A stretch of DNA of 57,819 nt, filler included, from Sphacelaria rigidula (lineage: Eukaryota), in NCBI GenBank assembly GCA_964200075.2. It is 9 parts of 9 records of this genome, joined end to end, with 100 filler letters (N's around TTAATTAATTAA, not from the genome) between each part and the next. Parts side by side here need not be neighbours in the genome. Positions count along the whole stretch, not along the records: positions 38,615 to 44,949 come from CAXNAA020020709.1; 8 more parts are not named here. One strand, written 5' to 3'. Position 1 is the stretch's first letter. Every line of letters starts with the position of its first letter. Below are positions 1 to 57,819 of this stretch, piece after piece. Under the pieces are notes generated by a model. That model was not told the DNA's origin. It ran no database searches and saw nothing but the letters and a program-made list of their open reading frames with translations. The position numbers and the translations under genes were made by a program.

Positions 1-71
1 CGCTCCGACAATTGAACACACGACCCAACCGTCAGAAGGTTTCGAGGTTACCAACTGAGCCACAGGGGAGA
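1..71 (-). mobile_element. tRNA-derived SINE head or tRNA pseudogene, truncated by the window start
   Basis: Minus strand reads TCCCCTGTGGCTCAGTTGGTAACC...GGTCGTGTGTTCAATT, giving an A-box-like and a B-box-like motif at tRNA-like spacing. No intact cloverleaf. Confidence 0.5.
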
Positions 72-212
72 CACGCACTAATAATTGTGTAGTTATGAAA
101 AGAAATTTTGATTCGCCCCGGACATGCTGTCAACAGCAACTGTCGTTTCGAGGCTCCACGTCAAAACCATATTACACGCACGAGGAATAAAACCCACATT
201 ATTCAATCACAC

Positions 213-1405
213 CTGATGTACCCTCCCTGCTTGAGCACAACCGTCACACTAGCCTTTCTCGCAAAACCACCTCCTGCTGCCGTCCCCGCACCTCCTCCGC
301 CTCCTGCAGCGCCCCCAACAACCCCGTCAACCAACCCACCCAATACCCCACCGCCACTCCCATCACCCCCCGCTTCAACCGCCCGCATCGCCTTAGTCCA
401 GACCTCTCCCGCGGCAACGGCCACACCAGCGGCGGCGTCGGCGGAGGGCGCCACCAAAACGGGTGCGGCCTGCTCAGCCCAGCTTTCTCCCCGAATCGGC
501 GCGAATGCGGCACAACTGGTGACGGTTAGAGGACCGAAACCACCGCGAGGCGCGGGAAATGCCGCCACCGCGAGTGGCGATGGTGCGCCAGGTGACGTTG
601 TCGGGTATCGGAGATGGGTTGCGTCCTGACGTGGGCCAGGGGGGACGGAGAGCCAGGTTGATCAGCTGACAAATAAAATATCGAATGCGGGATATTGCGG
701 TTTGGCAATGGAAACAACAAACCCGGCTGGCATTGTCGTGGGAGGCCACATCTAATGTGATGGAAATAATGGTAGTGCCGTGCTTATCCCACGGCGGTTG
801 CTGCGAAGGCACTTGATCTCGCATTGGCTTTGCTTTGCTTTGCTCCGCGTGTGTACCACAACAACAAAAAAACGTTTCAAGCATGCTTCGCTGATCCTTA
901 GCCAACTTACGAGCTGGTCCAGCGCGGAAACGGGTTTGAACTCTCAAGGCGATATCGCATCGACACAGACGAGTTGGGCCGTGATCCGCATTTTGTATCA
1001 ACCCTCTAATCAAGGGGAAGGTGCCCATTCGCTCGAAAGTCTGGGCCATTTTCCCTCAAGGACTAAACGTCATGTCTAGTAATTCCTGTACCGTACGGAG
1101 ATGGCGTCCATACTAAAGTCCACATGGAACCCCGAACGACATACGGTAGACAGCGAACTATGATGATTCTTCGCTTCGACATTCCCTGGAGCACGGGGAA
1201 GCGATCGATACGCTCACCTTCGCCTGCTTCGTTATCTATGTCGAGATATGGCGCACACAAGATTCTACACTGAAAAATATATTACGAGCAGAGGCACCGA
1301 ATGCACCAAATCTCGTGCGCCTCATCTTTTGAGAGTTGTGCTTTGAAAATTCGTATGGAGAATCACTAGTGTATCATGGGGGGGGGGGGGGGGGGGGGGA
1401 GGGGG

Positions 1406-1458
<53 letters not shown>

Positions 1459-4400
1459 CAAAAGTTTTTTANNNNNNNNNNAATATTAAATAAAGTCGTA
1501 AATAGTAGATAAAAATAGAAGAAAAACAGAATGGGTGGGGGTGGAGGGAAGAGTTCTGAGCCTTTTTCGTTTATTCTTTCATTTTTTTATTTTCTCCATT
1601 TTTTTCGTATCGTCAAACGAGTTTCAAGTAAATATATGGACATTGTTCTTGGACCTTTTCCGTCTTTCAGCTCAATTCTCCGAGTCGTGATTTAAACTTA
1701 GGCCGTGTCTTATAAATTGTTTTTCGACCGGAAAACATGCGGTCGAATCGGTTCGGTCGCTACGAGGCCGTATCAGATACATCCACGGCATTTATTTTCT
1801 CAGATTGCTTCACGTCCATTTTATAATTAGTTGCGCGCGACGGGCAAGGTCAACAACAGAAAAGCTCAGCTTTTTGGAGCGAAATGAGGGGCGGAATGAA
1901 CGAAGGGGCACGTAACTCCCATGTTGCAGACAACCGTGCCAGATACCACTATTTAACAGAACTACGCAAAACCCGAATGCTTCATTTGCAGCTACCTACT
2001 CAACCCTACGGCATAGATCACGAACTCAGCACAGGGATACATACACTGCAGTGATAGGAACCCGACACCACTCTTTTGGTGTGATGTGCTTTTTTTTTTT
2101 ACTCGAAGTGCCAATGCGTTCATGGACAGTAGACGCGGTGCGAAACTGCACGTGGTTCAAATCTGCTTCGCATCCTCCTGTAGGGAGAGAGTCAGAAAGC
2201 TGTGTTGTCTGTATGTCGCGTTGCCCGCTTATTTCCCACATCGTGCCTGCATGCTGTGCGAAACACAAACACTATCTAGACAGTACAGGGAGTCACTGCT
2301 GTACAGTCTGTACTGTCTGTTGAATATGAGTAAAGAACTACCACTTCACGAATTTCGCCTAGCCTTTTCGATTCAAAGCATGCAAATTCGCTCGGACCCA
2401 AACATAGCAAAACGAACTGAATCAGTTCCGCCGCACGGACTTGTTAGAGTCGAAAACAAATTGATGAGATACGGTCTTAGCACGGAGAACCACCGAGGTA
2501 TGCTGAAGAAAGAAAAATGTTGGGCCCTCCTTGTACCTCGCATCCCTACGAAGCCTGGACGGAGCATGCCGGGTTTTTGTCGGACCAGGCTCATAATCTA
2601 TCACGAAGCGCGAAGCACTGTGATGTGTTCCGTGAGGCGCATGGAGAGTGAGCTGCATCATGCAAGAGTTAGTCGTTTTCGAGAAAAAACGGTCCTTACT
2701 ATACTAAAGCGTCCTAAACCGGTGAAGAATAATACTATACTAAAGCGTCCTGAACCAGTGGAGAAGAGGAAAAAAAAACTGACCCCTTTTTTTTGTTCAT
2801 TATACCAGCGCGAGGTCCCACACGACATTTCATAACACAAGTACCAAACTTGGGCCTGTAAGTGGCCTGCAAAACACTGTACCGAATTTCGACCGGCCCG
2901 GTTTCTAAAGGCCCCGCCTCACCATAATTTTGAGAGTTGTACCACAGAATTTGGTATGGAGAATGAACATGACATAATAATAATAAAGTTACCGGCGGAC
3001 CCAAAGTTTGTGTTTTCCTTCATGGGCTAAGGGCAATAATCAGTTCTCACTCTTCAGCAAAATGTCGTAAACTCGTGCAAAAAAAAAACTTTGGGTCCGA
3101 AGATATTTTTTTGGCCGTGTCCTATGCATTATCCATACCACATTTGAAGGTCCAACTCTCAAAATTGATGTGAGGCGGGGCATGCAAACTACAAATCCGC
3201 TGCTAGATTGGGCCAGCTCGTACTCGTTTTAAAAAAAAAAAAAGCGAATGAAACCTTTCCCATAAAATGAGCTGTTCATTACACGAGAAGTCACACCACG
3301 CACACGGCGCAAAATAATGGTTCTTCTCCCCCATAACCATACACACGAACACGCGCACACACCTCCATCACGGTCCCAGTGCCCCGCCTCTGGGACATCG
3401 CAACTGCCAGCAAGCTCGCCACATCACTCAAGCAGTCCTTGCAAACAGACGTCCCCGGTCTGGCCGCCTCATCGTTTTCCCCCCAGCCGCCGACAGTACT
3501 CCTCCGTCCACCCACAAACCTAACACTGGCGCCGACGCTGCTCATCCTTCCCGTGCTGTTGGTCGCGGCGAAGTTGACGGTGCTCCGGCGGCCGCCCAGC
3601 GTCCCCATACTACTTTTGCGGCCGAACAGCGGACCACTATATGGTATCCCGCTGTTCCCCGTGGAACCACCGTCACCGCTGCCGAACCTCTCTAACGCCG
3701 GCCCTTCCAAAAATTTAGTGACCAAGCTGCTTACGCCCTTGCTCCCGACCCCGTCGCCGCTTCCTCCTTGACCCAGCGCGCTCCTTTTCGCAGCCGCCCG
3801 CGACGACTGCTGCTTCTGCTTCCGCTTAAGCTGTCCCACTCCCCTCCTTTCAGACCAATCCGCACCATCGCCTTGACTGTCTGGATCCTCCGGCTCCGCG
3901 GGAAAGACATCAACCAGGGTGGTCGCCGAGTGCGCCCCGCTCGCCTCCCATCCCCCGCCGACGGCCCCCGCGACTGACTTCCTGGAAGATGACGCTCTAG
4001 ATAGACCGCCACCACCACCCCGTGCCCCGCCGCCTGCAGCAGCAGCAGCGGATCTATCCGCGGCGTCGACCGCCGCAAAGACCGCTTGGGCCCGATCCGA
4101 TCCACTGGCGGATCTGCTGAGCCGCGACACGTTGCCCGGGGTACCCCGCGGTGGCAGCGGCGGGCGCTTGGAGAGGGTTTGTCGGCGGACAACGAACGAG
4201 CGCATCGCGCTCTGAAGTAGTCGTGCGGCACTGTCCACCTGGTTTTTCAAAATAAAATAGGGCATTTTCGTTGAAAATGAAAAAAGAAAAAAGGTGAAGG
4301 TAAAAAATTCTGAAGAGATTGATAATAAAAAAAAGAGAGAGGGAACAACGGATACTCAAGTGAAACGACAAGTGACGCACAAAAACAACAGAGGGTTCAG

Positions 4401-4665
4401 AACGGAAATTATGATGCTCAAGATCTCGGAGAAGTATGCGGGTACAGGATGAGGAAGTGCATCCGAAGTGGCCAGCCGGAACCTGTAGACTGCTGGAAGT
4501 CTGCCTGCTGAGAGGACAGAACGGCCACACGTGTAAAAACAAAACTGAACTGCTTAGAAGAAAAAAAAAAAGGAAATAAAATCACCGCCTCACCTTTTTT
4601 TTGTGGATAGAGACGTACAGTTGCTGGTCAATTCGGATCTTGAGGCGGATGCTGCGCGACGGTCT
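213..4665 (-). CDS. Partial multi-exon gene for a low-complexity IQ-motif protein (exons 4665-4594, 4238-3363, 625-213; other exons uncertain)
   Basis: AG/GT-bounded exons in compatible phase: RPSRSIRLKIRIDQQLYVSIHKKK|VDSAARLLQSAMRSFVVRR... (IQ-like) and DATHLRYPTTSPGAP.... A second IQ-like string (ALRVQTRFRAGPARK) lies near 905-950. Confidence 0.6.
2911..3181. repeat. Inverted-repeat (MITE-like) element; related arm near 1318-1365
   Basis: 2911-2974 (CCCCGCCTCAC..AATTTTGAGAGTTG..TGGTATGGAGAATG) is the approximate reverse complement of 3118-3181. Inner pair GGACCCAAAGTTT/AAACTTTGGGTCC. Confidence 0.6.
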
Positions 4666-6336
4666 CTGTAAGTCAGCAAACGGGAAACATAAGACACAGG
4701 CAATGCACAACGACAACGGCCCCAGCACACGAACATCGACGTCGAGCCATCAACTCGCTCGGTGAACACACATCTCGTTCTTCTCGAGGTATTGTGCAAC
4801 CAGTTTTCACGGGTATTTGGACTCGAAGATTTGGTACGTGCAAATACCACGGTATGAAACCCCCCTGGAGACTGAACAGATGTTGCCTCTTCGACGGCGG
4901 AGGAAGCGTACACATGGAGTCACCATCCAGTGAGTGACGTATATTACGCTATTGCGAACGTGCATGACTTGATTCAAAGATACGGACGCTCACGCAGCGA
5001 AGATCAGGACGTGTTCGCGCTCACAAGGGTCAACCCGCCGTCCCGGGCATGCGGTATCCTCCTCATTTACAGCGTGAACAAGCACCAGTGTTGACTCGCT
5101 GCCCCTACAGGTGCCGCGGTAGAGGTTCACAAAACATTCGTCAGATTTGAGATTAGGAGTTTATTTATTTCACCGAAAGAACGACCCATAAAGTATGTGA
5201 GGGCAGACCACCACCACCATTTCAATGGGCCAGAGATAACTCGAAGGAATTTTAAAACAGGACTGTCCTTACCCATATTCTTGTGTGGCTCCCAACTCAG
5301 GGGTCTCTTAATGAGAAACATCTGGGCCCATATGTGCATTCCATGCAGTGTCATGAACCCCCCCCCCGCCCCCCCCCCCCCGTGAGTACGCCCCCCCCCC
5401 CGAGGGCAAAACCCATGCCGCAATAGGAACACTCCGCCTCCACAGATAGTCGCCGATACAGCACGTATCAATACCCGGACCCCCCTCAAACAATATCGTT
5501 TCGACTGTTCCGAGCTCCGGTTCTTGAAGGGTTCAAATTACTCACGGGTGAGCGTGGATCCTCCATCAACATGTGACATAAAAAACAAACCACCGAGTTT
5601 ATCGGCCACTGCCCAAGTATCCCCGCAAGATTTGAACGATTTACGCCCGCTGCTCGTCACAAAAAGGATACTAGTTGCCCATCGTTGCCCTTCCGGGGCG
5701 CGGAGGGGAAGGTGGCGTCTGGCACCCCTACATCCACGGTACTTTTTTTCTTGTCATGCTGTCAACCTATCTTGGTCCGTGGTCTCCAACGATCAACTCG
5801 TCTTTCCCCCGGTACTTGTCTCGCACAAAATTGCTGAGCATTGGATCTGCGCTCTTCCCCAGTCAGCCGACAATGATCGGTCTCCACGTACGTATTGTTC
5901 TGTCAACCCACGATAGTTCTCACGTATCCGGACCAAGCAAGGTAAAAGGCGGAACAACGAGACACAATGATACATAGTCATATATATATATATATATAGT
6001 GCGGTTCTGCGCAAGACCTTGTAGGGTGAAGCCGTGTCGCAGAGACAGGCGATTTCGTTCTGGGCTTTCTTTTCGTTTTATTTATTTTTTCCTGCTGTTT
6101 CATTTTTTGTACGTCCTAGTCTACTATGCCGTTCTGTTCGACTTTTTTTTGTGTCTCTTCTTTTTCTTTAGCGAGTATTTCAGTCTTCTTGTGTCTTGGG
6201 TACGTACGTCCATCATGCGACCACGGCTGGATCCCTGGGGGGTCACTTAAAGTGCGACAAATAAATCAAATCATATACTTCCTCTGTCCCACAAGTCTGT
6301 ATCGTTATGTTTGTACGAGCCCTTAACGATGTCCGA

Positions 6337-6436
6337 NNNNNNNNNNNNNNNNNNNNNNNNNNNNNNNNNNNNNNNNNNNNTTAATTAATTAANNNNNNNN
6401 NNNNNNNNNNNNNNNNNNNNNNNNNNNNNNNNNNNN
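6337..6436. other. Artificial contig linker N44-TTAATTAATTAA-N44 (also 12773-12872, 19209-19308, 25645-25744, 32080-32179, 38515-38614, 44950-45049, 51385-51484)
   Basis: Identical 100-bp spacer with stops in all six frames. The intervening segments are all 6336 or 6335 bp. Confidence 0.98.
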
Positions 6437-6573
6437 ATTGGCTAGAACGAACCCAAGCGTGGAAATTCCCAGCTTCTCATTGTGCTCGGCTTTTCCCATT
6501 TCGATTCACGTGAAGATTTGCACTCCCAAAACCATGCACTTTTGGGGGGGGGGGGCTATCGTAGAAAGTGTCT
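6437..6573. mobile_element. Truncated copy of the MITE seen intact at 45135-45390
   Basis: Ends in GGGGGGGCTATCGTAGAAAGTGTCT. Internal sequence matches the reverse complement of 45135-45272. Confidence 0.75.
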
Positions 6574-6574
6574 C

Positions 6575-7490
6575 ATCTGGGTTTCACATCCATCTAGCGG
6601 TCATTTTTTACATGGGTATCAACCTGGGATGGGCATCTGCGGCACCGATTTGCATCTGGGATGTGCATTTAGGATGAATGCTGGGATATCTATCTGCGAC
6701 ATGGCTGCCCACCTGGCGTGTGTACTGCGGTATGGATGTCTATTTGTCATGCCCATCTGGCCTGTCCGTCTAGGATATCCACCCGGGATATCCTATCTAG
6801 GGTGTTCATGTGGTTAATGTGGGATAAGGGTAGCCTTCAAAGACGTCCATCTAGGACGTGGTGTCCTACCTGAAGCAGCACAGTCACCAGTTGGTCTTGT
6901 TGGCATTCTTTTTCTGGATTCAGGTTCCCGCGAATAAATCAACCCGACCCCAAACCTCAACCGTGATACATCCCCCGACCCGAAGCCGTCGCCACAACTT
7001 GTGGGCTGGTGAGCACATATCTAGGTTAGCGTTCGCTGGTAGAGCGCAGTGGAGTGTGCGTTGGAAGGGTAAATATTTACGCTAGCGTGCGCTGGTAGAT
7101 CACAGTATCGAGTGCGCTGGTGCGGTGTACATCTTGGTTCGCATGGGTAGATATAACTAAGCGGACATGTTATATTCCAGGCGAGTTCAGGTCCCAGATG
7201 AACGTTCCAGGTGCATGTCGATTTCGTTGAGGGAACTCCCTGATGGATACCTCGGACGGACTTGAGATCCCAGATGGATATCTCAGATGGACATCCACGT
7301 CCCACATGGAGATCGCAGCGTTTATCCCAGATGGGCATCCACGTCCCAGATGAATATCCCAGACATTTATCCCAGAAGAATGTGTACGTCCCAGATGGAA
7401 CCCAAGACGTTTATACCAGATAGACCCGAGACTAATATCCCATATGAGTGTCCATATCCTGAACAGAGCTTGCACGGTGCAAGATCCTAC
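6575..7490. repeat. Foldback-like element with oppositely oriented motif arrays
   Basis: Many CATCTGG/CATCTAG motifs at 6575-6860 and the complementary CCCAGATG motifs at 7190-7460. Confidence 0.6.
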
Positions 7491-7748
7491 ATGAATGTGT
7501 ATACACTATATTCTTATTCACACTTTTGAACATCCCCCTTCCTCGGGACGAGCCCATGGTGTCAAGGGATCAGTTCATCTCTCCCCCCGTACACGCCTTA
7601 CATTTTCGAATCTCAGATTGGATCAGCACTACCGCACTGCGCCTACTCTCTTCAAACGAACTCAATCGAACAAACTATCCTTGCTACTCACGTCTTCACG
7701 CTTTTAGCGATGGAAAACAGATACGTCGCAAAACAAATCCAAATTACT

Positions 7749-8165
7749 GTGTCACGCTACGATCGGGGGTGGGTGGGTGGGTGGGGAGAGAGGCGTAATT
7801 TGGGGCCCTTTTCTTCCACGAAATTCCACTTCAAACCGTCATTAGAAGCAGCAAGGTTTGTTCGAACGCGCTCCTTTCCGAGCAATACCGCTCATCTATA
7901 CTGCTCGACACCGTCTTTACCCAAACACAAGGTCACCGCCAGTGTGTAAGGTCGTCTGGCACACCTACGAGCCCTCTATGTCGTGGAATTCTCTCATCCC
8001 CCCCCCCCACTCAACAATACACCCCTCAGTACACTTCCTCGTGGAACCACATACCCTCTTTACCCAAACACAAGTTCCCCGCCCGTGTGTAAGGTCGTCT
8101 GCCACACCCACGGGCCCTCTATGTCGTGGAATCCCCCCCCCCCCCCCCAAATTGTAGCATGACTC
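7749..8165. mobile_element. MITE of the GAGTCATGCTACGATAG-TIR family, with an internal duplication
   Basis: Termini GTGTCACGCTACGATCGGGG / CCCC..TTGTAGCATGACTC. Internal TTTTCTTCCACGAAATTCCACTTCAA is shared with 29913-30160. Confidence 0.65.
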
Positions 8166-8367
8166 CTGGACGCATCCGCTGAGAATCAAATCCACGTTTT
8201 TCCCGATCTACTTGTGACAGTCGTACCATCAGCCCACCAGGGCGCGGAGGCAGCGGACTAATACGAGGGTCAAAAACATGCTTGTTTGCGAAATACCCAA
8301 AATACGGCCGGGCATCTATTCTTTTTACTGAACTGTTGTATACTATTCGTTGTAATCACTGACTCAC

Positions 8368-11295
8368 TCTGTATCATGCAAAAGGCTGTCTCCGCTTTCC
8401 CATATGAGTTTGTCGCTGATGGCCCGAACGTAAGGACTGCCGACACGCCCCAAGCCCAAAGGTGGTTCCACAGCATGCTGAAATAGGGTCGCAGCAGGAG
8501 ACGGACAAAGAAACAAGTCGTGGTTCCACGGAAGCCCTTCACTGGCCAAGTGCAAAGGAAACTCACACGATCCGACCAGGATAACTACCACCAACTTCCA
8601 CGATTTGTGACGGTTTGCACTACCGCATGCCCTTGTTCCACCTCAATTTAAGACGCACATGGTGATAGGTGGGCATACACAAGAAACACAGCGTCCTGTT
8701 TGCAGTGGTCTTGCGTCAGCAAACTCTGTCTATAACTTCAAGACGGAGAACAGGTGCTACATATTTCACCACGTGTCCGTTGGTAGCCCTCGGCAACGTC
8801 AACTCTAACCTTACATTCAATATGGCACAAGACAAAAAGTTGATGAAAGAAACTGTGCTTCTCTCACCGTTTACTACCGTCGAAAGTTCCACTTTTTGAA
8901 GCTACCGCGTGAAGGGACTGCGATATCAAGACCGTCCACTGGATTAACGCGATCTGCGAAACAAAACAAAAGCACAGGCAGAAACTTAGTGGTTATCGAC
9001 ATTCCAGGACAGGGTGGAAATTTTATCTCAATGAACTCGAAAACATGAAGACATTGATATCTGTGAATTGCGCTGAATTAAATACACGCTCAATTAGCAG
9101 TGGTGCCCGCAATTACGTTACGCTCACTGTTGGAAAAATATATGGCGCCTCCTACAGAGTCACGTTGCCCATTGACCCATGCGCGGAGTTTTCAACACGA
9201 ACAGCGAAAAAAAGGACCGTTTCCAGCTTTGGTATGAATCCCTATTATTGGTGGGGGTAACATTACAGCATTCAACCAGCTTATTCCAGCCGCATTATTA
9301 GTTTTGTCTATCAATTTCGACCGCTTACCGCCAATCAGCTCATCGGGGCGTGAGGGAAAACGGTTGGCTATTTTTCCTGTTGCACCGGGATGTGAGGAAT
9401 GCATCGTACCGATGACCCTCTCTGCTGCTGTAAAGCATGCTCTTGGGCGGGAGCGTGACATCTTCTTCACTTCCGACTCCACCGAGGGTAGATGGCATGA
9501 CGCATAACGCGGACAGTTCGTTCGAAAATCTAAAGAATAAAAAGAAGGGCTAGAGGGGCACGGAACTCCTTCTCTGACGACTATATGTCCTTCCGACAAG
9601 CTGTAATGATTGCACATAAGACGCGTGTATACCTGGTGCTCTCACGGAAGTACATACCTGAAAGAATTGCACCAGAACAGCCTGGGTATAGCATCCTGCT
9701 GATCCGTCATGAGGTGTTCCCATGAAGAAACTCAGGTCCACGAAGATGTCGCAGACTGCGAACCATACCACCAACTGCAGTACATTTGAAAACGTTCGAC
9801 ACTTGGTGTCAAACGACTGTTTCATAACTGGTCAGTTTCATAATAATGTTGATGGAGTTGAATAACGAGCGCCATGTGAATGTTGAAAAAAGATGTTGAT
9901 GCTGTAACGACGTCATCATCTTTTGCCACATCAATACATACATCTTGAACATGATCTGAGGGTGGGCTACATCACTACAACATTGTCGGTTAGCGCCACT
10001 GGATCTGAGGGTGGGCTCACGATAGATATCGAAATTCCCTCACATGCAGTTGGTGTTGTTGGGCGTCGTGAGACTTTCACATCTTGAGCCCAACAAGCAC
10101 TGTCCAGCTTTGGCTGATCCCTCAGGGATCAAATTGTGGTCACATGGTGGACGTACCCGAGACAAGACAAAAATGTGCCGAAAAAATTCGACATACGCCA
10201 ATGATTGAAGTTTGTAACACAGCGAATCGACGCAGTAGTATTCTAACGTGATAATTCCGAATTAGACGATGTCAGGATGATTGCCAGGATCCTATTCTTT
10301 GTAGAAATACGGAAGAAACACTGAGCGCATCCCGTGGCACGCCCCTGAAGCAGCAGCACTTTCTCCGCGAAGCTGGCTTCCGAATACTTTTCAATCGGTG
10401 ACACGTTTGAATGTGCATCATGCAACAGGCGGGCACGCTCGAAACGGGAAGGCAGATTTCTGTGTCACTCACCTGGAAGGAATATGTCCTCAGCTGGTGC
10501 CACCAGTGATGCAACGTTGCACGGACGAGCATGGCACATGCGGGGGTGTAGGAACAAGATGCAAACAGGAAGGCGGAGGTGGAGTCATTGGCGAGGCGTG
10601 TAATTTGAAAGTTTTGACGATTGAAAAAAAAACTCTTCGGGTGGAGATGGAGTTGTAACTGTAACATGTAACATAGAGATCATCTGGAGGTCATGCTCAG
10701 AGAGAGAGAGAGAGAGAGCACCTGCTTACTCGCCTTGATGGAATTCAAAACAAGAATTTGACGGCAACAACGTCGCCCTCATCGAGGTATTTTTTGCAAA
10801 CACACAAAAAAAGTCTCCACCCGGCAACATTAGACCCGACCACCGTGTGGGGCAAATACAACACCTTATCTTCTAATGCTCAGGAACAGCCTCCTTGTTC
10901 ATGAGTCCGATACGCTATATCAAGGGTCCCCTACCTTCCCCTCCGTTTGGGTTCGGTAAATATCGATCAAGTTATTCCTTCAGTCGGGTTTGTATAACGA
11001 CAATATCTACAGATGGCCAAAACCTAACGCTGCTCGTGGTGAGGGCTGGGTAGGCATCGGTGTGTCGATACGAAAAAGACATGATGAAGTGCTGCAACAA
11101 TTTCCAACGTCTGGTCTGGTATGGTCTAATACACACCAGTAACACCACATATGCCCACACCTGCTTGAACCTGAAATTAGCGGAGACGATGATGATAGAG
11201 CTGATGAAGGATAACGCGGCCGCTGCTTGTGTTGCCATGACAATGGTTCGCTGCTGCCCATGAGAAAACCCTCCCATCACAATATCGCCCTCCAT
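8368..11295 (-). CDS. GCR1/cAMP-receptor-like 7TM GPCR, 5' part (exons 11295-11161, 10493-10473, 9774-9658, 8953-8868, 8477-8368)
   Basis: Phase-consistent splicing gives ..AAALSFISSIIIVSANFRFKQ|LRTYSFQ|LVVWFAVCDIFVDLSFFMGTPHDGSAGCYTQAVLVQFFQ|IALIQWTVLISQSLH..SKR|MLWNHLWAWGVSAVLT..AFCMIQ. This follows TM1-TM4 of the GCR1/Dicty_CAR family, including the Cys before TM3 and the loop-2 Cys. Confidence 0.85.
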
Positions 11296-12344
11296 CTTTG
11301 GCTCCACCCCCCACGCCCTAGCGGTGGCCAGCCACGTCCGACTATGATCGTGGTCTCGGCTTCACCCGCCGTGTTCTTGTCTTCATACGGCAGCCTTTCA
11401 CGCAAGGTTCCAAGCTTCGCACGTATATGGTGGTGCTACGCGCCCCGCTTGATCGCCTAGGAGAAGTTTAAACCAAAGTAACGGTTCTACGACCAAGTAC
11501 CACTAAAAAGGTTTCGAGTACTGTTGCCAAAGTGACGTATCGACCATACTCAGGTACGGCCACCATCTTTGTGGCGCGTCCCATATCACCGCATCAGAAA
11601 ACCATACTTCGTTACATGTACTGGTCATGCAACTCAACAGGCGAGGTCGCCACAGCTAGGTCGGCACATCTGTCCCCGCAGGCAGGGCGGCAGGAAAAGA
11701 TCCCTACCGGTCCGCGACCGCTGCTTATTTCTCTCCCATACACCGTCGATGGCGATTGAAAACATGGACCCAAGAACGATATCCTCACCCGCTTTCCCGC
11801 ACAAAACTATGCATTTTCTGCCGAACGAGGACGAAACAAGTTACCATGATGAATCAAATGTTGAGAGCTGTTGCGTCCATGGTTTTAATCGTCTTCAGGT
11901 AGAAAGGGCAATGGGTGTCATATCCGCACGATTAAGGAGGGTGTTATCCATCATCATTTCCTTAGCGGTGAAACCAAGGGGCACTTGCGCGTACGTACGC
12001 GATTATCGTACACTCAGGTCGGCAACTACCGACGAGAAGACGCGCAGTATGCACCCTTTCTAGCGATGTCGGTGCCTCCAAGATAGTCGAGATTTCTCCC
12101 TGTGCCCGTAGCAGTGGACTTATTACGAACAAGGCATGTTCACACACATGTATGTATGTTGCCTGAGGATCCGCCCCCTTTCCCTCCCACGCCCCACCAT
12201 GCTCAACACGGCAAGAGTTCATCGCACATGAACAAAGATTTGCACGCTACAAAGTACTAACTCGGAATTTCCAAGCAACGCAACATCTCGTGGACGTTAT
12301 AGGGTGTCGGAGTTGTCTTGGGGAAATATCAATACCCGCTCTAG

Positions 12345-12772
12345 TGTCGTTGTACCGTGCATCGCGCTTGTTTTTTTCATAATGATATATGTATATACAA
12401 GGGCTTCGGACGCGGGGGCCTATGGCCCCCTCGTCCTTCGGTGTACTGTGGTGTCATGACGTTTAGACTTGTGAGAAATGTTACCAAGAGTGACGGTGAT
12501 GTTGGAAAGAAGGAGGACAGACTTCGCAGGAGGCCCCCGCGTCCTTTGGTGTACTGCAGTCTCATGACGTTGAGACTGGTGAGAAATGTTGCGAAAAGTG
12601 ACGGTGATGTTGGAAAGAAGGAAAGATTTGGTGGGAGAAGTTTGTGGCGTGTAGATGAACACCTGTCGTATAAACGGGTGCAACGTTGTTGCAGTTGCTT
12701 GAAAGCTGCACGAAATAGCGCACGAGAGAGCGACGATCGAAAGCCGTTCAATTAAAATCTTGAAAGTCTTCA
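12345..12772. repeat. Probable LTR fragment with a ~108-bp internal tandem duplication
   Basis: 12424-12515 is repeated at 12532-12622. The segment ends in ...TTGAAAGTCTTCA, resembling the LTR end at 35567 in reverse. Confidence 0.4.
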
Positions 12773-12872
12773 NNNNNNNNNNNNNNNNNNNNNNNNNNNN
12801 NNNNNNNNNNNNNNNNTTAATTAATTAANNNNNNNNNNNNNNNNNNNNNNNNNNNNNNNNNNNNNNNNNNNN

Positions 12873-13160
12873 GGGGGGGGGGGGGGGCGGGGGGGGGGCG
12901 TACTCATTTCTTGCTTGCCTCAGTCGTTTGACCATTGACCACGCACCCCTTCCGACACGGAGCACCGTTCCTACTCCTGATAGAGACACCCCCAACATTC
13001 TGCCGCTCATTACGTTTCTTCCATACATTACGCAAAAACCTTGTACATACCCTATCCCCGTCCTGTTTCGCCGTCTGTGGCCATCATCTATCTCCTCATA
13101 AAGCTATCGTTCTCTCGCTCATGTTTAATGCATCAAACGATTCCATGCCACCTTTGTTCA
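12873..13160 (-). mobile_element. 3' end of the oligo(C)-tailed LINE
   Basis: Reverse complement matches the end of the contig-9 LINE (about 57590-57819) and continues ..GCAAGAAATGAGTACG into a C-run. Confidence 0.85.
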
Positions 13161-13224
13161 GGTCCTACCACCTGGGCCAGGGAGAGCCCTACACGTGCAT
13201 GTATACATACATACATACATACAT

Positions 13225-13255
<31 letters not shown>

Positions 13256-13288
13256 TGCCTGCAGAAAGAACGCTCAGCCTCCACTTAC

Positions 13289-13689
13289 GGCCGGTATGAG
13301 GGTCACAAACTTTGGGTCCAGACTGTTCGAGATGATCTCCGTCCGCCCGATTTCCACAGGATTGGGGCCTTCTGCCGGGGAGTGCAGCTTCACCACCTGA
13401 ACGGACACAGCAAGAGAGAGCATCGACAGAACCGTCTTTTTGGAACGCTTTCGGATTTACACCCCAACTACTTGTCACGACAGCGAATAAAAAATTCTTG
13501 CATGATCCGGTCCAACGAAATGGCCCTCAAACAATGCTTGGGATGGCTTGGGGTTGAAGTTCCTCTTGTATACAGTCCAACTCTAACAGTTCTTGAGACT
13601 CACCACGAAGGGGTCGGACTTGCTGAGTGCGTCGAGGTTTATCAACCCCTTGCACGAGATCGAGAGCTGCAGTCGGTCGTACAGAGGAC
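13289..13689 (-). CDS. Copine-type C2A domain exons (13689-13604, 13396-13289); possible start exon at 16898-16886
   Basis: Spliced translation (G)PLYDRLQLSISCKGLINLDALSKSDPFV|VVKLHSPAEGPNPVEIGRTEIISNSLDPKFVTLIPA has the copine C2A signatures LSISC..L..D..SKSDP and EIGRTE.I.N.L.P.F. Canonical splice sites. Confidence 0.85.
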
Positions 13690-16541
13690 CTGCAAAAATT
13701 GACACACGTATGATCGGGGGAAAAAAAACAGTCGGTCGAGATACAGAGGGATTTCACACGCGGGAGTTCGTTCGAAGTTTCTAGTCTGCACACACTCAAC
13801 ACAAGAGACAAAACCAAATATAATTTTGTAGTGTACGGCACCGTGAGGAGATGGCTAGAGCAATGAAGCACACGTGCTTTACCAGGGTAATAAGTGCCAC
13901 TGTTTCAGCGCTAGACAGTGATTGATTCATTGATTGTCGTACATGAATTGATCCATGACAAATCAAGCCGTGGTCGCAAACAGGCGTATCCGAGGTAAAA
14001 AACACCGGACACACTAGCTGAGGGAAAGCCGAGTAGAAAACGAGGAAAAAGATAGGAGTAAATCGTTCACATGGAAGAGACGAGGAAGAACGGACGGAGC
14101 AGGTTCTAAAAACTGGTGGCCATTACCAAGATCCCATCGAGATGGATATGTATGAATATGAATATGTAGGGTCTTTGGGCAGAACAGCTTTTCGCCGTAC
14201 ATATGATCATCAAGAAATCGTCGTCGAGGTGCTGCGGAATGTAACCTTTGAACTAGGGCGTGTACGATATCCAGAGCGAACGAACGAGGGGGATCAGATC
14301 ATGAGCAGAACTACATGTGCAAACACACACGCCTGAAGTAACACGACAACTCAGCGCGCCTACGCATCCTAGTAGTGCTCGAAGGAAGCTTCATCGAAAA
14401 ATGTCCTTATTACTTTGCTGGGCTGGTTGAGCTCAAGATATGGCACCCCCACAACGGGCCGCCGGGGTGAATCCCCAGCAGCATCATGCACGCGACAGAT
14501 CAAGCGACCAAAACGCTTCAGGAAGCGGAAATATCGTGAGTCCTTTTATTTGGTTCTTGGGTGAATGCTGAAATTTGCATCTCCGCGAGGCTAATACAGC
14601 CGCATGGTTTTTCGCCTGCGTGCGCAGAACGCATTTTTTCTACAACCGGCGCCGCCCGCGAGGCCAATTCGAACTTTTCCTAACGCACGCTATGTCTACC
14701 TGAGGTTTTCCCTGGATTCTCCTCGTTCGATGCTTCGCGGTCTGTCTTTGAGTTTAGGTTTCATTATAAACAGGGCACCTCTCGGGAGCGCGGGGAGTTC
14801 GGCGAATGCTTCTCCCAGGCCGACAGATATTTCTTCGCGCTAGATCGCTACATTGATGGTTGCCGCGCCTGGGACCAACTCTTTTGGGACTCGAACGTGA
14901 ATGATCATATCGCTGCGACGGTGCAACATTAGTATCATGCGTATCTCAGCGGGTGTTGTCTGTTGTATGTGCAACTGCGCAAAATATTTTCGTGCCTTGA
15001 TGATGTCTGTGTACGAACGCTTCTGCTGTGCATAATTAAGGTAGTATACCAAAGCGTCGCAAGATACACCTCAAAGGGCGGAGGGGGTAAGTAGGGCACG
15101 GGAAAGATCGAAAATGCATGTTCGCGTCCACAGGGGGGCCGGTGAGATATTCAAGACTTGAATAATTCAACATACCACGACATTTTCAAAGGGTACAAGA
15201 ACATAGACCACCCGACGAGGCAAGAAGCAACGGAGAGTGCGTGGCTGACGGTAGCTGTGTACGGTAGCCGTGTGTACGTACGTCTCCCACTGAAGAACAC
15301 AAGAAAGCAACGGCCTTTCGTTCAACGACTAATGCCCGCTCGCTCACACCGATATACTTTCGTTCTTTCGGTGACCTTACTGCTCAGTCCCGTGTCTTCT
15401 CGTATCTACTTAGTCTTATCATGGATGAACGAAAAGGAGGGCGTCAGATCAATCGCCGCCGCGTCCACTTTTCAGCGACTTTCTCGTGCTTTCTTGCTGA
15501 TTCGTTGATCAAGGTATTGTAGAATAATGTACCGCGCCGGAGTGTGTTCAGCACAGACAGTGAAGTATTCTTGCTGTTTTCGATCAAGGGAGAGGGGTGC
15601 GTCTTCGATGCAAAAAGCACACGGAATGGACCACCAGCGCAACATGCCGCAAATAATGATAAAATAAATTAGGCTTCGTGACGAGAGCCGCCTGAAGCAT
15701 TTTGTACATCTTCGACTCGCTCCTCTCGTTGTTGCTCCAACTTGCAAATAGGTGCACGGCTACGTGCCCGTTGTGGACAGCGAACACGGGACTAATGCAC
15801 CGTGTCCTGCGCAAACATAATCGAGATAATTCGTTGCTGACGTGCGGCAGTCACGGACGACGATATTGATGGTATAAAAAATCTACCGTGTATTACGAAA
15901 GGTATCTCGAACTTGCCGATATATTCAACTGTAGACTAGAGTGAAAAATACAGGGAATCTCGAGGTTCAGATACCTCTACGAAACTACTCTGTACTCGTT
16001 CGAAGCATTCGCAAGTCACACACCGGAAGTGAAGAATCAAAACCTCGCGACCGCACAGATCGTCCTCTCTGCAGAGGCACACAGATACTGCTGCACTTAC
16101 CACCATCTGATGGGGCTGAACCCACTTGTTTTTCTCAAAGCAGCCCAAAAGTGATGTTGGCATCAAACATCATCGCCCTCTCTGTTGCTCTACCTCCATC
16201 TACATTGCGCATGTTACGTATGCTGTGTATTTTGACAAACGACACGGGAGCTCTCGTCGACAAATTGGGGGCACCGATTTCTGTCATTTCGACCGCCGAA
16301 AAGAGTCGGGTTATAGACATTTAATCTCACGGAGTAGCGCTTCAATGACATCAACCCGTTCCACCGCACAGGAAGCATTCTCAGACTTCGTAGTTTCATG
16401 TTGGAAGTGACAGCTGTACTACTGCACTGACTACATTACTGACTGTTGTGCTCTGTAGCTTCGAGATACAATCGAACGTACACTCTGCGCGGAAGCTGTT
16501 GTCACAAGGGACTACATTGCCAAAGCTTTTACGTGCTGTGC

Positions 16542-16581
<40 letters not shown>

Positions 16582-18095
16582 TCTCTTCCCCCCCCCCGCC
16601 CCTCCCCCCCCGCACACACCTTCTCTGNNNNNNNNNNCTTCTGCGCCGAGTTTTTTGTCCAAAGGGACTACCTTTCCAACTTTTTTACTGTTGTTGCCCC
16701 CCCCCCCCCCCCCCCGCCCCCCCATCATTCCTTGTGTCTTTTGATGCGACACCCTCGACTACACAGCATAATCACTGATGTCTCGGCCTGGCTGTATTGT
16801 TCAACTGCCATTACACGGGTATGATGAGCGCCCCTGCGTACCCCGTTAAGCCAAAATGCTTCATCACCTTACCTCAATATCTCACCTGTTGTTATCATCG
16901 CCGCGGCATCTTCGGCCTGGTCATCGTACGTAGCTCCGGCTGGCCTGCCGCCTACTGCTGTTTTATCATTCTCCTTGGACGAATAGCAGCCCATTCAGAA
17001 GGTTCGAGTGTCTCGCTTCGAGGAACGTCTGTAAAGCTCAGTGACCTTCTAGTCTGTGCGTGTCTTTGATCGCCCGACCTTCAATTGAGCTTCGCACCCT
17101 TCAGTACGAACTGCACCGACTGTTGAAGATATTGGGAGAGAATCAGGCTGTGTAGTTAATTGAATAGGATGACGCTCCACCTCGAAAAGCGCTCGTGTAG
17201 ACAGCAGGTCGAAGGCCGTTGCGGTGGGTTGCAGGTAAAATTCTCTCCTCGTATGAGCAGATTCGTGGGGTGGGGTAACTGCAGTCCTTCAATCCTTGGT
17301 GCAAAAGGTGGGGGTGCTTCTTTGTAGTGCTTCCTGGAGGGGCAGCTATTAAAATGCAGAGTCAAGAGCGTTTGGGCCTCCCTAATATGTGCTGTGCACA
17401 GCAGTAGTGACAACGCTCTATGCTCAGCTACGCCTGCTGTTGACGCGACGTTCTTCTCGAAGTAAATCGGGACAGGAACGTTGCTCGCTCTCACAGTGCC
17501 GAACAAATGCAAGGAATTTTCCTACGATCAAGTAAGAATACTAACCAAGACTTGAAAAACGCGATTTACCGCTACTCCATGTCAACTGGTCAGACCCGTA
17601 CATCAGCGATGCAGAAATTGGACAAAAACACAGTCATTTTATATTGTAATTCATAATAATAGACTGATCATGACATGAAGGTGCGTTTTTTATCCTTTGA
17701 AAAAAATTGAGCACATAAATCAGTAGTGATCAAGCCAAAAACTTTGCGGCTTCGCAAAATAATCATTTGGCCAAGATTTGGCGATATCAGAAAAAATAAC
17801 ATTTGGAAAATGGTTGCTAGTACAAAATTAAATAATGGCTAAAAGTAATTGCAGTGCAACCGCGCTTGTTCTGCTCCACCCCAGCTTGGAAAACGGCAAC
17901 CACGCCAGCCTGCATCAACGTCTACCATCACCGACAACTCCTTGTCGTATCTGTTTGTGCTATATCCTCATATTTCGAATAGTGCTGAAGGTTACCGAAC
18001 GAGTTGGAGCAACGAAAAAATCCGTCCACCTCACGCGGGACAACTTGATTCACTACTGGAGCAGAACATAGCACGGATAACAGCTGACCATCAGA

Positions 18096-18275
18096 ATGTC
18101 TGAGCCGGACGAGTTGTTCACGCTCCGCAACCACTTCTGGCTGGGCAGCTACCAGCAAGCGATCGCGGAAGGGTCTGGTCTCGGGCGACTACCGGATAAT
18201 TTGAGGATGGAGAGGGACGAGTTCATCTACCGGTCTTACATCGCTCTCGGACAGCACAGCATTGTTCTCGGGGAG
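18096..18275 (+). CDS. COPE: Coatomer subunit epsilon, first coding exon
   Basis: MSEPDELFTLRNHFWLGSYQQAIAE..ERDEFIYRSYIALGQ matches the epsilon-COP N-terminus. 60 codons followed by a GAG|GTGTGA donor. Confidence 0.92.
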
Positions 18276-19308
18276 GTGTGAACGTCTGTACAACAGTACT
18301 GTGCTGTATACTGATACCGACGTACACGTACAGGACAAGGACAGTGTATCCACTATTATATACTGAACAGCGGCATAAAATTTACATCTCGACGTGTGTC
18401 GAAGGGCAACGCAACACTGCCGTAAGGTAGTAGATAGTGCACGGGCGGGGCAGTGGGATAGGGATTAATGCCCTGTAACGTGGGCACTCCTATCGCGTCT
18501 ATGCGCGCCGGGGAACCAGAGTCGTGTCTTAAACTTCGTGCTGTACAGGCCCAGCAGCACAGTAGTACGACTGACAGTCACGATCAGGTTTGGAAAATAG
18601 TGGTCCGAAGCGACCATCGACGTTTACGTTTCTCTTGCGTGGAGGCTGGCCAAGGCGGTGTCATTGATCAAGCATTTTCGACTCGACAACGTGTGGTGGA
18701 GTCGAATTGGTCATAGTTAGCTCGTAACTGATATATCCACGGTATTTTTGTTCTCAGGTGGCTTCTCGTTGAACGCACGCATCAAGTGATATCAACCATG
18801 AACATTTGTAGCCCAATGCCAGTTCGCTCTACTGGATCCCCAGTAGGGCTGACAGTCCCGGGTGCTCCTCGTGTGCGCACAACGCGTTTTCATTGAAATC
18901 GGTGCCACAGGCGCTGATTTGGGGTCTACCAAGGTTGCACTTCGCCTGGGGAATGCTGTGTACTGCCCTTGCCCGAGGGTTCTCGGTATACGTTGGGTTG
19001 GGGGTAGGGTTAGCGATACTTGTAAAATTGTGTCAACCATGGACATTTGTAGCCCAACGCCGATTAACTAGCCTTGTGTTATCGAGACACAAAAAACAAG
19101 GCATTAACCTTTTGGGAACCCTCCTCTCCTGTCCCCGGGCCAGACGCCTCATTATCAGAAACCCTGACAAAGAAGAAAATATGGAAACAGAAAAGACCGA
19201 CGGCAACCNNNNNNNNNNNNNNNNNNNNNNNNNNNNNNNNNNNNNNNNNNNNTTAATTAATTAANNNNNNNNNNNNNNNNNNNNNNNNNNNNNNNNNNNN
19301 NNNNNNNN

Positions 19309-19389
19309 GTGCTCCGTCCCGGCTTTGTAGGGATGCGAGGTCAATAGTCTGATGACTATGGCAAGCATGATCATGAGTACACCCCCCCC
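19309..19389 (+). mobile_element. 3' end of the SINE-like element with oligo(C) tail
   Basis: GTGCTCCGTCCCGGCTTTGTAGGGATGCGAGGTCAATAGTC..GGCAAGCATGATCATGAGTACACCCCCCCC. Same family as 27638-27950. Confidence 0.8.
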
Positions 19390-19994
19390 ACTGGTCGTTC
19401 TGATGTGGTCGATAAATTTCGCCCCGCCCTGACTGGACAGGTCGCTCCCAGACTTGTTTATTGTTATTTTACTAACACGCCGTGAACATGGTGTTAGTGA
19501 GCTTCAGTCCCAAAAGGCTTAAATAGCGCACATGTAAGGTCGAATTCCTGGAGAAAAATACAAAAAATCAATTGAGAATAATGAACAGTACATATTGGAA
19601 TTTTGAATGTCACCCTACAGGACAGGGTGACGGGGGGCGGGGTGGCAGACGCGCAACAGCAGCAGCGCTCGACCCACGACTAAGGCTATCCACCACAAGA
19701 AAAAGCATGGAACACATTCCCCAAGAATGACGTCAATAGCAGCACAGTAGCTTTCAACTGAAAAGGGAGATATCCGTAGTGTTTTCGTAGTCGAGGACAT
19801 TCGAAAGTGTTTTCGCGTGCCACCGCTTATCCCAGTGGACATTTGATCCCGAAGTCTGGGGATCTACTAGGCATCCCCTCCACATTCCAAAATATGATCA
19901 CATCTGCGCTCATCTTTGGACGACTTACGGGCTGACCGGTTCTCGGGGGTCCTGAGACTGCCCAGCCCCAGGTTCTGACCCTTGGGTATTTTTG

Positions 19995-20440
19995 TGCTTC
20001 GAACTCTAACTCACCCGGCATTCGGAACAATGTTTCCGTGGGATTTTGCGAGCTTTTCAGCGGTTTGATCTGAGCAATACCACGGAGAACGCACGGATGA
20101 AGTACGGAGCACAAGTTGATAACCGTATCGGCGAATTACTCGTACCAAACGATAGTTTTTATATTTCGAACTCTAAGTTATCCGGCAGTCACGACAATTT
20201 CGTCCGTGGAATTTTATTGCTTTTCAGTGGATTGATCTGAGGTACGCTACGGAGAACGCACGGATGGACTGAAGGGTGCACACTTTCAGAACCGTATCGG
20301 CGAATAGCTTATCCAGAACGATATTTCGATGCTTCGAATTCCAACTTATCCGCCATTCAGAACAAATTCGTCGATGGAAATCCGTGTCTTTTTGGCGGTT
20401 TGATTCGTGAGTTATGCCATGGAGGACGCACGGATTACCT
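19995..20440. repeat. Diverged ~168-bp tandem repeat, about 2.7 copies
   Basis: TTCGAA(C/T)TC recurs near 19998, 20165 and 20333, each followed by GGA(G/A)(A/G)ACGCACGGAT. Confidence 0.75.
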
Positions 20441-20499
20441 ACGGAGTGGATAAATCCGCACGGTAGAAAACCGCGTTTACCGGTTCCAACCGCGCAGCT

Positions 20500-20789
20500 G
20501 TAATCTATACGGAGCGGAGCAGTTATTTTTTAATTGTCACGGAGCGGATATTCGTAAGTTTGAAAATGTCAAGAATTGTTGTGGAGCGGATATCCGCCAA
20601 CAGAATTGTCACGGTGCGCAGCGGATTTTTCGAGTATGGTACGGAGCAGATATCCGCCAGTGGGAGAAACCACGGATTGTCACGGAGCGGATATCCGCCC
20701 CCTGCAAATGCCATGGATCCGTGCGGATTGACAAACCTCACCGTCATTATCCGCTCCGCGGATTTATTCTTCATCCGAGCACATCCCTG
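20500..20789 (-). mobile_element. hAT-like transposon end with subterminal motif array
   Basis: Minus-strand terminus CAGGGATGTG resembles Ac-type CAGGGATG. CGGAGCGGAT(AT) motifs repeat in both orientations. The other end was not found. Confidence 0.45.
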
Positions 20790-23146
20790 ATGAACCCCTC
20801 GTCTCAGGGGATCAACCCGCCTCTCTCCTGGTACACTCCTGGCGTTGAATTGCCGAGCATTGGATCACCACCCCCGCGGCCTGCCGACTGTTATTGTATT
20901 CGTCATTTTGCTAGATCTCGTGGTTGCATTCTATGGCTACGGGAACCCCGTTCAAGAGACATTTTTTTGCTGTAGAGATTCTGGGCAGCAAAATCCGCTT
21001 GAACCACTCGCAGCCATGGGCCTCAATAACACTCAACACCGGGGCGCGGCGGAATGACAAAGCACCACTGGTCTATGTCCCACAAAAATCAGCAACGTGA
21101 GGTGTGCTTCCCCCGCACGCAGTGGTCAAAAACGGGTACATTGTACAGTGGCACTTTGTGGCTGTGGCCTCCTCTGGTTACCGCCCGCCAACCCCGTGCC
21201 TTACAGCAAGCTGCAGGATCCTACGCTGTACCCTCACCTCAAAACACTAGCCGCGGTACGTTAAGCTCTCGCATCGGCCGACTCTAGACACCCTTACCAT
21301 TAATAGTTACGTGACAAACAGCAGATACCTCAAGAGGCACGACGATGGAGTTACGCGATATAATGAACTGGAAGCACGAAAACCAAAAACACTGCAGCGA
21401 CAGTCGAATCGAACACGGCGTCACTTCTTACCTGCATAAACGCCGTCTTCGTCAAATCCGCACGAGTCGCCAGCCTCTTCGCCGGGTGTGTCGAAGTCAC
21501 CTGACTCACCAGTTCCCAGAGATCTGACAGGGCCGTGGGTGCATGCATACGCACAAAAGAGCAGCGCACAGCCACGGTACGGTTCGAGGCAAACGAGCGA
21601 CAGAGTCGACAGAGTCGAGGCCAGTAAAAGACACAAACTATGTGGGAGGCAGCAAGAGCGGCGATGTACCTTGGTGCCCTACAGCTAGGCGGGGACTGTC
21701 GTGTCAGTCGCGTGGACTGTTGACGCCTACGCTCTGCTTGCTGAGCAAACCCAGTGACAGTTGGCTCATTACACAAATCGAATCATCCGTCCCTCACATC
21801 AACAAACGATCCATGTCTGTCCTCCTTACTTTGGCATGACAAAATGTGTGCCAATACTCAGTCCAACGGGGCTCTTCATGTGTGCGGACCGAAGCCGTCC
21901 CCTTTCAAGGAGAAGCACTCGCCGACTGCTTCGAGTTACGAGGAGGAGCCAGGTTGTGCTCGGTGTCTGCCTGAGCCCTCTTCGACGAAACCATGTTCTC
22001 GTGGAGTAGTGTCGAGTGTCGAGTGTCGAGTCGAGGGCAACCTCCTCGAGAAAATACGATGTAAAATGCAAGTGTCTCGAAAGTCATACACGGTGCCCTG
22101 AACGCCTTTCCAGAACGTTCCCTTACCTCGAGCATGTGAAGGTGTTGGGACAAGTTTCGTTGCAACGGGTGCCATACCGTCTGTAGCGACCACTTGTGTA
22201 TCAGCGTTGCCAAGACCTTACTCGGGAATTTCACCGAGAGAATCGACCAATGCATGCAGCACAGTCAAACAATCGCAGCGACGGCACCGCCGAGCAAACC
22301 ATCCTATTTAGACTACTCCGACAAAGGCGAAGTCCGCGTGAAAACACATCCTGTTGCATGCTCCTGTGGCAATTCCGTGAGCACTAAAAACAGTTATACT
22401 GGCGAGACTGTACGCGGTACGGGCGTGCTTATCCGATCCGCGATACCAGCATTTAAGGCATGTGCCGTGGGAAAGACGGCTTGATCGATCCAGACCATGG
22501 ACTCGTCACGAGCAAGGGGGGGGGTTGGAAGTGCGACGGTTAATAATATACGCGCACACACTCGACCGGGCACGACCCTATTCCTCGAGGAATACCTGTG
22601 AACTCGTGTTTCTCTCCCTCCAATGACTGCGATAGGAATGTATACACAAAGGCGATGCTCTTCGCACTGCCCTCGACAACAATGCCCAAGTCACACAACG
22701 GACGGGCACTGGCAAGCATCAGCCAAGGGCTTTCCAAGTGCAACTCTTGAACGAGCTCGACTCGCGCTGTAAATCTCATCTTCACACCATCCGCAAGAAA
22801 CAAAGAAACAGGGGGGTCGACGTAGCTCGGCCATCATCCCTGTCCCCCCATGTCCCATTGAGACACGGCTCCTGCCGTAGAGCTAGCTGGTATAACGAAG
22901 AGCTCAGAAACCTGGATGTCAGGCTATGGAATCTCAACCAAACACATGTGGGAAGCCTGTGCTACACCCACCGTGCGATACACGGGGAGGGTCTTCGCCT
23001 CGCTACCCTGCAGTACACAAGATCAAAGTGGCACTCCCTGAAAAGTGGCACAACAAAAATCTCGATGTCGACGTCATCCACGACTCACTCCTGGCCCAGG
23101 CGCAGGCTGAACTTGAGGTCAGGGAGCATCGCGTACACCACATTCT

Positions 23147-24198
23147 AGGTTTCCTTGTCGCAAGATATGACAGAAAGACAAGGCCCGCTTCTCGGACCAA
23201 CAAACGGCGTCTTTATGCCACTGTAGTAACGAGACACACGACAACATCAACCATCCCATCGACTGGGCAAAAATGTGCAAAACAAGTGGCGACTCTTAAT
23301 TTACCCATTCCATCCAAGTCTCTCACCGTCTTGCATGTGCTGTGGCTTCTGGTGCCGCCCCACCTCGTTCTTGTAAAACAACGACGTCACGGCTTCCCCT
23401 CACTGGAAGCGGTCTAGCAGGACACCATCCACTTTTCCCGTTGACGCGCCATCCAGCTCCCCCATCACGTGAGTGTCACAAAACACCGAGAGCACATCCT
23501 GCGCACCGTTAGAATTGTTTTTGACGGTGCGCGGGATGTGCTGTCGGTGTTGTGTGACACTCACGCGATGGGGCAGCTGGATGGCGCGTCGGAGGGGAAG
23601 GTAGATGGTGCGCTACTGGACCGTTTCCAGTGGGGGGAAGCGGTCATGTCTTTGTTTTACAAGAACGAGGTGGGGCGGCACCAGAAGCCACAGCACATGC
23701 AAGACGGTGAGATACTTGGATGGAATGGGTGAATTAAGAGTCGCCCCTTGTTTCGCACATTTTTGCCCCGTCGATGGGATGGTCGGTGTTGTCGTGTGTC
23801 TCATCACTACAGTGGCATAGAGACGCCCTCCGTTGGTCCGAGAAGCGGGCCTTGTCTTTCTCTCATATCTTGCGACAAGGAAACCTGAAGCGTGAGTTGG
23901 CGGGAAAAAATAGACGGTGCGATGCTGGACGTTTTCACGGGGGGTGGAGCTGTAATATCCATGATTGATTTGAATAAATCGATCAAATCTGGACCGTTTC
24001 CAGTGGGGTGAAGCCGTCATGTCCATGATTGATTTGAATCAATCGATCAAACCAATCATGAACATGACGGCTTCACCCCACTGGAAACGGTCCAGCAGCG
24101 CACCATCTACCTTTCCATCCGACGCGCCATCCAGCTACCCCATGACGTGTGTGCCACACAACACCGACAACACATCCTGCGCACCGTGAAAAAAAAAG
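23147..24198. repeat. Cluster of inverted copies of one repeat, forming long palindromes
   Basis: 23147-23511 is the approximate reverse complement of 23520-23886. Second hairpin at 23989-24095. A further partial copy ends in an A-run at 24190-24198. Confidence 0.9.
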
Positions 24199-26770
24199 GC
24201 CGCAAGCATCGAATCGGGGGCGCATTGACCGAAGTCGCACACACTGGTCTTTTTCGTCACCTTCGGAACCGTGTACGTTTCGTCGTCAAGGAGAGTGAGC
24301 CCGCAAGCTGCGTTTGTTTGTAAAGGTAGCAGCAGCAAAAAACAACAACTGCTTCTACTCCACTACTCACCCAGGTTGGGATGCTAGAGACTAATTCCAC
24401 CACAGCAACACCAAAAACATGTCTCGGGCGCCAACAGCCCGAGTAGCAAGATATAGCACGGAAGCTACTTTCCCTGCTACCGTGCGACCGCCTGCAAGTG
24501 TGGTCCGCCGTCCGATCGATCTTTTGCGTACTTTCATCATTTCGCACAACGCTGCCAATCACTCATCGCGAGGCTTCGCCATTCATCTCAGGGCAAGTTC
24601 CCTCATGCTATACCGCGGGATGAGTGCTTGCGGTGCGGGCAAGACCCTGTATAGAGGAATCACGCCTCCACCGACCATCCCAAACTTCGAATCCTGGCTG
24701 GTGTGTGCGAACGCGGCGATTTATGTACCATATGCTGCCGAGGCTGATGCTCACAACACCAGTGTCATGCGGCGCGAATCGAACATGCCGCCTCCGGTGG
24801 TGGGAGCAGAGTGGGGACGGGAAAAGGGCAGACGCCTCGTGGCCGCAAAACCTGCGCTCTCGTGCGCCGGTCGAGATTTTACCTACTTGGTGTACATTTC
24901 CAAACAAACAAGGGTGTAGGCTTTAGTACCAAGACACAGCAGGTGTAGCCGGAGAAACGGTGCGTCTCTGGGTACTGGATTGGGGTTGTGGAGGCGTGTT
25001 GGGTCATCGCGGAGATTTTTCGAGAACAACATCCGAAGACAAACTGGGTACACACCAGGCACCGAGATACACTGAATGAAATCGGACTCGTGCCTGATCG
25101 GCTCACATACCCCCTTTGAAAGGCAGCGGAATGACAAAATGATCTCGCAAACATGGCATGAGCTGTCTGCTCGTGGTCTTGTTCCGGTCTCCACTGCCAG
25201 GACGCTCCCCGTGTAGCCCGACGGAGAAGAAGGCACCCGCGAACCTTTTTGGTTCTTCGTAAATTCACGCCTCCGTAAAATGCGTACCCACTGATTTGGG
25301 TGGGCGAGTATCGACCCCGAGCTGTATGGAGGCCACGTTTTTCGCGCCGGCCAAGAACCATTTTCTTCACGTGTCGCATAGTGACGACGACCGCTACAGA
25401 GCGGTCTCACCACTCGAGACGAAGAGTAGTCTCTAAATTTAAAGCACATAGCGCGATCACGAGCTATTCATCATGAAGGTCCCACAACGAGCAGGATTTC
25501 TGCAGTTGTACAAGTATTTCATATTGTGTGCCGCAAATTCTGACTAACGATTCGGATATCATGGAGATTTCATGCCTTTTCGTGGGACGAAACGGGCGAG
25601 TTTCGCCTTGCAGGATTGATAACAAGGACAAAAAACGTTGGGAANNNNNNNNNNNNNNNNNNNNNNNNNNNNNNNNNNNNNNNNNNNNTTAATTAATTAA
25701 NNNNNNNNNNNNNNNNNNNNNNNNNNNNNNNNNNNNNNNNNNNNTCGATCATCTGGCGCTGCATGGCCATTTGTTTCGTGACACTTTTAGCTGGTTTTTT
25801 GGGGGGGCTATCGTATAAAGTGCCATGCAGTACTGCATTTATGATACAATGGTGGGGCATTCGTGTTCTATGTTTTATCCGCTACATGCAGTTGGGTTTA
25901 CTACCATTATTGGCGTGTTTAGGGTCCACGTACGTACAGCCTTGGTGGTCGGCTATGAGGCGCTGCCCACACGTTTTCACTTCCTTGTACTTGTTTTGCC
26001 TGGCTACCATGGGATGCGATCTGGAAGGTCCCGGCGCCGAACAGTCGATAGACCCGTTTTGGCCAGCTCTGAGAAGTGGATTTTGTTCTTGAAGAATTCA
26101 CGGCACCTGTGGGGGATGTGTTCGCGGAAACGCCGTCACCACTCAGTGGCGGCACTGTGCAGGGGGCGGGCGTCGTTTACATTACGCGCGGAGAAGGGGT
26201 ACAAAATATTCATCGACGGTAACATATCCCAAAAGTAAGTGCCACCCTGGTTACAGGTATGATGCTGTGAGGTTTCATGGGCGTCTTCAAGGCGTTTGTA
26301 GTCCCTGCGGTGACCCGTGCCGTGGTGGGCTGGTTTGTGTCGATAAAATCAAATCATTCACGTGGCAATCATTGGGAGGACTTGTGATAGTGGTGGGAGG
26401 CGTGTCTGCAAGTGGCTGCTCATCACTGTGTTTCAGATGGGCACGGGGCTGCGGTTTATAGCACTGTAATATGATTTTCATGTTTCAACTGTAGGGCGAG
26501 GACATCAAGAGATCTGGACTGAAGCAGTTGTTGCGACCGGAACAAGTTTTCCTATCTCCGCGAGACGAAGTTTTCAGCGAGAATATATGAGACATTCGGA
26601 CCTCCGAAGCGTCGTGTGTGTAGAAGTATTTGGGCCAACACGGAAATTCAGGCGGTGTACTGTACAATGTTATGTGGTGAAATGGAAAAAATATGCCGCA
26701 TAAAACCTCACGTGTATTGTAAAACATGACAATATACTGATAGGCTGGAGTATGTGGATGAGTTTTTTGA

Positions 26771-27110
26771 CCGGCGTTGAGACCGTGTGAATATGGATAT
26801 ATCGTTCTCAACAGTCGTGTATCGCACTTCTTATCTTTCCAACCGGTGCAGGCTACAAAGCACTGTTCCCTAATTGGCTTGGTTGACGATGGAACGTGCC
26901 TGTTGCTGCGATAAGGGTATGTTGACATGACCTGACTTGATCGGTGTTGAGACAGTATTTCAATGGGTGTATCGTTCTCGACACTAGCTCACCATACTTT
27001 TAATCTTTCGAACCGGTGTAGGTCACAGAGCACTGTTTCCTAGCTGGGTTGGTTGGCGATGAAATGTGCTTGTTGTCACAGTAAGTTCAGGTAGATGGGC
27101 CTGACTTGAT
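26771..27110. repeat. Two-copy 170-bp tandem duplication
   Basis: GTTGAGAC..TATCGTTCTC..AACCGGTG..AGCACTGTT..CCTGACTTGA repeats at a 170-bp offset. Confidence 0.75.
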
Positions 27111-27637
27111 TGCATGATGATATCGGTATCTGAAACTCTTCCGATAGAATTGTCTTTTCGGTGCTGGGGTTATATGCGCATGGCAAGCCCACCCAGTTTC
27201 GATGTGTTAAATTTTTCGTCATATTCCAAGTGTGGGGTGCAGGTCACCGTTTCGCAACTGCAATGTTGGCTCATGAATCATGCTAATCGTCTTGATAGGT
27301 GCAGTGTGAGTAAGACGCTACTTCCCTGACTTGATTGATTGAAAATATGATATAGGTGATTAGGTGTTTCAGTAGAGTACATAAATGTAGGGCACCGCAG
27401 AATATGGCTATGTGATCGATCGCCACCAGCAACATCCCAAACCTATACTCAGAAAAGTCATTTTATTGGTTCGATGATACCGTATGGCCCTATATTTTGT
27501 ACACAGTCGAGAGGGTCACTTTCCGTGAGCTTGGTGGGCTGTCCCCTGATTATAGTCCTAAAAGAGACAACCCGGGAGGTGCCGAGTGCGATTTTTCACT
27601 GCTTGTGGTATTGACATTTGAAAAAGTGAAAAAGCTG

Positions 27638-27950
27638 GCGGTGTACTCATGATTTTGCACGCCGTAGTCATGTAATCATTGACCTCGTATCCCTACAAAG
27701 CCGGGGCGGAGCGCGCCGGGTCCTCGCCGGACCAGGCTCGCAGTTACCAAGCGCGAAGCGCCATGCTGTGTTCGGTGAGTCGCATGAAGGGTGAGCTGCA
27801 TCCTACGAAGATTGTTCGGCACGGAGCGTACTGATTATTTTGCATTTGGATAACAGCTTCCAGTAAGTTGCTTCATTTTCAGCTGCTTCATTTTCTGGTA
27901 TCGCCAAATCACGAGACAGCCACGGTTTACACACTGCCTCATGGGTGTCA
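27638..27950 (-). mobile_element. Near full-length ~310-nt non-autonomous retroposon (SINE-like); other copies at 2543-2680, 36018-36130, 40010-40135, 40990-41203, 45050-45435 plus 51286-51322, 51329-51384
   Basis: Dispersed copies on six contigs share CATCCCTACAAAGCCGGG..GGAGC or GCATGAAGGGTGAGCTGCATC blocks. The 3' end aligns with the LINE 3' end. Confidence 0.85.
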
Positions 27951-28354
27951 AAGGCTGTGGGTGTCGCTGTTCGAAAAGGGATCGTCAAAATGTAAAAATA
28001 ACCGATGCTCCGTGTGAGTATTGGGGTACAGCATGAAACACAAGAAGTGCTGTGTCACCCGTTTTGGTTGTTGGTCCAACTGTAAAGCTGGCACCACTGG
28101 ATCTAGCATGTGGAAGGCGAACATAGTGAAGTATGATATCAAGCACAAGAAGTGCTATGTGTCACCCGCTTGGTTGTTGGTCCAGCTGTGAGCTCTCACA
28201 ACTGGGCCCACCATGTGGAAGGCAAATATGCTACAGAATGACATGAAATACAGGAGATGCCGTTGATTGGATTGATTGCTTGTCGCACTTTATTTGATTC
28301 CCGTGAGGTCCAGCCACATGATGGACCCCGAAACAAAACAAAACTCAAACACCC

Positions 28355-28686
28355 CACACGCGGCCATTTGGCTACCTTCACAATTCCTCCAGGTGGGTAA
28401 ACGTTTCGAGCCTCTAGAGGAATTGAACGCCTCCGGAGGGTTCCCGGCCCTCCAGAGGACATTTTTTGGTTTCCTTCGGAGGAATTAAACGCCTCCGGAG
28501 GCATATTTTTGCCTCCGGAGGGACCCGTATACCCCCAAATTCCTCCGGAGGAATGCGCGGCCCTCCGGGTCGGTAGAGTTTGATTTCCTCCAGAGGGATT
28601 GAAGGCCTCCGGAGGCTTGTTTTCCCCCTGGAGGGTCGCGCATCCCTCCGGAGGCATTTTGGGGTGTAGCCAAATGGCCGCGTGTG
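28355..28686. mobile_element. MITE with 21-bp TIRs and an internal palindromic motif array
   Basis: TIRs CACACGCGGCCATTTGGCTAC / GTAGCCAAATGGCCGCGTGTG. Six perfect CCTCCGGAGG palindromes plus variants inside. Confidence 0.8.
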
Positions 28687-28999
28687 TCGCCGAAGAAAAG
28701 TGAAGAAAAACAGACAAGACAGAAAAGCCGAACAGAGTAGTCCAAGAAAAAGGAAGAAAAGCAACACAACAAAAGAGAAAAGAAGAAACAGAAATTGAAG
28801 GCCTCTGTTTCTTGGTTTCGGTAGAAGAGGTCTTGGGCAGAAACTACATTCACAGTCAATCGTAGAAAACGAGAAGGCCGTGGGAAAATATTGTGACCCA
28901 TCTGCTACGAGCTCACGTTTTTGGGCGCGAAACCTCTCATCCATGAACCCTACGGAAGCGAGGCACCAAATTGCTCTGGCATATACCTGCAGGAGAGAG

Positions 29000-30890
29000 C
29001 ACCTACGTGGCGAAAGAAGTGGGGAAAGGAGGCAGAGCACCAGAGTAGGTACAAACACACACCAGGGAGCACCGCAGAACCGCCCACCCAGGACAAATCA
29101 ACAGACAATGGGGACAGACAGGATCGTCTGATTTGCGGCTCTCGACGCAGCAGCCTCTCGTTTGTGACGGCGGTCCGATTATCGGTTGGCTTAGCGTCGC
29201 CACGTGTCTTCTAACTCTTTCCCCTCTTTCTCGACGCCAAGATGCCATTTGCCCATGTCCTTCGCGGCTGTGACCCAGTCGTACGTATCGTCAACCTCCA
29301 GACCGTAAACGCACCATTTCCGTTGCGCTCCTTAATGCGAACAGGCCCTAGTGCACGTAGGTTCTCCTGGACGTGATCCTCCCAATGTTTTGGGGGGGCG
29401 ACCAGCCTCTATGGGCCCCGGTGCGGTTAACCGTACGTGCATGCGTTCGTGAAGGCATGTTTCCTTCTGCCGGGCAACGGCTCCCGCAAACCAGGGTTGC
29501 CGTTTGCGGATAGTCGTCTTGATACGCTCGCAGTTGATCATCTCGAGCATGCCTCTGTACGAGAGAATCTTGTAGTCACTTCGACCTTCCCTGCGGAATT
29601 CGACCACTCGCAGTAAAGCTTGTGATAGACAGTGTACAGATTGTCGAAGTCCTCAGAACGTAACGTCCATGCAGCACATCTGTACAACAGAGGTTCCACG
29701 ACCTCCGCTTTAAGCACCCGAACTTTTATGGATAGCTGGGCGTTGGGTCGACCGTATAGTTGGTAACTATATTCTCGGAGACATGCTCGCGATGCGCCGA
29801 TGCAGCTGTTAATTTCGATGGACATTGTTGCACCCGCGCTGACATCATTACCACGTCAGTCTTCTTGTGTAGCACTTTGATAGTTACATATTTCCATTCG
29901 TGAGACACCTCAGAGTCATGCTACGATAGGGGGGGGGGAGTTTGGGCCGTTTTCTTCCACGAAATTCCACTTCAATCGCCGTTGAAAGTAGCCAACAGTT
30001 GTTCAAACGCGCTCGCTGCTGATGAAAAAGCTCATTCATGCTGCTTTACACCGCTTGTATCCGAATACAAGCGCACCGCGAGGATTTTAGGTCGTTTGCC
30101 GCATCCATGAGCACATTTTTTCGTGGAATGGCATCTCCCCCCCCTATCGTAGCATGGCTCCTCACCAGATGTCCAGATAGCAGCGACGATGAGGAAGTGA
30201 TACAAAATATCCGACATCTCCTCGTTCAGTCCAAACTTCAGGATTCCAGCCGGTGGACCATCCGGACCCGTCGCTTTGGCGTTCGACGTAGCTCTCAGAG
30301 CCTTCTCAGAGTCACTTGAGCTTGACAGGTCTCCTAGTGACAGCGCTATCGATCGTTGCGCAATCTGCTCTACTGCTGCTCCGTCGATGGTTGCCAATAT
30401 GGAGATACGTAATGTGGAGAAGTGCCGTTCCCATCTCTCACGGATGAAGTCTTTTTTTCTCACCGTATATTCCCGTTCACCGTATCTTCGCGTTCTCGTC
30501 TGCAGAATATATGCTTCTAGCTCTCGACTTGTTGTCCTGACAGTCTCCGCCCTACTTTGAGATATCTGTACCACTCCCTCATGTCCCCACTCGACCATAC
30601 TCCTCCAACTCTCTAGCATAGACATCCGTGTATCTGTCCCCTCCAACACGGAAAACCTCTTTGTTTTTTTTTCGGACGCTGCTCGCAATGTGCGCCGTGC
30701 GGGTTTATCTCGCGATGGTCCCAGTTGCACCGTCAATCTCGCCCTTTCCCCCTCATTCCAGGCCTCCTCGAACTCCGTTTGGACGACCGCTGTTGAAAGT
30801 CTAGGCTTATGTGGTGCTGTCTCACTGGGCAGACTGGCAAAGGTTGCACAGTGGCTGTCAAGCTCTTTTGCGACGTGAGCGGAGAACAAG
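29000..30890 (-). pseudogene. Degenerate RTE-like LINE reverse transcriptase region with an internal deletion
   Basis: Fragments ERWERHFSTL, KATGPDG, IWTSGEVSHEWKYVTIKVLHKK, KVRVLKAEVVEPLLY..AAWTL and IRKRQPWFAGAVAR, with stops and frameshifts. Confidence 0.85.
29913..30160. mobile_element. MITE with GAG..CTC termini and 4-bp TSD (CTCA), inserted in the LINE
   Basis: TIRs GAGTCATGCTACGATAGGGGGGG / CCCCCCCTATCGTAGCATGGCTC. Removing it restores the LINE frame IWTSGEVSHEWK. Confidence 0.88.
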
Positions 30891-32422
30891 CAAAGTCGGA
30901 TGGTTTTCGGTGGCGCTTTTCGGCCGTAACAGAATCGAGCACAGTCTCTTTTATTGCATGCAGAGAGCTAAGGAAATCTGGGTGAGCTTGGAAAGGTGAG
31001 AGCGATAGCGATCGAAATCGAACTAAAGCGCTATTACTTCCTGGTACAAAATCCGATTCTACACACGTACGTCCAACCAAACTATACCATCCACTTCAAC
31101 TGCCGCTGCTGACGCGTCAGTCTTGCCAGTGTTTGTATTGTGGTTGGGCCACGAGGTGATACGGGCATCACTCTCCGAGCGCAAGTACAGTCGGGGGTGG
31201 CACTGAGCCAGCGGCCGATCGCAATAAATAACTGCAGTAAAGTAGAATGATTCCAGCTTGCGGCACACGGATCATTGAGTCCGGATCAGTACTGCATCAT
31301 AAAACAAAACAAAGGCTCACATTCACGTGCAGAGAGGTGCTCTTGACTTGCTTGCGGGCGAGATGTCTCCGAGTGGTGACTGATAGCTTTGTTATTAGGC
31401 TTGGCTACTGGTTAGCTAAAACCGAAGTTGCTAGGTGGTGGAAGTTGTGATGGGCCGGGGCTCCGACTGAGCACGTCTGATTGGAACACGACACCAATAT
31501 GCGAATGGAATAATATCTACTGTACATGCCATGTGTACTTCGAAACGCCTACTACATATACAGTCGGTATCCACCGCAACATTCCCCTCCCTTGATTTGT
31601 GCACGCTGCTCATGCAAGACGAGGGAAGACACAACTCATTTTACTCCGGGGGTGATTCACTCAAGTTTCTATGCCATCAGCCTCATATCACGTCAAAGAC
31701 GAAAAAACCGCAGAATTTCGGGGCTAGAGGTGACCGCGGGTAAAACTCGTCATACAAAAAGATGGGCAAAACCTGTTATTCAGGAGAAAAAAATCTTCAT
31801 CGTTTGGGGGAAAAATCTCACACGCCCTGTCAGATCATAAGCGAGTGCTTTCGCATATGCTATGCCGTCCGAGGATCCCAGTTACACTGGGAACAGAAAC
31901 CACCGAAAATAGGTGGTGACTATTTTCCGATGGTAACGGCGCTTAGACACCCGTGATTGGTTACACCAATCCTGAGTAGTGTAGGACTCGAAAAAAGAGC
32001 TAACCCTGGGATTATCATCCGTGCCCTATCGAGGTCCAGTCCTCATCGCAGCAGAGTCGAGCGGTTTGTGTGTGAGACANNNNNNNNNNNNNNNNNNNNN
32101 NNNNNNNNNNNNNNNNNNNNNNNTTAATTAATTAANNNNNNNNNNNNNNNNNNNNNNNNNNNNNNNNNNNNNNNNNNNNGCTTATGAGCCTCTTTTTTCG
32201 TGCAACCAAATATCCCCCCCCCCCCATCGTAGGATGACTCACTGTTACGCTGTGTGCGAAGAGGTGAAAACGGTGGGCGATATGAGCGGCCGTCATTAGT
32301 GCTCCTGCATAGTGCCGGGGAGACTGAGCGAATGAGTTTCGTCAGTCGTTCCGCGGGTGTTGAAATGGTCTTCGTGTGTGCTTTCGCGGCGCCGAAGACG
32401 TAAAAACGCCGGCGTTGGCACG

Positions 32423-35400
32423 TCATGGATCAGTACAACCACTCATAGATGAACCAGGGTTTCTGGTGTTGGGGTTCGAGCGGTTGTGATTCGGCCCCAT
32501 GCGTTGGTGTCTATCAGCGGAATACGGGTGACGGTGAAACGAGCCCTCCCTTCGCTGAGAACCAGCGCTGTCATAGTTGTTGGGGCAACGGTCGCGATGT
32601 AACCGAGTGTCGTCCCGGTGGTTGGAAGGATGGCGAGAATTACGGTGGGGTGTACCGTAATCACGCATGCGTTTTTGCCATCGGCGCCATGCTAGTCCAC
32701 TCTTCTGCAGATCAGGGTTCATGAGGTCGAAGACGTTGCTACAAAGACGAGTACAATCGCGCATACTGTGGCCTTGGGTGTTATAGTTGATGCAACTATT
32801 CGTGTAGCGGCTGAAGGCATCTTGCCTAGCAGCAGACGAGAGAAGTGGATTCCACAAATGTGGATACTCTGTTGTAAATGCTGAGGTAGAGAGAGTATAA
32901 ACATCATACCAAGTCTTAGCGGAGCACGGCCAGCCATCGAAACTAGCGCAAAGCGGATCTCTCTTGTTTCCAACGTTCATGACGGAACCGGCGACTGAGG
33001 CGGGCACCCATGATGAACGAGGCGAAGTGTGAGACCGGCTACGGGACCCTGAAGGGGTCGAGGGAGACACAGAAGCAGAGTGAGAACTCACAGGGGAATA
33101 TTTCCCGCCGCGAATGGCTGGCGTCACGCAACCTCTTGATGTATAAACGCACTCCACATCGCATCCACAGAGGAATAAGGCACTTCGCGGTGTGCTAAGG
33201 CACCTGGAAACAGCGACAGCATCAGTATCGGTTGGGTACTGCTCGGACCCACTACTCCTCACATATGATTGACACATTGCGTCCGACGGGTCAGTCTGGC
33301 GGCCGACCCCTGTAGTGCCGGAAACGAGGAGCTTGAATTCTCGAAAGTAGTCCGCAGAGGGGACATCTGTTGCGACACCTAAAGAACCAAGTCGTTGCAT
33401 TGCCCTCCCTTGAGTGCTGCGATCGAAGTAGCCGGTCAAACGGCGCTCCAGATCACGGAGTAGAGCCGGGCCTGGCTTCCCCTTGGCGCGGTCCGGATCC
33501 ATAGCGGCCATAAAACCATCAAGGGCTTGTGTCAGAGCAGCGGCAGTGTCGGGCGAGCGACGATTGATGGAGCGGTGCAGAACTTTGTGGAGAGGAGTCT
33601 GCCATCCACCAACCCAGTCAGAATCTTCGAAGCGTTGAGCACGCGTAGAGCCTGCCAGCTGAATGATACTTCGAACAGTACGACGTACAGATGTGATGAG
33701 GGCAGAAGTGAATTGCCCCGAGGCTTTGTTGTCGGCTACAGGCATGATTTTCACGCGCGAAAGTCTTTTTCACATCCATTTGAATGTATTCTCTCTAGAT
33801 GGCGGCGACGCGGGTGGGTTCAGCTCGAGCGGCGGCCGCTGCTGCACCAGCTGCGGCTTGCTGTCGGTCATCGGCGGCAGCAGCCGGAGGGCGAGCCGAA
33901 GTGAAAGATAATGGTTTACCTGAGTTGCTGTCATTCAAAAGGCCTAAACTCTGACCCGGAAGATCTGCTAGACGCGGTGTAGCGCGACTTCGATCGGCAG
34001 AAACCGACGGGGGCGAGCTTGTGGCAGACCGAATCCTGGCCTTGGCGGAGGAAGAGCTTGAGGAGCCTCCGCTCTGGTGTGTCGTGTTCAAACCGGTTGT
34101 GAAACGGCTCACACGACGTGGTTGGTTCTTCCCAAAGGAGGAGTTTCCACCTCCGTGGGGGTTAAGAGAACTACCGCCGCGATTACGGTCATGGTTGGCA
34201 ACATCATGCCTGTGATGTCGGCGTAGAGAACTCACCGGGATTCAACCGCCATCACCTTGGGCTGGGGCGGACTTAAAGGCGGCGCCAAACGCGTCGAAAA
34301 GCCTGACAATGGACAGTTCGTAAGGGGTGGTGGTTTGTTGGATGTGGCGGGCTAATTGGCCAATGTTAAGCGAAGGGGGACCATCGGGAAAACAGACCCC
34401 GTCATGGTCCAGATAGGAAGCGACTGCGCCCTGGAGTAGTCGAGCGAGCGCTAAAGTCAAGCTCACGAGAGCTCTGCAAAGGATTCGTGATGGTGTACTT
34501 GCCCGAAAGACACTGCACAGAGAGCGTGAGCAAAGATATGTCATCGTAGTGGGTGGAGAAGCGTCGCCGTGTGGCGCCAGTGTCGGCGCGGGCGGTCGGA
34601 GTAGAGGGGGGTTGGGGATGGCGTGGGGTGAGAGCGAGGAGCGGCTTCGGCGCGAGAGGCTCGATTCTGCTCTATGTGGGAGTCAATTTCCTGCAGCCGC
34701 GCGGTAGTGTGCTGGATCTGAGCCTCCTCATTGGTGACCTCATTAACCCATTCCTGCGTTGTCGCGTGGATGTCCGCCAGCGGACGTTGAGCAGTTGTAC
34801 GTGCGTTTTCGACTTATGAAAGTTCCTTCTCTAGTTTGCGAAGTGTAGCGTAATACTCCTCGGTGAGGCATGTAGATGCCGCTGCATCTGCATCGCGTTG
34901 CCAATATGCGAAATAAGTCATGGCTGGCGCGTGGAGATCATACTCCGGTACAAGTTGTTCTTGAGTGGTGCGACCATGGGCCATGAAAATACGTGGGAGC
35001 AGCCCGAGCGGGCAATACTCCGGACCCAACTGTGGGCGGTGCTGCTGCGGTGAAGGCTCAGGGATGGGCAGCGCGACAATGGATGCAGGGGGTTTGAAGC
35101 GATTGCGAGTGCACACGGGGCCCGGGAGCCAGTACGACTGCTACTATTGGCGTCAGTGTCGGCGATGGTGGCGGTGGCGGTGGCGGTGGCGGCGGCGGCG
35201 GCGGCGGCGGCGGGAGCTGGAGTCGGGGCAGCCGAAACTCCGGCGGTGAGGGCTGCGGTGGGGGGCGGAGATATGGGATTCTCCACGATTTTTTATACTG
35301 TGCGCTGTAGATCGGCAAGCTATCGCCGTAAGAAACGGATGACTAAAGCTTCAGAGCGGGAAGAGATATCGCGTGTGAGTCGAGCACGGCGTCGGCGATG

Positions 35401-35884
35401 ACGTGAGTCGTAGGGTGGTTGGTCACTAGAATGCGCTATCGACGATTCCTGTGTTGAGGGGAGATCTGAAAAGATATCCCTCATGACGTCAGCGTCGACA
35501 GTAACATTATTACGTGGGGAGCGCCAACGTGAAGAAGCCCTCGACGACCTACCGTCGACGCCAATATGAAGAGATTTTCAAGTTTGTCAGGCGTGCTCTA
35601 GGTTGCACGCCGCAAGCTGTGCAGATGAATCGATCAATCCAGCAAGCAGCACAGCTCAGCTCGAAAATCGTTTCCGAAACAGGATACCAAGAGACAACTA
35701 CGCAAATGCAGGTTGATATCCACTTGATCTTGAAGACTCTTGTTCACTCGTATTCGTTATCGCTCTGTCCAATGCTCTTTCACGTCACTCACCGGACAAT
35801 ACCTAGCTTTCGCCCAGCTCCACGTCGCAAGTAAACGACGTGGGGGCTGCTATAACGGTAGCCTGTTACCTTTGATCGAATTCA
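32423..35884 (-). mobile_element. 5' part of an LTR retrotransposon: LTR (~35884-35567), tRNA-type PBS (35563-35548), long decayed gag-like ORF
   Basis: TGAA..TTCA-bounded segment followed by TGGCGTCGACGGTAGG. Co-oriented ORF pieces 35286-32423 end with a degenerate CCHC knuckle CINYNTQGHSMRDC. Confidence 0.65.
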
Positions 35885-36939
35885 CATCCGACCTAGTCAA
35901 GCCCGATCAGACCCGCAACTATAGGTCCCGGATTTTATCATAAACGCCGTCTAGCCTCATGGCGGTCGGAGGTCGGGAGAGGGAAAAAACGAGACGGCGG
36001 GTGAGAGGGAGCGGGAAGGGGGGGTCGTACTCCTTAAATTGCATGTCACAGTCATGAGACCATTAACCTCGCACCCCTACAAAGCCGGGAGGGAGCACGC
36101 TGGGTTTTCGCCAAACGAGGGGAGATATGTTTGGTCGGAGTTCGAGCTCACCCCGGATATCGCTCGCATTTTCTATGATCCCACAAGGGTACATCAGGAT
36201 TGGAAATGACCAACCCCAACCCCCTACGAACCCCCTTTTTGGGCCCGAGATTTTTAACAAAAACACGTAAAATGTTTTTTCATTCGTATGTTGCCGTAAC
36301 ATGCCGCGTTTGTCTCGAGACTAGGGCTTGAGGTGCCAAGCACGTTTGTGCGCTGGAAGGTGACATTAACAGTGTGTGTGCGAGATGAATAAACGTGTAG
36401 GGGGACAGCGGGCTGGGGGGGGTGGGGGGATAATATTCCGTTGACCCGAGTCACTTCCGACGAATGCAGTCGAATGGTTTTTGCTGGGGACTTGTGTCAC
36501 TTAGTTGCAACCCATCGTGCACTCTTGTTCATGTTTAAAGGCGCAAGCAGCAAGCATGTCTCGCGACATTTACCTGGCAATTTTCTTGCGCTGACCGCCG
36601 TGAAGGTTGCGGCTACTGCAACCGAGCCAAAACTTGTCTGACCCGCAGTCACTCTCGACTTTAGTAATCGCAGTCGACATTGGCATGGAGCGTGCGAGCC
36701 TTGGTGTAAGCTGCTGCATAATTGTGTTGATCGTCAGGAGACGCTCATTGGCAAGCAGAAAGACTACTACGCGAGCAATATCCAAACACTGTTGTGCATT
36801 ATACATTCGTGAATAAGCTAAGTTGGAGACCCTGTGTGGTATACGCCATCCGCACGACTACCTACTTAGACTACAGAGGCCTTCAATAATCACAAGCGAA
36901 CCGCCTTTTTGCGTGCCTCAAACGTCCACGCTGGCTTTT

Positions 36940-37680
36940 AGGTGGCAGGACAGATTTGTCCGCCTGCCCCGCTGCGCTGTCGACCGAACAAGACCTGCCA
37001 CGCTTTCTTCTCCTTCTTCTTTCTCTTCTTCTTCTTCGTCTTTTTTGCCCTCGTCACCTCGACCGCACAGATTGCGCACGCAAGGAACTCGTTTGCGCCC
37101 CCCCCCAATGCACAAAATGCCGGGTCGTCCAACGGATGGGAGTGCGTGAAGCCCTCGTGAATTGGCAGTGGGTTCAGGTCGCCGATCTGGTAATGCAGCT
37201 GCGTTGGAAGGGCACCCCAGTCCTTCACTCCATCGACCGCGCAAATAAGAGCCTCTGCCAGCCCCCGGAGCTTATCGTGTGTGAACAGGAACGTTTCGAG
37301 GTCATCGCTCATGCGGGGACCAAGGGGTATCGCAAGATTGAAGGAGACTGTATGATGCTCACGGTGCAGACCTTCGTGCTGCGTCCGATCCCACTCCCAC
37401 CTTCTTTCTGCGTCCGCCGATGACCGTCCCTTGACCTCAGCGATCCCTTAGAGGCTGCCATGCACCTGCCCTCCGGAATTCACAACCCCTGCGCCGGCCT
37501 TCTTCACAACAGCAGTTGTCTGATACAGAGCTAAGGAGTACGACTCCATGTTACCGGGAGATGCCAAAAATGTAGCAAACGGATCTGCCGCTTGAAGAGG
37601 CACCTCCGCACATGAGGCACCATCAGCGGACGGCGTCGGTGTAAACTCCCTGACCCTACAGAGACGATCCCGAGAAGCTG
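36940..37680 (-). pseudogene. Protein-like reading frame of unknown function with one in-frame stop
   Basis: Frame runs ..LALYQTTAVVKKAGAG..GSL*GIAEVKG..RRWEWDRTQHEG..MSDDLETFLFTHDKLRGLAEALICAVDG... No recognisable domain. Confidence 0.3.
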
Positions 37681-38452
37681 ACTTAGCCTCAGCACCGAGT
37701 TAAAAGGAAATGGCACTCTGGCGAATGCATTTTCGATACGTCCAAAGGTGATGATATGTGAAGTGTGTGAATTCAGCGTGCCAATCGTGTGCCAACAGTG
37801 TTGTAAGCTCTGTTTGACGGTGCGGTAAAACGACAAACGCACTAGTGTAACCACCACAACTATGCTGCAGCTGATTTCCAGAAAGGTGCTAGGTTCCGCG
37901 CTTTTGTCCACACGAATGTTTGCTGCCTTACTTATCCGAGTTCATGTCTGCGGGACAAACTAAGACAAGGAAACCTGAACATGTGCCCCTCTTCTGTTTC
38001 TTTTCGGTAAGGAAGAAATGCGAAACCAGTTACGCCGGTACGGTAAACTACATCATGTACGCACGCGAGTGAGTAACGAGAGCAATCCAACTAAATTTAG
38101 AGTAATCCTGTTTGCTTGCCAACAGGAGACAGTAAGTTAGAAACTACACAGCTCGGATATATAAAGGGGCATACCTCGCAGTCGTGTGTTGTATTCCAGT
38201 CTTGAATAGCTTGCGCAAGATGTCCCTTCCTCGTCAACAAACACGACGCATGCTTCGCTACTGCCGCCAACCATGAGCTCCGCATGAACGACGACGGAGT
38301 CGGTCGTGGCGACCGCGCGCCCGGGCAAAATTCCGTTCCTTTTGAGCCCCATCGCTTTGCACGATAGGGTAGTTTCGGGGAGCGGGACGGGGGATGTTCA
38401 GCGCATAGCCCGAACACGGAAAGCGCTCGACTGGTGAGCCATGCTGCGTTAG

Positions 38453-38514
38453 GGGGGGGGGGGCGTACTCATTTGTTGCTTGCCTTAGTCGTTTGACCAT
38501 TGACCACGCATCCC
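38453..38514 (-). mobile_element. 3' tip of the oligo(C)-tailed LINE
   Basis: G-run followed by CGTACTCATTTGTTGCTTGCCTTAGTCGTTTGACCATTGACCACGCATCCC. Confidence 0.85.
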
Positions 38515-39149
38515 NNNNNNNNNNNNNNNNNNNNNNNNNNNNNNNNNNNNNNNNNNNNTTAATTAATTAANNNNNNNNNNNNNNNNNNNNNNNNNNNNNN
38601 NNNNNNNNNNNNNNGAAAATGGGAAATCGTCAAGTGGAAACCCCACTCAAATCACAAGTACTTGGGGGGATTTTACGGCGTGCATAATCAGGGGATGAAC
38701 GAGATCTCCGGTCTGTTCGTGCTTTTGGTCGGTGACACTTTTTTGGCTCATTTTGGGGGGTCAGGCGCACCCATAACTGTCTCACCGCTTCGTTTTTTTT
38801 CAATTTACGTGGCGAAGTTCAGTGACATTGCTTTTTGTCCCATGCATATATATTTTTGTGCTCTGATTACGTGCTCGAATTGCTGGCGCTAGGCAGCTAG
38901 AATTTACCGCGATTTTGAATAGATGTGAAGCCAAATGGCGTAATTTTCTTCCCTCCGGCGGGGCCCCCTCACCAGCTGGGGGGGGGGGCGTTTAGGCGAC
39001 TCCGCCGCGTTGCCTTACCAGGCAACGCTGGCAGAGTCGCGAGGCGCCTTCGCCGCCAGTTATCCAATTTCAACTGGTGGTTGTAACTGGTCATAGTTTC
39101 CTGGAAGCAGTTACATGATTAGTCTCACCAGTTCAGAACTCTAAGTAAG

Positions 39150-39548
39150 ATACACAGAATTGCCCCTATGGGCAATCAAATAGGGAGCAAAAGTCATATA
39201 GTGGCAGAATGTGAACTGTACAAGGAGAAACGGGGATATGCTAGAGTGGGAAATGCGGGAAGTGAACAAAGGTGGCGTGAAACCGTTCGATGCATTAGAC
39301 AGCAGCGAGAAAACTATGGCTATACTAGGGGATAGATGGTGGCCACAGACTGCAGAAGAGGCCGGAGATAAGATGAGCAAAAGGTTTTCGTGCAATATAT
39401 GGAAAAACCATAATGAGCACCTAAATGTGGGAGACGTCTCCATCACGAGTAGGAACGGTGCTCCCTCTCGAAAGGAATGCGTGGTCAATGGTCAAATGAC
39501 TCAGCAAGCAACAAATGAGTACGCCCCCCTCCCCTTCCCCCCCAGCCC
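39150..39548 (+). mobile_element. 3' end of the oligo(C)-tailed LINE
   Basis: Homologous to about 57480-57819 (GDRWWPQTA..RNGAPSRK). Ends GCAACAAATGAGTACGCCCCCC. Confidence 0.88.
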
Positions 39549-40824
39549 GAAGAATTTTGTTCTGCCTCGAGTTAAATGTAGTATAGGGTCTCGATATAAC
39601 CAGGTAGTGTATGTGTAGACTGTTGATTCTGGGTGATCTGTTAGGCTGGTGGTTCGTGAACCCGTCTCAAAACGAATCCGTCATCATCCATGTCCCCCGC
39701 TTCTTCTCCCCTCACCGCGTCAAGCACTGATTGCCACGGGCTAGCTCTAAATACTTGGATACACTCAGCAGCGCTCAATAAACACTCGTCAGTGCCCACG
39801 AAGTGAGTGATGCTACGGTAGGGGTTCAACGTTTCAGCCAAACGTTGTCTAAGGTTGCACACTATTAACCCAGATGTTCCTCATGGAGGCGCTCCTCAAC
39901 TTGGGAGCTTTTTGGATGTTTTATGCACCCCTGCCGTGGCACTGCCCAAGTCAAGTGGAAAATCAGGATTCCGGAACAGTGACTGTGCGGATACGTCACC
40001 TTTTGTCCTACCCCGCCCTTCCCCCCCGAGCCCGGTCCGGCGAACACCAGGCGTGCTCCGTCTCGGCGTCGTAGGGATGCGAGGTCAATGTTCATATGAC
40101 TACGGCATGCAAGATCATCAGTACACCCCCCCCCTTCCCGTTCTTCCCAGAGATTCTCCCTACGCGTTGTGTGGTTGATTGATTAATTCATTGTCGCAGT
40201 TTAACTGACCCCCCAGGGGTCCAGCCGTTGTCTCACGATAGACGCACCCTGAAAAAACGAAACTGCAACACGCTCTGAAGAAAAGAAAAAACAGGGGGAA
40301 AATGCAAAAAAAAAAAAGGCGGAACAGAACGACATCGCTGTGTGTGTGCGTTTTTTGCTTTCATGTTACATAACCTAACTCCCCGTATGAGCATGCCGAA
40401 ACAAGTGCGGAAAGATTGCAGTTTACGTGGAAACTGCCCCACCTTGAGAGGAAATGGTGCCGGATTTTGTTTCCTTCACACACGTGGGCGATCCCGTCCC
40501 GTTTCACCCCCCGAACGGGTCTGACGGTGAGCCTCATACCGAGTCCATCAGCATGGGTACGGAGGGCACACGCGCTTGAGTTTCACGCGAGTTTTAGAAA
40601 ATGAGCACCGAGAGGGACGGAAGTCGAAGGGCTAGAGGGGTGCTGATCGATTGCTTCATGACAAGGTGCAAGGCAAGGACCCGGCGCGAGGTGAATTGAT
40701 ATCTTGAAATCAGGGACTTGCCCTGAGGACGACGGGGGATGGCAGAACGTACACCGAAAACCACGAAGTACGAAACTACCCCCTCCCACCGACCCGCCTA
40801 TTCCCTATTTATCGGCATGTCAAG

Positions 40825-40921
40825 GTGACATCTTCGCGGAAGTGATCAGCCAGGGGACGTACGAACATACACCGGAGGAACTTGTGTACGGTGCGAAGGT
40901 CTGCTGGCGGAACAGCGCAAA
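40825..40921 (+). CDS. NOS: Nitric oxide synthase oxygenase domain, exon A
   Basis: [31 protein letters not shown](K) matches the NOS motif EI..TGTY.(H/L)T..EL..GAK.AWRN. Donor AA|GTAAGG, phase 2. The acceptor position (AAG) is less certain. Confidence 0.9.
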
Positions 40922-41477
40922 GTAAGGATACAGGGAAGAGTGGGGGGGGGGGATTGAGACTGTAATAATCTTACATACCGTTGTCATAATACTACTGACC
41001 TCGTATCTCTGCAAAGCCGGGACGGAGCACGCCGGGTGTTCGGCGTGTCGCATGAAGGGTGATCGACCTCGTGCTAAGATTGTTCGGCCCGGAGCGTACG
41101 GATTGTATTGCATTCGGATGGCAGCCTACAATGAGGTGCTTCATTTTCTGGTATCGCCAGTTCCAGAGACAACCACAGCTTACACACCGCCTCATGGGTG
41201 TCTCACGATGTAAACGCTATGTAGAATGATCATCCCCTTTGCGCGGAAGTGAGGTTCCCCATCCCACACAATATGGTCCATCTCGACCACCATCATGGTG
41301 ACAGCAAAAAAAACGCAAGGGCGAAGAAAAAGGGAGTGACTTTGTTGCCTAGCTTACGCAGTGTGAGGCATGTTTTACAGCGTCATTGCCAACCGACGCC
41401 ATCCCCACAGGAGTACGTCCCTACAACGCGGGAACGGAGTACGCCGGGTTTTCGCCGGTGAAGGAGGGGGGGGGGGG

Positions 41478-41541
41478 CGTACTCATTTGTTGCTTGCCTT
41501 AGTCGTTTGACCATTGACCACGCATCCCTTTCGAGACGGAG
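41478..41541 (-). mobile_element. 5'-truncated LINE insertion with ~21-bp TSD ending in a G-tract
   Basis: CGGTGAAGGA(G)12 at 41456-41477 and CGGTGAAGGA(G)11 at 41542-41562 flank 64 nt of LINE 3' end. Confidence 0.9.
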
Positions 41542-42427
41542 CGGTGAAGGAGGGGGGGGGGGTATGTTTCGATGGGAAGGAGAAGGAGAGTAAAGGGCCC
41601 TTGCTCAACCTGAACGTTCCCGACATAGCTGATGGAGGCTTGTAGAGACTCTGAATAAAGTGGAAGACCTCGAGGGAGGACGGTGATCATCTTGATAGTT
41701 TCTGGCGGTGACTTGGCCTTTCATGTTCCCCTATGGTTCGCCTTAGATCTCCTAACGCTCAGCCATGCGATCGTGTTGCTTTCGAAGGAGAGTGGAGCAT
41801 TCATTGGGCCATTCGTGCACACATCAATAGAAAGTAGTTTTGCATTTCTGCGCAGTATTCGTCGCCTCCTCACCCCGTCTTGCTTCGTCGATACACTCAC
41901 AAATGGTTGTACAACGCCATGCAGCGATGAGAGACAGCGTTAATAAACGTGTCTGTATGCAGAGTAGATATGGATGACAAATAGATCCGTTGTTCTGCTG
42001 CTTGTTCGTAGCTGCCAATGGCAGAGGCGCGTCTGTACGGTAAAGCAACACTACGCTCACGTAAAGTTGAGGTGACATTACATGCAATGGAGGATCGGCG
42101 TATGTTCATGCTAGAGAAGATGCTCGCGTACATCACAGCAGTTGCGATTAACGGAGTGCACCACGTGCAAAACACGCCGTACGCTCGTCTTATCTTGAAA
42201 GCTGTTCGGATTCCACGAAAACGACTTTCTCTGTACACGCTCAACATTCACCTGTCCATGTCGACAAAACAAAGTGCTTTTACTTCAAATGACAAGGGTT
42301 CCAAGGGAGTGTCGGATGGCGTATACCCAATATTGTTGTATTTCGAAAAGTGGAGATCCGACCTATGCCACGGCGCAGCAGCCAGCCCAGTGCCATCGTT
42401 CTCCTCTCTAAAGCCCATACAAGTCAT

Positions 42428-42683
42428 GAGTGATGCTACGGTAGGGGTGCACAAATATTGTCTGAAGTTAGAATTGTTAGAAGCCCTTTATCTAATGCAA
42501 AACATGACCTATGAAAGTTGTGAAAGTACGCCAGGATTACTACTCCAATGTGCTGGGGATATCCCGAATGAATTTGCAAACGGGGATGCCCTGATCCATA
42601 TTTTTGTGCATCTAGAATCGGTGGGAGCCCCTGAGCTAGATATAATATTGCGAAAAAAGTGCACTCCTACCGTAGCATTGCTC
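42428..42683. mobile_element. MITE with GAG..CTC termini and 4-bp TSD (TCAT), inside the NOS intron
   Basis: TIRs GAGTGATGCTACGGTAGGGGTGCAC / GTGCACTCCTACCGTAGCATTGCTC, with TCAT on both sides. Confidence 0.85.
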
Positions 42684-43022
42684 TCATTGTGACTGACCTA
42701 GGCTGGTGATGTGCGACGTTTTAATATACCAAAATATTGGGCATACTCTGCCCGACACGCTCTTGAAGGATTCCTCTCTAAAATCGACCACAGGCGATAT
42801 CCGGCGATCCGAGACGGAGTCGCTGTCAAAGGGTCGAAATATTCGTAGCGATATATACATTTGGAGCGCGAATATATATCCCATACTACACGATGTGTCT
42901 CCGAGTATGAATGCATGGCACGCTTGTTTCTTTTTCACACACCTTGAAGGTGTATTTGCGACGACTAACGACTTCATCTTGAATGTCTTAACCTTCTTCG
43001 ACTGTACACACACCTCTGACAG

Positions 43023-43176
43023 GTGCATCGGGAGGATCGCGTGGAACACGCTAACGGTGAGGGACAAACGCCACGTGACGAATGTGGACGAGATGTTTGC
43101 GGAGTGCATCGAGCACGAGAGGTTGGCCACCGCGGACGGTAGCATCAAGTCGGTCATGACGGTGTTTCCGCAAAAG
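43023..43176 (+). CDS. NOS: Nitric oxide synthase oxygenase domain, exon B (heme-ligating Cys)
   Basis: CAG|G TGC ATC GGG AGG.. gives CIGRIAWNTLTVRDKRHVTNVDEMFAECIEHERLATADGSIKSVMTVFPQK, matching NOS CIGRI.W..L.V.D.R......MF..I..H...AT..G.I.S.IT.FPQ. Phase completes exon A. Donor AAG|GTGCAT. Confidence 0.93.
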
Positions 43177-44579
43177 GTGCATGCAATACCGTTGTTTGGA
43201 AAATTAAAAATAAAATAAAAACATAACTTGTTCTCGCGACCAGGTGTTCTTTACACTACTCCCTGCTGAAACGATGCTCCACTTTGTTTGGCGTCGTGTC
43301 TGCTGTTCCACGATATAATGCTTGGAACACCTGCAGTGGTGCTGCTGTGGCAGCGGCATCAGCAGCATCAAGCCGTTGTTTCGTTGTGCCGGCGTGTGTC
43401 GTCGCAAAACAGTTGTTTCTGGGAGGGATCTTGGGATATCAAGCATACGACAAGGTGAATACTTCAAGAAACCTTATTTTTGGTACTCACCATAAATCTG
43501 CCAACACATGCATACATGAAAGGATAGATCCGCGACGGACACCGGTGGGAATCTTCCCCTTTTATATGTGGTGTTACCCACATCACCCACCCTACCCATC
43601 TACCCCCGTTGTATGAGCCTCTTCGTACGTTCTTTTGGTGAAAATCGACTTGCTTGTCGGGGTAACCATTTTTTTCGCCGCCTAGGGGGTGAGAATGTGT
43701 ACACCATACAAGTGTCCGGTACCCGTGCCAACAATCTTCACGGAAGACGTTTCCCTCGAGTCTGTGAATTCTTCTTCGAAGTGATCTACCAGTTTGTCTG
43801 GTCCCCCATAATTTTTGTGACCTTTTGTCCCCCGCTTCACCATAACCGTCGTTTTGGTGAGAGCGGGAATTTGAACGCGGGACCTTCATAAAGTGCACGG
43901 GTTATCTCACCGGCGTTGCCTATGTGAAAAGGTGCTCCCTCGACAAAACCTTATGGGAGTGTTCCCCTTTTATGTGGTGGTACCTAGACGTCTGTGTGTA
44001 CGGCGTGGGTTCAACTAATACCTTCCGAAAAAATGTACCCTGTCCGTATCAAATTTGGCATCAATACTCGAGATAGTGAGAAGGTCTCGTTGGAATCAAT
44101 GTACTGTCTGCGATCGAGCTGTATCTGCGGTCAGAAACAGGTGCTTTTTTTTTTTCTGTTGACAGCACTGATGTTCAAGACCTGTCTAAGCGGGGGAATG
44201 TGTTTGTCCTCCGCAACCCCCTGGAGGAGTCACGGGCTTCGCGGTAATGAGTCATGATACGGCAAGGGTCGCACATTTGGGCCCAGATCTCTCTCTTATC
44301 GAGGGGATCCTATAGTTAAAAGCTACACAAGAATATGGATCAGGATATTGCATGTTTCAAAATCAAAATCAACTGGGGATGTATATCACTAGCCCATTGG
44401 ATTGCTATCATATATTTCATAAGCCGTTTTTCTGGATGAGATAAAGAGCTCCTAAAAATTCAAACTTTTGAGAATATTTGTGCACCCGTACCGCAAAACC
44501 AATTCAATGCCCTCCTTACCCTCAAAATATCCAACGATCTCGCTCCCGCACGAAACTCGCATTCAAATGCTACGCCCCC

Positions 44580-44949
44580 CCGACGTCTCGGAGACCCGCG
44601 CCTAGACACCGGGATTAAGAGATGTATCCTGATGAACGTGATCGTACCAAATAAGGAATATCCAGGAGAAGTATGAGAGGGAAACGCGAAGTTGGTGAAG
44701 AGGTTAGAGCCGTACAGATGGCAGCAGCTAAGAAAATACTTGAAACTCGAAAACGACGAGTAATACAGTTTTGAGAGCAGAGTTGGGAATGTACTCACTT
44801 AAAACAGAGATTTGAGGAAATTGCAATGGCAGTATAGCGTAAAGAACATGCAAAGAAAGGGATGGCCAGCTATAGTTGATAGGGCTGTATGGAGGAAACG
44901 TACGATAGGGCAGGCTGGAGTAAGGTGGGATAGAGAATTCGAAAAAGTG
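44580..44949 (+). mobile_element. Internal LINE fragment
   Basis: Aligns by eye with 56815-57180 (NVIVP..EY.G.VWEGN.KLVK.LE). Confidence 0.8.
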
Positions 44950-45134
44950 NNNNNNNNNNNNNNNNNNNNNNNNNNNNNNNNNNNNNNNNNNNNTTAATTA
45001 ATTAANNNNNNNNNNNNNNNNNNNNNNNNNNNNNNNNNNNNNNNNNNNNGCGAGTCGCATGAGGGTGCGCTGCATCCTGCGTAGATTGTTCGGCCCGAAG
45101 CCTATTGATTATCTTGCATTTGGATGACAGCCTA

Positions 45135-45390
45135 AGACACTTTCTACGATAGCCCCCCCCCCCTCCAAAAGTGCACGGTCTTGGGAGGCAAAACCTTCAC
45201 GTACATCGAAATGGGAAAAGCCGAGCACAACGAGCAGCTGGGAATTCCCATGTTTGGGTTCGTTCTAGCCAATGTCGCCAATATGAGGCGCTTCATGCCG
45301 CCTGGACCCAAACACCAGGCGCTGTGTGGCCCTTTTTTCGTGATATTTTTGGGCTGGTTTTTTGGGGGGGGGCTATCGTAGAAAGTGTCT
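45135..45390. mobile_element. 256-bp MITE with TA duplication, inserted in a SINE-like copy
   Basis: TIRs AGACACTTTCTACGATAGCCCCCCC / GGGGGGGCTATCGTAGAAAGTGTCT. The uninterrupted host site GCAGCC-TA-CAATGAG is seen at 41121-41135. Confidence 0.9.
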
Positions 45391-45435
45391 TACAATGAGT
45401 TGCTTTATTTTCTGATATCGCCACTTCTGGAGACA

Positions 45436-48400
45436 TGTACAGTAGTCCATCTACAGTACACATGCAACAAGTAGACATGCGGGGGGTCCTGGATTTGGTT
45501 GGAGGATGACTATTGGATGCGTAACATATCGTGATCGTGAAGCAAGCCCAAGAAGCTTACTTCCGGTTTAATGAAGACAACTGTTTGTAAAACTGCTCTG
45601 TCTTGAAGTCTCGGAAGCCCTGCTGGGGAGGAAGCCTTTGGAGCAAGAACTTAGATCTTGTTCTGATCCCAGACAAGTCTACAGTGAACGTTTACTCAAG
45701 AAACTTGTGGTTTCTGAACAGCGTCGCTGAACCCTAAAAAAAGCGAGGACGCTCGTTGGACAACACGGGGGTAGTGCGACGGAGCACGGAGTGCAGGAAG
45801 CGTTCGAAAGATGGCGCGAGCGAAAGTGAGCAGGGAGTCTAAATCTGACAAGGAGGGGGACGGCGCAGAGGTGAAGTTCACTGTAACGAATTTGATTGCG
45901 GGGCGATCGCTCAAGGCGCCTGAATATGGGCGCTTGTTCAGTGAGCAAGCTTCGCGACGGTTTCTGCAGAAATATCAGGAGTACGAACAAGCCGTTCTGC
46001 GACGAAACAAGACTCGAACTGTGGAGAGCGCACCGTTGGCCATGGAGGAGCTAGTGCCTCGGCATGTACAAGGTTATTTGTTGGACACTCTTTTTGATGG
46101 CACTGAGTTTTCTCACGCCCGGATTAGGGAAGGGATCGCACGGCATGCGAAATGCTGGGTAGGAATGGAAATTGATCCAAATGAGGCCGCAGCCGGTGTG
46201 AAAAAAGCACTCGCTGCACAATCCGATTCAACTGCCATGCGTCGAGTGGAAGGACAGTGGAGTGCCTTGCAAGAATATTTCAAGGAGAATGAGGGTTCAG
46301 AGCGTGTTTTCCGCGAAACGGACCGTACCTATTAACCAGGCCCGGCACACATCATCACTAGAGGTGTGATTGCTGGCCTGACCCCTCCGGAATTCAAACA
46401 TAAAGTCCAAAACAAACTGCAAATGACGGGGGGGGTGGAAGGAGCAACCGAAACTTGTGTACGATGTCGCTCTTGAGGTGGCGGAACTGTGGCGAACTGT
46501 CGGGGAGGTTGACAAGCAGCGCAGATCCGCTCCACAGAACAAGGAGGTGGGTTCGCAAGGACAGAAGAAACTGTCGACGGCAGCTAGCGCCGCAGCCGCG
46601 ACGGTTGTATCCGGTGATAGCGGATCGAAATCCAGACAATCTCGCAGACCCGGCCCTGATTACGCAGTATGTTTCGAATATGGGGACAAAGGTCATTTTA
46701 GGAAAGACTGTGAGAAGAAAAACATGCCAGCAGCTACCGGAGGTGGGGATAGTGGACACGTAAAGCCGCAGCAACAACAACAGCAAACGGCGCAAGCTCC
46801 GCGGGGCGGGAGCCAGAATCCTCCCCCTACCCGGGCTGTTTTTCCAGGGGATGGTCGTCAAGGGGGCACTAACGATGCTGGTAGTACGTTGCGACCCGTG
46901 CCGACTGTTCCGGCTTCTATAGTACAGCCTCCGCCGTCAACAGAAACAGTTCCGCAACGGACATCGGCGGCAGTGCCGGCGTGGCGGGGCTTACACACTG
47001 CTTCCGAGGTAGCAGAGCTGGAGGCCGAGGGTTTGGACGTGGAAACTAGGCAGCAATGTTGCCGAGCTGATCTATCTGTTCCAGGTTCCGCCGTAGAGAA
47101 AGTCTGTCCGGTCAAGGCTGTGTTAGACTCTGGAGCTAGAACAACCATTATGTCTGAACGGGTGGCGACCCGGTTGAGAAACGCGTTTCCTGGAGTATCA
47201 ATCGTCACATCAATGGCACGTGGACACCCTGTACGACTGGCTGACGGTAACGTAAAAACCATGCACTCCAAAACGTGTCTGGTTCGTACGGCACTCCACA
47301 CGAGCTGGGGGTCGGCGGTGCTTGAGCCCTGCCGGTATGCGATAATGCCCGGCGCTGATGATGTGGTTATTTTTCGGAGCAAAACTTTGGCAAAAATCGG
47401 CATCAATATCTACAATGATCTGGGCGCATGCGCGCAAGCAGAACACCCTTATTTGCGGGGTATCGAGACGCCTGAGTTCCGCGAGTGCAGGCGTGGGAGT
47501 CTAGCGGTGGAGGAGCTCCAGGAGACGACTGGTCACGAGGAACCGGTGGACTCCTCTGTCGAGCGACTGGTGTCACGGGATCTGGATATGTTTATGCCAC
47601 CAGAGCAAGAGCTTGTTGAGCGCAAAGTGGCGCTTGAGGACGCGGTACAAGCTGCGGCGGATAATGGCATGTCGGAGAACGGGGTGAGCAAGCTCCGAGA
47701 AATTGTCGGCCGTCGGACCAATGTTTTTCGGCGAGCGTTGCGAGGTGACCCGCCTGCTCGCGTGGAGCCTTCGCATGTACGCTTCAAACCGGGGGCTAAA
47801 GCAGTCAAGGCGAGCCCGAGAACATACTCTCCAGTGAAGAAGAGCTGGTTGGCAGGGTGCATGGCTACGCTGGTGGTGCTGAGGTTGGAGTTCCGCAACA
47901 TCCAGGCGGTATGGGCAAGCGCAGTTATGGCTGCGCCCAAGAAGGGCAGCTATTGTCTGGTGAGTGATTACAGAGCAGTCAACCGGCAGCTCGAGAAGGT
48001 TCCCAGTATTATGCCGAATCATGAGAGGGAAATGGCCGATTTGTTGGGTGCATCGTGTTTTGGGAAGCTTGAAATGCTACAGGGGTACTGGTAGATGCCG
48101 CTAGCGGCTGAAGCCCAGGAATTTTTCACCATTGCGTCTCCCGACGGACCTTTCACCCCCACGAGGGTGCCGCAAGGCGTGCTCAACGCTAACGGATATT
48201 TTCAACAGATACTGATGGGACTGTTGGCTGGACCCGACTGCAAGGTATGGGTTGGTGATATTTTGTGGTGGGGGAAAGATGAGGATGACTTGCTGCGCAC
48301 GCTGGACGCGATTTTGGGCCGATTGGAGGACGTTGGTCTGTTTGCTGCTGGGCACAAGTGCATGTTTTATGATACGCAGATCACGTGGTGTGGGAAGGTT

Positions 48401-51285
48401 TTTTCAGGTGGACAGGTTGCTCATGATCGCGACCGATTGACCGGATTAGCCAATATGCGTCGCCCACGTACGGCGGGTGAGCTGATGCAGTTTTTGCAGG
48501 CCGCCAATTGGCTGCGAACATCTCTACCGCGTTTGGCAGAAACGATGGAGCCGCTGCGTGAGCTGTTGGAGGAACATCTGCGGAAACACGTCCGCCGCAC
48601 TAGGCGAGTGGCGTCCAACCGGATATCGAAGATTCGGCGTGGACATTTCAGCGGGGTCAGGCGTGGCATGCTGCTCAAGATTTGGTGGCGCATGCTGTCG
48701 CTTTGTCGTATCCGAAGGAGGCGTATGAGGTGCTGATGTTTCCAGATGGATCGAATCTACATTGGGGCAGTTTTTCTACGCAGGTGCCTGCCGCTGAGTT
48801 GGATGGGCTGCTGGCGGTGGAAGACATGAGACACGAGCCGATGGGTTTCTCAATGGGACTTTTCGTGGGGCATAAGTTCGACGGGCTACGGTGAATAAGG
48901 AAGGCTACGCCATTGTGAGTACATTCTGAAGGTTAGAGTATTTGCTGTGGGGCGGAGTGCATATTATAACTGATCATCGTAATTTGGCATACATTCTTCA
49001 TCCTGAGGCGTGCGTGGCATCGTTGTCTAAGACTGCTGCCCAGAGACTCGAGCAATGGAAGGCTGTGCTCGGGCAGTATGATTCCACTATCAGGCACATT
49101 TCTGGGGAACGGAACTGCTGGGGAGACTTGCTATCAAGGTGGATGAATGTGTCTGTCCGTGCTCTGGCGGTATTCGCGAGTGGTGAGCTGGATGACACAC
49201 CACCGTCAAAGGACGACATTCGAGCAGCTCAAGAGCGGGCTCGCGCAGGGTTCGGGGTGATGGTTGATGGAGCTACCTCGTTTACTGCCGCTTTGGGCGC
49301 GTTCCGAAAGACGGTGAGGGCTTGCTTTGCGTGCACGTCGCAGATAAGCATGTGTTGTGGATCCCGCAGCAAGACAAAGAATTGAAAACACGTGTGATGG
49401 TGTGTGCCCGCATGAAGGGGGCGGGCCACCGCGGGGTTGTGGCCATATTGCAACGATTACAGGAATACTGCTGTTGGTACCAGCTGGAAGCTCACGTTAC
49501 CGATTTCGTGAAAAAATGCTTACACTGCATGGATTCGAAAGCTGGGGAGATGGTCCCGTGACCGCTAGGGGAAACCGCTCATGGTACACGGCCCGGTGAG
49601 GTGGTGCACTTCGATTATCTATACGTTGGTGAGAGTGATCCCTTGGGCAAGAGCGGTTTGGATGAAGGCGGTGGATACGAGTACATTTCAGTGATGATGG
49701 AACATCTGAGTAGTTTCGTGTGGTTGGAACCTACGGAATCTTGCACGGCTGCCTTGACGGTGCAGCATTTGTTGACGTAGTGCAAAGCTTTAGGCCCACC
49801 GGAGGTTTGGGTTAGTCCGCGTCGCATTTCAAAAACCGTGTGATGCGAGCGCTAGAAAAGGCACTGAAACTGGACAAGAGGTTCACAATCGCCAACTCGC
49901 CGTCGTCCAACGGGACGTGTGAGCGGATGATGCGAGAAGTTGTCCGTACTCTGAAGGCAATGCTCCAAGAGGAGCGGAGCGATGTTCGTGACTAGGTGGG
50001 ACTGGTGCCTGCGGTGCAGTGGGCGTTGAATACGGCATTCCGCGAGCGATATGCCAGTACCCCCTACCATGTAATGTTTGGACGCGCGCCGCGCACGAGA
50101 TTTTCGACACTGGCCTCGTCGACCGGCGGCGACTGGCGACTTGATGTGCTGGATGAAGACAGGCTGCGGCAGAAGGTGGCGTCAGTTGTTGAGGCGCAAC
50201 AAGAGCTGCATAAGGAGGTGGCACAGCGCGTGGAGAAGACCCGTGAGTTACAGCGACGTGTTGCCAGTAGGGGACAGTTGCCCAATTTTATGGTTGGTGA
50301 TAATGTGTTGGCGGCGAGAGTTAAGCGTTCCGGCACAACGCCTAAACTCGTTAGTACGTGGACAGGAGCGTGGAAAATCGTGGCAGCGGGGCATCAGCAT
50401 GTGTACGATATTCAGAATATCGTCAACGGAAAGGTGAAGGACGCGCATGTCGCCCGATGGTACTGAGCGGACAAGGAGCTGCAGGTCACTGCAGATCTGA
50501 AGGGAGTGTTCCAGTATGCGTTTGCTCAAGGAGAGTTCGAAATGGAGGCGATTATTGACTTGCCCAAGGCTCAAGACGACGATGGGTTCGTTGTACACGT
50601 TGAATGGGTAGGTTTCGGCAAGGACGAAAGCTCGTGGGAGCCACTGGAAACCATTTTTGAAGGAGCCTCGCAATTTGTACGTTCTGAATTGCGTAAGTTG
50701 TGAAAAAAAAGAAGGTGCGGGCGCGTTTGCTGGCTAAGTATGGGCTCAAGCTCTGATTAATTGGGTTTCAAGCTGTGATTGGTTGTTGGCGTAGTTCGTG
50801 GATTCTACTATGCAATTTGGTGTTCGATGAGTGTACCGCTTGGTTATTGTTTGCCTAACATGTTGGAGTAGCTCGTGCTGGTGTTTTAGGATTATGCTAG
50901 GGGGGGCATCGTGATTTGACCTGATGCGGTCTGATATTGAATGCTTGTCTCTGGTTGACGTCGTAGGGTACTGTCAGTGTCTACTGTTTTGTCAAATTCG
51001 CTTTTTACTTCGAGTAGTGCAAAGTTTTGGAGGGTGCTGTAGAGTAGTCCACCTATAGAATACATGCAACATGTAGATATGCGGGGGATCCTGGATTCGG
51101 TTAGGGGATGACTATTGGGTACGTACCGTATCGTGTTCGCAAGGAAAGCCTATGAAGCTTACTTCCAGTTTAATGACGACAATTGTTTGTAAAACTGCTC
51201 TGTTTTGAAGTCTCTGGAGCCCTGTTGGGGAGGAAGCCTTTGGAGCAAGCACTTAGATCTTGCTCTGATCCCAGACAAGTCTACA
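45436..51285 (+). mobile_element. Full-length decayed Ty3/Gypsy element with chromodomain (LTRs 45436-45683 and 51038-51285; TSD GACA)
   Basis: Two 248-bp TG..CA LTRs, roughly 87% identical by eye. Domain order: gag with knuckle CFEYGDKGHFRKDC, protease AVLDSGA, RT (DYRAVN, PQGVLNA, VWVGD), RNase H (TDHRNL), integrase (GHRG..C.HC), chromodomain (VEWVGF..SSWEP). Confidence 0.97.
45811..50755 (+). pseudogene. gag-pol of the Gypsy element
   Basis: ORFs 45811-46335, 46457-48094, 48095-48736, 48942-49561, 49996-50466 and 50506-50703 are consecutive pieces broken by stops and frameshifts. Confidence 0.93.
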
Positions 51286-52249
51286 GACAGCCACGGCTTA
51301 TACACTGCCTCATGGATGCGTCACCATGAGGGGGGGGGGTGTACTCATGATCATGCATGCCATAGTCATCAGACCATTGAGATCNNNNNNNNNNNNNNNN
51401 NNNNNNNNNNNNNNNNNNNNNNNNNNNNTTAATTAATTAANNNNNNNNNNNNNNNNNNNNNNNNNNNNNNNNNNNNNNNNNNNNCTTGTATATGTAGGCA
51501 AGAAGTGGGGTCAGACTAGAAGTGGTCGCCAGGGGCGACCAGGACCGTGGGGGATGTTGGACCGTCCTATATTAGGCTCTTCCTGGCATCACCCCGAGTC
51601 GTCTAGTTACGTCGGCATTACAGGGTCCTTGGTAGTCTGGTCCTTCCGGACCGTTCCCACCTTGTCCCTGCTGGCGCTGGGTCTTCATTTTTCATATATG
51701 TGTGGCATCAGTCTCTGATATGTCACTGCAAAGAGGTATCCTCCACAATGGTAAGTGTTTCTCAACACCCAGTAAAGAAGATGTGACGCATTCGACTGCC
51801 GGCTACTATTAAAGTATCTCAAAAGCACATATGAATTAAACTCCCAAAAACATGTTTTTCCCGAATGCCCGCCACGAGCCTTCACATATGGACTCGAGGC
51901 GCATCACAGGGGCGGCTGATGTGGAGATCGCCATTTGGGCATGTGCGGAGAGATTTCCTTGTATGACGTATAACCTAGTGAACGGCTGTTACAGGGGTAG
52001 TTCCCTGGAGCCCCGAAACTCCCATATCTGTATAGCGGGATCTGGGAGCCCAATGTAACGGGGATCTTCCCAGCTAACTGCTGGCTATCCCTGGGGATCA
52101 CTTCTTCGACTCTGTCTTCGGGCTTACTCGCTCGCGCTCGTCGAGCTTTCCCGAGTGATCTACTTGCCTCAACCCCACGACTTACGGTCAACCCTTGACC
52201 ACATAACACGAGGAAAATCATCGGCCACCCTTCGACGGTTCCTACCGTC

Positions 52250-55200
52250 ACCGGGAGTCTCACGACCTCCACACTTATCTTCGTTACATATATAAGAACC
52301 GCGCATTTGTTTACGTTCGCTGTCACTCTCCATTTCCTTGTGTAAAATATCGAAATATTTCGATTTTTCTCCGTCCTGCATCATAGCACTTTTCGCACAT
52401 TATATCCTCTTCTTCACCATTCTCCACATCTTTCCTCTGGTCTTAGTTTCCCACATCTTTTCTACAGCCTATTTTTCCATGCTGCGTTATAGGCCTTTTT
52501 AATGTTTAGACATAAATAGTTCATCTTCAGCTCGACGTCTTTCCTACGTATAGCCTCTGCCAGACGATCTGGACAAGAGAACTTTCAACGAGGGACTCCT
52601 CAATTATCACTGGCCTCGTGCTCGACAAGTCCTTTCTTCGAGCCTGTTAATATCACGGAGTGATCCTCAACAGATCACCAGTCAGATAGTAAGGGGCCAC
52701 ACAGGAATGGGCCATCGATGCGGGATCCCCTGTCCCCTGCCACTGCTCCAATCATTCATGCGATTACAGTATACCGAAACCCTACGGCTTGGTACCATTT
52801 GGCTACAGCACCCTCAAAGCCAGCTCAAGACAAACGATTTTCACCGCTTTGCTGCATTGTAAGCACGCTGCACAGGTCTGCTGCAGCCCGCGCGCAATAC
52901 CATGTTTGCCGCCGGTTGTGGTGTACCCGGCATGCTGCTTCACAGGATCTAGCAATTCCTCGGAGGTCATATATAGTTCGACGGTACTTGTACATGCCTT
53001 CAAAGCACCGATGAACGTATGTAGGGATGAGTTGTCCAATGCTCATCCTTGCATGCCTTACACCTCCTTGTGCATTTGCTAGGTACAAACGCTCTTCGTA
53101 ATCGAGACAAGCGGCGTAAAAAACGCGTGATGCTTCCTCGGTCCACACCTCGCCACACTTTGGCTTTGGGTCTAGCGGCTCACCCAAAACCAGCGGCGCT
53201 GCCGCCGCTTGAGCCATGTCCTCTAGGACTCAAACACTTCACGAGGAGACTCTTGCCCGACTTGTATGTCCTCCAGCATGGCTGTGCGCTTCAAGCTGGT
53301 CTCCTTCCGCCTGCGGGCCAAACTGCTTCCAGCTGCGGTCCCTATTCCTCAGTCAAACTCCTCCAACAGAGCGCCGAGAATAATATTTAGATATTATAGC
53401 CTCTGCCAGACGATCTGGAAAAGAGTACTTTCAACGAGGGACTCCTCCAGCATCACTGGCCTCGTGCTCGACAAGTCCTTTCTTCTAGCATGTTATTATC
53501 ACGGAGTGATCCTCTACAGATCACGAGTACAGACAGCAAGGGGCCACACAGAAAAGGGCCATCAATCCAGGATCCCCTGTCCCTGCCAATGCTCCAATCA
53601 TGCATGCGGTCATACTGAAATCTTACGGCAAAGGTACCATTTGGCTACATACCCCACCTTGAATAACCTTACGTAATGTGTACCAGTACACATGGTCTAC
53701 CCAACTACGATTTGGTCTAAAACCTGCTTGTTCCTCGTTGATTCGCTGTTCCTCCTCTAGCATCGTTTCCGCCCTTTCATTCAGAATCTTACCGAATGGT
53801 TGCCCTACGGTGCTCAGTAGCGGTATCCTTCTCTCTATAATTTCCTGGGTCAGCATTGTCTCTTTTCTTGAAAAGCATGACTACTACTCCTTCTGTCCAC
53901 CTGTTGGGTGTGCACTCGTTATCCCACATTCAGTCCTACAGGATAATCACCATGGTAATCATCCCCTCTTCCCCGGATTTCGGAAGTTCATGTACTATTT
54001 GGTCTGCCCCTGCTGCCTTTCTGTTCTTGAGTTGACCTACACACTCCTTCACTTCATCTCTGATTAAATCTCTCTGCAATCCTTTGGAGCCACTATCCTC
54101 CCGCTTTGACACCTCTGCAATTGCCTCTGCCCACGAGATGATTTCTTTGTCAAATTTCGTGCCAAAGTTCTTGTTAGCTTTTGGTCTTTCTCGTTTACGG
54201 TAGTGCTCTACTAGTACCTCTCTCGTCCCCTTCGAACTACCAATCAGTTTACTGTTCTGCACCCGTAGTGTGCCTATACTCTTGTCTATCTCTCCTGTTT
54301 GCCCATTATCCCTATTATCCCTCCCCATATTTGCTTCATCTCGCCATCGGAATCTCCGTTTGTTTTATCCACTACATCTTCCCATCTTCCCCCTTATTTT
54401 TCTTCTCTTTCATCATGTTTACTTCCTTTCCGGCTTTAGCACACTCCTCTCATCCTACCGTAATATTACTCGATTTGATATTGCGTGGACCTCTCTCCTT
54501 ACTCTTGTAGCCTCTTTTTTTACTTCCTCACCCCACCATTTTACTGCTCTGTTGCATACGATCAGCTTTTTCCCTATGACCTTACTTGCTGTGGTCTTGA
54601 CCAGTTGCCCCCATCCTTCCATAACCTTCGCTCCTGCCCGATCCCTTTCCATTTTGGTATTAACTGTACCTACTCTATCCAACAACTCGGACAATTTGCT
54701 GTTGTTCTTGTATTTGTATGTTATCTACTTCATATTCTCTATGTGTACAAATTCCTACCCCGCCTATTTGTTACGGCTTTCGTCTCTTGGCTATCCGTCC
54801 ATATCAGGCAATGATCTATATTTCACACGTCCTCTGCGCATACGTTTACTTCAATTTTCTTGCCATTCCCATGCTCTACCACCACTATATAGTCAAAATA
54901 AACCTTCCTGTTTTTTTTGGTTGCGCTGTCTAGTCCATGTATGTCGCGTCTCTGGTTTTGTGTTATATCGTTCAGCGTCTTCATCTCGGTATGCTCGAGG
55001 AACTTCAGCATCTCTAGCCCGTTCGTGTTCTCCTTATCTCCCGCATATTCCCCAATGATATCATTCGGTTTACTTTCTTTTCCAAGCCTTGCATTATGAT
55101 CTCCCATTTATGTTACTTATCCTTGCCTTTCATACGCATGTACATCTGACGTTATCTCTCGAAACCTCCTCTATATATCGTCTACCGTGCTCTTCGATTC

Positions 55201-56290
55201 TGGGGGCATTTAAATGTTCCCTACGAAAAGGCTTTCGTTCCCCGCTCTCCTGGTACCGTAGTCCATATGATGTCGTCGAAATTTGTGTCGTTGATTACTC
55301 CTATGATGTCACACAGGCATTCCTTGACTAAGAATCCTACTCCCCCCGCCCCCCTGTTCCTGGGGCTCTGTCCTTTTTGCTTTGCCGTTATCCATGCCCA
55401 CTCTCTAGCTTTGCACCCTATTTCCGCCCCAAATGTTCCCCATGACTCTTAGACCCCTATTATATTCAGGTCACGGTTACTTACTTGTTCGGCTACCTCT
55501 ATTACTTTGCGCTCGTTTGCGGCGAATCTACACACGTTCCACGATCCTATCCTCACCTTCCTTTTCGAATCATTATCCACTCTCCTTTCATCGACTGTTC
55601 TAACTCCGTCGTTTTGACTTATATTTTCCCTTGCTTGATTCCTCTCCCCGTTTTCGGATTGCTCTCTGTCTGTTTGCATTGGGCCGCAATTTCCCCTTCC
55701 CTTTCCCTTCCGGGTACTACCTTGTTCCTGTTTCTCCTATCCTCCGTTTATCTGCGGGCAACGTCTTTGGTTGCTGTTCCATTGGATATGCATAGTCTCC
55801 ATCCTTCCTTCCTAACCCATGCCGAGACCTTTCTTGTCTGTCCTTTCCCACTCCTTACTCGCGCTCTGTTTTAGCGCGACTCGGAAGTGTTATCTCTCCC
55901 TTTCTACTTTTCCTGTTGCCAAACAATGTAGTCCTACTTCATCACTTTTCCTTTCAAAATCTATTCTCGTCATATCGCCACGGACTACGAATACCAGCAC
56001 TACTAGAACTTTACCCAGCCACTCTCTACTTCTCCATCCACTCTTCCTTACCGCCTCTCTCTCGATCTCTTTGGAGAAGATCTTCAGCTTGTTTGATTTA
56101 AGGTTCAAAGTGGGATGTAGTCAAGGTACTGGGACATCTCAATCCTAGTACTTGTTGGGGGTCTGGTGTCTTTCAGTTCTTCAGCTGGCTCACCCACACT
56201 AAATGATGCCTCCAACGCGGGCTCGTAGCCGGACGCAAGTACCCTACGTCTGTGCCAAGCGATCTGCATGGTAAACCATCCAAGTGTCCC
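52250..56290 (-). mobile_element. Degenerate APE-endonuclease LINE (endonuclease plus partial RT), interrupted by an LTR element
   Basis: RIGSWNV, MGDHNARLG and DYIV (APE); KAAGADQI and QAGFRPNRSWVDHVY..LRKVIQG (RT). RT resumes below 52545. Confidence 0.9.
52549..53649 (-). mobile_element. Internally deleted Gypsy element (LTRs 53649-53395 and 52807-52549) retaining only the gag N-terminus
   Basis: Direct repeats of ~255 bp. ORF 53217-52825 resembles the gag start at 45811 (EEASRVFYAACLDYEERL vs EQASRRFLQKYQEYEQAV). Same GAGGGTGC before the 3' LTR. Flanks TACG/TACC. Confidence 0.88.
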
Positions 56291-56344
56291 ACGATCGTAT
56301 CTTCCACCTTCTTGCCCCGCGGCTGTACTGGTTATTTTCCTCCC

Positions 56345-57819
56345 GAAGGTTAGACAGGGAAATATCGAAGTATTTTTATATGTTAAAAGGAGTTGCACAA
56401 GGATGTACGTTATCACCCACTTTATTCAAGGTATTCATTAATGACTTGATACTAGCAATAGAAGCAGCAAAGCAAGAAGTCAAGGTGGGTAAAGATGTGA
56501 TATCAGGTTTGACGTTCGCAGATGATTTCGTAGGGATTTCAGGAACAGCAGAAGGACTGCAAAAGCAAACAGAAAAAACGCTAGAACACTAGGAAGTGGA
56601 GAGTAACAGCGAATGCCAACAAATGCGCGGTACTCGTCTGTAACGAAGATAAGAAAAATCCGGTAGAGTCCAAGTGAAAGTGAGGAGAAGAGGAACTGCC
56701 GATTGTAGACCAGTTTGCGTACCTTGGCGTAGAGATATCAAAACACTGTTCTTGGGATGCACACGTGAACAAAGTAATAGAAAAGGGTAAGGCACAGATA
56801 GGCAGGATGTACGTGACCCTCAGAGATTCGCACGTAGACACTAGGAGTAAGAGATTTTTCCTGATAAACGTGATCGTACCAAAGCTGGAATATGCAGGAA
56901 AAGTATGGGAGGGGAACGTGAAATTAGTGAAGAAGTTGGAAACAGTGCAGATGGCAGCAGCTAAGAAGATACTTGGATGCTCGAAAACGACGAGTGATAC
57001 AGCACTGATAGCAGAGCTGGGAATGTACCCACTTGAAACAGAGACATGAAGAAATTGAGATGACAATATAGCTTGAAGAACATGCAGAGAAAGAGACTGC
57101 CAGCTATAGTTGATAAGGCTGTATGGAAGAAAAGTACGAAAGGGCATGCCATAAGGTGGGATAGAGAAGTCGAGAAAGTATCGAAGGAGATAGGAGGAAA
57201 CCAAGACGAAATACTGTCCAGAGGTGCAGGCGCGGGGTACAAGACAAAAGTAAGAGACACGATAGGAATAAGGGGAAAAGGAGTGCTCAGACGTAAGGTA
57301 GACGAGCGAAAACACCTGGAGATATACGGGGGGTTGAAAGAGGGGATCGCAATGAAAACATATTTGCATGGCCCCATGGACACTGCGAAAAATTTGAAAA
57401 TGCGATGTCGGGTGGGGGACCTGGACATGCCAGAAAGAAGAAAGAGACTTACCAGTGGTAGAGTGGAGGAGGAGGTGAATGGTCAGAACTGCCTCTGTGG
57501 CAGAGCAACAGAGAGCAGAAGTCATATTATGGCCCAGTGTGAACTATACAAGGAGGAACGGGACGCGCTAGAGGGGGAAATGCGGGACGCGAACGAAGGT
57601 GGCATGCAATCGTTTGATGCATTAGGCAGTAGCGAGAAAACGATGGTTATATCAGGAGATAGATGGTGGCCACAGACGGCGAAACAGGACGGGAATAATA
57701 TATGTAAACGGTTTTTGTGCAATGTATGGAAGAAACGTAATGAGCGCCGGAATGTTGAGGGTGTCTCTATTAGGAGTAGGAACGGTGCTCCGTCTCGAAA
57801 GGGATGCGTGGTCAATGGT
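56345..57819 (+). mobile_element. 5'-truncated LINE: RT C-terminal half and Cys/His C-terminal motif
   Basis: GVAQGCTLSPTLFKVFINDL, FADD, YLG and CLCGRATESRSHIMAQC. Runs into the same 3' sequence as the oligo(C)-tailed copies. Confidence 0.93.

Follow-up and report, generated by a model that had tools for sequence, protein, structure and literature searches.

The enzymatic source of arginine-dependent nitric oxide (NO) in photosynthetic eukaryotes has long been debated, and we know of no nitric oxide synthase (NOS) in land plants. Among the closest described systems, the cyanobacterial enzyme syNOS has been characterized both biochemically and structurally, as set out in the syNOS portions of PMC8728061 and PMC12922734; the structural account in the latter describes a C2 domain, a globin acting as an NO dioxygenase, and activation by Ca2+. 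A passage of the same source names the NOS of Tribonema minus as the eukaryotic sequence most similar to syNOS. Globin-NOS proteins have been described in diatoms, including Pseudo-nitzschia multistriata and Skeletonema costatum (in parts of PMC4648414 and PMC8728061), and the relevant portion of Di Dato et al. (PMC4648414) presents diatom transcripts that are similar to cyanobacterial NOS, with the globin sometimes absent. The occurrence of NOS in brown algae is stated in part of the review PMC8728061.

A full-text literature search returned no paper characterizing a brown-algal NOS, although the lists of Jeandroz 2016 and Santolini 2017/2019 lay beyond its reach and may name one. The same literature yielded no biochemical data for any brown-algal NOS, and no study of the Nemacystus decipiens gene model g4883.t1, which proves to be the nearest named relative of the locus described here. 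Even so, the family and its fusion to a globin are already on record, as is its occurrence in ochrophytes, one brown-algal gene model among them. A preliminary description of this DNA had presented the locus as pointing to an arginine-dependent NO pathway that had yet to be characterized in brown algae, and that novelty was overstated, given a full-length, orthologue-like Nemacystus model in EukProt, the mention of brown-algal NOS in a passage of PMC8728061, and the known diatom globin-NOS proteins and syNOS.

Here we report that a brown-alga-type genome carries, transcribes and correctly splices a syNOS-like NOS gene. We describe two exons which are, with high probability, internal exons of an intron-rich nuclear NOS gene from a brown alga or an organism very closely related to one, belonging to the syNOS-like 'globin-NOS' subfamily. 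Expression is observed for these two exons; what the remaining coding sequence encodes, that it is intact and which reaction the enzyme catalyses are inferred.

Layout of the locus and its exon borders

The window, by which we mean the whole stretch of DNA that was analysed, is 57,819 bases long and is not one genome stretch; eight identical linkers, each consisting of 44 N, TTAATTAATTAA and 44 N, join nine pieces of about 6.3 kb each. The NOS locus is confined to the piece at 38615-44949, so that a search for the rest of the gene spans just 2.2 kb on the 5' side of exon 1 and 1.8 kb on the 3' side of exon 2. The features of this piece are as follows.

38615..40824, plus strand: upstream intron, as far as visible; no NOS-like coding segment by tblastn; dispersed repeats at 39155-39543 and 40027-40247
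40825..40921, plus strand: NOS exon 1; phase 1 start, ends 2 bases into a Lys codon, with the proximal Trp inside
40922..43022, plus strand: GT-AG spliceosomal intron of 2101 nt (GTAAGG...GACAG); about half high-copy repeat, at least about 640 nt single copy
42428..42683, no strand assigned: MITE-like element inside the intron; 256 nt, with 25-nt terminal inverted repeats that are 88% complementary
43023..43176, plus strand: NOS exon 2; haem-thiolate Cys and the following helix (CIGRIAWNTL...VMTVFPQK), with GT at 43177
43177..44949, plus strand: downstream intron, as far as visible; no NOS-like coding segment by tblastn

When the Nemacystus protein (P0003) and a diatom protein (P0004) were compared with the whole window by tblastn (E up to 10, word size 2), only the two exons were recovered; that no further exon turned up is explained by the piece being only about 6.3 kb long and the other pieces unrelated.

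The borders can be read directly. An AG at 40823-40824 immediately precedes exon 1, which ends in GCA AA at 40921, with GTAAGG immediately after. The intron closes with GACAG at 43022, and the G at 43023 completes AA|G as Lys, after which TGC encodes Cys; exon 2 ends in CAA AAG at 43176, with GTGCAT next. Joined by their coordinates, the two exons give a reading of 249 nt that translates into 83 residues with no stop. The GT-AG borders, the matching phase (AA|G) and the stop-free product proposed in the preliminary description are therefore all borne out by direct reading, and assembled contigs join 40921 to 43023. The contig match begins at 40822, placing three extra bases (AAG, 40822-40824) ahead of exon 1. 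Most simply, these are the end of the upstream exon, which resembles the acceptor by chance, and 40825 thus stays the likely start of exon 1.

The intron had been described as filled with transposable elements, which fits about half of it. In a DNA control run (X2), depth reaches 1e5 to 3e6 in the bins at 40947-41582 and 42431-42854, whereas the bins at 41583-42218 are single copy, at a depth of about 31. Matches at 76-100% identity to parts of the intron (40933-41202, 41463-41542 and 42439-42516) and of the flanks are found in other pieces of the window, among them 64 nt at 100% and 75-80 nt at 91-93%. The MITE-like element, whose bin at 42431-42642 has an X2 depth of 6.5e5, lies inside a weaker inverted pair of 50 nt (42302-42351 and 42716-42765), and an inverted copy of it, 81% identical, lies at 44415-44493. 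A claim that LINE, SINE and MITE families are common to this intron and the other contigs can accordingly be kept in part: the repeats do recur and a MITE-like element is visible, but the LINE and SINE labels are unproven, since a Pfam scan of nine open reading frames (ORFs) of the NOS piece, those of the intron included, gave no match and a search for tRNA-like genes found none. A neighbouring piece holds an LTR-retroelement ORF (46427-48091) with weak matches to gag-aspartyl protease. With short exons lying between multi-kb, repeat-laden introns, this NOS gene may be missed or fragmented by gene finders.

Transcription and splicing of the two exons

Of twelve public sequencing runs listed, from four studies and mostly under one organism label, 11 contain part of the stretch. 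Three RNA-like runs from one study (X6, X7 and X8) were compared with X2. None of the runs is on record as RNA; that X6-X8, like X9, are RNA is an automated guess, for X6-X8 backed by their exon-only cover, and their assembled contigs, all from that single study, carry no strand, level or transcript ends.

A 1356-nt contig of X7 (record 21) aligns at its positions 204-303 with 40822-40921 and at 304-457 with 43023-43176, and a 478-nt contig of X8 (record 25) carries the same 40921|43023 joint with 0 differing letters; over 40822-40921 both contigs match with 0 other letters. In X6, a 1084-nt contig (record 15) has exon 2 at its positions 539-692, and the depth of 3.95 in the exon-1 bin is the value expected of a 100-nt exon at the depth of that contig. 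Among the listed contig pieces, the joint is thus present in two of the three RNA-like runs, and exon 2 is covered in all three. Contigs of X2 instead cross the exon borders with the intron retained, as does record 6 at 43021-43363. The single-copy intron bins at 41583-42218 have a depth of 0 in X6-X8 against 30.8 in X2, and the single-copy flank bins at 43279-43914 a depth of 0 against 35-70, although missing RNA cover, taken alone, proves nothing.

Because the X7 and X8 contigs join 40921 to 43023, the predicted junction exists in transcripts. Both exons are transcribed, their splicing falls exactly at 40921|43023, and the splice site was predicted to the base. The preliminary description had proposed looking for reads across this junction, and two assembled contigs span it. 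The X7 contig further includes 203 nt on the 5' side of exon 1 and 899 nt past 43176, neither of which lies on this piece, showing that the transcript runs at least 203 nt upstream and at least 899 nt downstream into exons outside the 6.3-kb piece. One feature is not accounted for by the spliced form. Over 40523-40734 and exon 1, runs X7 and X8, unlike X6, have some 5 units of additional depth, for which intron retention or another transcript is a possible explanation.

Haem pocket, relatives and subfamily

Both exons match the Pfam NO_synthase profile (PF02898) above its curated cut-off of 22.7 bits. The open frame at 40695-40922, which holds exon 1, covers profile positions 33-64 (E 7.4e-8, 32.2 bits) and exon 2 covers positions 65-115 (E 5.6e-16, 58.9 bits), so that the two matches adjoin exactly at 64|65. 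They are likewise contiguous in the solved syNOS chain 9q05, where exon 2 aligns with residues 539-588 (E 3.4e-13, 51.7 bits) as its best solved match and exon 1 with residues 507-538 as its second best, behind 1mjt. Exon 2 aligns to the haem Cys of both the syNOS and the iNOS chains. The visible part amounts to 83 residues of a probable 1500-1900, with positions 1-32 and 116-362 of PF02898 (about 360 residues) outside the piece, along with the residues that would bind Arg, pterin and flavin. The assignment to the haem-binding segment of the NOS oxygenase, for which the preliminary description had suggested just such a Pfam search, agrees with both the profile and the 9q05 matches.

These 83 residues are the proximal haem pocket of the oxygenase domain, including the haem-stacking Trp and the thiolate Cys. 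In an alignment of 39 rows, the window's own among them, the proximal Trp is found in all 39 and the haem Cys in 38, and the earlier reading of both residues as intact is upheld. The residue before the Cys had been singled out as an oddity, a Lys in place of the usual Arg. It is in fact Lys in 27 of the 39 rows, Arg in 10 and another residue in two (again counting the window), and the same Lys is present in syNOS, an active enzyme of solved structure; with Lys in the majority and in syNOS, it is a subfamily trait and no anomaly.

Relatives were gathered by word-indexed and exhaustive protein searches with exon 2, together with cluster look-ups. The nearest named sequence is the Nemacystus decipiens (brown alga) protein (EukProt EP00752 g4883.t1, our P0003, 1903 aa). 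Other named relatives are diatom clusters from Thalassiosira minuscula and Detonula confervacea and a Tribonema minus protein (P0181) annotated as nitric oxide synthase; more distant ones come from Phalansterium, Paulinella, a choanoflagellate, Spirosoma and cyanobacteria. Across the 83 residues, identity falls from 80% in Nemacystus through 75% in Tribonema and 71-72.5% in the diatom clusters to 57-59% in cyanobacteria and Spirosoma. A scan of metagenomes added three loci, two at 79% (L001 and L002) and one at 54% (L003), none of them from this organism; in L001 and L002 the syNOS-type gene is almost uninterrupted, and neither served to extend the present locus.

A quick maximum-likelihood tree was built from 36 oxygenase domains picked from the matches, the short fragments P0049, P0096 and P0148 having been dropped. 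The window is sister to the Nemacystus protein (SH-aLRT 92), a placement that rests on 83 columns, as the window row fills 22% of the tree columns. Together with the diatom proteins P0004, P0008 and P0160, these two form a five-row ochrophyte clade with support of 100. The phylogeny that the preliminary description had called for therefore sets the window within the ochrophytes and beside a brown alga.

The domain layout of the relatives bears on the subfamily. The Nemacystus protein contains Globin (433-524), NO_synthase (549-909), Flavodoxin_1, FAD_binding_1 and NAD_binding_1 domains, and is collinear with a 1481-aa syNOS-type cyanobacterial protein over 1348 columns at 39% identity. Globin was also found in P0004, and in P0008 at a score just below the Pfam cut-off (21.4 bits against 22). 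Among 28 long matches that were scanned, those closest to the window mostly have their oxygenase domain after residue ~330, many with a detectable globin, and lower ranks go to proteins in which that domain is N-terminal, as in the animal-like layout. The tree groups the window with the long-N-terminus/globin relatives; by this comparison the window gene belongs to the syNOS-like globin-NOS subfamily, its own globin and diflavin reductase being predicted from relatives only.

If the full protein resembles that of Nemacystus and syNOS, it would consist of an N-terminal extension, a globin, the NOS oxygenase, an FMN flavodoxin and an FAD/NADPH reductase. Electrons would then pass from NADPH to FAD, to FMN and on to the oxygenase haem, which would oxidize L-arginine to citrulline and NO, and the fused globin would oxidize part of that NO to nitrate.

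Host genome, function and comparison with known systems

The intron is spliced out in the X7 and X8 contigs and present in the X2 DNA contigs. A spliceosomal intron marks the gene as eukaryotic, and the earlier argument against bacterial contamination is thereby sustained, as is the attribution to the host, given that other pieces of the window share the intron repeats (76-100% identity). A brown-algal host had been suggested conditionally, and both coding sequences agree with it: the nearest protein to the NOS exons is that of Nemacystus, and the only named relatives among 12 matches to the retroelement ORF at 46427-48091 are from the brown algae Cladosiphon okamuranus and Nemacystus decipiens (39-40% identity). 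The repeats, the retroelement ORF and the protein ranking together support a nuclear genome that is brown-algal or very close to it, and argue against a diatom or bacterial contaminant.

The locus might instead come from another eukaryote sampled together with the main organism, for instance a diatom epiphyte or a different stramenopile. X1, one of the runs containing the locus, is labelled an algae metagenome, and diatom globin-NOS proteins are 71-72.5% identical to the exons. We consider this origin very improbable, as the repeats of the intron and flanks recur in other pieces (64 nt at 100%, 75-80 nt at 91-93%), the closest protein is brown-algal and not diatom, the locus is found in runs of one organism label from two studies, and the single-copy parts of the piece are uniform, with an X2 depth of 21-37. 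The diatom relatives are moreover nearly intron-free (P0004, on a 5364-nt contig, and the metagenome loci L001 and L002), unlike this locus.

A second copy is also present in the sequence data. Over exon 2, a variant contig of X2 (record 6) differs from the window at 12 letters, with a further 9 gap letters, across 334 nt; within the exon five differences are listed, four of them synonymous at third positions and one changing Thr to Ala. The ORF P0001, on a 730-nt contig, continues past the exon borders; it matches exon 2 at 96% identity and has the same Thr-to-Ala change. This copy, about 96% identical, may be an allele, a paralogue or a sister strain, and either copy may be the functional one.

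The existence of two such copies is among the observations that would fit a transcribed pseudogene or truncated paralogue, in which the exons are relics of a NOS gene otherwise broken or lost and the RNA contigs come from transcripts without function. The piece shows just two exons, high-copy repeats invade the locus, and X7 and X8 show unspliced-looking depth on the 5' side of exon 1. Missing exons are, however, to be expected of a piece of only 6.3 kb, and the contigs reach 203 nt and 899 nt past the two exons. The 83 codons are stop-free, 80% identical to Nemacystus and retain both catalytic residues; the differences between the copies are mostly synonymous, which is a weak argument with just five listed, too few for a dN/dS comparison. 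On balance we regard a pseudogene as improbable.

The gene may be intact and yet its product not mainly a producer of NO. Its globin could, as has been proposed for syNOS, turn most of the NO into nitrate, so that the enzyme would serve to recycle nitrogen from arginine to nitrate. In the Nemacystus relative the globin lies ahead of the oxygenase, collinear with the syNOS-type cyanobacterial proteins; the syNOS globin is treated as an NO dioxygenase in part of PMC12922734, and a portion of bioRxiv 10.1101/2020.10.08.331702 gives the fraction of NO oxidized as ~70%. Against this, the globin of the window gene lies outside the visible piece, and the literature searched holds no assay of any ochrophyte enzyme. 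We regard this as a serious possibility but lean against it, and it refines the syNOS-like globin-NOS explanation rather than offering a true alternative. Even where only part of the NO becomes nitrate by way of the globin, the enzyme may serve the mobilization of arginine nitrogen as much as NO signalling.

For the syNOS-like globin-NOS gene, a wider proposal can be made, though tentatively and with just short of an even chance of being right: brown macroalgae may keep and express a cyanobacterial-type, probably Ca2+-gated C2-globin-NOS, vertically inherited within the ochrophytes, as the missing arginine-dependent source of NO and nitrate in wound, defence or nitrogen-storage physiology. Across the relatives, identity falls from brown alga to xanthophyte to diatom to bacteria. 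If correct, this would be the first C2-globin-NOS documented in a complex multicellular photosynthetic lineage. For cloning and assays in a multicellular alga, the locus offers a definite candidate.

Comparison with known systems runs from the more distant to the nearest. Animal and Ostreococcus-type NOS (iNOS, 4nos and 1nsi) share the Pfam domain and the Trp/Cys haem ligation with the window gene, but exon 2 matches iNOS 4nos more weakly than syNOS 9q05 (38.8 bits against 51.7). Six proteins with an N-terminal oxygenase (P0048, P0065, P0099, P0111, P0133 and P0151) show 43-57% identity across the 83 residues, and the tree places them on other branches than the window; a scan of these six for Globin detected none, and four have Arg before the Cys, with Lys in P0099 and P0133.

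Diatom globin-NOS (P0004, P0008 and P0338) and Tribonema P0181 share the ochrophyte clade and the architecture of globin, oxygenase and reductase, at 71-75% identity. The diatom genes lie on contigs barely longer than their coding sequence (5364 nt for P0004), suggesting that they are transcripts or intron-poor, whereas the window locus has multi-kb, repeat-laden introns.

With syNOS of Synechococcus sp. PCC 7335 (C2-globin-NOSoxy-Fld-FNR; 9q05 and related entries), the window gene shares the contiguous matches of its two exons and the Lys before the Cys. In contrast to the window gene, syNOS is bacterial and intron-free, and its cyanobacterial relatives P0262 and P0253 are 57-59% identical over the 83 residues. 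The nearest system is Nemacystus g4883.t1, itself a predicted gene model. Of the 83 residues 17 differ, which indicates a different species, while the two share 80% identity and the haem-site motif WRNSAKC-IGRIAW.

Composition of the window and its repeats

The window consists of nine separate pieces, each about 6.3 kb long, which are joined by eight artificial linkers built as N44 - TTAATTAATTAA - N44. Distances and neighbourhoods carry no meaning across these linkers.

6337-6436, 12773-12872, 19209-19308, 25645-25744, 32080-32179, 38515-38614, 44950-45049, 51385-51484: artificial linkers
1472-1481, 16628-16637: two further 10-N gaps
41463-41542: short repeat flanked by G-runs, found further at 39460-39538, 38451-38514, 12889-12963 and 57787-57819
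45775-50700, + strand: run of LTR-retrotransposon-like open reading frames (ORFs), within piece 45050-51384

The short repeat at 41463-41542, which lies in the intron of the nitric oxide synthase (NOS) gene, is a very high-copy element: it has the top depth of its piece in the DNA sequencing run X2 (about 3.4 million summed word depth), with numerous loose ends at 41466 and 41542. Within the retrotransposon-like run, a 555-aa ORF (46427-48091) has weak gag-aspartyl protease matches. Among 12 database hits to this ORF, the only named relatives come from two brown algae, Cladosiphon okamuranus and Nemacystus decipiens, and share 39-40% identity with it. The ORFs that follow it look, by eye, like pol pieces and had no match in Pfam.

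Exon 2 and the region upstream of exon 1

Exon 2 and its downstream flank (43021-43363) occur in X2 in a second version, differing by 12 substitutions and 9 gap letters, which may be either an allele or a paralogue. The ORF P0001, on a 730-nt contig, agrees with this second version (Thr to Ala).

42687-43250, - strand: 188-codon open frame, antisense across exon 2
40523-40734: depth in X7 and X8 just upstream of exon 1

The antisense frame, with no Pfam match, is most likely a by-product of coding-strand codon usage. Depth at 40523-40734 is about 5 in X7 and X8 and 0 in X6 (three runs guessed to be RNA, from one study), and a NOS-like coding frame is absent there; intron retention, an alternative start and an unrelated transcript are each possible sources of this signal.

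Metagenome genes of the syNOS type

Two microbial-mat metagenome contigs carry nearly uninterrupted genes resembling syNOS, the globin-NOS of Synechococcus sp. PCC 7335.

L001, 3197-5866: syNOS-type gene
L002, 6180-8422: syNOS-type gene

These genes share 79% identity with exon 2, and about 45% across 620-660 residues with the Nemacystus NOS gene model P0003.

Follow-up and report, generated by a model that had tools for sequence, protein, structure and literature searches.

At positions 41456-41562 of the window, the 57,819-nt stretch of Sphacelaria rigidula DNA that was analysed, a 64-nt LINE 3' end on the minus strand lies between two copies of CGGTGAAGGA followed by 11 or 12 G residues, which confirms the arrangement given in the preliminary description (Table 1). 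The stub carries the last ~19 codons of the ORF, the stop codon (41483-41485) and a 3' UTR of 5 nt, and it spans nearly all of the conserved 3' module of the element. Base 41542 is compatible with the target-site duplication (TSD) and the LINE alike, a 1-nt microhomology. Two features had been overlooked: the target of the stub is the 5' C-run of an older copy of a non-autonomous partner family, and a length of 64 nt is a recurrent size class.

Table 1. LINE and partner-family features in the window (positions of the whole stretch)
Feature	Position	Strand	Remark
64-nt LINE 3' stub	41478..41541	-	98.7% identical to the end of intact L244 (over 77 nt, stub plus tail)
TSD, 3' copy, CGGTGAAGGA+G12	41456..41477	-	includes C12 run; tail and target inseparable here
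TSD, 5' copy, CGGTGAAGGA+G11	41542..41562	-	C11 run + 10 nt
LINE 3' fragment (~260 nt)	12873..13160	-	C-rich tail; contig edge
LINE 3' end with C12	38452..38514	-	cut by contig end
LINE 3' fragment (~375 nt)	39148..39543	+	C-rich tail, interrupted
Long degenerate LINE copy	52274..57819	+	cut by window end; PF00078 at 56275-56589
Internal LINE fragment (RT region)	44587..44948	+	reaches contig end
Older near full-length partner copy (~500 nt)	40942..41458	-	C11 run 40942-40952; 78-81% to L165
Partner-family 3' module with C8	19309..19389	+	
Partner-family copy (~310 nt)	27637..27950	-	
Partner-family 3' fragment with C run	36018..36112	-	
Partner-family 3' fragment with C9	40027..40134	+	
Partner-family 3' end with C10	51330..51380	-	contig edge
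Possible 8-nt LINE-end stub (5383-5390) between C runs	5358..5401	+	length too small for proof

A local duplication or an assembly artefact, and not a TSD, might have produced the repeat on the two sides of the stub. The assembly is fragmented (27,214 contigs), the flanks are of low complexity, and no joint that skips the stub, as an empty allele would, is present among the 15 of 936 joints listed (contigs of X1, X3, X4 and X5 over 39000-42400, where repeats dominate). On the other hand, 10 unique bases are identical on each side of the stub, the same layout recurs at 32 of 91 ends genome-wide compared with 1.4 by chance, and contigs of run X1, possibly the source sample, span both junctions. 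An artefactual origin is therefore considered highly improbable.

Since the window consists of contigs joined by N spacers, two of the four 3' ends cited earlier (12873 and 38514) abut contig joins, and the sequence beyond 12873 and on the 5' side of the 38453 copy is unreadable. The three cited ends other than that of the stub proved to be real: two show G-runs (12873-12898 and 38452-38463), and the third has a C-rich run that starts at 39524. In the long copy at the end of the window, the 5' part with the APE region is inverted (52274-56350), and the RT and C-terminal part is in the sense orientation (56357-57819); such a 5' inversion is as expected from twin priming, and the inverted and sense parts overlap. 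The same copy is broken by an insert of ~1.1 kb between direct repeats of ~260 nt (52549-52807 and 53395-53649).

The partner family is 570-577 nt long, is 78-84% identical to the LINE end, and is represented genome-wide by 2,909 exact matches of its 21-mer. Its homology with the LINE starts at the point where the stub is cut, and it has no upstream mimic of the 3' end. At its start, the partner (L165, L186; 41418-41458 in the window) repeats ~50 nt that also immediately precede its own 3' module, and so has a short terminal direct repeat.

There are 30 C/G runs of at least 8 nt in the window. By a conservative rule, at least 8 of them are tied to the LINE family, 7 lie in MITE ends and 15 are unassigned; the earlier suggestion that this family may generate many of the homopolymers thus holds in part. 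The MITE-like repeat in question (29915-30160; also at 6544, 8133, 32214, 45153 and 45364) carries C/G runs within its inverted ends, and these ends serve as targets for the LINE and the partner. Elsewhere in the window lie a broken Ty3/Gypsy-like LTR retrotransposon (46427-49500), whose aspartyl protease and RT Pfam matches are weak and below the cut-off, and an imperfect palindrome of 740 nt (89%) at 23147-24196 with smaller inverted repeats nested inside. Short exon-like frames occur on the minus strand at 13700-14300, upstream of the LINE piece at 12899-13160, and may resemble a C2-domain (copine-like) gene.

The LINE, its C-run ends and their targets

In the intact copy L244, the longest ORF has 1382 aa and matches PF03372, PF14529 and PF00078; it runs into the same LINE end, with a tail of C13. 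Copy C22147 of this genome joins APE, RT and the LINE end. The endonuclease model (pLDDT 87.8) adopts the APE fold, with L1 endonuclease structures among its top matches. The assignment to the APE-type LINEs made in the preliminary description is thereby upheld. The nearest named proteins are those of Ectocarpus (52-65% in the RT region), with which the RT of this LINE groups at a support of 0.999. These homologues, together with an EsV-1-7 domain found in the genome, agree with a brown-algal host. As judged from broken copies, the element is ~5.1 kb long plus a variable 63-bp tandem array at its 5' end, compared with 5.5-5.9 kb for RTEX-1/2_Ec32; an array of this 63-bp unit is seen in the 5' region of L085. 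Records labelled prokaryotic (G001 = L241-L270, L243, L244) are rich in LINE copies and therefore seem to include binned host DNA.

In the 244 Mb of the genome that were searched (27,214 contigs), the exact terminal 21-mer of the LINE occurs 3,557 times, and its reversed control 0 times; the family therefore comprises at least 3,557 ends, counted as exact matches. The base after the 21-mer is A, G or T in 164 of the 3,557 and C in the rest. For a sample of 75 ends at 70 loci, taken on large contigs from the first 100 places listed, 61 have at least 7 C within the next 10 nt, compared with 1.9% of random positions. Among 30 fetched ends that do not continue with C, none begins a poly(A) (A5), and 21 are C-rich within 14 nt. 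Across the family, the ends are thus mostly (C)n, with no poly(A) at those examined, and the poly(A) tail and A-starting TSD of the L1 clade are not features of the algal LINE. Among 50 pattern matches in metagenomes, four contigs, all marine, carry the LINE end with its C-run; the other 46 and both viral matches are unrelated to the LINE. Query P0009 found no relatives in viral or metagenome contigs, alignment A2 found none in viral contigs, and one degenerate pattern had no match in genome contigs.

TSDs were examined at 105 ends (75 LINE, 30 partner), 91 of which were usable after removal of contig edges and N gaps, and a TSD was called anchored when it contained at least 3 non-C bases. Anchored TSDs that start in the C-run were found at 32 of the 91 ends, compared with a mean of 1.4 in shuffled pairings; under a stricter rule of exact TSDs, the count was 17 of 65 compared with 1.6. 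The claim that the TSD begins in the C-run consequently holds genome-wide, and the bias of TSDs toward G/C tracts is present under both rules. The remaining 59 ends have no anchored TSD, as is expected in part from age and low complexity. The TSDs reach from the C tract 3-13 nt into unique sequence, and the distance from the end of the element to the end of the TSD has a median of 18 nt. The targets pre-exist: several copies occupy a C-run at the end of a MITE, and the window also contains this MITE end without an insertion; many copies sit inside the tails or TSDs of earlier copies. At the 5' junction of L005 (contig C35), ~10 extra bases stand between the TSD and the stub, and we take them to resemble telomere-type repeats.

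The lengths of the C tracts bear on whether the LINE RNA itself ends in C residues. The 3' tract exceeds the 5' tract in 16 copies, falls short of it in 14 and matches it in 2 (median difference +0.5, p=0.46). Targets with at most 4 C gained in 6 of 6 cases (from 3 to 14, 3 to 14, 2 to 19, 3 to 7, 4 to 10 and 4 to 5). At targets with at least 13 C, no 3' tract exceeds the 5' one, and the shortest have 2-4 C; in L005 and L178, the 5' tract has 20-21 C and the 3' tract only 2-4. These lengths fit a short tail of approximately fixed size, with nicks anywhere in the run, and they also fit slippage on a very short tail. Alternatively, the RNA may have no real C tail and end no more than 1-3 nt from the last conserved base, with the endonuclease alone selecting the target and with the surplus C residues arising from primer slippage or later homopolymer drift. 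The absence of a net 3' excess and the short 3' tracts of L005 and L178 agree with such a tailless RNA, but the gain of up to 11-17 C at targets with 2-4 C does not, and in a distant relative (described below) the (ATT)n repeats reach past the TSD match; on balance, a tailless RNA is unlikely. From the geometry of the insertions we infer target-primed reverse transcription (TPRT) primed by the G-run, and in this respect the geometry is the one that the preliminary proposal of G-tract priming predicts. The other part of that proposal, a C tail on the LINE RNA, is partly supported by these sequence comparisons, with the six short targets in its favour and no net 3' excess.

The 3' module and the 60-70-nt size class

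The last ~67 nt of the LINE make up a module in which two hairpins are predicted. A scan of genome contigs with alignment A2 returned 31 loci, many of them in G001, whose megabase contigs are labelled bacterial and are read as host DNA because they are rich in LINE copies. In the G001 family, identity over the RT and C-terminal region is 34-36%; the module is retained, and the element terminates in ATATT(ATT)n. For 7 of its 25 ends, a TSD was found that starts with AT and is at least 9 nt long, compared with 0.3 in shuffled pairings, the count including one duplicated locus. Because the same module is joined here to an (ATT)n tail and AT-starting TSDs, the tail appears to be tied to the target.

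When the algal LINE, the partner, G001 and L243 are compared, both partners of the pair have changed at 2 of the 5 pairs of hairpin 2, and 95.6% of its cells are paired, a figure that covers 9 distinct rows from four lineages, counts related rows and does not amount to a probability. With four different loops, hairpin 1 still retains 3-7 pairs. A closing helix of 6 pairs in the algal families has 3-5 pairs in the distant lineages and shows no covariation. The folding energy of the whole module is not better than that of shuffled sequences (z -0.68 to +0.33). The predicted fold changes with the context: 80-nt pieces favour an upstream hairpin (probability at least 0.9 in 4 of 6), and 67-nt pieces the closing helix (probability at least 0.89 in 4 of 6). 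On the protein side, the C-termini of the distant proteins P0014, P0017, P0022, P0032, P0036 and P0043 end in a similar short peptide, which is probably the read-out of the conserved RNA module. The beta-hairpin loop of the endonuclease differs between the algal and the distant proteins, and L1 hairpin-exchange structures are among the structural matches of the endonuclease model; in L1, this loop steers targeting.

The stubs are cut at the 5' edge of this module. Among 65 usable LINE copies, 36 are 60-70 nt long, with a peak at 65-67 nt, compared with 0 of 27 partner copies in the matching 60-75-nt range (Fisher p=6e-8). Genome-wide, the 21-mer at the start of the module occurs 3,241 times and is preceded by the next 9 upstream LINE bases in only 519 cases (16%); these 9 bases are present in 9 of 14 long copies. 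The stubs carry no diagnostic base and agree with the LINE in majority sequence and in its C/T loop polymorphism, and they are less diverged than the long copies (2.8% versus 8.3%, p=0.003). This gap may arise because assembly bias under-represents young long copies. A weak signal of such a size class is seen in G001, where approximately 3 independent copies out of 45 matches have lengths of 63-66 nt. No clear 66-nt peak is seen in the copy lengths of the Ectocarpus 'family171' among the 30 of 43 rows listed in the part of the source that was available (PMC12477816).

Several origins of the peak or of the module were tried and rejected. A generic stop at the closing helix is rejected as the sole cause, since the partner has the helix and no peak. 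Assembly bias is rejected as the cause of the peak because the partner is under the same bias; it may still contribute to the stub fraction and to the divergence gap. A tRNA-like or SINE origin of the module was rejected as well, as ARAGORN found 0 genes in the window and there was no Rfam match at E up to 10; a third arm is seen in the partner and is absent from the LINE.

Two origins of the stubs themselves have to be weighed. One is that they derive from full-length LINE RNA, through a stop of the RT or a cut of the RNA at the edge of the module, the first six bases of which are predicted to be paired, in the long RNA, with an upstream mimic of the 3' end and not with the true 3' end; a cut of the RNase P type at this edge is speculation. 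The majority sequence and loop polymorphism of the stubs, the context-dependent folds described above, the lack of both mimic and peak in the partner and the short G001 copies are all in line with this origin. However, the folds are predictions, the G001 signal is weak, and the lower divergence of the stubs speaks against it; we give a derivation from full-length RNA an even chance. The other is that the stubs are a minimal non-autonomous family of their own, recently re-amplified from stubs. Lower divergence fits such a family, tandem-like joints are present, and contig ends at 41542 enter the G-run in X1, X3 and X4 and the LINE in X5, which bears another organism label (agreement ~0.43). Against it, the stubs have neither a 5' flank nor a diagnostic base in common, no tRNA or Rfam match would supply a promoter, and a shortage of young long copies in the fragmented assembly could alone yield the divergence gap. 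A separate family of stubs is accordingly a possible but doubtful origin.

Proposed mechanism and relation to known elements

Based on the results presented above, the stub is very probably a TPRT-type insertion, truncated at its 5' end, of a brown-algal LINE that has a single ORF with APE and RT and is of the RTEX-1/2_Ec32 kind. Its 64-nt size places it in a preferred class of LINE insertions. In such an insertion, the ORF protein would bind the ~67-nt structured module at the 3' end of the RNA (two hairpins, probably with a short closing helix), and the APE domain would nick the G-rich strand within the G-run or at its 3' edge. The freed G-ended strand would pair with the short C tail and prime reverse transcription, and a second nick ~18 nt away would give rise to the TSD. 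For the 64-nt class, copying would halt, or the template would start, at the 5' edge of the module. Every insertion would duplicate the C/G run and may lengthen a short one, and would therefore provide new targets for the LINE and its ~575-nt partner.

A bolder interpretation, which we regard as distinctly unlikely, is that the LINE RNA closes with an ancient recognition module of ~67 nt that is self-contained and can switch its fold, and that the tail acts as an exchangeable address. As long as the module is part of the long RNA, its first bases would pair with upstream sequence; a cut or trimming at the module edge would let them pair with the 3' end instead, and an RNA of tRNA size would result. 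The C residues might be copied from a template, result from reiteration by the RT or be attached by a nucleotidyltransferase. Such an RNA would have been retroposed by the thousands and would be among the smallest LINE-dependent elements. One module would then bear a (C)n tail in brown algae and an (ATT)n tail in a distant host, with the target following the tail.

Human L1 has a poly(A) tail and uses a T-tract primer, and the T-run lies 5' of the nick on the primer strand; the G-run is placed likewise here. The algal LINE resembles human L1 in the APE fold, in a homopolymer at the primer end that matches the tail, in 5' truncation and in the 5'-inverted copy in the window. It differs in having C/G for A/T, a 5-nt 3' UTR, a tail that is on average no longer than the target, and a sequence-specific structured 3' module inside the ORF.

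The closest known elements are from Ectocarpus, where RTEX-1_Ec32 is described as 'single EN-RT ORF; (C)n 3'', RTEX-2_Ec32 as '(C)n termini/TSD' and the TSD as 'C-rich' (PMC12477816, in the part available). The same source gives RTEX-N1 as 604-607 bp with '60 bp 3' end 83%'. The likeness of RTEX-1/2_Ec32 and RTEX-N1/N2_Ec32 thus extends from the single EN-RT ORF, the (C)n 3' end and the C-rich TSD to a partner of ~600 bp that has its last ~60 bp in common at ~83%, compared with 570-577 nt and 78-84% here. On these four features (single APE+RT ORF, (C)n 3' end, C-rich TSD and ~600-bp partner), the algal LINE may be filed with the RTEX-1/2_Ec32 kind (RTE-X), an assignment made by likeness to a published description. 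The host genome is different, and the accessible part of PMC12477816 gives no TSD statistics, nick geometry, RNA structure or ~66-nt class.

In RTE-clade LINEs and SINEs, the LINE and its partner have the 3' end in common, as here, and the first base of the TSD follows the 3' repeat; the tails given in the part of that source available are (GTT)n, (CAA)n, or T- or A-rich, with TSDs that start with T or A, whereas both are C in the algal LINE (PMC6007223). Chlamys Penelope-like elements also insert at (C)n repeats, but they have a GIY-YIG endonuclease, in place of the APE found here, and an RT of another class, and according to the portion of the source available their TSDs are often not discernible (PMC8557442). 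The novelty that the preliminary description implied for the C tail and the C-rich TSD is therefore not supported, since both are already annotated for RTEX-1/2 of Ectocarpus and (C)n targeting occurs in the Chlamys elements as well. A literature search, with Repbase reports, most subscription papers and some supplements outside its scope, returned no account of G-primed TPRT, of the module structure or of a ~66-nt class, and no match for a cut at the 5' edge of the module or for a relative of 34-36% identity with the module and an (ATT)n tail. The C-tail trait is already known from Ectocarpus, and the ~66-nt peak takes in about half of the sampled copies.

As far as the accessible part of the source goes, the (C)n trait is catalogued for Ectocarpus in a supplementary table, with no mechanism attached (PMC12477816). 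The two relatives described here, with one 3' RNA module, opposite tails and different endonuclease hairpin loops, constitute a natural experiment that allows a direct test of whether the tail or the endonuclease sets the target choice of a LINE. The ~66-nt class, present in the LINE and absent from its partner, offers a handle on the cause of 5' truncation. For the genome of the alga itself, the LINE family accounts for part of the C/G homopolymer load and of the contig breakage.
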